Shown piece by piece: positions 1 to 57,742 of a stretch of DNA of 57,742 bases (position 1 is the first letter of the stretch; every line of letters starts with the position of its first letter). The position numbers and the translations under genes are program-made. The notes under the pieces are model-generated. The model had not been told where the DNA came from, searched no databases, and saw nothing but the letters and a program-made list of their open reading frames with translations. Source of the stretch: an uncultured virus (IMG/VR IMGVR_UViG_3300029286_002633) (taxonomy: Duplodnaviria; Heunggongvirae; Uroviricota; Caudoviricetes); IMG/VR virus record IMGVR_UViG_3300029286_002633. The stretch is one strand, 5' to 3'.

Positions 1-1
1 A

Positions 2-3000
2 TTACTCACACAACCAGAATCACTCTATGGATTCACTGCAACAAAATATACATCAACACAAATAAATCTTGCTTGGACGAATGGAGCAGGTGGTGATGGT
101 GCATATATCGAATATGCAGTAGGTTCAGCACCCGCCCCATGGAACAAAGGCTCTGGAACAATGATTGATGCAGATGGATATGTGATGGGGGAAGCATTCC
201 CACATACAGGATTGACGTCAGGCTCACGTTACTATTACAAGGCATGGACGGTGGCAAGCGATGATGGTCTTTTATCAGATGGAACCACTAAAAAACCATT
301 TGGTAATACTTCAACCAATGATGAAACAACAAATAGCATTCCTAATGCACCATCAAATCCTCTTTGTCAATCACAAACAAATCCAACAAAGATATTTTCA
401 TTGACTCCGACATTTAGTTGGACTTTCAGCGATGACGATGGAGGAGATACACAAGGTGGCTATAACATCCGTGTAGGCACAACAGCCAATAGTGGAGATA
501 TGTGGAACACTACTGTTACCAGTGCATCTCAATCTGTCATCTATGCTGGTTCAACCCTCTCACGTGGTGTGACGTATCATTGGTCAGTACGTACAAATGA
601 TACTTGGGCAGGTACGATGGGACCATATTGCGGCGACCAGACATTCAAGATAAATGCAATACCATTCGCAACGCTTACATCACCTGCGGACACATCGACA
701 GGCGTAACACTCACACCAACTCTTGGATGGGATTTCACTGACACAGATTCAGATACACAATCCAACTACCATGTGCAAGTATCAAAATATTCTGCATTCA
801 ATTCAACCGTTATTGATACAAACACATCTGGGACATCAACCAGTTATCCAGTATCATCTTCTTTGACGAATGGGACAAAATATTACTGGCGTGTCAAGGC
901 AAAAGACGGCTATGAATGGTCTCCATTTACGAGTTCATGGTACTTCACAACCACTAACCTCCAAGTAAAAAACCTTACAACATATAACTCAAATTATGTT
1001 CCAACAACAACATTTGAAGTGAACCAAAAGGTCGTTATCCAATATAATGTGACAAATATCGTTGACATGAACAATACTTACATCACGATACAAGACCCGC
1101 TTGGAACAAAACAGGTTGACCATTCAGGTGTTTCTTCTGCAAAGCAAAATTTCACTACTGATACAAATTGGAATGAAGACGTCGCTAACAGATGGAACCC
1201 TGCAACAGATTTCTATGTTTCTTCACCAAAATCCTATCAGCATGGACGAAATGGTGGTTCAGGAACATATAATAACATTGCATTATTGAAAACATCAGTC
1301 CTTTCCAATCAAACTAATCTTACTGCTGAAGTGAAATGGTATGTTGATTATAGTGCTGAGGACATGCAACGAATACTTGTCAGATATAAAGACTCGAATA
1401 ATTACGTTGCATGTTACGCCTCAAGCGTATATTCAGTTCTTGGTGTTGAAGAACGAATAGGTGGCGTGCGATATTTCGAGGAAACATCTCGATTGTTCTC
1501 TCAAGACACCTGGTATACAATGAAACTGGTGTTAGAAGGCTCAACAGCCAAAGTCTACATCAATGACGTGCTTTTAGTAACAAAGACCCATCTTGCAACA
1601 ACAACTGCTGGGCGTGTCGGTATCGGTTGTGATTCTGGATGGATTTATTTCGATGATTTCTCCGTAGGGTATCCGAACTCACGTGTAGTGAAAGCAATCA
1701 CAAACGGGTATCAATACGAGTTCAACTACACTATTCCAAACAACGTCAGTTTGCTTGGAACATGGACAATCACCGCATCGGCTGAACAACTTGGACAAAC
1801 TGCACAGCAGCAGAAGACATTTGATGTTATTTCAACAGCACCCGTGGTTCTTAACATTTCTACTTTTAACTCAACATTTATCCCAAAAACAACTTTCATA
1901 AACGGAGACACCGTAATAATACGCACATGGGTTATTGATAAATATGGGAGTGCAGGGATAAGCGTCTGCAATGTCACAATCAAAAACCCTGCAAGCACCA
2001 CCAAGATAGATAAAGCGAGCATGTGGCGGTATAGCACTCTTTCCAATGGTGCAATCTATCAGTATAATTACACGATACCCCATGAATATGCATCCGATGG
2101 AGCATGGAATGTAACCGTCCGTTGCAAGAACAACAGGACTTATTCCACCACGTCTTACGGGTCATTCATTGATGATATTGGAGCACCGGATATCACCAGC
2201 ATAAAAACATATGATGCCTATTCAAATGAGAAAACTTTATTTAATTTATATGAAAAAACGAAAGTCCTTGCTACAATCACCGATGTGAACGGCAGGGGTG
2301 ACATCTCCCAGGCAAACATCACGGTTACATCACCAAGTGGCATTAAGATAATAGAGAATATGACAATGACCGACATTGGTGATGTGACCAATGGGAATAT
2401 CTATCAGTATACTTTGGACGCTCAGAAAGGGGATGTACAGGGACCAGTATGGACGGCAGGTAAATATAATTCCGGTTTGCAATTCAATGGAATAACTGAT
2501 GAAGTCGAAGTGCCGAACGATGAATCACAGAAATATCGTGGTGTTGGGGGATACACTATATCAATCTGGGCATGGATTGACCCGTCAGAGAATGATAATG
2601 GTTTTCTCGTTGGTAAACCATGGAATGGCATGGGTCAATATAACTACTACATCTATTATTCTCCAGTCTCCAAAAAGATTTTCTTTTCAGTGGGAGGTAA
2701 TACCTCACATTACATTTCAACGGATACAAATAGCGTGAATAAAAGCGTGTGGTATTTTATCACCTGCACGATGAATTCAACGAGTATGTCAATATACCTC
2801 AACGGCACCTTGAAAGCAACTTCATTGCATGGGATAACCGATTGGGTTCCTAATCCATTGTATGGCGACCAAAATCTAAAACTGATGTTTGGTAATCTCT
2901 ATCCCAATGAACCAGAGAGTTATTATCGTCTCGCTGGAAAACTCGATGACATCCGGCTTTTTAGTAAACAACTCACTCAGACCGAAATTAATAATCTTTA

Positions 3001-6000
3001 CAATAGTCATACATATATCTCGCGTGGACTCATCGGTTATTGGAATATGGATGAAGGATGCGGGAGCACAATCAATAGTTTGCCACAGGAATTCGGAACA
3101 TATACGACCACAATTAGGACAAACGATGCTCATTATACTACATCAGAATCATCGCATTTTGTTGTTGAATGGGCAGATACACATTACTATCATCGTGTAA
3201 AATTATCATTGTCTGAAAATTTCAGCATTGACCGGACACATGAACTAATGGGGACATCTCTCACATTACCAACAGCGGTATGTGGGGGCAACAATACGAT
3301 AAAAGTGGTTAATGAACGAGGGGAGGTCATGCCGTTTTCAATCTTAAAGAAATCTGGAACCACGTATTATATCGGTTACGTTGCGAACATCAGTGCTGAT
3401 TCAGACATTAACTATTATATTTACTATAATCTAACTGGGACGGCACCGTCCATGTATAAGACATTTGCCGATGCCGCAAATGATAATCTTACTTTACGTC
3501 AATCGAATTATACGCAGGTTTATGCATCTACATCAAGCAATATCACATATGGAAAAGCAGTTACCGCAAGCGACCTCACTGGAGATGGGAAACCAGAGAT
3601 AATATGGGTTGGTCGTACAGGGTCTGGTGCTGGTAACAAAGCGTTCCTTGGGGTTTATAGCACCACTTGGTCAAATCCTTATACTTGTTCGTTAACCAAA
3701 TTGGGTTATGTCGAATGGAACCAATCAGATAATCATGGGATGGCATTTGGCTATACGGTAAATGTCACTGATTTAGATAGCGATGGTGTGAAAGAAATCA
3801 TTACTGGTGGCTGTATCTATAATGGCACGAAAAATAAGGCACAACTGAGAATCTGGAATTACACCAGCGGGTCTATTCATCTTGAAAAAGAGAGCATCTG
3901 GTCTGATACGACCGCAGGAGATACTGCAATATATGGGCTGATTTGTTTTGATTCAAACAATGATGGAACAAAGGAAATCCTCACCGCAGGGACCACAGGG
4001 ACGAACAATGCTCGTGGACAATTCGCTGTTCACACATATACATCAAATGGCGGCAGCATAACGCACGTATTCTGGAATAACTATAGTCTTGCACCATCAA
4101 CCGGCAGGAACTGGACCGAATTTTATGCAGTTGCGGCAGGAGATATTTATAACAATGGTGGTCGAGAAATAATTGTTGGTGGAGATACATTTGATTCATC
4201 AGGTACTATTAATGCGATATTGAGGATTTACCGTTATTATTCAGGAACCTGGCATGATGATTGGACAAAGAACTGGTTTGACTCACAACTCAGTGAAGTA
4301 TTCTCAATCTCCATTGGTGATGCGAACATGGATGGGAAATATGAATTCGTGACATCGGGTAACTATTTCGATGGAATCAGAGATGTTGCTCAATATAAAG
4401 TATGGGGTTCAACTGGAGGTGGGTATCCATCTACATTAACTGCATTGGACACAAATAGTTGGTATACCTACGGGTATTCTTCTGCTCTCACTACATTAAT
4501 AAAGGACATCAATAAGGATGGTCTGAACGATATCGTTACCGTTGGTTTCCAGAATGATAATGTTGTTGACCGTGGAGATTATCGTATAAGAAGATACGAT
4601 GGAACAACCACGATGACCGAACACTCGGAACTCTGGATGTATGAATTCGCACGTCGTAGCGGTGATTTCTTCGATGCCGCCTGTATCTCAGATTTGAATA
4701 ATGATGGATTTTATGAACTCATTGACACAGGAAGATATGCCCTTACTCCACCAGCCGGTACATATCTTAGGGTTCAGTCAGTTAGTGGCGTGGGGCAAAC
4801 CGTATCCACGACATCTGATAACCACGGGCAGGTTCTTTTCCCGCAACCACCGGTCTTTGGAGCCGTTCAAGTGAACCCAGCGAATCGAACATCATCAAGC
4901 ATAGGATTTAATTTCACGAAAGCAAGTGATGCTAATTCAACAGTCGTCGTCTACAAGAAAGGAAGTTATCCCACCAGCGCCACCGATGGAACCATAGGAT
5001 ACAATGGAACGGGGAGTCAAAAGAACTTCACAGGGCTTGATGCAGGAACAAAATATTACTTCTGTTTCTATTCATGGAGAAACGGGAGCGGTGAATATTC
5101 AAAAGAATGGAGGCAATCAAGCGATTACACCAATCCAGGTGAACCAACTGATTTCGATGCGAATAATCCAACAGCCTCAAGTATAGACCTTGATTGGACA
5201 AAGGGGATTAACGCTACGACAACATATATTGTCAGAAAAGAAGGCGGATACCCTGCGAATATCACTGATGGGACATTCATCTATAATGATACTGGAACTG
5301 ATACAACAGACAGCAGTTGTGAATATGCCACAACATATTATTATCGAGCATGGTCGTATAATGTGACCAGCGATTACTTCTCAGCCCTCTATGATGAAGA
5401 TACCGAGACAACCACATCAGGACCTCCGGTAGTCCTAAGCAATGCATCAACAAGTGTCGAGGAGACATCAGCAACACTTATGGGTTATCTCAGTAACGAT
5501 GGAGGCGAGGCTTGCACAGTTGGTTTCTATTATGATACGACAACAGGTGGAACAGCAAACAATGTTTCCTGTGCTGGAACATATACCACTGGGCAGGAAT
5601 TCGGAAAAGCGATATCTTCACTTACCAAAGCGGAACTCTATTATTTCAGCGGCTGGGCGCTCAATAGTAACTATTTCGTTAAAGCGAGCAATGAACTGAA
5701 ATTGCTTACCAAACCAGATGCACCAACAAACCTTGACAGTACGCTTGATTACACTGATACAGACCTCACGTGGACAAAAGCGACAGGTGGGTCAGGTGAA
5801 ACCATCGGGACACGCATCCAATATACCACATCCCCCTATCTCAATTTCGATGGAACGGGCGACTATGTTGATTGCGGTAATGGTGCCAGTTTGAATATTA
5901 CACAAAATCTTACGGTGGCGGCATGGATAAATCCTACAATAAATAATAGTTGGTCGCAGGCATCCGTTCTCACTAAATACGATGCTGTGGGAAACTATCA

Positions 6001-7318
6001 ATGGAAAATCGGTTTGACAGATACAGGACAATTACGATTCGATGTAGCAAAAGCCGCAGGTGTTTTCTTATCACCAGCCAGTGGAAGCATACCAAAAAAC
6101 ACATGGAGTTACATTGTAGGTACATTCGATGGCAGCACCGGATACGCTACAATATACATCAATGGAATATCGGTATCTTCTCTTAACTCTTTGGGACCAT
6201 TTACTATACGTCCTGTAAATCCAAAATTAATTATAGGATATGAAATGTTAAATAATAGATATTTCAATGGCTCAATTGATGATGTCAGAGTTTATTCAAG
6301 AGTACTCAACAATACTGAGATATCAAATCTCTATCATCATATTGAACCAAGTAACACCAATCTACAAGGGTGGTGGAAATTAGATGAAGGAACAGGGGCA
6401 TCTGCGGCAGATAGTTCAGGGAAAGGTAATGCAGGGACACTTCAAGGCACACCAACATGGGTTACTACGCCCACCACCATCAATGATGGATTCAACGCCT
6501 ATAATGGTACATTGGCATCAGCAACAGTCAGCAATACAGAAGATTTAACCTACTCCTTTAGAGCATGGTCATGGGTAAAAGCAGCGACTAACGACTTATT
6601 CCAATGGTCAGACACCCATGATGCATACAATGTCACTATCCCACCATTGCCACCAAGCGATGTAAACGCAGAATCCATATCTTCAACAATTAATGTTACC
6701 TGGGTTAAAACTAAATCATCTCATTATACTCTCTTAATACGAAACGAATCAGGTTGGTCAAATTATCCATCATCTATAACCAACGGCACCATTCTCTATA
6801 ATGGAACAGCACTAAACTATTATCTTGATACTGGACTTGTTGAGAAAACCATTTATTATTACAGGCTTTGGTCATACAACAGCACAACACACCTCTACTC
6901 AACAAGCAGTGTAACCATATCGAACACAACTGAGCCGACATCATTGCAGATATCCATTACACCAGATTCACTGGATTTTGGTGTCATATCACTTGGCGAT
7001 GAAGCAACGACAACAGGAAAATATTTCAACCTCACGAACTTTGGAATGGAATGCGATATTGCTATAAAGTTCGGCAATAGTCAGAATTGGACCGCAGGAA
7101 CCTTCGCAGGATTGACACATAACATATTTGCTATGAACTGGTCTGATGATGAATGGTCAAGCGAGACTAACGTCAATCCAAGCACTGGAACTACTTTAAA
7201 ACTCGGTATTGCTTATTTGGAGCATTATCTTTTCGATTTAAGATTACTTACACCAATCTCATCATCAACACTTGATGAGCAAAGTTGGGTGATGACGTTC
7301 ATCGTCACTGCCTCGTAA
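2..7318 (+). CDS. Giant secreted multidomain adhesin-like protein, 5'-truncated by the window: FN3-like repeats, Ig/MG-like repeats, two LamG domains, a ConA/DUF1080-like domain, FG-GAP/VCBS propeller, C-terminal pilin-like domain
   Basis: Frame is open from base 2 (LLTQPESLYGFTATKY...), so the ATG at 161 is internal. FN3 motifs (YYYKAW, YYWRVKAKDG), LamG motifs (FNGSIDDVRVYSRVL, GWWKLDEG), DxxxDGxxEI repeats, C-terminal ...TPISSSTLDEQSWVMTFIVTAS. Confidence 0.9.
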   Translation, partial: LLTQPESLYGFTATKYTSTQINLAWTNGAGGDGAYIEYAVGSAPAPWNKGSGTMIDADGYVMGEAFPHTGLTSGSRYYYKAWTVASDDGLLSDGTTKKPFGNTSTNDETTNSIPNAPSNPLCQSQTNPTKIFSLTPTFSWTFSDDDGGDTQGGYNIRVGTTANSGDMWNTTVTSASQSVIYAGSTLSRGVTYHWSVRTNDTWAGTMGPYCGDQTFKINAIPFATLTSPADTSTGVTLTPTLGWDFTDTDSDTQSNYHVQVSKYSAFNSTVIDTNTSGTSTSYPVSSSLTNGTKYYWRVKAKDGYEWSPFTSSWYFTTTNLQVKNLTTYNSNYVPTTTFEVNQKVVIQYNVTNIVDMNNTYITIQDPLGTKQVDHSGVSSAKQNFTTDTNWNEDVANRWNPATDFYVSSPKSYQHGRNGGSGTYNNIALLKTSVLSNQTNLTAEVKWYVDYSAEDMQRILVRYKDSNNYVACYASSVYSVLGVEERIGGVRYFEETSRLFSQDTWYTMKLVLEGSTAKVYINDVLLVTKTHLATTTAGRVGIGCDSGWIYFDDFSVGYPNSRVVKAITNGYQYEFNYTIPNNVSLLGTWTITASAEQLGQTAQQQKTFDVISTAPVVLNISTFNSTFIPKTTFINGDTVIIRTWVIDKYGSAGISVCNVTIKNPASTTKIDKASMWRYSTLSNGAIYQYNYTIPHEYASDGAWNVTVRCKNNRTYSTTSYGSFIDDIGAPDITSIKTYDAYSNEKTLFNLYEKTKVLATITDVNGRGDISQANITVTSPSGIKIIENMTMTDIGDVTNGNIYQYTLDAQKGDVQGPVWTAGKYNSGLQFNGITDEVEVPNDESQKYRGVGGYTISIWAWIDPSENDNGFLVGKPWNGMGQYNYYIYYSPVSKKIFFSVGGNTSHYISTDTNSVNKSVWYFITCTMNSTSMSIYLNGTLKATSLHGITDWVPNPLYGDQNLKLMFGNLYPNEPESYYRLAGKLDDIRLFSKQLTQTEINNLYNSHTYISRGLIGYWNMDEGCGSTINSLPQEFGTYTTTIRTNDAHYTTSESSHFVVEWADTHYYHRVKLSLSENFSIDRTHELMGTSLTLPTAVCGGNNTIKVVNERGEVMPFSILKKSGTTYYIGYVANISADSDINYYIYYNLTGTAPSMYKTFADAANDNLTLRQSNYTQVYASTSSNITYGKAVTASDLTGDGKPEIIWVGRTGSGAGNKAFLGVYSTTWSNPYTCSLTKLGYVEWNQSDNHGMAFGYTVNVTDLDSDGVKEIITGGCIYNGTKNKAQLRIWNYTSGSIHLEKESIWSDTTAGDTAIYGLICFDSNNDGTKEILTAGTTGTNNARGQFAVHTYTSNGGSITHVFWNNYSLAPSTGRNWTEFYAVAAGDIYNNGGREIIVGGDTFDSSGTINAILRIYRYYSGTWHDDWTKNWFDSQLSEVFSISIGDANMDGKYEFVTSGNYFDGIRDVAQYKVWGSTGGGYPSTLTALDTNSWYTYGYSSALTTLIKDINKDGLNDIVTVGFQNDNVVDRGDYRIRRYDGTTTMTEHSELWMYEFARRSGDFFDAACISDLNNDGFYELIDTGRYALTPPAGTYLRVQSVSGVGQTVSTTSDNHGQVLFPQPPVFGAVQVNPANRTSSSIGFNFTKASDANSTVVVYKKGSYPTSATDGTIGYNGTGSQKNFTGLDAGTKYYFCFYSWRNGSGEYSKEWRQSSDYTNPGEPTDFDANNPTASSIDLDWTKGINATTTYIVRKEGGYPANITDGTFIYNDTGTDTTDSSCEYATTYYYRAWSYNVTSDYFSALYDEDTETTTSGPPVVLSNASTSVEETSATLMGYLSNDGGEACTVGFYYDTTTGGTANNVSCAGTYTTGQEFGKAISSLTKAELYYFSGWALNSNYFVKASNELKLLTKPDAPTNLDSTLDYTDTDLTWTKATGGSGETIGTRIQYTTSPYLNFDGTGDYVDCGNGASLNITQNLTVAAWINPTINNSWSQASVLTKYDAVGNYQWKIGLTDTGQLRFDVAKAAGVFLSPASGSIPKNTWSYIVGTFDGSTGYATIYINGISVSSLNSLGPFTIRPVNPKLIIGYEMLNNRYFNGSIDDVRVYSRVLNNTEISNLYHHIEPSNTNLQGWWKLDEGTGASAADSSGKGNAGTLQGTPTWVTTPTTINDGFNAYNGTLASATVSNTEDLTYSFRAWSWVKAATNDLFQWSDTHDAYNVTIPPLPPSDVNAESISSTINVTWVKTKSSHYTLLIRNESGWSNYPSSITNGTILYNGTALNYYLDTGLVEKTIYYYRLWSYNSTTHLYSTSSVTISNTTEPTSLQISITPDSLDFGVISLGDEATTTGKYFNLTNFGMECDIAIKFGNSQNWTAGTFAGLTHNIFAMNWSDDEWSSETNVNPSTGTTLKLGIAYLEHYLFDLRLLTPISSSTLDEQSWVMTFIVTAS

Positions 7319-7333
7319 TGAAATAGTGAAAAT

Positions 7334-9859
7334 ATGATATCGAAACTGAATAAAAAAATAGTAATCTTCCTTTTATCCTTAGTGTTAATCATGACAGGCA
7401 TGCCATTTAACGTCAACAATACCGTAAAAGCCGGAGTCTCAAACTGGTATAGCCAGCATTGGGATTATTCAAAGAAGATAGTCATCGACCACACCAAGGT
7501 TTCGGCTACATTGACAAACTTCCCGGTATTGATTGATAACATTTCTGCGAGTTTCAGCCATGCTCAGGCAGATGGTGATGATTTTGTGTTTGTCGCTGCC
7601 AATAATGTAACGAAGTACAACCATGAGATTGAATCTTTTGCTTCTAATCATCTGGTTGCATGGGTGAATGTCATAAGTTTGAGTTCGACAGTTGATACGG
7701 TCATCTGGCTTTATTATGGTAATCCAAGTTGCAGTAGTCAACAGAATAAAGTTGGGACTTGGGATGCAAACTATGTGATGGTTCAGCACATGAATGATGT
7801 TACAACATCAACCATCTTGGATTCGACATCAAATGCGAACAACGGCGCAAAGAAAGCAGCGAACGAACCAATTGTGACAACATCTGGTAAGATTGGATGT
7901 GGACAGTATTTTGATGGTATAAATGACTATATTGATATCACCGGGGCTAGTGATACACGATTACAAGGAAATGTTTATACTTTTTCAACTTGGATGTATA
8001 TTATAAAAACAGGAGCGAATGATTATTCTGAATTATATTCTGTTGTTGGTTATGGTTCTGGACGAACAGGGATAAAATATGGGGATGGAAATGCAATAGG
8101 TATGGATGCAAATGCAGATTTTTACGGCATCAAGGTTGCAACTGAAAATTTAAAACTCGGTTGGCATCAGATTACTGCAATTATCAATCGTACTGATACC
8201 ATGTTCTTAGTTTATGTAGATGGAACCTACAAAGGGAACGATACGTTTACTACCTATACTCCAGCATGCACAGGTGTAAGAATAGGTGGAAATCAATTAA
8301 CTGGAAATCCTTTAGACTACACAAATGGAACAATTGATGAAACAAGACTGTCAAATGTAGTACGGAGCGCATCATGGATTTCAACGGAATACAATAATCA
8401 GGACTCGCCGTCAACTTTCTTAACCGTTGGTAACGAACAATCAAGACCTGTGAATTGGTATAACCATAATTGGTTCTATTCAAAGAAGATAGTCATCGAC
8501 CACACCAAGGTTTCAGCGACATTGACAAACTTCCCGGTATTGATTGACAACACCTCTGCGAGTTTCAGTAACGCTCAAGCAGATGGTGATGATTTTGTGT
8601 TTGTCGCTGCCAATAACATAACGAAATACAACCATGAGATTGAATCTTTTGCTTCCAATCATCTGGTTGCCTGGGTGAACGTGACAAGTCTCTCAAGCAC
8701 CGAGGATACAGTTATCTATATGTATTATGGAAATACTATATGTTCAAATCAAGAAAACCCAACAGGAGTTTGGGATGCTAATTACACAGCGGTTTGGCAT
8801 ATGGATGATTTAACAACTTCAACTATTGATGATTCAACATCTTATAATCACGATGGAACAAAAGCAGGTGCAAATACGCCTTATGAGGCAGATGGGACCA
8901 TCGGTAAAGCACAGGCATGTCATGAGGATGGTATTGCAACTTTTGAACCATATCTCAATAATAGCAAATTCACCATAAATTTTTGGTACAAAAAAACTGG
9001 TTCTCACTATGGTGATGGCGGGACTTTAGTGTGCCAAAGAATAAATCCTGATTTAACTATAAGTCTATGGAGAATTACTGAGGCGAAGCATAATTTAATA
9101 GCATATGGTTGCAAAAATGGTATAGCAAATAAACTTTGGAATAATTTAGCGATTACTGGTGTTTCAAACAACACTTGGCACTATGTTTCACTTGTCAGCA
9201 ATCATACCCATATCACTTTATATTGTGATGGACAAAGTAGCACAGTATCTTTTGATAATCCAATACCTGACATGAGTTCAGATGCTAACCATTATAGGCT
9301 GGCTAAATCAGAAGGATATTCATATTATGGCTTGTGGGGTCTTCTTGATGAATCTCGTGTAAGCAATACTAATAGAAATTCATCTTGGCTATTGGCAGAA
9401 TATTATAATCAGAACTCATCATCTACTTTTTACACGCTCGGTTCTGAAGACTCTCCTTCCGTTGATGTATCATTATCTGTCACTCCGTCTGCCGAGGCAA
9501 ACATAACTGTGGAACCAGGGACTTGGGATGGTGGTGGAGCAAACATTGGTGAGAACGCTTCGACTGCGACAAACGCATTCTGGCTGAATAACACTGGTCT
9601 TATTCAAGTCGATGTCACTATCAGCGCCTCAAACACAAGTGCATGGCATCCAGGAACATCACCAGGGCATAATCAGTTCCAATTACAATACGGTATCGTC
9701 TCCTCGTGGACAAATATCACAGAAGCCCCTCTTTCCTTCATCAATAATCTTGCCTGGGATGAATATCAACAATTCGGTCTTAAACTGTATATGCCTACTT
9801 CATCAAGCACGAATGCCGAACAGACAGCAACAATCACGTTTGAGGCAACAGTAGATTAA
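7334..9859 (+). CDS. Secreted protein: signal peptide, 2x (DUF2341-like + LamG), C-terminal pilin-like domain
   Basis: WYxxxWxYSKKIVIDHTKV...NFPVLI...WVNV...YYGN twice; IDETRLSNVVRSASWI-type LamG ends; C-terminal QFGLKLYMPTSSST...ITFEATVD. Confidence 0.88.
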   Translation: MISKLNKKIVIFLLSLVLIMTGMPFNVNNTVKAGVSNWYSQHWDYSKKIVIDHTKVSATLTNFPVLIDNISASFSHAQADGDDFVFVAANNVTKYNHEIESFASNHLVAWVNVISLSSTVDTVIWLYYGNPSCSSQQNKVGTWDANYVMVQHMNDVTTSTILDSTSNANNGAKKAANEPIVTTSGKIGCGQYFDGINDYIDITGASDTRLQGNVYTFSTWMYIIKTGANDYSELYSVVGYGSGRTGIKYGDGNAIGMDANADFYGIKVATENLKLGWHQITAIINRTDTMFLVYVDGTYKGNDTFTTYTPACTGVRIGGNQLTGNPLDYTNGTIDETRLSNVVRSASWISTEYNNQDSPSTFLTVGNEQSRPVNWYNHNWFYSKKIVIDHTKVSATLTNFPVLIDNTSASFSNAQADGDDFVFVAANNITKYNHEIESFASNHLVAWVNVTSLSSTEDTVIYMYYGNTICSNQENPTGVWDANYTAVWHMDDLTTSTIDDSTSYNHDGTKAGANTPYEADGTIGKAQACHEDGIATFEPYLNNSKFTINFWYKKTGSHYGDGGTLVCQRINPDLTISLWRITEAKHNLIAYGCKNGIANKLWNNLAITGVSNNTWHYVSLVSNHTHITLYCDGQSSTVSFDNPIPDMSSDANHYRLAKSEGYSYYGLWGLLDESRVSNTNRNSSWLLAEYYNQNSSSTFYTLGSEDSPSVDVSLSVTPSAEANITVEPGTWDGGGANIGENASTATNAFWLNNTGLIQVDVTISASNTSAWHPGTSPGHNQFQLQYGIVSSWTNITEAPLSFINNLAWDEYQQFGLKLYMPTSSSTNAEQTATITFEATVD
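7466..8679 (+). repeat. Internal ~203-nt duplication (7466-7668 and 8477-8679) encoding the DUF2341-like modules
   Basis: Manual alignment: about 14 mismatches in ~203 nt, offset 1011 nt (in frame). Confidence 0.9.
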
Positions 9860-9871
9860 GGAGAAAAATAA

Positions 9872-11254
9872 ATGAATAATAACATAAAAAGAATCCTCAT
9901 ACTATTCATCGCATTTATCCTTATTCCATTTGCTGTGCCTGTATCATCTGATACAGATACAATCGGAATTTATCTGACGCCAGGGGGCACCATCTCCATT
10001 GTTGTGAATCAAACAGCATGGGGTCCTATCTGTGGTCTTAGCGAAGAGAATATCACTGATTTCACCTGGGCAAACATCACTAACGAAGGAAACATATATG
10101 TTGATGTTACCGTGAATGCAACAGATACATCATCATGGGAACCATCAACAGCACCATCCCATAACAAATTCCAGTTGAGCATAGGCATGGAAATACCCTC
10201 TCCCACTGATTACATCTATGCTGGTGGTTTGGGAGGGGAAGTTCATCGGTATATCCCGTCTAACATGTCAAAAAAAGATGAAGCATCGTATAGTGGCAAT
10301 GTCATGGGTCTTGCAGCAGATGAGACATACATCTATGCTGGTGGTAGTGCTAATAACTTTACACAATATTGGAAATCAAACATGACTATGAAAGGAACAG
10401 CAGCCTATGGTGCTGTTGTATTAGATATTCAGGTTGATTCTGATTATATCTATGTGGTCGGAGAAGGGAACAGAGTCCGTAAGTATTGGAAAACCAATCT
10501 CACGCAGAAAGCAGTTTCTGGAGATTATAACGGCGACTTATACACTGTCTGTGTTGATGATACCTATGTCTACGCTGGTGGTGCAGTCGGTATATATCCA
10601 CATGTAGGGAGTTCTACGTATCAGTACTGGAAAACCAATCTCACGCAGAAAGCAAACACAGCATCATATGGAGGAGCAATCGAAGCAATCATTGAAGATA
10701 CTACCTACATCTATGTCGCAGGTGGAAATATTGACAAGGTTTATCAGTATTGGAAAAGCAATCTGACGAAGAAAGCAGAGAGTGTAGCCTACGGTTCACC
10801 ATCATATACCATCTGGGCGTTGGCAGATGACGACACGTATGTCTATGCCGGCGGCATGATAGTTGATAGAGTCTATCAGATTTGGAAAAGCAATATGACC
10901 AAAAAAACTGAGACTGCCAGAATCGGTTACAACATCTATCAAGTAGCCCAGATAAATGGATATGTGTATGCTGGCTGCCAAAACGGTGTGCTTAAACAAT
11001 ACTGGTCATCGAACATGACTGTCAGAAACACTGCATATTATGGTTCGGATATCCGTGGTCTTGCCTGTTCAACATCTGAACAAGGGGAATTGGTGGAAAC
11101 ATGGACTAACCTTCTGAACTCTCCAACGACGCTCATAGGCGATTTTCCATGTGATGAGCCAAAACAATTCGGATTACATGTTGATATGCCAACTTCATCA
11201 AGCACAAACGCTAATCAGACAACGATTATAACCTTTACCGCAACAGCAGACTAA
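9872..11254 (+). CDS. Secreted pilin-like protein whose domain is split by an inserted ~7-blade beta-propeller (YxYAGG...YWKSN repeats)
   Basis: Residues up to HNKFQLSIG and the last ~50 residues align with the small subunits at 11388 and 12035; about seven ~40-aa repeats lie between. Confidence 0.85.
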   Translation: MNNNIKRILILFIAFILIPFAVPVSSDTDTIGIYLTPGGTISIVVNQTAWGPICGLSEENITDFTWANITNEGNIYVDVTVNATDTSSWEPSTAPSHNKFQLSIGMEIPSPTDYIYAGGLGGEVHRYIPSNMSKKDEASYSGNVMGLAADETYIYAGGSANNFTQYWKSNMTMKGTAAYGAVVLDIQVDSDYIYVVGEGNRVRKYWKTNLTQKAVSGDYNGDLYTVCVDDTYVYAGGAVGIYPHVGSSTYQYWKTNLTQKANTASYGGAIEAIIEDTTYIYVAGGNIDKVYQYWKSNLTKKAESVAYGSPSYTIWALADDDTYVYAGGMIVDRVYQIWKSNMTKKTETARIGYNIYQVAQINGYVYAGCQNGVLKQYWSSNMTVRNTAYYGSDIRGLACSTSEQGELVETWTNLLNSPTTLIGDFPCDEPKQFGLHVDMPTSSSTNANQTTIITFTATAD

Positions 11255-11266
11255 ACCCCATAGAAT

Positions 11267-11294
11267 GTATACCTATTTGACGTAGAGTATTTAA
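11267..11294 (+). promoter_or_regulatory. GTATAC-N15-TATTTAA promoter of the small subunit gene
   Basis: gtatac ctatttgacgtagag tatttaa; nearly identical to the copy at 13377. Confidence 0.75.
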
Positions 11295-11324
11295 ATTTAC
11301 CAACCAATACAAATAACAGTATCA

Positions 11325-11368
11325 ACGAGCACGACGGGAAAGCAAGAAATCCTACTATCGTGCAGGGT
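11325..11368 (+). repeat. Conserved stem-loop motif, copy 1 (ACGA-stem...CCTA-stem-ARGG)
   Basis: GCACGA (11329-34) pairs with TCGTGC (11358-63). Confidence 0.75.
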
Positions 11369-11387
11369 AAGAATAGAGGTGAAAATA

Positions 11388-11864
11388 ATGATGAAAAAAC
11401 TAATAGCAATATTAGCCGCAGTAGTAATGGCTTGTGCATTCGCACCTATGGCATCAGCAGACGGCGTGGAGACAATCGAAGTAACCTTAACACCCAACGC
11501 ATCCGCAAACATCACTTGTAACAGAACTGCTTGGGCACCTGGTTGTGGTCTTGGAGAACAAAACCGAACAAGTCAAACCTGGGGAAACCTTGACAACTCC
11601 GGTACAGTCTCTGTTGGCGTCACCATTCAGGGTGAAAACACAGCCGCTTGGACCATACACGACACCACAGCCGCACACAATCAATTCCTTGCAGAGTTCT
11701 ATGTGACTGGTTGGGAAGGATACGATGCAGATGCAGAGACATTCGATGCAGGCATTGCCTACGATGAAAGCGTAAACTTCGGTCTCGGAGTTGACATGCC
11801 TGATTCAACCAGCGTTAGTGCAACCCAATACTTCACGATAACATTCACTGCGACAGCACTGTAA
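11388..11864 (+). CDS. Small secreted pilin-like subunit (candidate major filament protein 1)
   Basis: GAGGTGA RBS before ATG; Sec signal ending ASA; mature DGVETIEVTLTP...TITFTATAL, single domain. Confidence 0.85.
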   Translation: MMKKLIAILAAVVMACAFAPMASADGVETIEVTLTPNASANITCNRTAWAPGCGLGEQNRTSQTWGNLDNSGTVSVGVTIQGENTAAWTIHDTTAAHNQFLAEFYVTGWEGYDADAETFDAGIAYDESVNFGLGVDMPDSTSVSATQYFTITFTATAL

Positions 11865-11879
11865 GCAAGCGACCATATC

Positions 11880-11932
11880 GAACACCTCTAACCATTTTTC
11901 TCCTTCTTTTTTGGAGAAAAAATAGGGTGTTT
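11880..11932 (+). terminator. Long imperfect hairpin with T-tracts after subunit gene 1
   Basis: GAACACC...TTTTTCTCC / GGAGAAAAA...GGTGTTT arms. Confidence 0.5.
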
Positions 11933-11962
11933 GGCAGAGGGCGGCAGGGTATAGTAACAAAG

Positions 11963-12001
11963 ACGAGTACGGCGTAATAATAAAATCCTACCGTACAAGG
12001 T
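11963..12001 (+). repeat. Conserved stem-loop motif, copy 2
   Basis: GTACGG (11967-72) pairs with CCGTAC (11991-96). Confidence 0.8.
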
Positions 12002-12034
12002 AAAAATATATTTAGACTAAAAAGAGGTAAAAAA

Positions 12035-12544
12035 ATGAAAATGAAAATCTTTGCGATTTTAATCGCAATAGGCATTTGTTTTGGCTTCGTGCCAACTGCA
12101 TTTGCAGGAGAAGAAACGGACACCATCACGGTCAACATGACCCCGGCGGGAACCGCAGATATTGAGGTATACAACGCGACATCCGCAGTTGAGTCACAGG
12201 CAATCTGGAACCCAACAGCAAAAGTCGGTGATGGAAAGGCATCAACAAGCGCCACGTTCTACAACATGACCAACGTGGGAACATGTAACGTAAGTGTCAC
12301 TGTTCAAGCAAGCAACACTGCTGATTGGACACTTAGTGGCACTGCTGCTTTGGACGCATTCGTCCTTGAAACAGATTCCCCAGATGTAGAACTGACCACA
12401 TCTCCACAACCCTTCGTGAGCGACTTGCCAACTTCGGCTGGCACCCCAACAGAGCAATTCGGTTTATCTGTTACAATGCCAACCTTTTCGAGCACCAACG
12501 ACCCACAACAGTCAACAATAACATTCGTAGCAACAGCACTCTAA
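12035..12544 (+). CDS. Small secreted pilin-like subunit (candidate major filament protein 2)
   Basis: GAGGT RBS; signal peptide ending AFA; ETDTITVNMTP...QFGLSVTMPTFSST...TITFVATAL. Confidence 0.85.
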   Translation: MKMKIFAILIAIGICFGFVPTAFAGEETDTITVNMTPAGTADIEVYNATSAVESQAIWNPTAKVGDGKASTSATFYNMTNVGTCNVSVTVQASNTADWTLSGTAALDAFVLETDSPDVELTTSPQPFVSDLPTSAGTPTEQFGLSVTMPTFSSTNDPQQSTITFVATAL

Positions 12545-12552
12545 TCACATTG

Positions 12553-12592
12553 ACGAGCACGGCGTAACCCTTAAAGACCTACCGTGCAAGGC
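12553..12592 (+). repeat. Conserved stem-loop motif, copy 3, followed by a T-tract (12597-12609)
   Basis: GCACGG (12557-62) pairs with CCGTGC (12582-87). Confidence 0.8.
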
Positions 12593-12653
12593 ATCCTTTT
12601 ATTTTTTTTAAAATCCGTAACCTTTATTAATTCCCTATCTATTACAACAGGCA

Positions 12654-13361
12654 ATGAACGGACGACCAATCATCATATTTTTTTTCTTGGCTCTCCTATT
12701 AGCACCAGCAGTAGCACAAATGGCTGAACCCTATGAGATTAATCCAGCGAAATGGGTTTTCTACCTTAAAGACGATTATGAACTGAAAACAATCTATTTT
12801 AATTTCCAAATAAAAAATACAGATACAGGTCCAATAACAGTCTCCCTTGAAAAAATACCTCCGGATTATCTATATTCCGAACAATACCCCGGGGTTGTCG
12901 CTTTCCCTGATTATTCATGGATAACGATATCCGAGTCAGAAGTGACCATTCCTGCCGGTCAAACCGTTGAAGTCCCTGTTTATGTTACTATCCCTGAGCA
13001 GTATTATCCAGGTGGTGCCACGAATCAAACACCAATTTCAAACTATAATAAATCATATGAGGCGTGGTTCCTTGCTGACCAAACAAGTGGACCAGGTAAC
13101 ATTCAGGTTGATTACCGTTGCCGATGGGTGTTCCTCACACCAATAAAATATGTCCCTCCATGGCAACGACCTGGGGCGTTGCTTCCAATCCAACCTGAGA
13201 TTTTGTATGCAATACTCCTTATTGTTGTTATAACAATAATTGCAATATTGGTTTTAAGACGCAGAGGCGGTGGACGAACTAAAAAGAAAAAAGAAAAGAA
13301 AGAGAGAGGAAAAGAGCAAGAACAACCACCTGATTCCAAAGGTGGAGATGTCTGGGATTAA
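12654..13361 (+). CDS. Membrane-anchored Ig-fold protein, DUF916/PapD-like (candidate filament anchor or assembly chaperone)
   Basis: Signal peptide; FQIKNTDTGPITV...SWITISESEVTIPAGQTVEVPVYVTIP pattern; C-terminal TM helix plus basic tail. Confidence 0.6.
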   Translation: MNGRPIIIFFFLALLLAPAVAQMAEPYEINPAKWVFYLKDDYELKTIYFNFQIKNTDTGPITVSLEKIPPDYLYSEQYPGVVAFPDYSWITISESEVTIPAGQTVEVPVYVTIPEQYYPGGATNQTPISNYNKSYEAWFLADQTSGPGNIQVDYRCRWVFLTPIKYVPPWQRPGALLPIQPEILYAILLIVVITIIAILVLRRRGGGRTKKKKEKKERGKEQEQPPDSKGGDVWD

Positions 13362-13376
13362 TTTCTTTCTTATTTT

Positions 13377-13404
13377 GTATACCTATTTGACATAGAGTAT
13401 TTAA
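13377..13404 (+). promoter_or_regulatory. GTATAC-N15-TATTTAA promoter of the cohesin/dockerin cluster
   Basis: gtatac ctatttgacatagag tatttaa; TATA begins 38 nt before ATG 13436. Confidence 0.75.
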
Positions 13405-13435
13405 ATTTACAACCCGATACTTTTTTGATATAAAC

Positions 13436-13744
13436 ATGAAGACCAGCCTCTTCGCTGTCATAATTACAGTTTTACTCTTAGTGTTAGTTGTTTCTACTGT
13501 GAAGGCTGATAACACTGAAACCATTGAAAGTCTACTGGAATTCTATGGTCCACCAGAAGACATTAATCATGATGGTGATATTGATTACAAAGATGCATCA
13601 TTATTTGTAAATCACTATGGTCAATTTGGCGACCCAGGCGGACGAAAAGATAGTAGGTGGGATATCAACGAAGATTGGTATACAGATTACAAAGACGGTT
13701 CAAGATTTGTAAATAAATATGGTTTATCTTGGCTTGTGCCATGA
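13436..13744 (+). CDS. Secreted stand-alone dockerin protein
   Basis: Signal peptide; duplicated Ca-binding repeats DINHDGDIDYKD and DINEDWYTDYKD. Confidence 0.85.
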   Translation: MKTSLFAVIITVLLLVLVVSTVKADNTETIESLLEFYGPPEDINHDGDIDYKDASLFVNHYGQFGDPGGRKDSRWDINEDWYTDYKDGSRFVNKYGLSWLVP

Positions 13745-13766
13745 AATAAAGGAGAATGAGAAAAAT

Positions 13767-16700
13767 ATGTATAAAAAAATAAAAACAGGAATTGTAATGT
13801 TAGTGATGCTACTGTCGGTCATTTTATCTTCGACATTCTTAGTGTCTGCTGATGGACCGAACTATGTGTATTTTGCAACACCCCCGTATTCAACATATAA
13901 ACCAAGTGGAGATTATTACTTTGCAGATGAAATTTATAATGAAAGTTTCATAAATCAATCAGATGGCGCTTTACTTTATGAGAGTGTTAATGATGATAAT
14001 GATACAACAAATCTCGAATGGGATGCATTGGAAAAAATGACATTTGATTTATCAGGACAACCCCTCAGTGGCACAATTTCAAGTGTGACTTTACACGCAA
14101 TATTAAAACGAAGTGGAGGTCTTGCAGCACAATGTGGATATAAATGGCTATTAAATGATACTTCAACTGAATGGGAAAGCGCTCAATATACAGATACAAC
14201 AGCAAGTTTTTCAGAAAAAACATATGTATTGGCTACAAATCCATTTACTTCATCTGCATGGGAATGGAGTGATTTAACAACTTTAAAAGCAGGTATCTAT
14301 CAAAGTTATATTGCTTCTGGGAGACTATTATCTGTTTCAGAATATTGGCTAACGATATCAACATCATCTGCAACAGGAATAGATGTCACAATAGGAGATA
14401 ATTTTAGGATGGATGTATTCGTTAATATCAGTCAAAAAATAGACACGATATGTATTAAAAACATATCATATTTACCAGCAGGCATCGTTAATTATCTTGC
14501 GGATTCCGATAATGAACGAACAACCGGTTATACGCAAAGCGGAAATCTCTTCAACGCTACAATATTATATCAAGAACCAACCTCATCATCCACACATAAT
14601 AGTCAAGGATGGGTTGGTGGAACTGGTGAAACTGCTTCAGAGCATTTCTTATGGGCACAAAAATATACAAAAAACAGTTCAGTATACATTGCATGGTTAA
14701 TCACATGGCAAGCAGTTAGTTGCGGTAATGCGACATTTACAGTTCAACCATATTCAGGTTCTTGGGGAAGTACAGCATATAATGGAACAGACGTAGGAAC
14801 AACCTATTTCACTGGTTATGTACGTGTTCATCCGCAAACACCGACATCATTAACAACAACTCCCATAGGTGCATCACGTATTGACCTTAGTTGGACAAAA
14901 CATACTGGCGGAGATAAAACACTTATTAGATATAAAACTGGTTCAAACCCAACAAGCGTGACAGATGGTTCTTTACTTTATAATGGAACCGGAACTTCAA
15001 CAATTGATACTAATATGTCCGGAGGAGACCATATCTATTATTCAGCGTGGGGATGGAACAATTCTGTTGGTTATTATTCCTTATCCTATGATACTGCTGA
15101 TGGAGAAACAAACAATGCGCCTGTATTGAGTAGTGAAGACCCCGCAGACAATTCAGGAAATATTGATAAAGATTATCCACAAGTCAGCGTTTATATTTCA
15201 GATGGCGACGGAGACACATTTGATTGGACGATTCACGGACCATATATCACGACATCAAACGCAAACGGGGCATCTAATGGGACCAAAACCGCAGGGTTCA
15301 CAGGAACATTACCTTATGGAACAGATATCATTTGGTATGTGAATGTCACCGATGGAACTGATTGGACAAACGCAACATATAACTTCACTGTCCGTGATAC
15401 GTATGCACCAGTCCCACCAACTGGTTTCACAGCAACAACATATGACCGATTTAGAATTGACCTTACTTGGACACCAGCAAATATTGATGATTATACCTAT
15501 ATAGAATGGAGTACCGCATCAACTTGGAGTCGTGGCGCTGGGAACTTCCTTTATAATGGGACGGGTACTGGCACGTCACATACAAGTCTTGATGAAGGAA
15601 AGACCTATTATTACCAAGCATGGTCGTATAATGCAACTGATAATGTTTATTCTACATTATATGCAGAGGATTATGACACCACAACTGACGATTTGCAACC
15701 AATATTGAGCAATGAAGACCCAGAAGACCTCGATACTGATATTGATAAGAATTACCCCGGTGTCAGCATTGATATTAGTGACCCCGAAGGAGACCTGATG
15801 GATTGGACCATCGAAGTCAGCAACGGAGATAGTAACAGTGGTATTGGAGCGTCAAATGGAACGAAATACTGTGCATTATTGAACATACCATTATCATATG
15901 GTGCAACAATCACCTGGTGGGTGAATGTCACTGATGGATATGAGTGGACAAATGAAACTTATACATTCACTGTCCGTGATGAATACGAGCCATCAGCACC
16001 AACTGGCTTTGAAGCAACTGTCTTTAGCCGGTTCCAAATCGACTTGAACTGGACAAAGGCTTTCGGTAATGACAAAGTAGTCATTATCGCAAAACTCGGT
16101 TCGCCGCCAACACTTGGTGTTGATGCAGAAATTTACAATGGCACTGGAATAAGTTATAATGATGATGGATTAGACCCAAATGAGCATTGGTATTACAAAG
16201 CATATGGCTGGAATGAGACTGATGAAGTATACAGTTCTTCCTATGACTCTGCAAATGCGACAACCACTGGAAATAATCCACCAAATTTATTTACAAATGA
16301 AATACCAGAAAACGAAACCGACTACATTTCAGTATACAACAGGTACCTAAATGTAACCGTATCTGACCCTGAATCAGACCACATGTGGGTCTATTTCTAC
16401 TGGGGTAATGATACATCAATAGCATGGGTTGAAATAGATAGCGGTCAAGAAGCAAGCATTTACCTGCCTGAGTGGCTCGCTCATTCAGATGCACCGTCAG
16501 GGACTCGTAAGTTATCACAATACACTTGGTATGCCATAGCGCATGATTCGTATACTCAGACACAAAGTGATATATATAATTTCATCACATCGAAAGCATG
16601 GGATATTAACGAAGATGGGACAATTAGTTACAACGATGGAAGTAAGTTGGTTAATGTATACGGAAGCACAGTTGTAGCCGGTTCAATTGGTTCTGATATT

Positions 16701-16775
16701 AATGAAGATGGTGTTGTCTCGTATCTTGACGCATCATCATTTGTAAGCCATTATGGAATAACGTATTATCCATAA
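13767..16775 (+). CDS. Secreted adaptor: cohesin-like domain (with ~160-aa insert), 3 FN3/Ig repeat pairs, C-terminal dockerin
   Basis: Likely start MYKKIK followed by a signal peptide; N-terminus aligns with 16789 and 19416; DINEDGTISYND / DINEDGVVSYLD. Confidence 0.85.
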   Translation: MYKKIKTGIVMLVMLLSVILSSTFLVSADGPNYVYFATPPYSTYKPSGDYYFADEIYNESFINQSDGALLYESVNDDNDTTNLEWDALEKMTFDLSGQPLSGTISSVTLHAILKRSGGLAAQCGYKWLLNDTSTEWESAQYTDTTASFSEKTYVLATNPFTSSAWEWSDLTTLKAGIYQSYIASGRLLSVSEYWLTISTSSATGIDVTIGDNFRMDVFVNISQKIDTICIKNISYLPAGIVNYLADSDNERTTGYTQSGNLFNATILYQEPTSSSTHNSQGWVGGTGETASEHFLWAQKYTKNSSVYIAWLITWQAVSCGNATFTVQPYSGSWGSTAYNGTDVGTTYFTGYVRVHPQTPTSLTTTPIGASRIDLSWTKHTGGDKTLIRYKTGSNPTSVTDGSLLYNGTGTSTIDTNMSGGDHIYYSAWGWNNSVGYYSLSYDTADGETNNAPVLSSEDPADNSGNIDKDYPQVSVYISDGDGDTFDWTIHGPYITTSNANGASNGTKTAGFTGTLPYGTDIIWYVNVTDGTDWTNATYNFTVRDTYAPVPPTGFTATTYDRFRIDLTWTPANIDDYTYIEWSTASTWSRGAGNFLYNGTGTGTSHTSLDEGKTYYYQAWSYNATDNVYSTLYAEDYDTTTDDLQPILSNEDPEDLDTDIDKNYPGVSIDISDPEGDLMDWTIEVSNGDSNSGIGASNGTKYCALLNIPLSYGATITWWVNVTDGYEWTNETYTFTVRDEYEPSAPTGFEATVFSRFQIDLNWTKAFGNDKVVIIAKLGSPPTLGVDAEIYNGTGISYNDDGLDPNEHWYYKAYGWNETDEVYSSSYDSANATTTGNNPPNLFTNEIPENETDYISVYNRYLNVTVSDPESDHMWVYFYWGNDTSIAWVEIDSGQEASIYLPEWLAHSDAPSGTRKLSQYTWYAIAHDSYTQTQSDIYNFITSKAWDINEDGTISYNDGSKLVNVYGSTVVAGSIGSDINEDGVVSYLDASSFVSHYGITYYP

Positions 16776-16788
16776 AAATGATGATATA

Positions 16789-18654
16789 ATGAAAATAAAA
16801 GAAGCAACAATACTAATCATACTGATGCTAATCTGCACAACTTTTGTTGTAGCAGACCCTCTCCCCCCCTTTGATGGACCAAACTACATGGGTATCGAAT
16901 CAAAAGACGTTACAATAGACGACACGTTTTATACTAATGTCTGGGCAAACATCGGCTCTTCAATAGATGTAGTAGCAATGGATAACTTCACATTTTTATC
17001 CGCTGGAATTATCACTTACGAAGATGTTGCACAAGGTGACCTTTTTGCAGGGGAAACATTATGGATTACACCAGCCTATATACACAACGATACTGGATGG
17101 GCTAAACCTATTGTATGGGGTTACAATACGCCGGTGAATGGTGTTAATAAAACTGCATTCAATATTACATGGATTGCAAGAAAGGTTGGACAAACGACAA
17201 TCACGATTACAGCGGGAGGAACAGCACGAAATGGTACCGACCCTGGAACAACAAAATACCCCGGCATCATTACAGTTCATCCACAGCCAACAACTGGTTT
17301 TTCGGCTACTGCATTAGACCAGAATAACATAGGTTTATCATGGACGAAAGGCGTTGGTGTTGATAGAGTTGTCATACGTGGAAGCAAATCCGGTTATCCT
17401 ACAACTCCACAAAGCGATACAGATGTTTATAATAACACAGGGACAGGAACAACTCATTCAGGTTTGTCACCAGGGCAAACATGGTATTATAGAGCATGGG
17501 GTTGGAATACTACTGCTGGTTTCTTCAGTTTGTTAAATCAGACAGATTATGATACGACACCAGCAGGAAATCGAGCACCTACGTTAAGTAGTGAAAACCC
17601 GACCGATAACTCAGGTAATATTGATAAGAACAAGGCGACAGTCAGCGTTATTATTAATGACCCTGACGGCAATACATTCAACTGGCAGATACATGGGACT
17701 CATGTCACAACAAATAGTGGAAGTGGTGCAACAAATGGGACAAAGACAGCAAACCTGATTACGCCATTGCCATATGGAACAAATGTTATATGGTATGTGA
17801 ATGTAACAGATGGTTCTTTATGGACTAATGCAACTTACAACTTCACTGTACGTAGCCAATATACTCCATCACCCCCATCTGGTTTCAATGCTATAGCATT
17901 TAACAGCACCCAGATAAATATGTCTTGGACAAAAGGCTCTGGTGGAGATAAAGTCGTTATTGTCGCAAAACTCGGTTCAGCACCAACAGGAATCGGTGAT
18001 GGAACTATTATCTACAATGGAACTGGAACAAGTTACAATGATGATGGGTTGGGACCGAATCAGCATTGGTATTACATTGCTTACTCTTGGAATACGACTG
18101 ACAAAGCATATAGTGCAACTTATGTATCATCAGATGCGACGACACTTGCTATAAATCATCATCCTCAAGTAACACCTATTCACCCCGCAAATAATGCTCC
18201 CTATGAATCTGTCTACAATGAATATCTCAAAGTGCATGTAATTGATAACGATGATGATACTATGACGGTTCATATCGACTTCTCTTGGGCAACTGGGTCA
18301 TTAAGTTATACAGCAGATACTGTGACAAATAATACTGATGTGAACCTTTCACTACCTACATATATCTCACCAGATTGGCTGCAACATAAAAATCAGAGAC
18401 CAGAAGGTTATACCTGGTATGTCAATGTAACCGATGGAACTGATTGGACAAATAATACATGGCATTTCAATACGTCATACGCATGGGATATCAATGAAGA
18501 CAGATATGTCAATAGCGTTGATATATCTCTCATAGTTTCACATTACAAAAATACAATGACGGCAGGGCAATACGGATGGGACATCATTGAAAACGGAAAA
18601 GTTGATTATCGTGACATTTCAATACTTGTCTATCACTATGGAGAGACATACTAA
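16789..18654 (+). CDS. Secreted adaptor: cohesin-like domain, FN3/Ig repeats, C-terminal dockerin
   Basis: VTIDDTFYTNVW...QGDLF...NITWIARKVG; WDINEDRYVNSVD / DIIENGKVDYRD. Confidence 0.85.
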   Translation: MKIKEATILIILMLICTTFVVADPLPPFDGPNYMGIESKDVTIDDTFYTNVWANIGSSIDVVAMDNFTFLSAGIITYEDVAQGDLFAGETLWITPAYIHNDTGWAKPIVWGYNTPVNGVNKTAFNITWIARKVGQTTITITAGGTARNGTDPGTTKYPGIITVHPQPTTGFSATALDQNNIGLSWTKGVGVDRVVIRGSKSGYPTTPQSDTDVYNNTGTGTTHSGLSPGQTWYYRAWGWNTTAGFFSLLNQTDYDTTPAGNRAPTLSSENPTDNSGNIDKNKATVSVIINDPDGNTFNWQIHGTHVTTNSGSGATNGTKTANLITPLPYGTNVIWYVNVTDGSLWTNATYNFTVRSQYTPSPPSGFNAIAFNSTQINMSWTKGSGGDKVVIVAKLGSAPTGIGDGTIIYNGTGTSYNDDGLGPNQHWYYIAYSWNTTDKAYSATYVSSDATTLAINHHPQVTPIHPANNAPYESVYNEYLKVHVIDNDDDTMTVHIDFSWATGSLSYTADTVTNNTDVNLSLPTYISPDWLQHKNQRPEGYTWYVNVTDGTDWTNNTWHFNTSYAWDINEDRYVNSVDISLIVSHYKNTMTAGQYGWDIIENGKVDYRDISILVYHYGETY

Positions 18655-18696
18655 ATAAACCAAAATCTTTTTTAATATGTTAACCTATTCTCTTTC

Positions 18697-19335
18697 ATGA
18701 AATATTTCGCAATCTTGTTGATATTTCTCTTGTTTTTTCCAGTAGCATCTGCACAGACTATCGTGAAATTCGAGCCATCGACTTTCACCATTGACGCAGA
18801 TGAGACAAAATCAGTGAACATAGAAATAGTAACTGATGCGACAATCGACACCATTGCAACAGATTATATCCATTGGGATGCAAAAATAATGGATTGTATT
18901 GGAATACAACAAGGAGACTTTTTCAATGATTCAACTATCTGGATAAAAGGAACAATAGATAATAGCAAGGGTGAAATCAGGAATATGGTTTGGGCATCGA
19001 GATTCCCTGCAAATGCATCTGGGACATTCGTTACACTTACTTTTCGTGGTAAAAAAGATGGCATTGTAAAAATAACTATCAACGAGACAGAAACCGGTAT
19101 TGCAAGAGGGGGGGTGGATATAGCGAAAACAGTTCAAGGAATATGCACGGTTACTGTTACTGGCAACCCTGACTCAATCCCCTATTCATCATCACCGTTT
19201 TTCATCTATGTCATAGCGTTAATTGCTGTTCTGATTTTTTCGTTGATACTGGTTGCAATATTAAGAAGACCAAAGAAAAAGAAGAAATTAGAAGAACCTG
19301 AAGAAGAAACCGAGAATCCAGAAGACACATTTTAA
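18697..19335 (+). CDS. Membrane-anchored single cohesin protein
   Basis: Signal peptide; VKFEPS...WDAKIMDCIGIQQGDFF...IDNSKG...GTFVTLTF; C-terminal TM plus RRPKKKKK. Confidence 0.8.
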   Translation: MKYFAILLIFLLFFPVASAQTIVKFEPSTFTIDADETKSVNIEIVTDATIDTIATDYIHWDAKIMDCIGIQQGDFFNDSTIWIKGTIDNSKGEIRNMVWASRFPANASGTFVTLTFRGKKDGIVKITINETETGIARGGVDIAKTVQGICTVTVTGNPDSIPYSSSPFFIYVIALIAVLIFSLILVAILRRPKKKKKLEEPEEETENPEDTF

Positions 19336-19341
19336 TGGTTA

Positions 19342-19369
19342 GTATACGTTATTGCAATAACCTATTTAA
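19342..19369 (+). promoter_or_regulatory. GTATAC-N15-TATTTAA promoter
   Basis: gtatac gttattgcaataacc tatttaa; supports a start at 19416 rather than 19335. Confidence 0.7.
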
Positions 19370-19415
19370 AGTTGCTATCTTATTCTTTATTATCGTATTA
19401 GAAGGTGTAAAAACA

Positions 19416-20891
19416 ATGAAATCCTACATTGCGATAGGAATATGCTTAATGATGATTTTAGCATCCGCTGTCGTCGTTACAGCAGACCCTGAGCCGTTTG
19501 CTGGTCCTAACTATTGGGGTTTTTCTACGCCGACAAGTGTTCATAAGACATTGAGCGTAGGCTCGACATTTACGACTGCCATCTGGGTAAATATTCTGCA
19601 ACTTACCGATACGGTATCTGTTGAGAATATGACGTTCACGCCTGGAATCATGGATTATGCCTCAACTGCTCAAGGTGCTCTTTTCACATCTTATACTGTG
19701 TATATGGAACCCGAGACAAACGGGGCGATAAATAACGTCATTGGGTATGCAAATCCATGTACAGGCGCATCGCAATATGAACGCAATAATACCAATGGGA
19801 CTCTTGCAACTATAACGTGGACGATGAAAACGTGTGGGAAAGTAGATTTTAGCATTACTGATGGGGGGACCGCCTATGCTGGAGATGATATATCTGTTAC
19901 ATTTATACCATTCTCTATCTGGATTCATCCCGCATCTATCACAGGTTTTTCTGCTACAAAGGTCAATTCAACGAAGATTAATCTTGCATGGACGAAACAG
20001 GCTGGTGACGACAAGACACTTATCAGGTATAAATCAGGTTCCGCTCCAACAAGTGTAACAGATGGAACATTTCTTTACAATGGTACAGGTACTTCTACGA
20101 GCCATACAGGACTTAGTAGCGGGCAGACCTGGTATTATTCCGCATGGGGTTGGAACGATACATCTGACCTTTATACTCTTCTTTATTCGACTGCATCAGC
20201 AGCGACAAATAGTGCCCCATATTTTGGGACACCATCACCTCAGAACGACTCGATAAACAGACCAATATCATTCACATGGAGTATACCGATTACAGACCCA
20301 GATAATGATGCCATCGACTGGACTATTGAGTGTAACAATACACAATCAAACAGTGGTAGTGGTGCAGGTGGCACAAAGTCACTATATTTGACTGGTTTAA
20401 AATATAATACTACATATACAATATGGGTGAATGCAACAGATGGGGAATTCACTATTCGTGCATGGTATAGGTTCACTACAAAAACAAAAGAAGGCGGTGG
20501 TGGCGGTGGAGGCGGGGCAGCGCCACAAGAAATCAATACTATCCGTGTTTCAGTCAGTCATAATGGAATACCGGTTAATGCAACCATCAGAATTAATGAA
20601 GGAACAACTCCTCAAAGTATAGGTGTTTTAGTTGCTGCTATAACAACAGGAATAGACGGTAATTACAGTTTTGGTTTAGACACTGGCACATATATACTTA
20701 CGGTCACAGCACCAGGGTATCAGCCATATCAGAAGATGCTCGTAGTCACAGGAGACGCCACTGAACTTGTTATTTTACAATCAACAGGTCAACCCTTCTG
20801 CTGGTGGTGTCTACTAATTATCATACTCATCATCTGTCTCGTATACTATCTGTATTCTCATAGAAATAAAAAATGGTATGATAAATTATAG
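19416..20891 (+). CDS. Membrane-anchored cohesin-like + FN3 + Ig + transthyretin-like (carboxypeptidase-regulatory-like) protein
   Basis: Signal peptide MKSYIAIG...; cohesin-like N-terminus; poly-Gly linker; TGIDGNYSFGL..GTYILTVTAPGY; C-terminal TM. Confidence 0.8.
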   Translation: MKSYIAIGICLMMILASAVVVTADPEPFAGPNYWGFSTPTSVHKTLSVGSTFTTAIWVNILQLTDTVSVENMTFTPGIMDYASTAQGALFTSYTVYMEPETNGAINNVIGYANPCTGASQYERNNTNGTLATITWTMKTCGKVDFSITDGGTAYAGDDISVTFIPFSIWIHPASITGFSATKVNSTKINLAWTKQAGDDKTLIRYKSGSAPTSVTDGTFLYNGTGTSTSHTGLSSGQTWYYSAWGWNDTSDLYTLLYSTASAATNSAPYFGTPSPQNDSINRPISFTWSIPITDPDNDAIDWTIECNNTQSNSGSGAGGTKSLYLTGLKYNTTYTIWVNATDGEFTIRAWYRFTTKTKEGGGGGGGGAAPQEINTIRVSVSHNGIPVNATIRINEGTTPQSIGVLVAAITTGIDGNYSFGLDTGTYILTVTAPGYQPYQKMLVVTGDATELVILQSTGQPFCWWCLLIIILIICLVYYLYSHRNKKWYDKL

Positions 20892-20903
20892 AGCGTAGAC
20901 GAG

Positions 20904-23021
20904 ATGAAATTGAAATCATTCGCATTAATTTTGGTAATGGTGGGAAGTATTCTTTTTATCCCTGTTACCAGTGCAGATGATAACACAATTTCTCTCCATG
21001 TATCACAATTTGATAAGACATATATCGTGGATGTCACTGGAAAAGATGTTGCATCTATATCTGTAGTTGGTAGTTTTAATTTATACACACCAACGGAACA
21101 ACCAAAGATGCAATTATTTACAACAAATGAAAATCAGACAGGTGCTTCCACTACACCTTTTAGTTATAGTCAATATACCGCAGAAGTCCTTAAAAAAGGA
21201 CTAAATAAGTACCTTTACATCTATGTGCCGTCGTCTTATTATCGGAATGGATATGATACGGAGACTCTTTCGCTTGATTTTGAGATAACAGTAGCAGATG
21301 AATCTTTTTTTATGCCTATGCTTTCTCCTGAGACAACTTATGAATATGTTGTTATAACAACAAGTTTGCTTTGGAACACATTTAATCAGGATTTTAAACA
21401 ATGGAAGATAGACACCGACTCGAAGATAACGAATATTCTTATCACCAATGTCTCCGATATTGTTAATATGTCTCAATGTTGGGTGAATGGGACCTATGGA
21501 GATGCGACGAATACGGCAGGTGGGAATCATTGGGTAGAAAACGGAAAAGAAATCACAACTCAATTTACTATGTTCAATGACACTCAGGCGAAAATACGGA
21601 ACTATATCAGATATTGCTATGATACCTATGGAACACGCTATGTTCTTCTTGCTGGAAACAAGAATCTCGTCCCACCACGAATCATGTTCAATGCAGCACA
21701 AGATGGTGCTCCACCTGGAACTCCAGGAAAGCATTGGTGGAATTGGACAAGCGCAGTAGACATGTATTATTCTTGCCTTGATGGTAACTGGAACAATAAT
21801 ACAAACTCTCTATGGGGTGAGGCTAAAATTGACTTTGAATGGGCGAAAACGCCCGTCTGGGACGCTATCGACTGGGGATACGATATAACCCTCGGCAGGA
21901 TACTTGTTGATTCTACGAGCGAAACAAGTGCCTGGATTACAAGATTAAAGGAATATGTGGACGGGAACGCCTATTCTAAAGGGAACTACCTTCAAAACAT
22001 CATGATAGCGGGGAAAAACACGACCAATGTGATAGTTCCCTACGTCTATGATACATTAAGCGATGAATTCCCATCGAATGTTACTTTTGTAAACAATAAC
22101 ACTATCACACAGTTACAGTGGAATGTGTTAGACGACATTTGTAACGGTGTGGTATCTCCTTATGATGGTGTACAAATATTTTATCATTCAGGTCATACAG
22201 GGACAGAAACACCCTACATCTCAGGGAATCTGAATAACAGCATCAAACCGCAGAGCATCTTCTACACAGAAGGTTGCCAACATGCGGATTTCGGTGCATC
22301 CAGCCCATGCAGAATGGAAAATCTTTTTGCTGGAACCGGAGGTTTTGTCTGCTGTATTGCCAATAGTGCATATGGTTGGTTCATCGGCTCTACGTGGTAT
22401 AGCGAAACCATGTTTAGTTTAATGTTCAACACAAGCAATGAAACCTGTTTCGCTAAAGCACACGACGAGGCAAGAGAACTATTCGGGATTAACGCCCACT
22501 CGGTCTGTTCTCAACTTGTTAAGGGAACTATTTTCTTTGGAGACCCTGCACTCGAATACAACTGGTACAACCCTGAATCCATCATGAATCCAGTAAATGG
22601 GACAACCCATGAGAGCATCTACAATTGCTATCTGAACTATACAACTCCAGAGGACGGCAACGTATCATTCTACTGGGGGAACGACACGATTATCCATACC
22701 GTCCTTAATGTCGAAAAAGACGATACCGCCAGCATCTACCTACCAGATTATACAGGACCCTGGCTTCCACATGATACGCTTTACTATTGGTATGTCATTT
22801 ATAATGAGACCGCAACACCGGAGTTCAACTTCAAAACAAGCAAAGCATGGGATTTAAATGAAGACGGTCAAATAACATACCTTGATATATCAATTCTAAT
22901 CTCCCATTATATGCAATCGGTGACACCAGAAGGAAGTTTACCATGGGACATCGACGACAACGGAAAAGGGAACTATGTGGATATATCATTCATCGTCCAT
23001 CATTACGGAGAAACATATTAA
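20904..23021 (+). CDS. Secreted peptidase family C25 (gingipain-like) with C-terminal dockerin
   Basis: YVVIT..., IRNYI...YVLLAG...VP, DMYYSCLDG, DITLGRI, candidate catalytic His (HSGH) and Cys (EGC), FFGDPAL; DLNEDGQITYLD / DIDDNGKGNYVD. Confidence 0.85.
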   Translation: MKLKSFALILVMVGSILFIPVTSADDNTISLHVSQFDKTYIVDVTGKDVASISVVGSFNLYTPTEQPKMQLFTTNENQTGASTTPFSYSQYTAEVLKKGLNKYLYIYVPSSYYRNGYDTETLSLDFEITVADESFFMPMLSPETTYEYVVITTSLLWNTFNQDFKQWKIDTDSKITNILITNVSDIVNMSQCWVNGTYGDATNTAGGNHWVENGKEITTQFTMFNDTQAKIRNYIRYCYDTYGTRYVLLAGNKNLVPPRIMFNAAQDGAPPGTPGKHWWNWTSAVDMYYSCLDGNWNNNTNSLWGEAKIDFEWAKTPVWDAIDWGYDITLGRILVDSTSETSAWITRLKEYVDGNAYSKGNYLQNIMIAGKNTTNVIVPYVYDTLSDEFPSNVTFVNNNTITQLQWNVLDDICNGVVSPYDGVQIFYHSGHTGTETPYISGNLNNSIKPQSIFYTEGCQHADFGASSPCRMENLFAGTGGFVCCIANSAYGWFIGSTWYSETMFSLMFNTSNETCFAKAHDEARELFGINAHSVCSQLVKGTIFFGDPALEYNWYNPESIMNPVNGTTHESIYNCYLNYTTPEDGNVSFYWGNDTIIHTVLNVEKDDTASIYLPDYTGPWLPHDTLYYWYVIYNETATPEFNFKTSKAWDLNEDGQITYLDISILISHYMQSVTPEGSLPWDIDDNGKGNYVDISFIVHHYGETY

Positions 23022-23044
23022 TACAAAAATATGATATTCAGATT

Positions 23045-23938
23045 ATGAAAAAAATCATCATCATTTTTTTCATTGCATCAATTTTCCTGTTTCCATTAGC
23101 ATCAGCATCAACAACATTACAAATCCAACCCGCCTCAAAAGTGCTTGAAATAGGAGAAACATTCAACATCACCATAAGCATTTTACCAGACCAGCCAGTT
23201 GATACAGTAGCCGTAGACCTATTAGAATGGAGCGCAGGAGTCATTGATTGCATATCTGTCCAGAAAGGCAATATGTTCCCAAGTCCATTGATATGGATGT
23301 CTGGGAAAATCAATAACACAGCAGGAAGACTTCAATATCTTGTCATGGCGAGCAACGAGCCAACATCGCAAGAAAACAGCCTCTGCACCATAACCTTCCA
23401 AGCAAAAAATGAGGGAATCTCCGCTATAAGTATCGTAGAATCAGGGATTGCAAGAAATGGGACACCACTACCAAAAACAATACTTAATTCATGCCAACTT
23501 ACTGTTGGTTCGATTATACCACCACCAAATAATTCAACGAACAGTTCATCAAACAGCACGCAAACAAACCAAACAGAACCAGTTGATAACACTACACAGC
23601 CAGTTGATACGACCCCTCCAGGCGGGTGGTTCAACAATAACACCAGTGAAGATGAGCCATTAATCCCGATTAATCAGAATAACACCAACAACAGCAATAC
23701 CAACACAGATGCAGTTTCACCAGGGTTATTTGATAACATCCCACCAACGACAATTATTTATGCAATCGTCGCTATTATCATCATCAGCACATTCGCCTTA
23801 ATCACTGTCCGGCATTTTCAACATAGACAAGAAGATAAAGACGACGAAGAATCAGGGGATGCCCAAGGATTCACAGAAGATGATGACTCTGGGTATGCAG
23901 GTGGTCCAGGGGAACTCGACGTTGATGTTTGGGGGTAA
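23045..23938 (+). CDS. Membrane-anchored cohesin with Asn/Thr/Pro-rich linker and acidic cytoplasmic tail
   Basis: Start MKKIII (signal peptide); IQPAS...GETFNITI...INNTAG...LCTITFQAK; paralog of 18697; TM near C-terminus. Confidence 0.8.
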   Translation: MKKIIIIFFIASIFLFPLASASTTLQIQPASKVLEIGETFNITISILPDQPVDTVAVDLLEWSAGVIDCISVQKGNMFPSPLIWMSGKINNTAGRLQYLVMASNEPTSQENSLCTITFQAKNEGISAISIVESGIARNGTPLPKTILNSCQLTVGSIIPPPNNSTNSSSNSTQTNQTEPVDNTTQPVDTTPPGGWFNNNTSEDEPLIPINQNNTNNSNTNTDAVSPGLFDNIPPTTIIYAIVAIIIISTFALITVRHFQHRQEDKDDEESGDAQGFTEDDDSGYAGGPGELDVDVWG

Positions 23939-23943
23939 CTATA

Positions 23944-24186
23944 GTGAAACCGATAGTAGAAGTTAATTTTAAGAATAAAAAACATCTGATATGTTGCAAA
24001 ACACTCGATGTTGCGATAAACGAAGTGGAAAACGTCCAAGTGGAACTACAGGTATTCAAAAATCAACTTGAACTTAAATATGACCTGCCAAAAGAGATGA
24101 AAGACAGATTTGATGATAAAATCAATGACCTCTCAGTCAAAAAACGGAAGATGAAAGATAACATTATGCACTGTGGATGCGACTGA
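23944..24186 (+). CDS. Hypothetical coiled-coil protein
   Basis: ORF; GTG start uncertain. Confidence 0.5.
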   Translation: MKPIVEVNFKNKKHLICCKTLDVAINEVENVQVELQVFKNQLELKYDLPKEMKDRFDDKINDLSVKKRKMKDNIMHCGCD

Positions 24187-24574
24187 AACCATGTCCCTCA
24201 TTCACATTAAAATATTAGGATATTCTATAGATGACAGCCTTGTATTCAAAGTTATTCTTGGGACCATTTGCTTCCTCATCCTGTTCTTTCTCATCACACC
24301 AAGCCAAATGCAAGACTGGGTGCTCAAATCACTTATCATCTGGGCGGCAGTCACCATGTTCGTCATACCGCTCACCTATGGTTTTATTGAAGAGGAATTC
24401 ACTATCAGACATATCGTGATGATGGTGTTATCTGTCATAATCCTTGTTGTCTACGGCTTTTTGTCTAATTTCAGTCTTGAGTTCATTGTTATCGCGGTTC
24501 TACAGTCACTTATTTGGATGAGCATATTTTCAATCATACTCGATACATTCAAAGAAAAACTACATAAGATTTAA
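24173..24574 (+). CDS. Small integral membrane protein (~4 TM)
   Basis: Four hydrophobic segments. Confidence 0.7.
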   Translation: MDATETMSLIHIKILGYSIDDSLVFKVILGTICFLILFFLITPSQMQDWVLKSLIIWAAVTMFVIPLTYGFIEEEFTIRHIVMMVLSVIILVVYGFLSNFSLEFIVIAVLQSLIWMSIFSIILDTFKEKLHKI

Positions 24575-24601
24575 ATAATGTCAATATATTACAATTTTTA
24601 A

Positions 24602-24799
24602 ATGGATGATAAATTATATCCACTATCGCAGTTCGAGCAAGACCTTGAAACCATACGCAACATGAACGCATCCCATGAATCAAAAATCGAGAAGGGAAAC
24701 GCTTTAAAGCATCTATACTACAATCAGAACAATCCAGATATTGTTGAGCCATTTAGCATTGCTGATATCCGTGAGAACATCTTGAAGGAGGATAAATGA
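24602..24799 (+). CDS. Hypothetical protein
   Basis: ORF with ATGA overlap to the next gene. Confidence 0.6.
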   Translation: MDDKLYPLSQFEQDLETIRNMNASHESKIEKGNALKHLYYNQNNPDIVEPFSIADIRENILKEDK

Positions 24800-25167
24800 A
24801 GAACGGAGCAATGAAGTTCAGGAAATATTGTATAAATGCACATCGCCTTCCCTTTGATGTCAGAGAGCAAGTCGGTCTTGAGTTCCTTGCGGGAGAACGT
24901 AATTGCCAAGGTTTCGATGCTCAGATTGATGTGATAAAAGGATTGATACTATGTATGGATACAGTTCACGATAATTATCATCATTTATCGAAACAAAAAA
25001 AAGCACTCGTTGAAAAACTCATGCAGAATGAGGATGTAGTCAACGCGGTTATCTGCACATTATTCCAATGGCTCGGGACGAATGTCGGAAGATGCGACAT
25101 CGGACTGGTTCTAAAGGAGATAAATTCAATAGATGAAAAAGGAAAAAAATATGAGGAATCTAAATGA
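24796..25167 (+). CDS. Hypothetical protein
   Basis: ORF coupled by ATGA overlaps on both sides. Confidence 0.65.
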   Translation: MKNGAMKFRKYCINAHRLPFDVREQVGLEFLAGERNCQGFDAQIDVIKGLILCMDTVHDNYHHLSKQKKALVEKLMQNEDVVNAVICTLFQWLGTNVGRCDIGLVLKEINSIDEKGKKYEESK

Positions 25168-25496
25168 AATACGGCTCTGAAATACTTGCGATAGTCGAGG
25201 GTGGACTTGAAGGAAATGCGAAGAAAGTCAGGGCATACACGGAACTCCTTGTTACAAAAATACCACGAGGCGACCATATGCAACGTGCTCTTCAAAAACG
25301 ATTAGACGGCACTTACAAAAATGACCCTGTGTTAGAAGCAAAACAAACAATATATCACTGCTCTCGATGTCAGCATCGTCATCGTAGTGATAGTAAACTT
25401 GGGAAAGCACATATGGAAGAAAAAATTAATATTGAAAAGTTAAGCAAAAACGAAAGATTAGCGATACTTGATGAAATAACAGCAGGAGCGTATTAA
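25164..25496 (+). CDS. Hypothetical protein with C-terminal CxxC...H Zn-finger-like motif
   Basis: SEILAIVEGGLEG..KVRAYTELL helical N-terminus; CSRCQHRH...H. Confidence 0.65.
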   Translation: MKYGSEILAIVEGGLEGNAKKVRAYTELLVTKIPRGDHMQRALQKRLDGTYKNDPVLEAKQTIYHCSRCQHRHRSDSKLGKAHMEEKINIEKLSKNERLAILDEITAGAY

Positions 25497-25499
25497 AAA

Positions 25500-25793
25500 A
25501 TGATAGAAGCAAACGTAGTGGCGATAACATTCTATAAGCCATCTTTAGAGTTCTGGAGCCATTTGAAAAATGGGGTAGAAGTAACGCTTGAGAGAGAACC
25601 AACAAACCCACGTGACAAAAACGCAATTAAGGTTCTCCACAATGGAACTCATTTCGGGTATCTTGAAAAAGAGAAAGCATTGCTCTTATCTCCAATGATG
25701 GACGTAGGAAGAAAACCACAAGCAACTATAACCAGAGTCTTCGGAACACCAACTGACAGACCCCACATCGAACTATCAATTCTATTGTTATAA
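25500..25793 (+). CDS. Stand-alone HIRAN domain protein
   Basis: LEREPTNPRDKNAIKV...FGYL HIRAN signature. Confidence 0.85.
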   Translation: MIEANVVAITFYKPSLEFWSHLKNGVEVTLEREPTNPRDKNAIKVLHNGTHFGYLEKEKALLLSPMMDVGRKPQATITRVFGTPTDRPHIELSILLL

Positions 25794-25830
25794 CAATAAT
25801 CTGTATACTATCTTGACCGAAACTATTTAA
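25783..25830 (+). promoter_or_regulatory. Perfect 16-bp palindrome TATTGTTATAACAATA next to a GTATAC-N15-TATTTAA promoter
   Basis: Palindrome 25783-98; GTATAC 25803; TATTTAA 25824, 30 nt before ATG 25854. Confidence 0.7.
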
Positions 25831-25853
25831 GAATACTACCCCATACAAATATA

Positions 25854-27062
25854 ATGGTTGATGAATTGGATTGCAACAACATCGGTGGCATCCCAGATGG
25901 GATGGGTGGATGCCGTATCCCTAATGATTTCCTTGATTTTGTTTTAGGGAAAAACTCCTGCAAATCCATACTCAAAGGCATACTCATAGACGTAAAAGGC
26001 ATGAGATTATGTTCTATAACTGTATCCCCCACTAAAAAAGAATACATGATGTTACAAGAGGCGAAGACTTCAATATATGGTGTTGAAATGTCCGGTATAC
26101 ATGCCTTCGGCAATTTCTTCCAATTCACTACAAAACTTAAAGACTACATCATAGCAAGAAAATTCGATAAAACACTTGGCACAAAACTCTGCACCGATGA
26201 AGGAGTGGAAGGGGACATCTTTGAAAAAACAATACAGAAACACATCAATGAATCCCACTTATTTGAAATCACCGATGGAGTAAAAATACTTTTATCAAAA
26301 ACAAAGCCACCAAATATCAACGACATGTTCAAACTACCATTCGGCACCGTGTTCCTCGATGTCAACTTCAAAAAAGATGAGATGGAGAAATTCGGAGTGG
26401 AAATCGGGTACGATGAAATAATAGGAATCATGGTCACAGAAGGTAAAATGATACGCAAAAAAGACTCCGATTCCTATGTCTCAACAATAGAAGAATATGA
26501 AAAACAAGAATCAACAGGCACATCACTACGCATAACTATCCTTGGTGTTAAAGGCAAAGGGGAAGAACAAACCACACAATTTGATGTATTCAACAGAAAT
26601 GTAAACCTGAAACCAGAATACAAAGACATGAATCGTGTTATAACAACAAAAACACCAGATATGTGCAACAAAAAAGCAGCGAAATTCGCCCATGAGTTTG
26701 TCATTAACTTCTTAAACTTCATTCAAGTCCCGGAAGTAACATGGAAAGAAAAACCCGCTGATGCAGAAAGGAACAAGAAACGAATCGGACAAGGGAAACT
26801 ACCAGTGCCACCAAAATCATATATCACACTCACAGGGAACGTCAAACGCTATGCTCAAGACATCCAAGAACACCCTGAGAACTGGCATTACAGTTATCGT
26901 TTCTGGGTCATGGGACACTGGAGAACATTCCAAAGCCCTCGATATGGAGATAAGATAGGCACACAGGTCTGGGTGGAGCATTATGTGAAAGGTCCGAAGT
27001 TCGGACCCCTCGTCGAAAAGAAATATATCCTTGATAATAAATCAGGACGAGAGATAGATTAG
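25854..27062 (+). CDS. Phage-type hypothetical protein with C-terminal VxGHWR...WxxxYxKGP motif
   Basis: FWVMGHWRTFQ...VWVEHYVKGP, a motif I associate with uncharacterised phage proteins. Confidence 0.7.
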   Translation: MVDELDCNNIGGIPDGMGGCRIPNDFLDFVLGKNSCKSILKGILIDVKGMRLCSITVSPTKKEYMMLQEAKTSIYGVEMSGIHAFGNFFQFTTKLKDYIIARKFDKTLGTKLCTDEGVEGDIFEKTIQKHINESHLFEITDGVKILLSKTKPPNINDMFKLPFGTVFLDVNFKKDEMEKFGVEIGYDEIIGIMVTEGKMIRKKDSDSYVSTIEEYEKQESTGTSLRITILGVKGKGEEQTTQFDVFNRNVNLKPEYKDMNRVITTKTPDMCNKKAAKFAHEFVINFLNFIQVPEVTWKEKPADAERNKKRIGQGKLPVPPKSYITLTGNVKRYAQDIQEHPENWHYSYRFWVMGHWRTFQSPRYGDKIGTQVWVEHYVKGPKFGPLVEKKYILDNKSGREID

Positions 27063-27089
27063 TATACCTAATTGACACAGACTATTTAA
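27062..27089 (+). promoter_or_regulatory. GTATAC-N15-TATTTAA promoter
   Basis: gtatac ctaattgacacagac tatttaa. Confidence 0.7.
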
Positions 27090-27118
27090 CATTACACACC
27101 AATACTTTTTATGCCGTT

Positions 27119-28375
27119 ATGATGCTCAGTTGCGAGAAATATCGCCAGATGGCGAAAGGTTCAGTAGCCGACAGATTAGCGGTAGCAATGAGTACACTTC
27201 CTGATGCGTGTGCATCTGAATTATTTCTTATTCTTTCTAAAGATTCTATTCCAGATGTGAGGGCAAAGGTTGCCTCTAATCAGAGCATCCCGAAAGATAG
27301 TGTTTGTAGAGTCCTTGGTCGTCTGCATAAAGACAAGGCAACCTATGTTCGTAATTCCGTCAGGGATAATATTAGGTTCAACACGGAATGTGACGGAGAA
27401 TATGAGATGAACTATACTACGGAACAGTGGTATAGTTTCGATGTTAAACGTGCTGATGCTCGTTGTCATGGTGGCTGTAACTATCCACGTCTTATCGGGG
27501 AACTTGAGGCACAAGATGTCGCTGTTGTCTCCGTACTGGATTGGAAGAACGAAGATGTTAACACGTTGCATGATTATGGTTTTGATTATGTTCCAGCGAA
27601 GGTATCTTGGCAGATTGACCTCTCGAAGTATCATTCTTTTGCTGAATATCTCCAGAGCATCGAAAAAGGAGATTATGTTGACCGGAGAAAAAGACGATTA
27701 CAGAAGGACAACATAACTTTTGTTGAAATGCCGTTGAGTTCATCTAAATATTACAATCAATGGTATGAGATTTACAAGAATACAATGGAATCAAAAGAAC
27801 GAGGACGTATTATTGTAAAGGAAAACTCGCCGCCGGAGCATCTAACGGCAATTTATGCTTTAAAGGACGATACTGTCCTTGGCGGCATCCTCTACAATAA
27901 AAGACTTGATGTGGTTTCTGCGGCATATGGTGCATTCCTACGGCATCCTGTGGGCTTGACTGATGTGGCGTTGGCTGAATTGATTGAAAATGCTATTAAA
28001 ACAGGGAAAAAACGGTTTACACTAGGAATGGACACCAACTTCTATGGGTATCATCTAAAGACAGGTCTGTATTCATTTAAAACATCAAACGGCTATACGC
28101 CCCATGAGTTCATGGGAAAGAATTTCTTCAAGGTTATTGATGATAAAAAGTTCGATAATCCTTACATGTATCTCAGTTTCAGTCATTTCAATGACCCTGG
28201 TCTGCGAAATAATATCTTCATTAAAGGAGATAAGAAAGTTTCATTGGACGTTTTCAATGCACCAGAGGGCGTACGGATTCATCACGAGGGGAAAACCTTT
28301 TCCCATTACCCTGAGAAAGACGAGTATTACCAGGATGGCAAGATTGGTGTAGAGGGAGGTGGTTCTTCTGTTTAA
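27119..28375 (+). CDS. HEAT/LRV-like repeats fused to a FemAB-like GNAT acyltransferase
   Basis: LSKD..PDVRAKVASN / LHKDKATYVRNSV..N; IDLSKY.SFAEYL, IENAIKTGKKRFTLG, GLYSFK. Confidence 0.6.
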   Translation: MMLSCEKYRQMAKGSVADRLAVAMSTLPDACASELFLILSKDSIPDVRAKVASNQSIPKDSVCRVLGRLHKDKATYVRNSVRDNIRFNTECDGEYEMNYTTEQWYSFDVKRADARCHGGCNYPRLIGELEAQDVAVVSVLDWKNEDVNTLHDYGFDYVPAKVSWQIDLSKYHSFAEYLQSIEKGDYVDRRKRRLQKDNITFVEMPLSSSKYYNQWYEIYKNTMESKERGRIIVKENSPPEHLTAIYALKDDTVLGGILYNKRLDVVSAAYGAFLRHPVGLTDVALAELIENAIKTGKKRFTLGMDTNFYGYHLKTGLYSFKTSNGYTPHEFMGKNFFKVIDDKKFDNPYMYLSFSHFNDPGLRNNIFIKGDKKVSLDVFNAPEGVRIHHEGKTFSHYPEKDEYYQDGKIGVEGGGSSV

Positions 28376-28895
28376 GAAAGGTGAACTCCTTCTTGCATAT
28401 GATGAATCTGAAATTTATACGAGTGAACTTCTTTTTATCAAAGAGATTTGGGATGAAGATTATAAAGAAACACATGGAGAAATGACCAATGAAAAGGTCG
28501 AGAAAATCGTATGGTCTCGTCTTTCCGATGGATGGCTTTCGCAACATGTCTGGGATGAGTTCACACATGAGTTTACGTCTTTGATGCGTGAGCGTAACCC
28601 CTCTTTAAAATGGGAATCACCGGATTATCATTCAAAAGACGATAAATATATCATGGAGGACCAGAAGTTCAACATGGATAACGGTCTTGAGATGTTACGC
28701 AAATTCGTCAATTTTGATAGATACGGGAATCTTTCTTTCATCAAGATTTTTGCGTATGGCAAAGATGGTTTCTGCATTGACCCTGAGTGGCAACAGGAGA
28801 AATGCGTTCTCTCTGCCTGTAAAAGCGGTTTTTATCGTGACTGGGACCATGACGGCATTTGTGTCGCTGCCAGGGAAGGTGAGTATCCTGATTAA
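28359..28895 (+). CDS. Hypothetical protein, tandem paralog A
   Basis: Shares KGxLLLxYD, NPSxxWE, YGKxG and ACKxGFxRDWDHDxxCV with the next gene. Confidence 0.75.
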   Translation: MVLLFKKGELLLAYDESEIYTSELLFIKEIWDEDYKETHGEMTNEKVEKIVWSRLSDGWLSQHVWDEFTHEFTSLMRERNPSLKWESPDYHSKDDKYIMEDQKFNMDNGLEMLRKFVNFDRYGNLSFIKIFAYGKDGFCIDPEWQQEKCVLSACKSGFYRDWDHDGICVAAREGEYPD

Positions 28896-29475
28896 AGGTA
28901 AACTGCTCTTACAGTATGACGGAAAAAATACAACTGGTTTCGATGGGAAACCTGAGCATAAGGAGTTGCGGGACTACTGGGAAAACAAGTACTATAAATT
29001 CAAGGAAGATGTGATGAATCATCTTACTGAAATGAATCCTTCTGGTTTATGGGAGATGGAGAAGTATCCTCCTGATTGGACTAAACGGGTTATAAAGAAA
29101 GGGGATTGGGTTGCGAAAGATGAAGAGGGCTATAAATTCAAGATACCTGATTATGATGCGTTTAATGACAGAATGCTGATTTTAGAGGATGATGCTGCCG
29201 CTTTCTTCGATGGATGGAACATCGAGGTCTATGAATATGGTAAAGAAGGTCTGTTGGTGGAGACCATTCAGACAGAGATACATTCTTCTGTTTTGATGAA
29301 AGCCTGTAAACGGGGTTTCCATCGTGATTGGGACCATGATGCCGTCTGTGTGAAAAACATTGTACGAGATTATTTCGGGTATAGAACACGTGATGAAGAG
29401 GCTGAAGAAGAACGAAGACATGACCGTGCTATTAAACGCCATCAGGATTATGCTGAAAGCGGAGGCGAATACTGA
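28879..29475 (+). CDS. Hypothetical protein, tandem paralog B
   Basis: GTG start at 28879 inferred from alignment with paralog A. Confidence 0.75.
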   Translation: MSILIKGKLLLQYDGKNTTGFDGKPEHKELRDYWENKYYKFKEDVMNHLTEMNPSGLWEMEKYPPDWTKRVIKKGDWVAKDEEGYKFKIPDYDAFNDRMLILEDDAAAFFDGWNIEVYEYGKEGLLVETIQTEIHSSVLMKACKRGFHRDWDHDAVCVKNIVRDYFGYRTRDEEAEEERRHDRAIKRHQDYAESGGEY

Positions 29476-32400
29476 TGACCTTTGAGGAAATCTGCACTCA
29501 GAAAGGCGGTGTATTCAAGAGAGGCGTAGGATGCCTTCTGCCTGATGCTTCAGGGGAATCCAAACGGTTCAATAATGATTTTCCACTTCAAAACGGTATG
29601 CGTTTATTTTATCAAACAACAAAGACAGAATGTGAGAAAAACGGTGATGAGTTTGTTAAGTTTGAACTGGATTTCCTTTCTCCAAGCATGAAGGTTTGCA
29701 AGGAACTCGGTCCATCTGAGGTCTGCGAGAGAGATGTGAACTGGCATAAGAAACATGACATAGCGGCGATAGGAGAAGAGACCAGGTTACGAGGCTGGGA
29801 GGATAACTACCGGTCTCAGTTGGAAGCCTGCACGAAATCAATGCAGTTCTCTGACAAAAAAATCGACAAGTTATTGAATCGTGAAGACAGCAATATTATT
29901 ATCGCGGTCATAAGGAACCAGAAACTATCCTCTGCTCTAATCAACAAAGTCATTGATGAGAAACCAGCGTATCTCAGTTATCTTTTCGGTGTCGCAGATT
30001 CCGACGAGAAAAACGCAGGGAAACCATATCAGCATCTTTCATCGGAGAACATTGATAAGGCACTCGCACAAGATAAAGGATTGGCGGATTTATATTCTCA
30101 TCATAAACTCAGTCAGAAGCAATTAGCGAAAGCGATAGAGAAGGGAAAAGACATTCGGTATGTCTATCAGGGGCATACGCTCGATGCAAACAACATCGAA
30201 CTCGCAATTGAAAAAGGAGAAGACCTCGGGACACTCTTCCAACATCAGAAACTTTCATCGGAGCAAGTCACCAAGGCGATAGAAAACCCTCATATCAGCA
30301 GTGTAGATGTAGCATCGCTTTACGAGCATCAGCGTTTGACTGAGGAACAGATTGACAAGGCGATAGACAGTGGGAAAAGCGGGATTTATGGTTTATGCCG
30401 AAGCAAGAAGAACCGTCTCAATCAAAGACAGATAAATAAAGTCATTAATATGAGAGATTATGGTGTCAGCAGACAGCGTGATTTACGTGCTCTCTACGAG
30501 CATTATACATTAACACCAAAACAGGTGGATTATGCAATCGCAAAAGGATTAGCCATAGACATGCTCATCCAGAAACAGAACATCACTGATGCACAAATAA
30601 AACATATCATTAAAACCTGTGAAGGCGAGGAACTCTGGGCGCTCTACAGCAAAAAATGGCTGTTATCACCAGAACAGGTTGACCTTGCGTTAGCAGAGAA
30701 CCAGAACTACATCGCCATGCTCTACCAATATCAGAAAATGACTCCTAAACAGATAGATAAGGCACTTGACATCGGCATCAACAGAGAAGCAATCTACGCC
30801 CATCAGAAACTCCAAGATGAACAGATAACAAAAGCAATCAAATATGAACTCAAAGAACAGGAAAATGATTTACAGTTACGGCAATTGTTCTCCAACCAGA
30901 AATTCAATGACAGCCACATTGACTATATCATAAAAAACTCTGTCGCTAACAAAAATGATGCGACCATCAGAATGTTCATGGACCATCAGCCAAGACGACT
31001 GAACAAGAAACAAATCAAAGACGTGATAGATTTCGCTGGGCAACAAGAGGCAAAGAGCCGCTATGAATCCACTGACATCATCAACACGCTTTTTGATTCA
31101 CAGGAGATGAATGCTGAAACCATTGATTACTGCATCGAGAAAGATGTTTCACTTCAGTTGATATACAATTCATATGGGGAACTATTCAGACAGCAGAATG
31201 TGAAAAAAGCGTTATCGAAAGGAAAATACTATAGTGAACTTTTCACGAATGTAAAATTAACAACTCAGCAGATAACAGAGGCACTGGAAAAAGGACAGGA
31301 GATACCCGCCCTCATTAAAAGCCAAGCAAACATGCTAAATCAAAGTCAGATACAATATCTCATTGAATCAGGTGAAGAAGCAAACCTTCGCGTTCTTTAT
31401 TCTACATACCATGCTACGGGGGATAAAAAACGTATCGACTATGACCAGATTGACATGGCGATTAAACGAGGCGCAGGGCTTGATGAACTCTACGATAACA
31501 ACATATTGCTCCCACGGCAAATCGACAGCGCCATCCAGAACGGACATGACCTTTATCACCTCTACTGCAACCATGGGAACACACTCACAGTAGATAACTA
31601 CAAGCATGCGATACGAGTAAACGCTGAACTTGAAAACCTGTTCACCTGCCGAAAAGACCTCCCCCCTGAAATCGTTGATTATGCACTTGAAGAAGGACAT
31701 GGTCTCCATGAACTCTATGAACATCAGCAACTCAATGAAAAACAATTGACAAAAGCATTGGAGATGGGTGAAGACCTGCCTCAACTCTATGTATATCAAA
31801 TAAAGAATTTCACACCAGCGCATTTCGATGTGCTCATCCCAAACGCAGATGAGAACCTGCTTTACAAACTCTATACTGATACATCATTGAGACTCAGTGA
31901 TGCACAACGAGAGGCTGTAGCAAAGAAACTCTCCGATGAACTCGGGCATATCATCCCCCCATCATCGGTTGTGCATACTCGATTGCTTCCGAAATACTGG
32001 AAGGAATATGAGGAAAAGAAACAACGTGCATTGGACAACAGAATCAAAGACAGACCATTAGAATCACTTATCGGTGTGTATCCCTTATCTGTTGAGAATC
32101 CATGGGATGATATCCTTAAATACGCAAAGAAAAAAGGTTTCTCCATCAGCGAAGACGGTAAATATGCATTTGATAAAAACGACTCAAAGAAACAAGTCCG
32201 TCTGGGAAAACTACTTTTCCGTGAACTGAAATCTGAGCAAGACCCATTGATGAAAAAATACAAGGTGCTGATGTCACAGAAGATACGCCCATCGAAATAC
32301 ACATCAGAGAAGTTGCCGAAAGAACAAATCGAGAACCTTGAGATAGTGATTTCCAACGACCCGAATGACCTTGCAGCAAAAGGGACAGGGCATGAATTTA

Positions 32401-32873
32401 TCAACGAGGGTTGTGAGACTGTCCAATCAGGTGGATTTGGATGGAACGAATGGACACCAGATGAACTCGCTGGAAAAGCACCAGTGCCACGTCATGGCTG
32501 TGGATGGTGCGACGATATCAAATACAACAACCTTGTCGTATATCTGCGAAACAAGACTGAGAAGGACCCACGAAAGAAATGGTTTGACCGTGCGATGATA
32601 CGATGGTGCATCCGTGACGATGACAAAAAACCTGACGCGGTCCTTGAAACAGTGTATGGGAAAGACCATTACAAACCGATGCTTCGAGAGGTTGTCACTA
32701 AAATATTGAACAAGAACGGGTTCACTGGCACTACCGATGGACATGTTTGCATTACGCCTTATAAGTACACTGGATACGCTGACCATGCGACAAGCCGTAC
32801 TCCATACGCAAACGGGAGACCAGACCTGAATAAAGTCTATAAACTTGATGAAAGACCGCTGGTGAGAACATAG
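29475..32873 (+). CDS. 1132-aa alpha-solenoid repeat protein with C-terminal globular domain
   Basis: More than 20 degenerate ~24-aa repeats LYxHQKLxxxQIDKAIxKG; C-terminal IVISNDPNDL...GC...VVYL...RAMIRW...VYG. Confidence 0.85.
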   Translation: MTFEEICTQKGGVFKRGVGCLLPDASGESKRFNNDFPLQNGMRLFYQTTKTECEKNGDEFVKFELDFLSPSMKVCKELGPSEVCERDVNWHKKHDIAAIGEETRLRGWEDNYRSQLEACTKSMQFSDKKIDKLLNREDSNIIIAVIRNQKLSSALINKVIDEKPAYLSYLFGVADSDEKNAGKPYQHLSSENIDKALAQDKGLADLYSHHKLSQKQLAKAIEKGKDIRYVYQGHTLDANNIELAIEKGEDLGTLFQHQKLSSEQVTKAIENPHISSVDVASLYEHQRLTEEQIDKAIDSGKSGIYGLCRSKKNRLNQRQINKVINMRDYGVSRQRDLRALYEHYTLTPKQVDYAIAKGLAIDMLIQKQNITDAQIKHIIKTCEGEELWALYSKKWLLSPEQVDLALAENQNYIAMLYQYQKMTPKQIDKALDIGINREAIYAHQKLQDEQITKAIKYELKEQENDLQLRQLFSNQKFNDSHIDYIIKNSVANKNDATIRMFMDHQPRRLNKKQIKDVIDFAGQQEAKSRYESTDIINTLFDSQEMNAETIDYCIEKDVSLQLIYNSYGELFRQQNVKKALSKGKYYSELFTNVKLTTQQITEALEKGQEIPALIKSQANMLNQSQIQYLIESGEEANLRVLYSTYHATGDKKRIDYDQIDMAIKRGAGLDELYDNNILLPRQIDSAIQNGHDLYHLYCNHGNTLTVDNYKHAIRVNAELENLFTCRKDLPPEIVDYALEEGHGLHELYEHQQLNEKQLTKALEMGEDLPQLYVYQIKNFTPAHFDVLIPNADENLLYKLYTDTSLRLSDAQREAVAKKLSDELGHIIPPSSVVHTRLLPKYWKEYEEKKQRALDNRIKDRPLESLIGVYPLSVENPWDDILKYAKKKGFSISEDGKYAFDKNDSKKQVRLGKLLFRELKSEQDPLMKKYKVLMSQKIRPSKYTSEKLPKEQIENLEIVISNDPNDLAAKGTGHEFINEGCETVQSGGFGWNEWTPDELAGKAPVPRHGCGWCDDIKYNNLVVYLRNKTEKDPRKKWFDRAMIRWCIRDDDKKPDAVLETVYGKDHYKPMLREVVTKILNKNGFTGTTDGHVCITPYKYTGYADHATSRTPYANGRPDLNKVYKLDERPLVRT

Positions 32874-33091
32874 CGAAATTCCCAATTGAATCACAGATGC
32901 AAGACCAAATCGTAGGGTGTAACTGGTTAGGCGGTGTGCATAAACTTTTGCGTCTCTGTAGCATTCAACAGGAGTTCTTGAAAGAAGCCAATGTTGATTG
33001 CAAGATTGATTTAAGCGGTAAAGAAGAAGGTACTCTCTGTCTATTTCCATTGAGTAGCATAAATCGAGGTAAATTAGCGGATACGGAGACA

Positions 33092-33469
33092 ATGAAGACC
33101 ATCAGGCAATCATATCTAACCTTCAGAAAAGGACTTGTCGAGACATTCAAAGAGATGTATCCACCGGAGATTTACGAAGGGAGGCGTAGAGGGGGGTCAG
33201 GTAAATCATATGAGACAGTTGATTGCCCTGAATGTGGTGCTCCTATTGAACTTGTATCATGGTATGACCCTGGCAGCAGGGACGAGCCACCAGATGGCGG
33301 AACAGATATCCATAAGCAAACCTGTGAATGCCCGAAGACCATGGATTCAGATAAATGGTATGATGCTGTGTTCAATGCAGAGAAGTACGAACAAGAGAAA
33401 CGGCAGAAGGAGAAGGATGAACAATGGGAGAGATTCTGCGAATCATATAGTATCCCAAAACATGGGTAA
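33092..33469 (+). CDS. Zn-finger protein (CPECG...CECP)
   Basis: GGAG before ATG 33092; upstream in-frame extension to 32897 doubtful. Confidence 0.65.
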   Translation: MKTIRQSYLTFRKGLVETFKEMYPPEIYEGRRRGGSGKSYETVDCPECGAPIELVSWYDPGSRDEPPDGGTDIHKQTCECPKTMDSDKWYDAVFNAEKYEQEKRQKEKDEQWERFCESYSIPKHG

Positions 33470-33529
33470 TCTGTATACCTTTTTGAAGATACACAACTAT
33501 TTAATGGATTTCATTATCTTCATGGTTAC

Positions 33530-33557
33530 GTATACCTAATTGCAAACAAGTATTTAA
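33530..33557 (+). promoter_or_regulatory. GTATAC-N15-TATTTAA promoter
   Basis: gtatac ctaattgcaaacaag tatttaa; TATA 31 nt before ATG 33582; variant with 19-nt spacing at 33473. Confidence 0.7.
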
Positions 33558-33581
33558 AATTACATTCTCATTCTATTTTAT

Positions 33582-33857
33582 ATGAAAAAAGACTTATGCG
33601 CGATTCCTGAAGGTACTGTGAGGATTTATTGCACCTGTGACAAAAAAGTCAAAGATGTCTCGAATCGTTGCACCTGTTCTATTATATCATTTGGCTATGA
33701 AACTGGCAAGGAGAAAGAGTTAGGTGGCTGTCAATCAATCCCTGTGTTAGAACTCTATGACCGGCAGAGGAAATACCCAAGTAAAAAGGAACGGATACAG
33801 CGTGAATATGACCGTGATTTTACAGGTCAAGATGAGGAATCACGGAGGTTTGGATAA
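33582..33857 (+). CDS. Small Cys-rich hypothetical protein
   Basis: Leaderless ORF after the promoter. Confidence 0.65.
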   Translation: MKKDLCAIPEGTVRIYCTCDKKVKDVSNRCTCSIISFGYETGKEKELGGCQSIPVLELYDRQRKYPSKKERIQREYDRDFTGQDEESRRFG

Positions 33858-33858
33858 T

Positions 33859-34161
33859 ATGCCTCAGTGCGGTAGATTATTTAATGAATTTGAAGGGCTG
33901 AAGTTAGAAGGTGTCCTTGTCAGGATGAAATACGAGAGCCAACGGAGAAGCACAGGTGATTTGAACTTCAGCAAAGCAATCATTGATTTCAAACGCCAAA
34001 TCCTGCTTGGGGCACACGCCATCCTCCATGATAACATCGAATGTGAACTTATCCCGATGTCCAACATCAGTCGTATCAGCATACCACGAGGAAGAAATCA
34101 ATATTCTACTGGTGAACCTCATGAGAGCGAACCAGAGGTCGAAGAGGCTGATTTAGGATGA
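33859..34161 (+). CDS. Hypothetical protein
   Basis: GGAGGT upstream; ATGA overlap with the next gene. Confidence 0.6.
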   Translation: MPQCGRLFNEFEGLKLEGVLVRMKYESQRRSTGDLNFSKAIIDFKRQILLGAHAILHDNIECELIPMSNISRISIPRGRNQYSTGEPHESEPEVEEADLG

Positions 34162-34616
34162 ACCTGCAATTCAACGCCTTCAAAGATGTTTTCAGCAGGA
34201 AACTAATGGAGGCAAAAAACAAAGGAGAACTGCTTGACATCGTGAGATTTGGCGAGGAATATCTGCCGAACATCCCTGATGACAGACAGGGTTTTGCGTT
34301 CAGTTACGCTAACTATGAACAGGCTGTTCTTGATTGTCGGAAATTAAAGGATTTATTGCCAAATACGCGTGTTGAGATGATGGTCGGGGTCCGTGAACTA
34401 CCATATCCTTTCACTTGTGTCGTAGAGACAAGCGTGGCAGACATGAGAGGACTTGATGAACAATTAGCATTGGAGCATCGGAAACTTGGTTTGACTGATA
34501 ACGAGATGGGAGTAATAAACATCTCTCAACTCATTGCAGAAAAACAAAGTCTAATCAGAAAAGACACATGGCAGAAAGACCCTGAACTATTTGGTTTTTC
34601 AACGTGGGAAGAATGA
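34158..34616 (+). CDS. Hypothetical protein
   Basis: Coupled ORF. Confidence 0.65.
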   Translation: MNLQFNAFKDVFSRKLMEAKNKGELLDIVRFGEEYLPNIPDDRQGFAFSYANYEQAVLDCRKLKDLLPNTRVEMMVGVRELPYPFTCVVETSVADMRGLDEQLALEHRKLGLTDNEMGVINISQLIAEKQSLIRKDTWQKDPELFGFSTWEE

Positions 34617-34954
34617 GAGAATCAAAACAATTAAACGATGATGAAATAGAGGTCATCCTCAGTCGTATTAAAGCACAGAAAAGCAAGATATATGACTCGG
34701 AGGAAATTCTTTTTGACAAAGGAATGCCGAACTGGCAGAAAGCCGCATGCATAGAAAAAGCAACTCAAGACATGCAGAAATACTACAATGATGAATATAT
34801 TGATACCATCATCCGCAATGACTTGGTTCTTCTTGGCTGTGCTCATTTTAAAGACATCATTGTCCGTGAGGCTACCAAACTGGCTAAAAAACCATGGAAT
34901 GAATACTATGAGGAACTGCATAAAAAATATCCAACACCAGAATGGGACGATTAA
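34613..34954 (+). CDS. Hypothetical protein
   Basis: ATGA overlap. Confidence 0.65.
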   Translation: MRESKQLNDDEIEVILSRIKAQKSKIYDSEEILFDKGMPNWQKAACIEKATQDMQKYYNDEYIDTIIRNDLVLLGCAHFKDIIVREATKLAKKPWNEYYEELHKKYPTPEWDD

Positions 34955-34956
34955 AA

Positions 34957-35406
34957 ATGCCTGAAGGATTCTGCTCTTGGTTCAGTGGAGAAAAAGACGA
35001 ATTAAGGAAATATGTAGATGAGCGTAGCACAGAGCCAATCTTTTTCTGTAATGGAGGCACTCAGACCATTATTGTTCATTTTATACAATGCGTGAAACTC
35101 GATGATATCAAAAGAGAGCCAGTATGGAACCCTGGACGCTTGGATGCAATACGGGAATGGGCGACAGCAGACCGGTTGCACAGAGTGAAACTAAACAAGG
35201 CGAATGTCGCAAAAGTACGAGATTTACCTTGCATATCACGTTCCGGTCATTTTTCGGAGATACAAGATAAAGAATACGAGATAACAGATGGTACACATCG
35301 TATCCAAATAGCAAGAGACCTGAAACTTGATTGCATACTTGCAGATGTCGAAGAAGCAGTTGAAATCCACAGATGCGACACACATCTTTTCCATGATAGA
35401 GGTTGA
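34957..35406 (+). CDS. ParB/Srx N-terminal-like domain protein
   Basis: YEITDGTHRIQIARDLKLDCILADV matches the ParB/Srx DGxHR motif. Confidence 0.65.
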   Translation: MPEGFCSWFSGEKDELRKYVDERSTEPIFFCNGGTQTIIVHFIQCVKLDDIKREPVWNPGRLDAIREWATADRLHRVKLNKANVAKVRDLPCISRSGHFSEIQDKEYEITDGTHRIQIARDLKLDCILADVEEAVEIHRCDTHLFHDRG

Positions 35407-35407
35407 G

Positions 35408-36079
35408 ATGCCAAAACGTATCCATCCATCATTTAAACAATTCATCCTTTCAAAAGGCGTAAAAGAATGGGACCGTATCCTCACAAAATATGAAGGTCAT
35501 GGCATCGCAGAGACATGTTTTCAGACAAGCAATGCTTTTTGCAATATCCTCAACGATGATTTCGGCATCGACTGTAAAATCGTGCTCGCAGAATCCCTTA
35601 TCGGCAATCAAGAAGCCATGCGACATATGAGGGAAGCCTGGCAGAAGGGCGACACAGGTTTCTTATATAAAGCCGCAGAAGAAGCACAGAAAACAAAAGG
35701 AAAAGATAATCTGACATCAAAAGACCCTGTTCTGGTTGGGATGGGCTATGGCGACGATAAATCACAATTTCATTTTATCATAAACCTACCTCAACAGAAA
35801 GAAGTCATTGACCTTACGCTTGCTCATGTTCAGCGTCCGAAATGGGGCATCTCTTGTAAGAACTATTGGGCTAAATATGAACCAGAACTTGGTAAAAAAG
35901 GATTTTTCATCAGCGACAACATACAGCAATTATCAGGATGTGTCCTTTTTACAAGCATGAAGGAAACATCTGCAAGCATCGGAATAAATCCACAACAATA
36001 CGTCAATGCAGAGCGGGAACTACGAGAAGTATTAAAAAATGAAGTAAAAAAACGAAACATCCCTGTTTTCATGCGATAA
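35408..36079 (+). CDS. Putative transglutaminase-like Cys-His-Asp protein
   Basis: TCFQTS (Cys at helix start) ... FHFII ... VIDLT. Confidence 0.5.
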   Translation: MPKRIHPSFKQFILSKGVKEWDRILTKYEGHGIAETCFQTSNAFCNILNDDFGIDCKIVLAESLIGNQEAMRHMREAWQKGDTGFLYKAAEEAQKTKGKDNLTSKDPVLVGMGYGDDKSQFHFIINLPQQKEVIDLTLAHVQRPKWGISCKNYWAKYEPELGKKGFFISDNIQQLSGCVLFTSMKETSASIGINPQQYVNAERELREVLKNEVKKRNIPVFMR

Positions 36080-36081
36080 TA

Positions 36082-36267
36082 CTAAAACTCTTTCTCTAAT
36101 AACTGCCTTCCGCATTTAGGACAATTATGATACGTCTTTACCCATCCACTATGGTTACAGGCGGTGCAGCCTTTCCCATGACAAAGTTTACATCTGTGGC
36201 TGATACAGCATACGCCAATCTGTCCATGGACTGAACAGGACATCATTGACGACTTGATATCTCCCAT
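36082..36267 (-). CDS. Small Cys-rich protein (DnaJ-like CxxCxGxG plus CPKCG), coupled to the radical SAM gene
   Basis: TGATG stop/start overlap; CKLCHGKGCTACNHSG...CPKCG. Confidence 0.7.
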   Translation of the reverse strand: MGDIKSSMMSCSVHGQIGVCCISHRCKLCHGKGCTACNHSGWVKTYHNCPKCGRQLLEKEF

Positions 36268-38558
36268 CAACACACCAACATTCTTTTCATAAAATTTGTT
36301 ACCTTCAATGTTTGTTTTTTCATGTCTCCTTCGCTTATTTTATATCGGTCCATGAAGTCACTGATGCTAAAATCGTATTTGAGTGGACACCCCTCACTCA
36401 CATGGGCTGCATAACACGAGCCTGCACACACCTCGACATTCTTGCAACCCATACAGCCAGGAGGAACAATCTTGTTGTTCCTCACAAAGTTTTCGATATT
36501 TCCCTCTATTCTCCCCTCATCGTCTCCGATTCTCCCCAGATGATATTCCAAGTCAAAGTTACATGGTGTAATCTTTTTGTCATAATATACGTTTAGTCGT
36601 TCTGTCCCTGCTTTGCAACGACCATTCTTACGTAGATATTGTAAGAAATTAGGTAACGCAAGTATCCAGTTCTCATGTTTTAGGACTTCCTCGAATAGTT
36701 TGCTGGTTAGTTGTGGGGGTAACGGCGGTTTGTCAAGACGGGGGAATAAAGCAAGAGTCGCATCCATTTCAACAAACTCTTTCAGATGTGCAAGGTTTCC
36801 CTCCCAGAAACTTGTCCTATAATAATATTCAATGCCGTTCTCTTTTAACAAATCACCGGCTTCCATCACGGTCTCCCAGATGTTTGGACCACGAATATAG
36901 TTGGTTTCTTCTATTCCCATCTCTGTTGATAACTGGACACCAACCGCCTTCTTTAGAATATGCACATTATCCTCGTTGATTAATGTCGCATTTGTAGAAA
37001 TCGTCACCTTCGGGAAAGTCCCGATAGCATCCTCGATGTATTTGTAAAGCAATGGTTCTCCACCAAGAAAAGTGGTCCTCTTATTCTCGATGTTCTCAAG
37101 AACCCAGTTCAAGTCATCAATTGAAAGAGACCGTGTGCCATCTGACCTTCCATTGTAGCAATTTCCTATTGCAATAAATGGTGCAGTATACGATTTATCA
37201 TTCTCAACAGTCATATTATAAACAAATCCAGAATATTTTTCACTGGTGATTTCCCAAATTTTTACAAGCCAACCATCTTCCTTTTCAATCACTGCATCAT
37301 TTCTTTTATATCCTATCAAATTCGTATCATCAAATAATTTGTTTTCCAATTCTTTTGCTTTATTATTATGTATCTGAAAAAGATGAGCGATGCCACCTCG
37401 AAGTTCTCTGCCATCAATCATCCCTTTAGAGTGAACCAAATGATATGAAAAGATATAGCCAACTTTCCAGAATAATACGGCAACACCTATTGCAAGTTTA
37501 TCTGATGCTGACGCAAAAGAAATCGTTCTATCTTTGCCTCTGCTATCAAACCGGCTTCCATCTCCATTTATATATCCCGCTAAAAACCTTTTAATATTTT
37601 CATCATTCACGGATTTAAACAGGAAACTCGGGACTTTTTTCTTATAACAATTTTCACCGCAAGTCTCAATAAAAAAACGTGCTAATATCACATTATTAAC
37701 TACAATGTGGGTTGCTGTTATTGCTTTATGAATCACGGGGGAAATACCGAATGATTGTTCTATTAGGTCTATTATTTCTTTTATATATTCTGTTTCGTGG
37801 TGTCCTAACGTAAATCGAACTGTTCCTGAATTCGGTCTATTTTTTGATAGTTCTGCACATCCTTCGGCACAATAATATCCAAGAAGTTTTGTTAATTTGT
37901 TTAATTTTATGTAACGATGAATTTCACGGCGACCACCCATATATTTTATCTCATCATCTTTTTCAGTAATTAAAACACATTTTTTCAGTTTTCCTTTAAT
38001 GACGTCTTGTCTCAATTTTCTTGCATATGTTGGATGAATGCCAAATTGTTCACCAATTTCATCAGAAGTCATATCTTTTTTAATCGACTTAGTGAATTTA
38101 TTTAAATCAACTTTTCTCAATTTTTTTGATAGAAGTATTCCTTCAGGGACAAATGAAAGTAAATCTATTGAATCATTGACTTGCAATGTATTACTTTGTT
38201 TTGGTATCCATAACATGTGCTCTTTGGTAAGTTTTTCAACTTCAATTTTTTCTAGTCTGTTTTCAATGGAAACAAAGAGTTTATGACCTTTTGTGAGTTT
38301 AAATGGAGGCAAACTATATGGTTTAATTGAAATCAAATCATCATTATAACTATGTTCAAAAACATCTGTTATTTTCTGCCAATTTCCTTTATGAGATAAT
38401 ACTTGCAGTTCTTTTCCGCTCTTGACCAGCGATATTGCTTTTTCTATCTCGATTATCCCTATATCTGTTAATATGAGACTTCCTTTTGGTAGACAATGCT
38501 TACATGTCAAGTTACATTGATTGGTGAGATAAATAGTCAACTCGGGTTTTTTCAGCAT
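36267..38558 (-). CDS. Radical SAM/SPASM protein interrupted by an intein (spliced product ~318 aa)
   Basis: CNLTCKH|C motif restored after splicing; GGEPLL, ISTNATL; SPASM CKAG...ITPC...CMGC...CAGSC...C. Confidence 0.92.
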   Translation of the reverse strand: MLKKPELTIYLTNQCNLTCKHCLPKGSLILTDIGIIEIEKAISLVKSGKELQVLSHKGNWQKITDVFEHSYNDDLISIKPYSLPPFKLTKGHKLFVSIENRLEKIEVEKLTKEHMLWIPKQSNTLQVNDSIDLLSFVPEGILLSKKLRKVDLNKFTKSIKKDMTSDEIGEQFGIHPTYARKLRQDVIKGKLKKCVLITEKDDEIKYMGGRREIHRYIKLNKLTKLLGYYCAEGCAELSKNRPNSGTVRFTLGHHETEYIKEIIDLIEQSFGISPVIHKAITATHIVVNNVILARFFIETCGENCYKKKVPSFLFKSVNDENIKRFLAGYINGDGSRFDSRGKDRTISFASASDKLAIGVAVLFWKVGYIFSYHLVHSKGMIDGRELRGGIAHLFQIHNNKAKELENKLFDDTNLIGYKRNDAVIEKEDGWLVKIWEITSEKYSGFVYNMTVENDKSYTAPFIAIGNCYNGRSDGTRSLSIDDLNWVLENIENKRTTFLGGEPLLYKYIEDAIGTFPKVTISTNATLINEDNVHILKKAVGVQLSTEMGIEETNYIRGPNIWETVMEAGDLLKENGIEYYYRTSFWEGNLAHLKEFVEMDATLALFPRLDKPPLPPQLTSKLFEEVLKHENWILALPNFLQYLRKNGRCKAGTERLNVYYDKKITPCNFDLEYHLGRIGDDEGRIEGNIENFVRNNKIVPPGCMGCKNVEVCAGSCYAAHVSEGCPLKYDFSISDFMDRYKISEGDMKKQTLKVTNFMKRMLVC
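37161..38495 (-). mobile_element. 445-aa intein with LAGLIDADG homing endonuclease
   Basis: Block A CLPKGSLI, block B LTKGHKLF, LLGYYCAEG and FLAGYINGDG, blocks F/G VYNMTVE...IAIGN/C. Confidence 0.93.
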
Positions 38559-38669
38559 CAGTCAATGTATGGTCAATACGATATTTATGCCTTTCTTGTG
38601 AAATTAAGCAAAATGGGAAAAAGTTATAAGTGGGATTTTAATATCTAGGGATATAGTTAGTGAGGTCCG

Positions 38670-38855
38670 ATGGAGTATAATATCATAAAAATTGTTGAGG
38701 TAAAGCCACGTACTCGTATCACACTACCTAAATCCGTGCAAGACCAACTGAAAGTCCAAGAAGGGGACCATATCGCTTTTATAAGAGAAACACCAGGCAT
38801 ACGGATTGTGAAAGTGGTTTTAGATTTGGATAAAGAGGGAGAGAATGGGCGGTAG
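38670..38855 (+). CDS. AbrB/MazE/SpoVT-family DNA-binding protein
   Basis: RITLPKSVQDQLKVQEGDHIAF. Confidence 0.85.
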   Translation: MEYNIIKIVEVKPRTRITLPKSVQDQLKVQEGDHIAFIRETPGIRIVKVVLDLDKEGENGR

Positions 38856-39753
38856 AGAGCGTTTAGTCCTGCAAACTAAGTCTATGTTGAACGAAGTGAT
38901 GAAAAGTCCGTTCAAGATATTCTTCAGATGTTATAACTGGGAACCCGTAGGGATAATGACCAAACGGGAGTATAAATACGACCCTGGATGGGGAGGCATG
39001 AGGGTGTGGGGAGTTGGCATGACAACAGATGGCAAACTGTTTTCAGAGCCACTCGATAGAAAAAACAGGCGTACAGGAGAACTTGAGGACCTTGTACAAC
39101 TGGAAACAGACCTTATTGTTGTAACAGCACGCAGTTCGCAAGACCCTGATGATGAGAACGAGGACAACTTCCAATACTTCATGGGACCACATCAGGCGAA
39201 CCGATTCAAAGACATGGAAGACCGTGTCAAAGAGCGTGACCGTATCATTCATGATATGGAAAAGAAGATATTGGAGACAGAACGACTACGAGACTTCTAC
39301 CAACGTGAATCAGAGGCGTATGGCAATGAGATACGGATGCTGAAGACACGTGTAGGGTATGTCTCTGAAAAACTTGCTGACAGTGAGCAACAAACAGACC
39401 ATTATCGGACACTCGTCAAAGTTCAGCAGATATCCAATCTTGGACGAGAAGGCGCATTAGACGAGCAGATGAGCGGTGCCAGGGGCAGAGGAGCATTCCA
39501 GGCGAAAGACAGTGCAGACGTCATCGTTGAAGCCGCAGGGAAGCAGAAAGCGGCACAAAAGCAAATGTCAGCGATGGGCGTAGGGGCGACATCAGACGAG
39601 TTCGCAACCAAATCAGACCTGCATGACATGGAAGGGAAAATAGACAAACTCCTTGACACCATGCAGAAGATACCCGCAGGTGGTGGACCACAGCAACTAC
39701 CGGAGAAAAAGAAATCACCAATGCCGACAAGAACTGAAGAAGCAGAGGAATAA
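38845..39753 (+). CDS. Hypothetical protein with long coiled coil
   Basis: Heptad-rich central region. Confidence 0.75.
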   Translation: MGGRERLVLQTKSMLNEVMKSPFKIFFRCYNWEPVGIMTKREYKYDPGWGGMRVWGVGMTTDGKLFSEPLDRKNRRTGELEDLVQLETDLIVVTARSSQDPDDENEDNFQYFMGPHQANRFKDMEDRVKERDRIIHDMEKKILETERLRDFYQRESEAYGNEIRMLKTRVGYVSEKLADSEQQTDHYRTLVKVQQISNLGREGALDEQMSGARGRGAFQAKDSADVIVEAAGKQKAAQKQMSAMGVGATSDEFATKSDLHDMEGKIDKLLDTMQKIPAGGGPQQLPEKKKSPMPTRTEEAEE

Positions 39754-39755
39754 AC

Positions 39756-40511
39756 ATGGTATCCTCAACGATATACAATCGTTCCGATATCAAAGACAAC
39801 CTCTCAAAACTCTTCACATCAATCGAGGCAATGGACTATGGTACAGCGAAACATGCAGCAGAGAACCTCCGAGACGCTCTTTTGAAATACTATCTTACAA
39901 GAGGCATCAACCCGACGCATTTCTATGAATTATTTGAATCACTTGAATACGACCTTCTCTACGCAACAAAAAACCATTTCAAAAAAGAAATCATCTATGA
40001 CGACTTGCATAAAATCATTATTGAGATACGCACATCAACAAAAGACCCGATGATGCGATTGAAAGAGATATATGATGACATACGGCATCTTGTCCTTAAC
40101 ATCGACAGAGCCAAGATACCCGAACTCCTTGAATGTTTCGATGAGATATCACAACTGAAACCAGAGTTAGAGGCATTAGGCGGCATCACCTTCAACTACT
40201 ATTCACAACTGATGCAACGAGTAGGGGACTGTGAAAGCGCAATGTTACGAGTCGCTCAATCACATCCATCAGATTCATTGTTCAGTATGCTACAGGATAC
40301 CTTCAAAGGATTTTATGAAGCCGCTCAACGTGTCATTGCACCACCGGTACGAATCGAAGTAACAAGAGAACAAATCTACGATGTCTACAAAAAAGGCATT
40401 TCAACAGATGAAATAGCGACCGCAACAGGAATCAGCGAAGAAGACTTACGGGTAATGATACAGAAGGAAGACATAGAACGACAAGCAGACGATGAAGGGA
40501 TGCTTGGCTGA
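39756..40511 (+). CDS. Helical protein with C-terminal HTH
   Basis: YKKGISTDEIATATGISEEDLR. Confidence 0.7.
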   Translation: MVSSTIYNRSDIKDNLSKLFTSIEAMDYGTAKHAAENLRDALLKYYLTRGINPTHFYELFESLEYDLLYATKNHFKKEIIYDDLHKIIIEIRTSTKDPMMRLKEIYDDIRHLVLNIDRAKIPELLECFDEISQLKPELEALGGITFNYYSQLMQRVGDCESAMLRVAQSHPSDSLFSMLQDTFKGFYEAAQRVIAPPVRIEVTREQIYDVYKKGISTDEIATATGISEEDLRVMIQKEDIERQADDEGMLG

Positions 40512-40834
40512 TGAGGTTCAACCGGCGAAACTGGGTGAAATATTTCAACGGATGCAACAAAAAAACAACCATACGAATACGAAAAAGCAAACTTGGGCAT
40601 CACAAGGCATACGCAGGAAGTTACTATCATCCGGAACTACTCGGTGAATTCGACATCATAAAAATCGTGGAGATAAGATACAAGGAGTTAACAGAGCAAA
40701 ATGCCAAGGATGACGGGTTTAACACGCTTGAGGAACTAAAGGCTGAACTTGAAAAACTCAATGGAAAGATACCCGAGGATAAAATCCTGTATCAGAATTG
40801 GACGGTGAATGTGAGGAACAATGACCATAATTGA
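40511..40834 (+). CDS. ASCH (PUA-like) domain protein
   Basis: KKTTIR ... ELTEQNAKDDGFNTLEEL. Confidence 0.8.
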   Translation: MRFNRRNWVKYFNGCNKKTTIRIRKSKLGHHKAYAGSYYHPELLGEFDIIKIVEIRYKELTEQNAKDDGFNTLEELKAELEKLNGKIPEDKILYQNWTVNVRNNDHN

Positions 40835-40976
40835 GAAGAATAAAAAAATACTCGAAATAATGAAACTTGCAAAAGAGATTACAGCAGATGAAGATAAAGA
40901 CTACACTGGATTTGAAGGGAAATTCAACGCAGGTGATGGTAGACTCTTCAAAATAAAATTATCACGATGGAAATAA
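40821..40976 (+). CDS. Small hypothetical protein (51 aa, not in ORF track)
   Basis: GAGG before ATG; MTIIEKNKKILE...LSRWK. Confidence 0.55.
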   Translation: MTIIEKNKKILEIMKLAKEITADEDKDYTGFEGKFNAGDGRLFKIKLSRWK

Positions 40977-40990
40977 GGGTGGTCAGAAAA

Positions 40991-41110
40991 ATGGAACAAA
41001 AAATAAGTCCGTTGTTTTCAACATATAAAGATGCGGAAGATGTAAGTTATGGAGAAATCGTGAATAAAATCAATGAAATTGTTAAGTATATCAATGAATT
41101 TGACCTATGA
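40991..41110 (+). CDS. Small hypothetical protein (39 aa)
   Basis: MEQKISPLF...NEFDL; ATGA overlap with the next gene. Confidence 0.5.
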   Translation: MEQKISPLFSTYKDAEDVSYGEIVNKINEIVKYINEFDL

Positions 41111-41214
41111 AAAAGAAAAAACAGCCAGCGATATGCCCGAAATGTGGTAAAGAAGGATACTCACGTGAGCATAAGTATTGTCCTCATTGCGGAACCGGAA
41201 AAATAATGGTGTAA
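41107..41214 (+). CDS. 35-aa zinc-ribbon microprotein
   Basis: CPKCG...YCPHCG. Confidence 0.7.
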   Translation: MKKKKQPAICPKCGKEGYSREHKYCPHCGTGKIMV

Positions 41215-41217
41215 ACC

Positions 41218-41547
41218 ATGTCTGATAAACCAAAAGTGAGATTCAAAGGGAGCATAAGAATACACGTACGAGACAATATATTCGGGAACGCCATGGTTGT
41301 CAACACAGATTTTGCAGGGAACAAACAAGAGGATATCATCAAAAAAGCAAAAGAACGAATCGACAAATACGCTACAATGATTTCAACAGAGATTAACGAA
41401 AAGACATTGCATAGCCATGCTAAGAGCCTAATGGAGCACGACGGCTGGTCAGTTAAAAAAGTGAAAAATCATTTTGCGCGGTATGGAATAGACATCGACC
41501 CTTTCATCAATCCACAGAAGAAACTGCCTGTGGAAAAGGTGAAATAA
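41218..41547 (+). CDS. Hypothetical protein
   Basis: ORF in operon. Confidence 0.65.
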   Translation: MSDKPKVRFKGSIRIHVRDNIFGNAMVVNTDFAGNKQEDIIKKAKERIDKYATMISTEINEKTLHSHAKSLMEHDGWSVKKVKNHFARYGIDIDPFINPQKKLPVEKVK

Positions 41548-41593
41548 CATGCTCTCTGAAAAAAGTAAAACATCATTTTGCGCGGAGAAATAA

Positions 41594-42112
41594 ATGGTAG
41601 GCGAAAAAGTCATATTGCTCACAGAATGGGGAGAGGCATCATGTCCCTATTGTCGTTATGTTTACTATTCTATACTTCGTGACCTTGTGGTACGAAGAGA
41701 CCAACTTAACCGTAAACTCATAAAAGAGGGGCAATATCCCATGCCTATCCTTGAGATACATTTCGTTGATGTAGAGGCGAACCGTGGAAGCAAGGAAATG
41801 CAATGGTTCGAGTTGTACTCTCGGAAGGTTGGTGGGCGTTTCACACCAGCGATACGAGTTGGACCAAGTGCGAAGATATTCTATCTTTGGGGTCAGAAAG
41901 AAAAAACAGAAATCCTCGAAAAAAAACATATGTCAAATACTGATAAACTCAAAGCAGACCTTGTTGCAGAAATAGAAGATGTCCTCTCTCGAATCGACAG
42001 GAAACCAAAATATTATGACGAGTTTTTGTATAATCCAAAGAGGGCGACAGAATTTGTTACGCCTCGTGTCATGAATACACCATATCAGGGCTTCATTGGA
42101 GGGCGGGATTAA
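41594..42112 (+). CDS. Thioredoxin/glutaredoxin-fold protein
   Basis: CPYC motif, IHFVDVE, FTPAI cis-Pro loop. Confidence 0.7.
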   Translation: MVGEKVILLTEWGEASCPYCRYVYYSILRDLVVRRDQLNRKLIKEGQYPMPILEIHFVDVEANRGSKEMQWFELYSRKVGGRFTPAIRVGPSAKIFYLWGQKEKTEILEKKHMSNTDKLKADLVAEIEDVLSRIDRKPKYYDEFLYNPKRATEFVTPRVMNTPYQGFIGGRD

Positions 42113-42876
42113 TGCCACGCAGATTCATACTGAGCAACAAACCAGGCGCAGACCTTCACTATGCGGTGGAGGCAGCAAACTATGATGATAGTGTCATCCT
42201 TGAAGTAGATAGCGATGGGCATATCATCGGGCATCTACCGGTGTTACCTGACACGGAATACATGTATAAGCCTGAGCCTGACCCTGAATACAACCGTCCA
42301 CAGAAGATTGTTACAGCAGAGGGTGAAGTTGAGATACCAGTCATGGTTCCGGAAGGAAAGATTGCGAGTGGCGAGAATCCTTTCATTCAACTGATTTATC
42401 GTTACGTCAAGAGAACAGGTGTCGCAACAGAAGAAGACATCATAAGATATATCATGACAGAGAAACGATTTCTCCCAAAAGATAGGTATGGGATGAAACG
42501 TATAAAGAAATATATCTCCCAGATGTGTGTTGCACGGACTCAAAGAGAAAAAGATGAGGGTTTTGGTGCCCTTGGCGGGTTGCTTGTGAAACAGGAAGGC
42601 GGATATGCTGTCGGTTTACCATTGCAAACAGGTAGGCATCTCCTTGATGTCTATACCGGTTATGACCCGTTTGAATATCATATGGCTCGGTATGTTGAGA
42701 ATAAGGGTGTTGTGAGTCGTGATGAGTTGCATCGTTTGATGCTTGACCGGATGAAACTCGCAAGGAAAGGTTCTACTGTAGAGTATTATATCAACAAAAT
42801 GCTACGTGACAAGTGCATTGTTGTCGTGGCAGCAAATTGGTTTGAATACAAGAAATTCCCTGATTTAATTAAATAA
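42112..42876 (+). CDS. Protein with two tandem winged-helix-like domains
   Basis: NPFIQLIYRYVKRTGVATEEDI / DPFEYHMARYVENKGVVSRDEL internal repeat. Confidence 0.6.
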   Translation: MPRRFILSNKPGADLHYAVEAANYDDSVILEVDSDGHIIGHLPVLPDTEYMYKPEPDPEYNRPQKIVTAEGEVEIPVMVPEGKIASGENPFIQLIYRYVKRTGVATEEDIIRYIMTEKRFLPKDRYGMKRIKKYISQMCVARTQREKDEGFGALGGLLVKQEGGYAVGLPLQTGRHLLDVYTGYDPFEYHMARYVENKGVVSRDELHRLMLDRMKLARKGSTVEYYINKMLRDKCIVVVAANWFEYKKFPDLIK

Positions 42877-42894
42877 TTATTGTTATAACAATAA
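42877..42894. promoter_or_regulatory. Perfect 18-bp palindrome TTATTGTTATAACAATAA
   Basis: Direct reading; same core recurs elsewhere. Confidence 0.7.
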
Positions 42895-42907
42895 GAGGTG
42901 ATTCTTT

Positions 42908-43129
42908 ATGCGAACTAAATGGACGGAAAAAGCAAGACGTTTGGCTGAGAAACATGGTCTATGGGATGAAGATGGTGGGGCAATAGAGAATATTTTAGTC
43001 CATTCGGGGCAATGGCGTCCATCTCCGATATTAGCAGTTGGTGTCGAGGATGAAGAGCACCATCAGATATGGTGGAGAAATAAAGACGGAACAATAGATG
43101 TGGCGGTGAATATAAGATATTTCAAGTAG
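42908..43129 (+). CDS. Hypothetical protein
   Basis: GAGGTGA RBS. Confidence 0.7.
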   Translation: MRTKWTEKARRLAEKHGLWDEDGGAIENILVHSGQWRPSPILAVGVEDEEHHQIWWRNKDGTIDVAVNIRYFK

Positions 43130-43232
43130 GGTTGGTATATTGGCATATGATGTGAAATAGGAATCTCCCCATGATATTCCCAATCCTCAAATGTCAAGCC
43201 AAAAACCTTAACTTGATGTTATAACAATAAAA

Positions 43233-43436
43233 TTAGATTACCCCATGTGATTCTCGAATGATTTTCAGACACCAATGATGGTTGTCTGTCTCCCATATAT
43301 CTGCTCTACGTTTTCCTTCGATTTCCGCCTCTTTATCATTCCCAATGAAATGACTTCCTGTGTCTTCATGCTCAATATCGTCTTCATCGACAAAGATGTA
43401 AGACCACCATCGCTTCGCTTCAGGATTAGACACCAT
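43233..43436 (-). CDS. Hypothetical protein
   Basis: Last gene of the minus-strand run. Confidence 0.55.
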   Translation of the reverse strand: MVSNPEAKRWWSYIFVDEDDIEHEDTGSHFIGNDKEAEIEGKRRADIWETDNHHWCLKIIRESHGVI

Positions 43437-43824
43437 GGAACGCCTCTATTTCCCATCGTAGCCCAGGTGGAAGGTTTTCTTTGGTTAAACAAGTGAGTTG
43501 CGGGCAGATGGTATAACAATTTATTCCTTTTTCTTCTGCTTCGATATAGATGCAATATCGGCAATAGAATTTGTTTGTTTTCTTTACAGTTCTTGAAAGG
43601 GTCTTTAATTCCCCTTGGCTTGTTCGTAGTTCATGTTGAAGTCGTGGGCAGTAATCCTTGCTGTGGTAAAGCCCCATCAGTTTGTTATCTTTGATTACGC
43701 CATACATTTCTTTATACCACATCCATGTAGTATTTATCACACGCTTGATTTGTGCAAACAAGTTTATCCACTGATTTTCTGTAATAGAGTTTACGTTGAC
43801 ATGTGTCACATCGTGGAATCTCAT
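43426..43824 (-). CDS. Hypothetical Cys-containing protein
   Basis: ORF in minus-strand run. Confidence 0.55.
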   Translation of the reverse strand: MRFHDVTHVNVNSITENQWINLFAQIKRVINTTWMWYKEMYGVIKDNKLMGLYHSKDYCPRLQHELRTSQGELKTLSRTVKKTNKFYCRYCIYIEAEEKGINCYTICPQLTCLTKENLPPGLRWEIEAFHGV

Positions 43825-43996
43825 TCATTTCTTCTTCTCCCAATACCAGCAATCACCTAACGGGTCAATAATCTTATACCGATAATGACCACGATAACGA
43901 ACACGTTTTCTGACTTTACACATCATCGTCGCCATCATTTCATCTGGTGTTTGTCGTTTCCAAGCAGTCCATGTCATCATACCACCACAAATTGCA

Positions 43997-44233
43997 CTAC
44001 CCATTCTTCAGCCTCTCTCTATGTTTTTTTGTTTCATTCTCTATGAAATCAGCGATGTCACGATTGCATGTTTCTTCGTAAACAGTATCAGGATTTGGGA
44101 AATACGCATATTTTCTCCAAGGTCCATACCATTTGACGAAACCAAGGGTGAAGCCATCCTCTTTACTTCTAACGAGCCAGATGCTTGTTTTTTCCCCCGC
44201 TTTGTATAAATCGAAATCAATCCATTTCGGCAA
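43997..44233 (-). CDS. Phage-type hypothetical protein
   Basis: LGFVKWYGPWRKYAYFP..TVYEETCNRDIADFI pattern. Confidence 0.7.
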   Translation of the reverse strand: MPKWIDFDLYKAGEKTSIWLVRSKEDGFTLGFVKWYGPWRKYAYFPNPDTVYEETCNRDIADFIENETKKHRERLKNG

Positions 44234-44432
44234 TTTGTCTCAACCCTTTTTTGAATGTATCAATCTTCGGCATGATGATTTTCTGGAATATCGGGTCTCT
44301 ATCCGAAATCCCATGCTTGTCTTTCATATGTTTTCTGCCGTCATGACCGGCTGTGCTGCGGTCTGTTGGCTTGTATCCTCGATGTGGACAGCCTTTCTCA
44401 GTGCAGGACCATAACCATTTTATCGCCATCAC
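44217..44432 (-). CDS. Small C2H2-like Zn-finger protein
   Basis: WSCTEKGC...HMKDKH. Confidence 0.6.
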   Translation of the reverse strand: MMAIKWLWSCTEKGCPHRGYKPTDRSTAGHDGRKHMKDKHGISDRDPIFQKIIMPKIDTFKKGLRQIAEMD

Positions 44433-44719
44433 TTTTCCCTCGTCAATTCAGGAATGAAATAGAATCCGTCTTTATCTAAACGATAGAAATTCCTTGTTCG
44501 TGGTATATCTATCCCTGAGATGAGTTCAAAATATTTTCCTTCTACCGTTCTACAGACGATTGTTAAAGGATATATCCCATGTCCACAACAGGAACCCACT
44601 GTTTTGAATCCCATGTCTCGCATTACTCTTATGAAATGTCGTATACACGGGTCAACCCTGAATTGCTCAGTATCTCTTTCAGTTGTAAAACACATTACTG
44701 AACTTCTTTTTTGGCACAT
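44429..44719 (-). CDS. Hypothetical protein with VDxCI...TxxSCCGH motif
   Basis: VDPCIRHFIRVMRDMGFKTVGSCCGHG. Confidence 0.65.
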   Translation of the reverse strand: MCQKRSSVMCFTTERDTEQFRVDPCIRHFIRVMRDMGFKTVGSCCGHGIYPLTIVCRTVEGKYFELISGIDIPRTRNFYRLDKDGFYFIPELTREK

Positions 44720-45198
44720 TATTTTGGTGTCTCCAATAAATCAAGATTGAACTTGTTATTTTCAAGCATCTCATAGACAGTCATTTTGAGTTTATCATTG
44801 TAGATATAAGGAAGGAATATTTCTTCTATCTTCACCATTTCAATGGCAAGTAATGTGAGTTGGGCATCAAGCCAATCCTTGACGATACGCCAAGCGACTC
44901 TGTTTGCTTGTGCTATCGCCCATTCGCCATCCCAGTATTTCCGAGGCAAAAGACCATCACTCACTTGTTTCTTGAATACAGCAAGAACACGGTCTGGATG
45001 TATAGGCAAACGAACACCCATCTTCCCATGTTCTGTCACGATAGCAAAAATAAGCATCACTGGCACCTCTTTATCATATTCTTTCATAATATGAGTTGCA
45101 CCATATTTTGCAAGCATCTTCTCTATCTCGGCTACGGTTCTGCTCACTGGTACTTCAGTACTGAAATTCTTTACACGGTCATAGGATTTTCCGGACAT
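44719..45198 (-). CDS. Phage-type hypothetical protein
   Basis: NFSTEVPV...QANRVAWRIVKDWLDAQ...EIFLPY, a motif I associate with prophage proteins. Confidence 0.75.
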   Translation of the reverse strand: MSGKSYDRVKNFSTEVPVSRTVAEIEKMLAKYGATHIMKEYDKEVPVMLIFAIVTEHGKMGVRLPIHPDRVLAVFKKQVSDGLLPRKYWDGEWAIAQANRVAWRIVKDWLDAQLTLLAIEMVKIEEIFLPYIYNDKLKMTVYEMLENNKFNLDLLETPK

Positions 45199-45320
45199 TT
45201 TTCCCTCTGTGTATACGTTCTCACCTTAAAATATAAAAATACTTGAGTGATTTATATTTTGAGGAAGCATGAAGGAAATGGAGTTTAGTAAGGAGTTTAT
45301 AGAAAGGTTCCGTGAACTGT

Positions 45321-45758
45321 TTACAGGATAGGCGGTTTCTTGTTGTTTGTAAGTCTATCTTTCACGTAGTCTGGTGCATCTCTGTCAAAATTTAGAGCAT
45401 CATCTGCTGGTATTTGCTGTTGTCTTTTATCTTGTGCGTATTTTACTTCCATCAGGTCTATCAATTGGTCTATTTTTTTGTTGAGTGGCGCTATTTTTTC
45501 CTCTATCCTTTGGTTCACTCTGTCTTCCTCGTCTCGTTTTCGGATGAGTGGCGCTGCTTGTTCAAGCCCTTTCGGGTCAAGCATGTTGATGCCGAACTCT
45601 TTTCCAAAGTCACGTAGCGTCCTCACAGCGTTTTTGACTGCGACATGGTCAAATACCACTTTCTTTGCTATCGCCACCTCATCATTTGATGGTTTCCTCG
45701 ATGTTGAAACATCTTCTATTTTCTCTTTTCTTCTAAGTATGCCCATTTTCCACCTCAT
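45321..45758 (-). CDS. Hypothetical protein
   Basis: ORF; start may be the second Met (MGILRR). Confidence 0.65.
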   Translation of the reverse strand: MRWKMGILRRKEKIEDVSTSRKPSNDEVAIAKKVVFDHVAVKNAVRTLRDFGKEFGINMLDPKGLEQAAPLIRKRDEEDRVNQRIEEKIAPLNKKIDQLIDLMEVKYAQDKRQQQIPADDALNFDRDAPDYVKDRLTNNKKPPIL

Positions 45759-46092
45759 TTAACTTATGGATAATATTTTCATAGTATTTTATCTCTTTCT
45801 GTGCTTTTTCTTTTAGTATTGTGATTATCTGTGGTGTTTTTTTCGCTAAAATGTAATTGTATACCGGTCGTCCTTGCACCGAACGTGTCTCTCCTTTTTT
45901 CTTTATCCATCCTCGTTCGTTAAGTAATGCGAGTGCTGTGCATGCCTCGGGTTGCCGAAGGTCCATTATTTTTTCGATGTCCCTGCTGTGTCCTTGTTTA
46001 TGTTCAAGCAAGTAAGCGAGTACTTTTGCTTCATTAGGTTTCAACCCAACTGATATAAAAGCATCAATATATTCGCTTTTTATAACTGTCAT
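45733..46092 (-). CDS. Archaeal TrmB/ArsR-like winged-HTH transcriptional regulator
   Basis: GLKPNEAKVLAYL...SRDIE..MDLRQPE...L.ERGWI...GRP..Y. Confidence 0.85.
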   Translation of the reverse strand: MTVIKSEYIDAFISVGLKPNEAKVLAYLLEHKQGHSRDIEKIMDLRQPEACTALALLNERGWIKKKGETRSVQGRPVYNYILAKKTPQIITILKEKAQKEIKYYENIIHKLNEVENGHT

Positions 46093-46199
46093 AGAATAAG
46101 TGAGATATTATATCTGCTTATAAATTTATTGTTTTTCCTGTCTGAGTGGCGATACAAAAACTTTATAATAGAATATGTGATATGACTTCCGTGAGGTAT

Positions 46200-46219
46200 A
46201 TTTCATATCAATATGAAAT
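46200..46219. promoter_or_regulatory. Inverted repeat ATTTCATAT-CA-ATATGAAAT in divergent promoter region
   Basis: Perfect 9-bp arms between the regulator and the 46262 operon. Confidence 0.55.
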
Positions 46220-46261
46220 GAAATATAGAGAGGCAATAAATTGTTGGAGGATAATGTAAAT

Positions 46262-46471
46262 ATGGCATTTGGAAAGAAACAACAGAATGATGAACGTGTT
46301 GTGAATTTGGGGCAGATGGATTCAGCGACGTGCAACGCCTTAAACGGGACTCAGAACGAGAACCGTCAATGTATGGTGAACACGGTTCAGCACCCCGACG
46401 ACCCTGATACGCTTATCATCAGGAAAATGAGATACAATAAGCCTGGCGACGGAATCGCACCTCAAGACTAA
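46262..46471 (+). CDS. Small hypothetical protein
   Basis: GGAGG upstream of ATG; MAFGKKQQ... Confidence 0.65.
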   Translation: MAFGKKQQNDERVVNLGQMDSATCNALNGTQNENRQCMVNTVQHPDDPDTLIIRKMRYNKPGDGIAPQD

Positions 46472-46493
46472 ACTCAAGAGGAAATTGATTCTT

Positions 46494-48050
46494 ATGCGAC
46501 GTTGCCTCAGTTTACTTCTTATTCTTCTTCTTATGGCATGTGCTAATCTGGTTCAGTTCGGGTCAGCAACATCACCTGCTATTTTGAATGTCACTCCTGT
46601 TAACGGAGCAACAAATCTTTCTTTTAACAACAATGTTACTAAAGCGATATATCTTCGTGCAAACATCACTGATATTAATGGAGATTTGAAATATATTCTT
46701 TTTGAGACAAACAGAACGGGGAATTGGTCAAAGATTGCTGATGCGAATATCACAGGAAACTGGACGACCAGTACCTATGTCCCTTTCACTAATCTCACTA
46801 AAAACACAAAATACTGGTGGAGAATAAAAGCAAGAGATAACACAAATAATTGGACAAATACCACTGTATATAGTTTTACAATAGGGAAGGCGAGTACGGG
46901 AGGGGGGAATGGAACAGGTGGTGGTGGCACTTCAAAAGTGAACATCACCATTGTTCCTTCTGAACCAAAATCAGGTGGTACAGTCATTTTCCTTATTAAT
47001 AAAAACAATGCATCTGGATATGTTATTTGTAATGCGACCATGAATGTGTATCCTATTCTTTTCACACAAGGACTTGGAAGTATAAAACTTGACGATGATT
47101 ACGGACCAGCATTAGTATATATTGTGAATTATGGGACAAAACTCTTCACGATTAAACATGAGTATCAAGGAAATTTGCTCATTGATGCACCATTCAGTGC
47201 TGACGTAAATGAAAAGGTTGACATCGCTGTTCTTTCGCAAGGAGAATACGTTTCCGCTACATTATCGTTTACATCACCATCAAATCACACTACATCTCGA
47301 CAGACTGGTAAATCAGGACCGATAAGTTATACATTTATAGAGGCAGGAGATTGGACTTTACATGCTAACGCATATTATACAAATATCACAAAAAAGATAT
47401 ATATCAATCCTGACCCGATAGAAATCACGGTAAGCGAAAACATAGAAATCGGTCATGAAACAGTCATTAATGTGAACTCTCCTAATGCTGAAGTCGTGAT
47501 AAAGAAAGGTGATGCGACATGGACATACCAATCTGATTCTAACGGCGAGATTCTTTTCGAGCCATTGTTCTCGGGTCGTTACACCATCACGGCAACATCA
47601 TCAAATCAGAAAGGCACAAAGACATTTGATGTGAAATCACGAACAGAAATGTCGATAATAAACACAAAGGGGAAAGCCGAAATAACTGAAGGAGATGTTC
47701 TGATTATGCAGATTCAAGATACCGAAGGGAACAGCGTGAAATCAGGTTCTCTTGAAATATACGGAGATGGTGTTCCAATTCAAACTCTGGAATATGATGG
47801 GATAACGTATTGGACAGCAACTCCACAGGCGAAAATCTATGAGTTTCATTATGTTCCTGATAGCGAACTATTCATAGCATCACAAGAAACAGTTAGAGGC
47901 GTTCCCCCAGATATGACAATGATTTACATCGGTGTCACTATTATAGCAATCATTATCTTTATCAGTGTTCTCCTGCTGAATCGGGCGGGTTATTTGAATA
48001 TCGGTGCATTGAAAGGTCTATCTGGTGGAGTGAAAGACGATTTGCTTTAA
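46494..48050 (+). CDS. Membrane-anchored FN3/Ig-repeat surface protein
   Basis: Signal peptide, YWWRIKARD, Gly linker, beta-rich repeats, C-terminal TM. Confidence 0.8.
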   Translation: MRRCLSLLLILLLMACANLVQFGSATSPAILNVTPVNGATNLSFNNNVTKAIYLRANITDINGDLKYILFETNRTGNWSKIADANITGNWTTSTYVPFTNLTKNTKYWWRIKARDNTNNWTNTTVYSFTIGKASTGGGNGTGGGGTSKVNITIVPSEPKSGGTVIFLINKNNASGYVICNATMNVYPILFTQGLGSIKLDDDYGPALVYIVNYGTKLFTIKHEYQGNLLIDAPFSADVNEKVDIAVLSQGEYVSATLSFTSPSNHTTSRQTGKSGPISYTFIEAGDWTLHANAYYTNITKKIYINPDPIEITVSENIEIGHETVINVNSPNAEVVIKKGDATWTYQSDSNGEILFEPLFSGRYTITATSSNQKGTKTFDVKSRTEMSIINTKGKAEITEGDVLIMQIQDTEGNSVKSGSLEIYGDGVPIQTLEYDGITYWTATPQAKIYEFHYVPDSELFIASQETVRGVPPDMTMIYIGVTIIAIIIFISVLLLNRAGYLNIGALKGLSGGVKDDLL

Positions 48051-48136
48051 ACAAAACAGTAGTTGTCTATCATTACCCCCCCATCTTCAATGCATTTCTG
48101 TTCAAAAGCCTGTTTTAATTCATCGGGGGAAAACAT
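48047..48136 (-). CDS. Possible 29-aa micropeptide MFSPDELKQAFEQKCIEDGGVMIDNYCFV
   Basis: TTTATA ~25 nt upstream on the minus strand; CxxxGG...C motif shared with other ORFs. Confidence 0.4.
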   Translation of the reverse strand: MFSPDELKQAFEQKCIEDGGVMIDNYCFV

Positions 48137-48181
48137 TAAAGAAACAAAAACAGATATTGGTATAAAAACTTGGTGATAAAA

Positions 48182-48382
48182 ATGACAAGCAGAATATATG
48201 TCCGAGATGGGGAAGAAAAGGAGTATCTGAAAGGGAAATTCCCAGATATAGACGCAGAATGGTTGCAGGCGCCACCTAAATTCCGAAAAACAATGACGGG
48301 ACCAATCGTTTGCACAAACAGCGACCAGAAACTCGAAGAGTGCCCGCAAGGCGAAGAAGAAATCGAAAAACTCCGTGATTAA
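48182..48382 (+). CDS. Small hypothetical protein
   Basis: GGTGA before ATG. Confidence 0.55.
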   Translation: MTSRIYVRDGEEKEYLKGKFPDIDAEWLQAPPKFRKTMTGPIVCTNSDQKLEECPQGEEEIEKLRD

Positions 48383-49034
48383 AACATTACGGATGAAGAA
48401 GATATTCATACTTTGCCCCCTTATTCTTTTTTCTTTTATTACGATAGGGTCTGCAAATAAAATGGAAGTGCAACCAACATTGGAGTTTGTGCAATGGAAC
48501 CAGGAAGTAAATATCTCAATTAATCTTATTCCAACAGAGCCAGTAAAAGCATATGAACTTCAGATACTTTTTGACCCTTCCTTTCTTCAAGTTAATTCAG
48601 TTGAACAAGGTGATTTTTTCAGAGACTATCAAAGTTTCTATAGCAACGGAGAGATTGACAATTTCAATGGTACAATAATAAAATTATATGCACTTGTACT
48701 TGGTCAAGGAGTTGTAACTGAAGAAGGGACGATTTTAATTCTTCATTGTACTACCAGTGGCATCGGCTTATCACCGATTGTTTTCAATGAGTCAAGAATA
48801 ACTAATGAAACTCAGTATATCTCACTAAATATTATGAATGGTGCTATTCAGGTCTACGGAGAGTTTTATCCATGGGATTGCAACGAAGATGGAACATGCA
48901 ATTATCTTGATATTTCCATACTCGTGACATATTACGGTGAATTGGTCAGTCCACCTGGAAGTGAACCGGCTGATATATTAGAGGATGGTGTTGTTAATTA
49001 TTTAGATATTTCCGCACTTATCAGTCATTATTGA
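48375..49034 (+). CDS. Minimal secreted cohesin + dockerin protein
   Basis: PVKAYELQILFDPSFLQVNSVEQGDFF...IDNFNG (cohesin); DCNEDGTCNYLD / DILEDGVVNYLD; start may be MKKIFIL. Confidence 0.88.
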   Translation: MIKTLRMKKIFILCPLILFSFITIGSANKMEVQPTLEFVQWNQEVNISINLIPTEPVKAYELQILFDPSFLQVNSVEQGDFFRDYQSFYSNGEIDNFNGTIIKLYALVLGQGVVTEEGTILILHCTTSGIGLSPIVFNESRITNETQYISLNIMNGAIQVYGEFYPWDCNEDGTCNYLDISILVTYYGELVSPPGSEPADILEDGVVNYLDISALISHY

Positions 49035-49046
49035 GGGGTTTGTGAT

Positions 49047-49619
49047 ATGAAGACCATAAAGATGTTGTTTTTTTCTTTTCTCTTGCTTCTGCCAATTACA
49101 ACACAGGTTGCGGCATATGGTGAAGATGGTGGATATGCATCGGTATATACTCCTTACCTAAATGCAACAGTGACCGATATTGATGGGGACTTGATGAGGA
49201 TTGAATTCTACTGGGGTAATTATACCGCAGGTGAATACTTCATGCTTGAGAAGTTCGAGAATGTTACGGATGGGACGCAAATGAGCGTTTTTCTCCCTAA
49301 TTATTTTGAGCGTGACATCTATGCTAACGGTGTCACATATACGGTTAAATGGCTTGAGCATAATATGAGATACGAATGGTTTATCTTTGGGTATGATGGG
49401 AAGAACTCTACACTTGTTCAGAACTGGTTTTACACCTGTGCCGCTTGGGATTTGAATATGGATAAACGTATGGATTATCTTGATATGTCCGAAATGGTCA
49501 TCCATTATCATGACTATAGTTCGATGCCAGGCGCAATTCCATGGGACATCAACGAAGACACCTTTGTCAACTATAACGACCTTTCTCTCATCGTCTCCCA
49601 CTATGGAGAAACATATTGA
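49047..49619 (+). CDS. Secreted Ig-like + dockerin protein
   Basis: SVY..YLNATVTD.DGD.M..FYWGN domain shared with 13767/16789/20904; DLNMDKRMDYLD / DINEDTFVNYND. Confidence 0.85.
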   Translation: MKTIKMLFFSFLLLLPITTQVAAYGEDGGYASVYTPYLNATVTDIDGDLMRIEFYWGNYTAGEYFMLEKFENVTDGTQMSVFLPNYFERDIYANGVTYTVKWLEHNMRYEWFIFGYDGKNSTLVQNWFYTCAAWDLNMDKRMDYLDMSEMVIHYHDYSSMPGAIPWDINEDTFVNYNDLSLIVSHYGETY

Positions 49620-50086
49620 TGGATGAAACGAAATATCATTATCATGGAAAATATCGAAAACTTTTTTGGATAGCCTGCAAATGTTGTGGACGGGAGATGG
49701 AATATAAAGGACGTGGGTGTCCGAAAATATACTGTGAGACTTGTCTCCCACAAATCACGGCGTTGAGGCAAGTATTAAACCAGATGAAGCATGAGACGGA
49801 CAACGCGAAGATATGCAAACAATGGTATGACAACAACAAGGAGATAATAGTCGCTGTCACTTGTATTTTGTGTGAGGAAATAATACTTGGGAGGGCGGGG
49901 AAAAAATTATGCAACGACTGTATGAAAAAATGGACGCGAACAGTTCCACGTTGGGTTGTTGAATCATTACGTCTGCGGTCATCCTTTCATCATTTGAAGA
50001 AAGAACTGCGCATCTGGAAACACATCATGGAATTACGGGCGGAAGGCATCACAAAACTCACCAGAAGACGCCTATATATACTCTGA
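49616..50086 (+). CDS. Double Zn-finger protein
   Basis: CKCC...CETC and CILC...CNDC. Confidence 0.7.
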   Translation: MMDETKYHYHGKYRKLFWIACKCCGREMEYKGRGCPKIYCETCLPQITALRQVLNQMKHETDNAKICKQWYDNNKEIIVAVTCILCEEIILGRAGKKLCNDCMKKWTRTVPRWVVESLRLRSSFHHLKKELRIWKHIMELRAEGITKLTRRRLYIL

Positions 50087-50087
50087 T

Positions 50088-50115
50088 GTATACGTAATAG
50101 ACACAACCTTATTAA
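50088..50115 (+). promoter_or_regulatory. GTATAC-N15-TTATTAA promoter
   Basis: gtatac gtaatagacacaacc ttattaa; TATA 32 nt before ATG 50141. Confidence 0.7.
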
Positions 50116-50140
50116 CTTATGGAACGCTTTTGTTTTAACA

Positions 50141-50407
50141 ATGCCACTTGTTCATGAATGGGTGCTGGCGAATAAGATACCAGGCTCAAAGATGAAGAAT
50201 ATTCAAATTGTCTGTGAACAAAAAGAAGCATCAGATTTTTCATATCTGGAATGCCAAATCTTCGATTCAGACCGGCTGAAAATCGGTGAGTTCGCAATTA
50301 GACATTACACGTTTGATGCAGAATGGAACCGCCCTATAAGTTACGCAGGGATAGAACCCTATGAAACCCATTTAGAATGGGCAGATTTGGATGAAGATGA
50401 GGGCTGA
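50141..50407 (+). CDS. Hypothetical protein
   Basis: Leaderless ORF. Confidence 0.65.
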   Translation: MPLVHEWVLANKIPGSKMKNIQIVCEQKEASDFSYLECQIFDSDRLKIGEFAIRHYTFDAEWNRPISYAGIEPYETHLEWADLDEDEG

Positions 50408-50411
50408 GTAG

Positions 50412-50603
50412 ATGAAAGAAACATCAGTTGATAAAGTAAAAAGAGTATTCAAAGAGATAAGCAAAAAACCAATCTTTGTTTGCTCATCACAAACAATCAA
50501 GATGGACGGTCATACGTACAAAGATGTCCCTCATTGTGATTATGTTCAAATCAGTTTTGAGGATTACAACAAATTGCATGATGCAATCACGGTTTTAAAA
50601 TGA
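50412..50603 (+). CDS. Hypothetical protein
   Basis: ATGA overlap with the next gene. Confidence 0.6.
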   Translation: MKETSVDKVKRVFKEISKKPIFVCSSQTIKMDGHTYKDVPHCDYVQISFEDYNKLHDAITVLK

Positions 50604-51016
50604 AATGGAAAGTCGATGAGGAAAAAACAGCGGGTCCCGCAATAGAATGGCTGGATGGTGTATGTCAAGATATCGCAAAAGATGTTGAATCCTGTTGCAA
50701 AGACCATGTTTTAATATGCACCGGTGGTCCTTATCGAAACGCAGACGTATCAATAAAATACGATGAGGATAAACGAAAGTTCATTGTTGATTTCTATTCT
50801 GTTATCCGTCTTGATTCCCGTGAACACGCAGCCGTCAACTATGCGAAGGGTTTACTGAAAGAAGCATGCCTCACCCGTAGTCGTCTTGAACGTGAACATC
50901 CAGATGATTGGAAGGGCAAATTCACGGAATGGAAACAGGGCATGTGGAAACTCTCCGGTGAAGAGCAAATGGATGAACTGATGAGGATAATTGGTAATAA
51001 AAAGGGACGAAAATGA
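50600..51016 (+). CDS. Hypothetical protein
   Basis: Coupled ORF. Confidence 0.65.
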   Translation: MKWKVDEEKTAGPAIEWLDGVCQDIAKDVESCCKDHVLICTGGPYRNADVSIKYDEDKRKFIVDFYSVIRLDSREHAAVNYAKGLLKEACLTRSRLEREHPDDWKGKFTEWKQGMWKLSGEEQMDELMRIIGNKKGRK

Positions 51017-51624
51017 CATCAATTCATTTTGGAGCCGGACCCATAGAATATATCAAAGCACTCCGCATGCTTCATGAAAAAAACCCTGAAGGGGGGGCAT
51101 ATTACGATTTCATCCTGAATAACGCAGTAGAAAAGAAGAAACAACCATTCACAGAGGACGAAAAGGAAGAACTTTCACATATATTCTCGTCACGTTATCC
51201 TGCAAAAGAGTGTTATAGCAATGCACAGCAACTTGCTGTTTGCAATGATGAACTTGATTATGTTGAAGGATGGGTGGATTCTGGTCTGCCAATACAAATT
51301 GAACATGCTTGGAATGAGTATAAAGGAAAAATCATTGATGTCACGTTAGTCCAGAGAAACGAAAAGGAACTTAAAAAAGTACTTCCACCGGAGTTCAGAC
51401 GTCACGCAAAAACGCTTGAAGACCAGGATAGAGAAACAAAACGACTGGAAAATGCCACGTATTATGGTGTGAAACTACCAAGGGATTATCTGATTAAAAC
51501 CCTTTTCAAGAAAAAGATACACACAAGTTTCCTTGGCGAGTTCTTTTATCACTGTATCCATCCGGTGCAGAAAGGGTTGAAACCACCTAAAGAATGTGGT
51601 AATTTAAAAGAATTTAAACTCTAG
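51013..51624 (+). CDS. Transglutaminase/papain-like Cys-His-Asp protein (phage-type)
   Basis: KECYSNA...YVEG...EHAWN...IIDVT. Confidence 0.65.
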   Translation: MTSIHFGAGPIEYIKALRMLHEKNPEGGAYYDFILNNAVEKKKQPFTEDEKEELSHIFSSRYPAKECYSNAQQLAVCNDELDYVEGWVDSGLPIQIEHAWNEYKGKIIDVTLVQRNEKELKKVLPPEFRRHAKTLEDQDRETKRLENATYYGVKLPRDYLIKTLFKKKIHTSFLGEFFYHCIHPVQKGLKPPKECGNLKEFKL

Positions 51625-51627
51625 TTT

Positions 51628-51655
51628 GTATACACAGTGGTAGCAACCTTATTAA
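51628..51655 (+). promoter_or_regulatory. GTATAC-N15-TTATTAA promoter of the subtilase gene
   Basis: gtatac acagtggtagcaacc ttattaa. Confidence 0.7.
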
Positions 51656-51692
51656 CATTTCACTCTAATTACTGTTATAAAGGAAAATACAT

Positions 51693-54600
51693 ATGCAACT
51701 CAAAAGAATCAGTGTAATCCTCATAGTTTTCTTGCTAACAGTTACAATGTTACCATTTACACTGACAGTTGAAGCAGCATGGATTGATAGGACATCTTCT
51801 ACTATTAGCGATGGAGATACAGATGTCCCGATGTCAACTTGGTTCTCGATTAATGGCAATATTGATGCTGGCGCTGTTTATTGGACATGCAACCTCTATG
51901 ACAATGGAATGAATTACATGACGGGTCTTGGACCAGAATACCCTGGTTACTCTCCATTTCAGATTTATCTTCCAGGGGTGCCATATGTCACAACGCTTGA
52001 GGACTATGGCTGTGCAGAGTATACATGGTATTACATCATTGTTTACGTTGAAGACATTTCAAGTTCCGATACCTATTCTATACATTTCCAGACTGGTGCT
52101 GGTGGCGGTGGAGGTGGACCAGCAGTGACCACCGATGCGGCAACAGACATTACACCATATAGTGCTATTTTAAACGGTGAACTCGGCTATGTAGATGGCA
52201 CGTGGTGGTATTGTTATTTCCAATATGGTTACACAACGAGTTATGAATTAGGATATCTATGGGCGGGATATCTCTCCGAAGGGGATTCTTTTTATGCAAA
52301 CACATCAGACAATGGTAATTTGATACCAGATACGGAATATCATTTTCGGGCAGGTTACACAGATTCTGGAAGCATTTATGAGCATGGTGATGATTTATCG
52401 TTCAACACAGGACCATATCCGCCCGATGAAGCACCTATTGTCACAACATTAGTAGGGACTACAGATATCACTCATTCAAAAGCGACGATACACGGATTCC
52501 TCGACTATGATGGTAATCTCTCCGGTAATACACCATGCACCGTTAGATTTCAATATGGCGAAGATACAAGTTATGGAACAAACACATCAAATCAAACAAT
52601 ATATGACACAAGTCCTAATTTCGAGGCTATTCTCACAGGTCTTTCTCCTGATACAACCTATCATTTCCGTGCATATAGCAACAATACTGCTGGTGAATCA
52701 ATAGGAACTGAGGGAGATTTTCATACTCTTTCAAACCCTGATTTAGATGCACCACTTGTCGATACTTCTGCGGTAACATCTATTGGGACAACAACAGCGA
52801 CATTATGGGGTATATTAAAAGACGGTTGTGGTGTAGATACCACACTACGCTTTAACTATGGAGAAACAACTGGTTATGGAAGCAATAGCACCAATGATTC
52901 AGCAAACCTTGGGACTCAATATGTATATGCTGGTGGTTACTTCGAGGTAGACGGACCAACGCCAAGACTCTACGAGTATTATGTTAGAAACATGAGCAGA
53001 ACCAGCAACCCCGGTGGATTATATCTTTATCCAAATGATGTCAATAGCATGATTATTAATGCTGTTGAATACGATGGCAGTTACGTCTTCATGGGGGGAT
53101 ACACCCATTCATATCCTCCAAATCCTCAAGTATGGAACGACCATGTTCAAAAATTTATACCTGGACAAGACATTTATCCAACACTCTGGTTTTATGATGC
53201 ACAATCAAATATCCCATATGGGACGCAATATCAAGCACGAATCCGGGATATCGTCTCTGATGGTTCTTCTGTTTATGTGGTAGGCATGGATGATTGGATG
53301 GAGTCTTCAGCACGTGCTCGTGTCTTCAAATATTCAGCCTCAACTTTAACAAAATTATCAGAATCAGTGATGGAGTATTGCGATTATTTATATTCTGTTG
53401 ATACTGATGGCACATATGTCTACGCTGGAGGCGATGCTTCTTCATGGACATTCCCTGGACCCATTACATATTACGGAGACCACATATACAAATATTGGGC
53501 ATCGAATCTTACTCGTATCACACAATCAGAAAGATTCGGAAACGATGTCACGGGGTTAGTCCATGATGACACATATATTTATGCGAGTCATTCAAAACTC
53601 GCTATTGACGACACATACCTCTATGCTATCGAATCTGTCAAGATTTATCAGAAATCAGATTTAGCGTATCAATCTACATTAACTGTTGCTGGTGGTAACA
53701 CCGTTAAACAATATTGGTTGAGTAATCTTACATTGAAAGCAACATCAAGTGCATATAGTGATACGATTAGCGACATCGCAGATGACCGAAGATATGTCTA
53801 TGTTGTAGGAGATGAAACTGTCTCTCAATATTGGAAATCAAATATGTCCAAACGATTTGATTCAGAGACTTATTCTGAAGATGGTCAGGTTATTGCAATC
53901 GGGGTGAACGCAGGCGATAATTACACGTATTCACTTCCAATAACTGGTCTACTGCCGGATACAACCTATCATTTCCGTGCATATGCAGAAAACGAGTTCG
54001 GAGGTGGATTTGGCATAGATATGCAATTCACGACGTTACCTGAATCTGTTTCCTATCATCCACCCATATTTGGGACACCAATCCCTGCAAACAGTTCAAC
54101 AGGTAACAGTCTTTCAGTGAACTGGCAGATACCAATTACTGATACTGGTGGTACTTTTGATTGGACCATCCAATGTAGTAATGGTCAACATAATCAGGAA
54201 AACGGTGCAACAACCGGTGTAAAATCATTAGTGCTCTCTGGTCTGCTACATGATACTACTTATCGTGTTTACGTTAATGCAACGGATGGAATAAACACAA
54301 CAAGAGCATGGTTTACTTTTAAAACAGTGAGACAAGGCGAACAACCAGCACCACCAATTATCACCCCAGTAGACAATGAGACGCGATACACTATTCCTGT
54401 CCCTGAATTACCAAAATATACTGCACCTGCTTTTACTGTCCCTGAGATGTATCGACTTCTCCATGCGACTAATCTCTCGAACAGCGATGCAGAAATCACT
54501 GTTATGGTCATTGATTCAGGTGTCATCCCAATCACCTATAATAATATCCAATTGAATAAGATTTCAACGATAAAAGGCATGTCGGTTAGCAATCAGTTTG

Positions 54601-55487
54601 ATGAGAATGGTCATGGGACATGGGTGAACTATGCTGTTGCTTATATGCTTCAGACTAAAGTCCGAAATGCAAGACAGATATCGTATAGGGTTTTCGGTGC
54701 TGATGGAAGTTGCACAACCGGTGATTTTGTAACTGCATTGAACACAGCGAAACAGATGCATGTGGATATTGTTTCAATCAGCGCTGGTGTTCTTGGTGCA
54801 AAAGATGATGCGTTTGTCAAAGCGGTTGAAGACCTTAGAAACAGCGGTATCATCGTCATTGTAGCGGCTGGTAACTTCGGACCATCCCCAGGTTCTATCG
54901 CTTCTCCAGGCATCTCTGATAGTGTTATCGCTGTCGCTGCCTCAGACCCGATACTGATTAGAGACGAATCACTTCGGTTTAAAGGAATATTAGATTTGAA
55001 AGATGACATCATCTGCCCTTGGAGTAGCAGAGGACCGGTTGTCGGAACTATGAAGCCTGATGTGACAGCCCCTGGTGAAAGCATCATGGGTCCATGGCTT
55101 TATGATGAGAGAACACTCAGTGGAACAAGTATGGCAACGCCTCTTATCAGTGGCGGTATCGCTCTCGTCTATGCGAACAACAAACTTGAAATCGACATCG
55201 TGAGAACCCTCTATTTCTGGGACAAATCCATCATTCCACAGACGTTTGAAGAGTCTATTGAAGCAAGTTGTCTTGCAAAAGGTGATATAAATTCCTGGGG
55301 TGCTGGTATCGTCCAATTTGATACCGCGAACAGCAACCTACATTCAAGTCTCATCTTGAAGATTATCATATGGTTCGCTTTCTTCTTTTTCTTTGTTCTG
55401 ATTATTTATTATGCGTATCATAGAAACAGAAAATCAACTAAAAAATCATATGGATATAAGGTGCCAAAATGGACAAAAAAATTGTAG
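51693..55487 (+). CDS. Membrane-anchored subtilase (peptidase S8) with FN3-like repeats and an inserted beta-propeller
   Basis: VIDSG (Asp), DENGHGT (His), AAGN (oxyanion Asn), KPDVTAPG, SGTSMATP (Ser); signal peptide; C-terminal TM. Confidence 0.92.
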   Translation: MQLKRISVILIVFLLTVTMLPFTLTVEAAWIDRTSSTISDGDTDVPMSTWFSINGNIDAGAVYWTCNLYDNGMNYMTGLGPEYPGYSPFQIYLPGVPYVTTLEDYGCAEYTWYYIIVYVEDISSSDTYSIHFQTGAGGGGGGPAVTTDAATDITPYSAILNGELGYVDGTWWYCYFQYGYTTSYELGYLWAGYLSEGDSFYANTSDNGNLIPDTEYHFRAGYTDSGSIYEHGDDLSFNTGPYPPDEAPIVTTLVGTTDITHSKATIHGFLDYDGNLSGNTPCTVRFQYGEDTSYGTNTSNQTIYDTSPNFEAILTGLSPDTTYHFRAYSNNTAGESIGTEGDFHTLSNPDLDAPLVDTSAVTSIGTTTATLWGILKDGCGVDTTLRFNYGETTGYGSNSTNDSANLGTQYVYAGGYFEVDGPTPRLYEYYVRNMSRTSNPGGLYLYPNDVNSMIINAVEYDGSYVFMGGYTHSYPPNPQVWNDHVQKFIPGQDIYPTLWFYDAQSNIPYGTQYQARIRDIVSDGSSVYVVGMDDWMESSARARVFKYSASTLTKLSESVMEYCDYLYSVDTDGTYVYAGGDASSWTFPGPITYYGDHIYKYWASNLTRITQSERFGNDVTGLVHDDTYIYASHSKLAIDDTYLYAIESVKIYQKSDLAYQSTLTVAGGNTVKQYWLSNLTLKATSSAYSDTISDIADDRRYVYVVGDETVSQYWKSNMSKRFDSETYSEDGQVIAIGVNAGDNYTYSLPITGLLPDTTYHFRAYAENEFGGGFGIDMQFTTLPESVSYHPPIFGTPIPANSSTGNSLSVNWQIPITDTGGTFDWTIQCSNGQHNQENGATTGVKSLVLSGLLHDTTYRVYVNATDGINTTRAWFTFKTVRQGEQPAPPIITPVDNETRYTIPVPELPKYTAPAFTVPEMYRLLHATNLSNSDAEITVMVIDSGVIPITYNNIQLNKISTIKGMSVSNQFDENGHGTWVNYAVAYMLQTKVRNARQISYRVFGADGSCTTGDFVTALNTAKQMHVDIVSISAGVLGAKDDAFVKAVEDLRNSGIIVIVAAGNFGPSPGSIASPGISDSVIAVAASDPILIRDESLRFKGILDLKDDIICPWSSRGPVVGTMKPDVTAPGESIMGPWLYDERTLSGTSMATPLISGGIALVYANNKLEIDIVRTLYFWDKSIIPQTFEESIEASCLAKGDINSWGAGIVQFDTANSNLHSSLILKIIIWFAFFFFFVLIIYYAYHRNRKSTKKSYGYKVPKWTKKL

Positions 55488-57742
55488 TTATAACAATACT
55501 GCTTTGTTTAATAATACCAATAATTCCTAATATCACACTGCCAGCAAAAGCATATGATATGGGAGAATACGTATATGTCGGTGGCGGTGGAGTTGGTAAT
55601 GTGGCGGTAAAACAATATTGGGCATCTAACCTCACCCTAAAGGCGCAAACTGCTACGTATGGTCAAATGATTTATGACATTGTTCAGGATGATACTTACA
55701 TCTATGCCGCAGGGAGAGTCACCGATTCTCCTTGGCATGGTACAATAAACAAGTACTGGAAAAGCAATTTGACACTTGCGGCAACATCCGCTTCTTATGG
55801 TGGCGGGGGAATGCAAAAGGACATACTATGTCTTGCTATAGATGATACTTATGTCTATGCCGCAGGTGCTACAGCGAATTATGTCAGCAAATATTGGAAA
55901 TCAAATCTTACATGGGTAGCAAACACAGTTTCCTATGGTGGCTGGATTTGGGGAATTTGCGTTGACGATACCTATATCTACGCCGGTGGTGCAACAACTC
56001 AAAGAGTCCGTTGGTATTGGAAAACCAACATGACCTATAAAGGTCAGCAAGTTGCAGAAGCAAGAGCAATATTGGGTCTCTCTCAAGATAACTATTCATC
56101 AATGGGAAGTGTTCATTATTATGTCGCATTAAATACAATTGCATCAGGGGTTGGCTCTATCCATCAATATGGGAAAGGTGGAGGTGCCGCTTCAACACCC
56201 TATTATGGTTCCATGAATGCAGTAAGTTCAATTGACTCAACATATTTCTATTGCGGGGGGGCAGGAAGTACGCTATATCAATTTTGGAAATCGAATGTCA
56301 GTTCTGGTAAACCACCAAGAAAATCAGTATCTTTTGGTAGTCAAATTGAGGCTATTGGAGAAGATGGTAAATACGTCTATGTTGGTGGTGATACAACTAC
56401 TTTTAGAAAATATGACAAAGCGACTTTAACATCAGCGGCGACAGGGACGTACGGCACAACCATCTATGCGATTCTGGTAGAAACAACCCCATTTGATGAT
56501 GATGTTTATGTTGATGATGATGCTGCACCAAGTTGGTATGATTACTCCCATGTTCATACTGTAGAAGAAGGGATTGATGTTGTTCCAGACGGGAGAACAA
56601 TTTATGTTCTTCCAGGATATTATATCGAGAACCAATTGGAGATAACCAAACATTGCAACCTCATAGGAAGTTCACCTGATGAAGTCACAATAGACGCTGA
56701 TGGTTCTTCTTACTTGATGGAAGTCAATTCCGATTATGTTAATATCTCAGGGATTACTTTTTATAATTCATTCGATGGTCTTCTGAATCTCTACGTTGGA
56801 CAATATTGCTCTGTAACAAACTGTTATTTCGATACAAGTGGCAATGGTTGTATCGGTATAGGCGGTGAAGGTGCAGGATTTAACACGACAATTTCTGATT
56901 GTGTGATTACAAATGTAGATTTTAACCCAGCAATTATGTGTTTAGGTGGAGAAAAAATTACCATAAGAAATACAACTATAACGAATGTTTATGGTGATGG
57001 TACTGCTATTTCACTGTCTTACACGGATGACGTCATAATGGATGGTTGTAACATCTCTGATTGCGATGTGGCTATTCGTTATTCAGGCGTAGAAAGTCAG
57101 ATTACAAATAACGTCCTCTATGACTGTGGATATGGTATTGTTCTCGAATCAGAAGACGCAACAATTTCCAATAATAACATCAGTGACATGACAGAAGATG
57201 GGCTGTTCATCGACTATTGCACAATATCTCGTATCGAAAATAATATCATTCATGATTGCCTCGGTAGTGGTATATCAACAGTTGATGGTGTTGATGCTGT
57301 TTACGACAATATCTTTTTCCATAATGAAATATACAATAACAGCAACTATGGATATTATAGCGGTGAGGACGATTATGGCACATCAAACCTGTGGTATGAT
57401 AATTCGTTCCATGGCAATCCTATAAACGCTTACGATGTCTATTCGGAAGACATATGGAATGTCTCAAAGACGCTTGGGACAAATATCATGGGTGGTCCGT
57501 ATCTTGGTGGTAACTACTGGTCTGATTATACGGGGGAGGATACTTCTGGTGATGGTCTTGGAGACACATGGGTGCCTCATTCTTGTGGAATATACATGGT
57601 TCCAGGTGATTATCTTCCTCTGATGGAATGGGTTGAACCTCATCATCATGAACCTGAACCACAACCAGAATTACCTCCATCAGAACCACAAGGAAATGAA
57701 ACCATAATCCGAGTTCCTCAACCTGAATTACCCAAGTACGCT
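55469..57742 (+). CDS. Secreted protein running off the 3' end (absent from the ORF track): YWKSN propeller + NosD/CASH right-handed beta-helix
   Basis: ATG 55469 MDKKIVVITILLCL...; no stop found to the window end; VYVDDD, I.NN.I repeats, NIMGGPYLGGNYWSDYTGEDTSGDGLGD; ends PELPKYA. Confidence 0.88.
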   Translation, partial: MDKKIVVITILLCLIIPIIPNITLPAKAYDMGEYVYVGGGGVGNVAVKQYWASNLTLKAQTATYGQMIYDIVQDDTYIYAAGRVTDSPWHGTINKYWKSNLTLAATSASYGGGGMQKDILCLAIDDTYVYAAGATANYVSKYWKSNLTWVANTVSYGGWIWGICVDDTYIYAGGATTQRVRWYWKTNMTYKGQQVAEARAILGLSQDNYSSMGSVHYYVALNTIASGVGSIHQYGKGGGAASTPYYGSMNAVSSIDSTYFYCGGAGSTLYQFWKSNVSSGKPPRKSVSFGSQIEAIGEDGKYVYVGGDTTTFRKYDKATLTSAATGTYGTTIYAILVETTPFDDDVYVDDDAAPSWYDYSHVHTVEEGIDVVPDGRTIYVLPGYYIENQLEITKHCNLIGSSPDEVTIDADGSSYLMEVNSDYVNISGITFYNSFDGLLNLYVGQYCSVTNCYFDTSGNGCIGIGGEGAGFNTTISDCVITNVDFNPAIMCLGGEKITIRNTTITNVYGDGTAISLSYTDDVIMDGCNISDCDVAIRYSGVESQITNNVLYDCGYGIVLESEDATISNNNISDMTEDGLFIDYCTISRIENNIIHDCLGSGISTVDGVDAVYDNIFFHNEIYNNSNYGYYSGEDDYGTSNLWYDNSFHGNPINAYDVYSEDIWNVSKTLGTNIMGGPYLGGNYWSDYTGEDTSGDGLGDTWVPHSCGIYMVPGDYLPLMEWVEPHHHEPEPQPELPPSEPQGNETIIRVPQPELPKYA

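What the first reader, a model, noticed from the sequence alone, without database searches (positions are those of the whole stretch)
2..13361. Candidate new archaeal donor-strand filament system: five genes sharing one pilin-like domain plus a membrane anchor/chaperone
Seen: a ~130-aa domain (TIxVxLTP...W...NxG...V.V.I...NT..W...HN.F...FGL...MPxSxST...TITFxAT) is the whole mature product of 11388 and 12035, the C-terminus of the giant proteins ending at 7318 and 9859, and the split frame of 9872. The four complete genes have ordinary Sec-type signals and none of the five has a TM anchor; the next gene (12654) has an Ig-like domain plus TM. Established: class 5 fimbrial subunits (CfaB, N-terminus VEKNITVTASVDP), TasA and archaeal bundling pili polymerise through an N-terminal alternating-hydrophobic donor strand, and WxL clusters combine large and small subunits with a DUF916 anchor. 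Inference: two major shaft subunits, large adhesin-bearing minor subunits and a membrane base form a non-type-IV filament.
Basis: partly seen in the sequence, partly recalled or inferred. Interest (0 to 1): 0.85.

Follow-up and report, generated by a model that had tools for sequence, protein, structure and literature searches.

The report
Archaeal pilus with membrane chaperone
A gene cluster, probably on a large mobile element of uncultured sediment and lake archaea, looks like a kit for building adhesive fibres the way bacterial fimbriae are built (each subunit lends a strand to the next, helped by a membrane-bound chaperone), a route not yet demonstrated in archaea, and the fibre may be plugged into the cell surface by a dockerin-cohesin clip.

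Summary
Observation confirmed: five genes share an unnamed ~130-aa domain (1,388 relatives). Its model is an incomplete Ig-like fold with a free N-terminal strand; the nearest solved folds are strand-donation filaments (AbpA, cannulae, TasA, PapA), at weak scores. The domain ends at the protein C-terminus in 147 of 150 relatives. 12654 is better read as a chaperone than as the base: PapD-like fold, best match WxLIP (Z 11.3), a conserved Lys/Arg pair, and it follows a small pilin in 17 of 20 related loci. Chromosomal relatives in one Thermoplasmatota order add a membrane protein carrying only the donor strand (12 of 12). The window's gene at 2 lacks the strand (tip adhesin), 9872 carries cargo in a loop, and 13436 (strand plus dockerin) is the candidate base. 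No complex could be modelled and no filament has been seen. Works like WxL/Elr and CPR Pam pili; not a member by sequence. This scan already described the chromosomal version on other DNA (e1-2792579); new here are the element-type subfamily, loop-inserted cargo, the dockerin base and an upstream stem motif.

The parts
2..7318 (+). Giant adhesin (last 2438 aa of a 3718-aa protein): LamG, lectin, FG-GAP propeller, Fn3-like repeats, then an acceptor-only pilin domain at 6938-7318; candidate tip adhesin
   Evidence: no donor strand
7334..9859 (+). Adhesin with two DUF2341+LamG units and a C-terminal pilin domain (9461-9859) preceded by a donor-like strand in register; minor subunit (tip, or in-shaft like CPR Pam pilins)
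9872..11254 (+). Pilin with N-terminal donor strand and a ~295-aa repeat (propeller-like) domain inserted in a loop (about 10193-11077); decorated shaft subunit
11267..11295 (+). Promoter-like motif GTATACCTA..TATTTAAA, repeated at 13377, 27062, 33530, 50088
   Evidence: function inferred
11324..11367 (+). Conserved stem motif upstream of 11388 (copy 1 of 3)
11388..11864 (+). Small pilin, candidate major shaft subunit; donor strand at about 11469-11495
   Evidence: codon bias
11962..12000 (+). Conserved stem motif upstream of 12035 (copy 2)
12035..12544 (+). Second small pilin, candidate major shaft subunit
12552..12591 (+). Conserved stem motif upstream of 12654 (copy 3)
12654..13361 (+). Membrane-anchored single-domain PapD/WxLIP-like protein, candidate pilin chaperone; conserved Lys33 and Arg157
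   Evidence: linkage
13436..13744 (+). Signal peptide + donor-like strand + dockerin, no pilin body; candidate terminator/base subunit
18697..19335 (+). Cohesin-like domain + TM helix; candidate membrane socket for dockerins
   Evidence: Pfam Cohesin E 0.0013, below cut-off
13719..18654 (+). Two secreted Fn3-rich proteins ending in dockerin-like repeats (same surface network, not pilins)
48375..49034 (+). Cohesin + dockerin adaptor, both above Pfam cut-off

Best explanation
A chaperone-assisted, usher-free donor-strand pilus of archaea. Subunits are exported by Sec; each ends in an incomplete Ig-like domain whose last strand is the protein's C-terminus. The membrane-anchored 12654 grips that C-terminal strand (Lys33/Arg157 as carboxylate anchor) and fills the groove with its own strand, then is displaced by the N-terminal strand (I-x-V-x-L-x-P) of the next subunit. 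Order: the giant adhesin at 2 (acceptor only) starts the tip; 11388 and 12035 make the shaft; 9872 and probably 7334 are interspersed subunits that display cargo; a donor-only protein ends assembly. In chromosomal relatives that terminator has PKD domains and a TM helix; in this element-type cluster it is probably 13436, which would clip by its dockerin into membrane cohesins. Shown: shared domain, conserved strand, C-terminal position, predicted folds, gene linkage, donor-only and acceptor-only architectures. Inferred: polymerisation, chaperone activity, order of subunits, dockerin anchoring (about 0.45), host and mobile-element status.
For: Model pLDDT 96.5 with residues 1-17 unpaired. Foldseek ranks 1-8 are all filament or fimbrial subunits (AbpA, two cannulae, PapA, TasA fibre, TLP-1a, thread, PapE); VIA aligns residues 1-134, strand included, on TasA fibre (Z 7.0, 2.9 A, 121 aligned) and cannula (Z 6.5, 3.8 A, 126). 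Mature positions 6, 8, 10 are hydrophobic in 98, 100, 100% of 86 rows. 147 of 150 relatives end within 2 residues of the domain end. The strand is kept in 19 of 19 loop-insert proteins but in only 10 of 39 with N-terminal cargo. 12654: best of 48,161 chains is WxLIP (Z 11.3, 3.0 A, 114 aligned); YadV, Caf1M, CsuC, PapD at E 1e-5 to 5e-5; a basic residue on the last strand in 21 of 21 aligned homologs that reach it and on the first strand in 14 of 15 pilin-adjacent ones. A 12654 homolog directly follows a small pilin in 17 of 20 loci. 12 of 12 chromosomal TM proteins begin with a donor strand, have no pilin body, and resemble their own locus's pilin strand more than others (29.5 vs 21.3; 0 of 20,000 permutations; the pattern occurs once in 4,907 other windows of those proteins). 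11388 and 12035 have their own promoter-like motif and a distinct codon bias (50:21 vs 651:1242, p 1.6e-9).
Against: No Foldseek hit of the pilin reaches E 0.001 and its best VIA scores (Z 8.5-7.8) are generic PapD-like/MSP/ASH domains; the tool warns that Z under 8 may be a common arrangement. The 12654 fold is shared with non-chaperones (best Foldseek hit a Bacteroides carbohydrate-binding protein, ciliary ASH domains at Z 10.1), its Pfam WxLIP score is under the cut-off, and it has one extracellular domain where PapD, ElrE and PamC have two. The 12 loci of the cognate-strand test fall into about six related groups, so the permutation p is inflated. The strand of 13436 scores 4.4, within the range of 13 other secreted window proteins (maximum 5.4); only 2 of its 4 orthologs exceed that (11.8, 7.7). 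Three relatives carry a 107-110-aa tail after the domain. AlphaFold coordinates were not seen, only secondary structure.
Confidence: 0.73

Rival explanations
1. Strand-donation filament that self-assembles without a folding chaperone (TasA/AbpA/cannula style); 12654 only nucleates or tethers it.
For: The nearest full-length folds are AbpA, cannulae and TasA, for which no chaperone was found (PMC9245690 passages; cannulae title in listing). Atlas structure row with TM 0.74 to a cluster rich in Peptidase_M73/camelysin.
Against: The model shows no self-complementation, whereas AlphaFold monomers of AbpA self-complement. 12654 has the PapD/WxLIP fold and basic pair; a separate donor-only anchor exists in relatives; strict C-terminal ending of the domain fits a carboxylate-binding chaperone.
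Confidence: 0.11
2. Not a long fibre: the domain is a C-terminal sorting/attachment tag, and the proteins form short hetero-oligomers or a surface coat held by 12654 (the older 'static platform' view of WxL clusters).
For: Many family members are giant adhesins scattered singly away from the cluster (9 copies but 1 chaperone in G002); 5 of 86 members hit NCBIfam choice-of-anchor D weakly, best 6e-5; no filament has been observed.
Against: Stand-alone subunits bear both strand and groove and show the codon bias expected of abundant proteins; donor-only and acceptor-only end pieces make sense only for a chain; the platform model was revised to a pilus for WxL (10.64898/2026.10.17.759780, discussion).
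Confidence: 0.11
3. Structural fibres of a virus particle encoded by a large archaeal virus.
For: The window has no tRNA or housekeeping gene among those scanned, many ORFans and a repeated promoter-like motif; some Atlas look-alike clusters are labelled viral.
Against: Sec signals and a membrane chaperone point to the cell surface; the same operon is chromosomal among housekeeping genes in many genomes; no virion gene among 30 ORFs scanned in PHROGs; no confirmed relative in four IMG/VR scans; no BFVD match at E 0.001.
Confidence: 0.04

Closest known systems
WxL/Elr pilus of Bacillota (ElrA-E; 10.64898/2026.10.17.759780)
   Same: Small pilins with N-terminal donor strand and incomplete Ig fold; large tip adhesins with C-terminal acceptor domain; membrane-anchored chaperone (12654's best structural match is WxLIP); donor-only terminator; no usher.
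   Different: No member matches Pfam WxL; chaperone has one extracellular domain; no sortase/LPxTG, anchor is a TM-PKD protein or possibly dockerin-cohesin; cargo also inserted in a loop of shaft subunits; host is archaeal, whereas the preprint reports the system as confined to Bacillota.
Pam pili of CPR bacteria (PMC13278184)
   Same: PapD-like chaperones with a C-terminal TM helix, internal donor strand after an N-terminal domain (as 7334), donor+TM terminator (PamR), two major pilins in one operon.
   Different: Pam majors are two-domain 39-55 kDa proteins; here majors are single 14-kDa domains; no sequence comparison was possible.
Chaperone-usher fimbriae (P, type 1, class 5 CFA/I, archaic Csu)
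   Same: Fold neighbours for both pilin and chaperone; C-terminal strand ending at the terminus; basic residue pair placed like the classical carboxylate anchor; CsuA/B is the top (non-significant, E 0.15) PDB sequence hit.
   Different: No usher gene seen, chaperone is membrane-bound and single-domain, Pfam fimbrial families not matched.
Archaeal strand-donation filaments: AbpA bundling pili, threads (Saci_0406), Tafi, cannulae; bacterial TasA
   Same: Sec signal, N-terminal donor strand, best full-length structural matches.
   Different: No chaperone was identified for Abp, threads or Tafi in the passages read; no SipW/TafD-type peptidase or TapA-like gene in this cluster; subunit smaller; no sequence relationship detected.
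Cellulosome-type cohesin-dockerin scaffolds
   Same: Dockerin-tagged secreted proteins (incl. a C25 peptidase) and TM-anchored cohesins follow the pilin genes.
   Different: Here one dockerin protein appears to carry a pilus donor strand; no such link was found in the papers searched.

Membership tests
WxL/Elr pilus | Subunits match the WxL domain (PF13731) | tested here: not met
   0 of 86 members at E<=0.01; not among the 25 shown of 58 families at E<=1; Atlas feature neighbour with WxL only 0.83
WxL/Elr pilus | Membrane-anchored DUF916/WxLIP-like chaperone in the operon | tested here: met
   By fold: WxLIP 9i1y is the best of 48,161 chains, Z 11.3; by sequence only weak (10 of 17 at E<=0.1, under cut-off)
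WxL/Elr pilus | Two-domain chaperone (DUF916 + DUF3324) | tested here: not met
   12654 ectodomain is one ~145-aa domain followed by the TM helix
WxL/Elr pilus | Tip adhesin with C-terminal acceptor domain and no donor strand | tested here: met
   Gene at 2; 29 of 39 N-cargo relatives score under the donor threshold
WxL/Elr pilus | Donor-only terminator attached by sortase (LPxTG) | tested here: not met
   Donor-only proteins exist but end in PKD+TM or dockerin; no sortase among the window ORFs scanned
Chaperone-usher pili | Incomplete Ig fold with N-terminal extension free in the monomer | tested here: met
   Model secondary structure, fold neighbours; prediction only
Chaperone-usher pili | Outer-membrane usher | tested here: not met
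   No usher family among 30 window ORFs scanned; none evident in the 20 related loci by size, TM pattern or similarity, though not every ORF there was scanned in Pfam
Chaperone-usher pili | Chaperone binds subunit C-terminal carboxylate through conserved basic residues | tested here: inconclusive
   Basic pair conserved and domain strictly C-terminal; the feature is described in PMC4654587 and the Elr preprint; equivalence of the positions to PapD Arg8/Lys112 is recalled, binding untested
Chaperone-usher pili | Donor-strand exchange shown in a complex or fibre | not testable with these tools
TasA/AbpA bundling pili | Sequence relationship to TasA/camelysin (Peptidase_M73) | tested here: not met
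   1 of 86 members, E 0.029
TasA/AbpA bundling pili | TasA-like fold in the fibre state | tested here: inconclusive
   Z 7.0, 2.9 A over 121 residues (TasA fibre); Z 6.7, 6.6 A (AbpA); tied with other folds
Tafi / DUF1102 fimbriae | Dedicated TafD signal peptidase and DUF5305 gene; Tat or DUF1102 subunits | tested here: not met
   No DUF1102 hit at E<=0.01 in 86 members; no peptidase S26 or DUF5305 among window ORFs scanned; features taken from PMC11821415 section 17
Type IV pili / archaella | Class III signal peptide and N-terminal hydrophobic helix kept in the mature protein | tested here: not met
   Signals end in AxA-type sites followed by acidic residues; model has no helix
Cohesin-dockerin scaffold | Dockerin and cohesin domains in linked genes | tested here: met
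   Dockerin above cut-off in 20904, 48375 and in three orthologs of 13436; 13436 itself 19.3 vs 22.9 bits; cohesin above cut-off in 48375, below in 18697

The most novel reading that the evidence does not exclude
A family of ~100-kb or larger elements of uncultured Thermoplasmatota equips its host with its own chaperone-built pilus system: one membrane chaperone serves a library of exchangeable subunits (tip adhesins up to 3,700 aa, shaft subunits with cargo grafted into one loop), the fibre is ended by a donor-strand-dockerin adaptor that clips into membrane cohesins, joining pilus and cellulosome-type chemistry, and subunit stoichiometry is set by a new structured RNA element in front of the shaft and chaperone genes.
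Probability: 0.35. Interest if true: 0.87.

Novelty: new variant of a known kind. Interest (0 to 1): 0.7.

Why it matters
The archaeal strand-donation filaments solved so far were reported without an identifiable chaperone, and one paper argues the chaperone-usher route cannot operate in archaea. A PapD/WxLIP-like membrane chaperone tightly linked to such pilins in a third of the genomes of one archaeal order would extend the usher-free chaperone pathway (just shown for WxL and proposed for CPR Pam pili) to the third domain and bear on where fimbrial chaperones arose. The system is small, Sec-dependent and testable by two-gene co-expression. It would also give a function to an unannotated family of over a thousand clusters, explain giant adhesins in sediment archaea, and, if the dockerin base holds, show a new way of anchoring a pilus and a natural loop for displaying 100-550-aa cargo on a fibre.

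Tried and rejected
Complex prediction (pilin oligomer; pilin plus 12654) was not available, so strand insertion in trans is untested. No whole genome is held for the window. Pfam and NCBIfam give no consistent family for the pilin; PDB sequence searches give nothing significant for pilin (best CsuA/B E 0.15) or 12654; pilin and 12654 profiles are unrelated (probability 2.3). No Pam or ElrD chain appeared in the fold lists; absence there does not exclude them. IMG/VR: four scans, no confirmed relative; BFVD no match at E 0.001. Rfam: no family at gathering score in the window. The stem motif is not unusually stable on its own (z -0.7 to -2.1 in six copies, -3.3 in the divergent L003 copy) and an exact-pattern search found it once in two genomes. 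No RNA holder listed. The conserved Cys in close relatives' signal peptides is not kept across the family, so a lipoprotein or dedicated peptidase reading was dropped. 12654 as the structural base was rejected in favour of chaperone. The Woesearchaeota label of L003 is probably misbinning: 5 of the other 400 genomes of that phylum have only weak hits (E about 1e-7). Literature searches for an archaeal chaperone-assisted pilus, for pili of this lineage and for a dockerin-anchored pilus listed none; the library lacks most subscription papers, and the supplements of the Elr and Pam preprints, which could list archaeal hits, were not seen.
Full report
Observation. The shared domain is real: 11388 matches 9872 (E 2e-22), 7334 (2e-18) and 12035 (2e-12); the C-terminus of the gene at 2 matches 7334 (4e-10); no sixth copy exists in the window. 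The gene at 2 is the last 2438 aa of a 3718-aa protein. 9872 carries the domain in two halves around a ~295-aa repeat insert; contigs from two other studies span both junctions unchanged.

The family. A nine-sequence profile finds 1,388 representatives at E<=0.001, 361 at 1e-10. Of 153 retrieved proteins, 150 have the C-terminal half and 147 of these end within two residues of the domain end; three carry a 107-110-aa tail and three are fragments. In 86 single-domain members, mature positions 6, 8 and 10 are hydrophobic in 98, 100 and 100% of rows, followed by Pro12 in 57. A profile of that strand (built from those members, so circular for them) scores 6 or more in 85 of 90 short proteins, 19 of 19 proteins with an insertion inside the domain, 10 of 39 with N-terminal cargo and an intact domain, and 2 of 4 others. 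Insertions of 94-569 aa fall mostly at one loop, profile columns ~101-116. Cargo is varied: LamG, FG-GAP, Kelch/WD40 propellers, NosD, DUF285, glycine-rich, DUF2341 (35 proteins scanned). No Pfam or NCBIfam family is matched consistently.

Pilin fold. AlphaFold2 with 86 sequences gives mature 11388 pLDDT 96.5, pTM 0.85, an all-beta body, and residues 1-17 confidently placed but in no sheet (I saw secondary structure only). Foldseek has no hit at E 0.001, but ranks 1-8 are AbpA, two cannula structures, PapA, TasA fibre, TLP-1a, the Sulfolobus thread and PapE. VIA-align's top rows are generic PapD-like/ASH/MSP domains (Z 8.5-7.8); rows covering residues 1-134 include TLP-1b (Z 7.7, 3.7 A, 124), TasA fibre (7.0, 2.9 A, 121), AbpA (6.7), cannula (6.5, 3.8 A, 126), thread (6.2), with Tafi at 6.1. 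These scores are middling: they fit an incomplete Ig fold with an extended donor strand but do not prove homology.

12654. Its model (pLDDT 81.6) is best matched by WxLIP of Enterococcus faecium (Z 11.3, 3.0 A, 114 aligned), ahead of ciliary ASH domains (10.1) and the fimbrial chaperones YadV, FimC, EcpB, CfaA, SafB, CsuC (9.8-9.0); Foldseek gives YadV, Caf1M, CsuC and PapD at E 1e-5 to 5e-5, behind a Bacteroides carbohydrate-binding protein; the Atlas names WxLIP_PGBD and PapD_N rows at TM 0.68. Arg157 on the last strand is invariant in 17 close homologs and Lys33 is kept in 16; among 22 aligned distant and close homologs the last-strand position is Lys/Arg in 21 of 21 that reach it, the first-strand position in 14 of 15 pilin-adjacent copies, and Glu in 7 of 7 second paralogs. 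Classical chaperones hold the subunit's C-terminal carboxylate by two basic residues of domain 1 (PMC4654587, passages; Elr preprint); that these positions correspond is my recalled alignment to PapD. This explains why the domain always ends the protein.

Related loci. The family is present at E<=1e-10 in 18 of 401 sampled genomes of the phylum of a bin titled 'Thermoplasmatales archaeon' and in 35 of 118 genomes of one order of it; 17 of the 18 belong to that order. That it is Thermoprofundales/DHVEG-1 is my inference; no call names it. I fetched loci from 20 of these genomes or bins that include a small pilin (G181 and 17 further order members were not fetched): in 17 the next gene after the pilin or pilin pair is a 12654 homolog, in two it is a diverged TM protein with a similar last strand, in one (L046) it is unmatched. 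Most are chromosomal, among housekeeping genes and in megabase contigs, with the order: donor-less giant adhesin, TM protein, small pilin(s), chaperone, beta-helix TM protein, second chaperone paralog. In 12 of 12 loci with that TM protein it begins, right after the signal, with a donor-type strand, has PKD domains (3 of 3 scanned) and no pilin body, and its strand resembles its own locus's pilin strand (mean BLOSUM 29.5 vs 21.3; 0 of 20,000 permutations). These loci form about six related groups, so the statistic is overstated, but the strand occurring as a free module on an unrelated anchor is the strongest sequence evidence that it acts in trans. It mirrors ElrB (Elr preprint section 9) and PamR (PMC13278184 section 8).

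What is particular to this window. It lacks the PKD-TM anchor. In the window, L003 and L051 the gene after the chaperone is a ~100-aa protein: signal, short strand, dockerin. In five orthologs the best donor-like 8-mer falls in the same register just after the signal; scores are 11.8, 7.7, 4.4 (window), 3.3 and 2.6, against a maximum of 5.4 in 13 other secreted window proteins. TM-anchored cohesin-like genes and more dockerin proteins follow. I read 13436 as the terminator that clips the fibre to membrane cohesins, at about 0.45. 11388 and 12035 sit behind their own promoter-like motif and have C-ending codon bias (50:21 vs 651:1242 in nine neighbours, p 1.6e-9), as expected of shaft subunits. 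A ~40-nt motif precedes 11388, 12035 and 12654 and recurs before pilin or chaperone genes in L001, L051 (twice) and, diverged, L003; its 6-bp stem changes on both sides in four of seven copies with loops of 8-32 nt; no Rfam match. An RNA stability or translation element is likely but untested.

Replicon. The window shows no tRNA, no housekeeping family among 30 ORFs scanned, no virion family among 30, ORFan runs and a repeated promoter-like motif. Its 12654 and close homologs lie on contigs of 89-120 kb. Syntenic homologs of window genes occur on contigs of bin G002, one with a Cdc6/Orc1-like gene, two with geranylgeranyl-reductase-like genes. Element-type domains fall outside the two supported chromosomal clades, so this is a separate subfamily, not a recent copy. 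A large plasmid-like or integrated element is likely (about 0.75); host linkage rests on binning. The DNA is held by 16 runs, six with half the words or more, from lake or freshwater metagenomes.

Comparison. It works like the WxL/Elr pilus (10.64898/2026.10.17.759780: abstract, sections 8, 9, 15, passages; reported as confined to Bacillota) and the CPR Pam pili (PMC13278184: abstract, results part 1, section 8): membrane chaperone, no usher, acceptor-only tip, donor-only base. It is not a member of either by the tests run. [quoted passage not shown] Passages of PMC12448462 and PMC13502194 showed nothing on this system. Searches listed no archaeal chaperone-assisted or dockerin-anchored pilus; no supplements were read.

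Verdict. Donor-strand polymer about 0.88, 12654 as chaperone about 0.78, whole model 0.73. New variant of a known kind; interest 0.70. The missing piece is any model or experiment showing the strand in a neighbour's groove.

Noticed in passing
window 11324-11367, 11962-12000, 12552-12591; L001:1877, L051 (two copies), L003 near 10560: Conserved ~40-nt motif with a covarying 6-bp stem and variable loop in front of pilin and chaperone genes; no Rfam match; also visible as spurious N-terminal extensions of four database pilins (P0004, P0034, P0053, P0082).
   Followed up: partly
window 11267, 13377, 27062, 33530, 50088: Repeated promoter-like motif (GTATACCTA...TATTTAA), suggesting an element-wide regulon.
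   Followed up: partly
window 13436-23938, 48375-49619: A cohesin-dockerin surface network: TM cohesins, a cohesin-dockerin adaptor, Fn3-dockerin proteins and a dockerin-tagged gingipain-like C25 peptidase (20904, Pfam E 8e-24); the same array occurs in L003 and L065.
   Followed up: partly
P0094, P0095, P0144; L051:4060-5790: Three pilin-domain proteins continue into a conserved ~108-aa tail whose start resembles, by recall only, the helical head of type IV pilins/pseudopilins; the only exceptions to the C-terminal rule.
   Followed up: no
window 10193-11077, 53400-53850, 55616-56530: The repeat inserted in pilin 9872 also occurs in the subtilase 51693 and the beta-helix protein 55469: a mobile propeller-like module with no good Pfam match.
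   Followed up: no
window 36267-38558 (-): Radical SAM protein interrupted by an intein with LAGLIDADG endonuclease; the syntenic homolog in L058 is 316 aa, i.e. apparently intein-free.
   Followed up: partly
window 38845-42876; L058: Four genes (radical SAM, 38845, 39756, 42112) conserved in order in a related contig; three have no family match; 38845 has the same codon bias as the small pilins, so may be highly expressed core genes of the element.
   Followed up: partly
window 29475-32873: 1132-aa protein made of short helical-looking repeats, no Pfam or PHROG match.
   Followed up: no
L039-L053, L073: Chromosomal operons carry a second chaperone paralog with Glu in place of the first basic residue (7 of 7), and a conserved ~730-aa beta-helix TM protein of unknown role.
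   Followed up: partly
P0105: A 3320-aa protein with two loop-split pilin domains in tandem.
   Followed up: no
L074, L075, L076: Weak C-terminal matches (E about 1e-7) in large proteins of the phylum of bin G001; L075 has adjacent WxLIP-like TM genes; Atlas neighbours include Microcaldota, CPR and Elusimicrobiota clusters, so a wider superfamily is likely.
   Followed up: partly
L046 (G360:C6): A 91-kb, 45% GC contig with adhesin and small pilin flanked by two unmatched Ig-like genes; looks like a different element carrying a related system.
   Followed up: no
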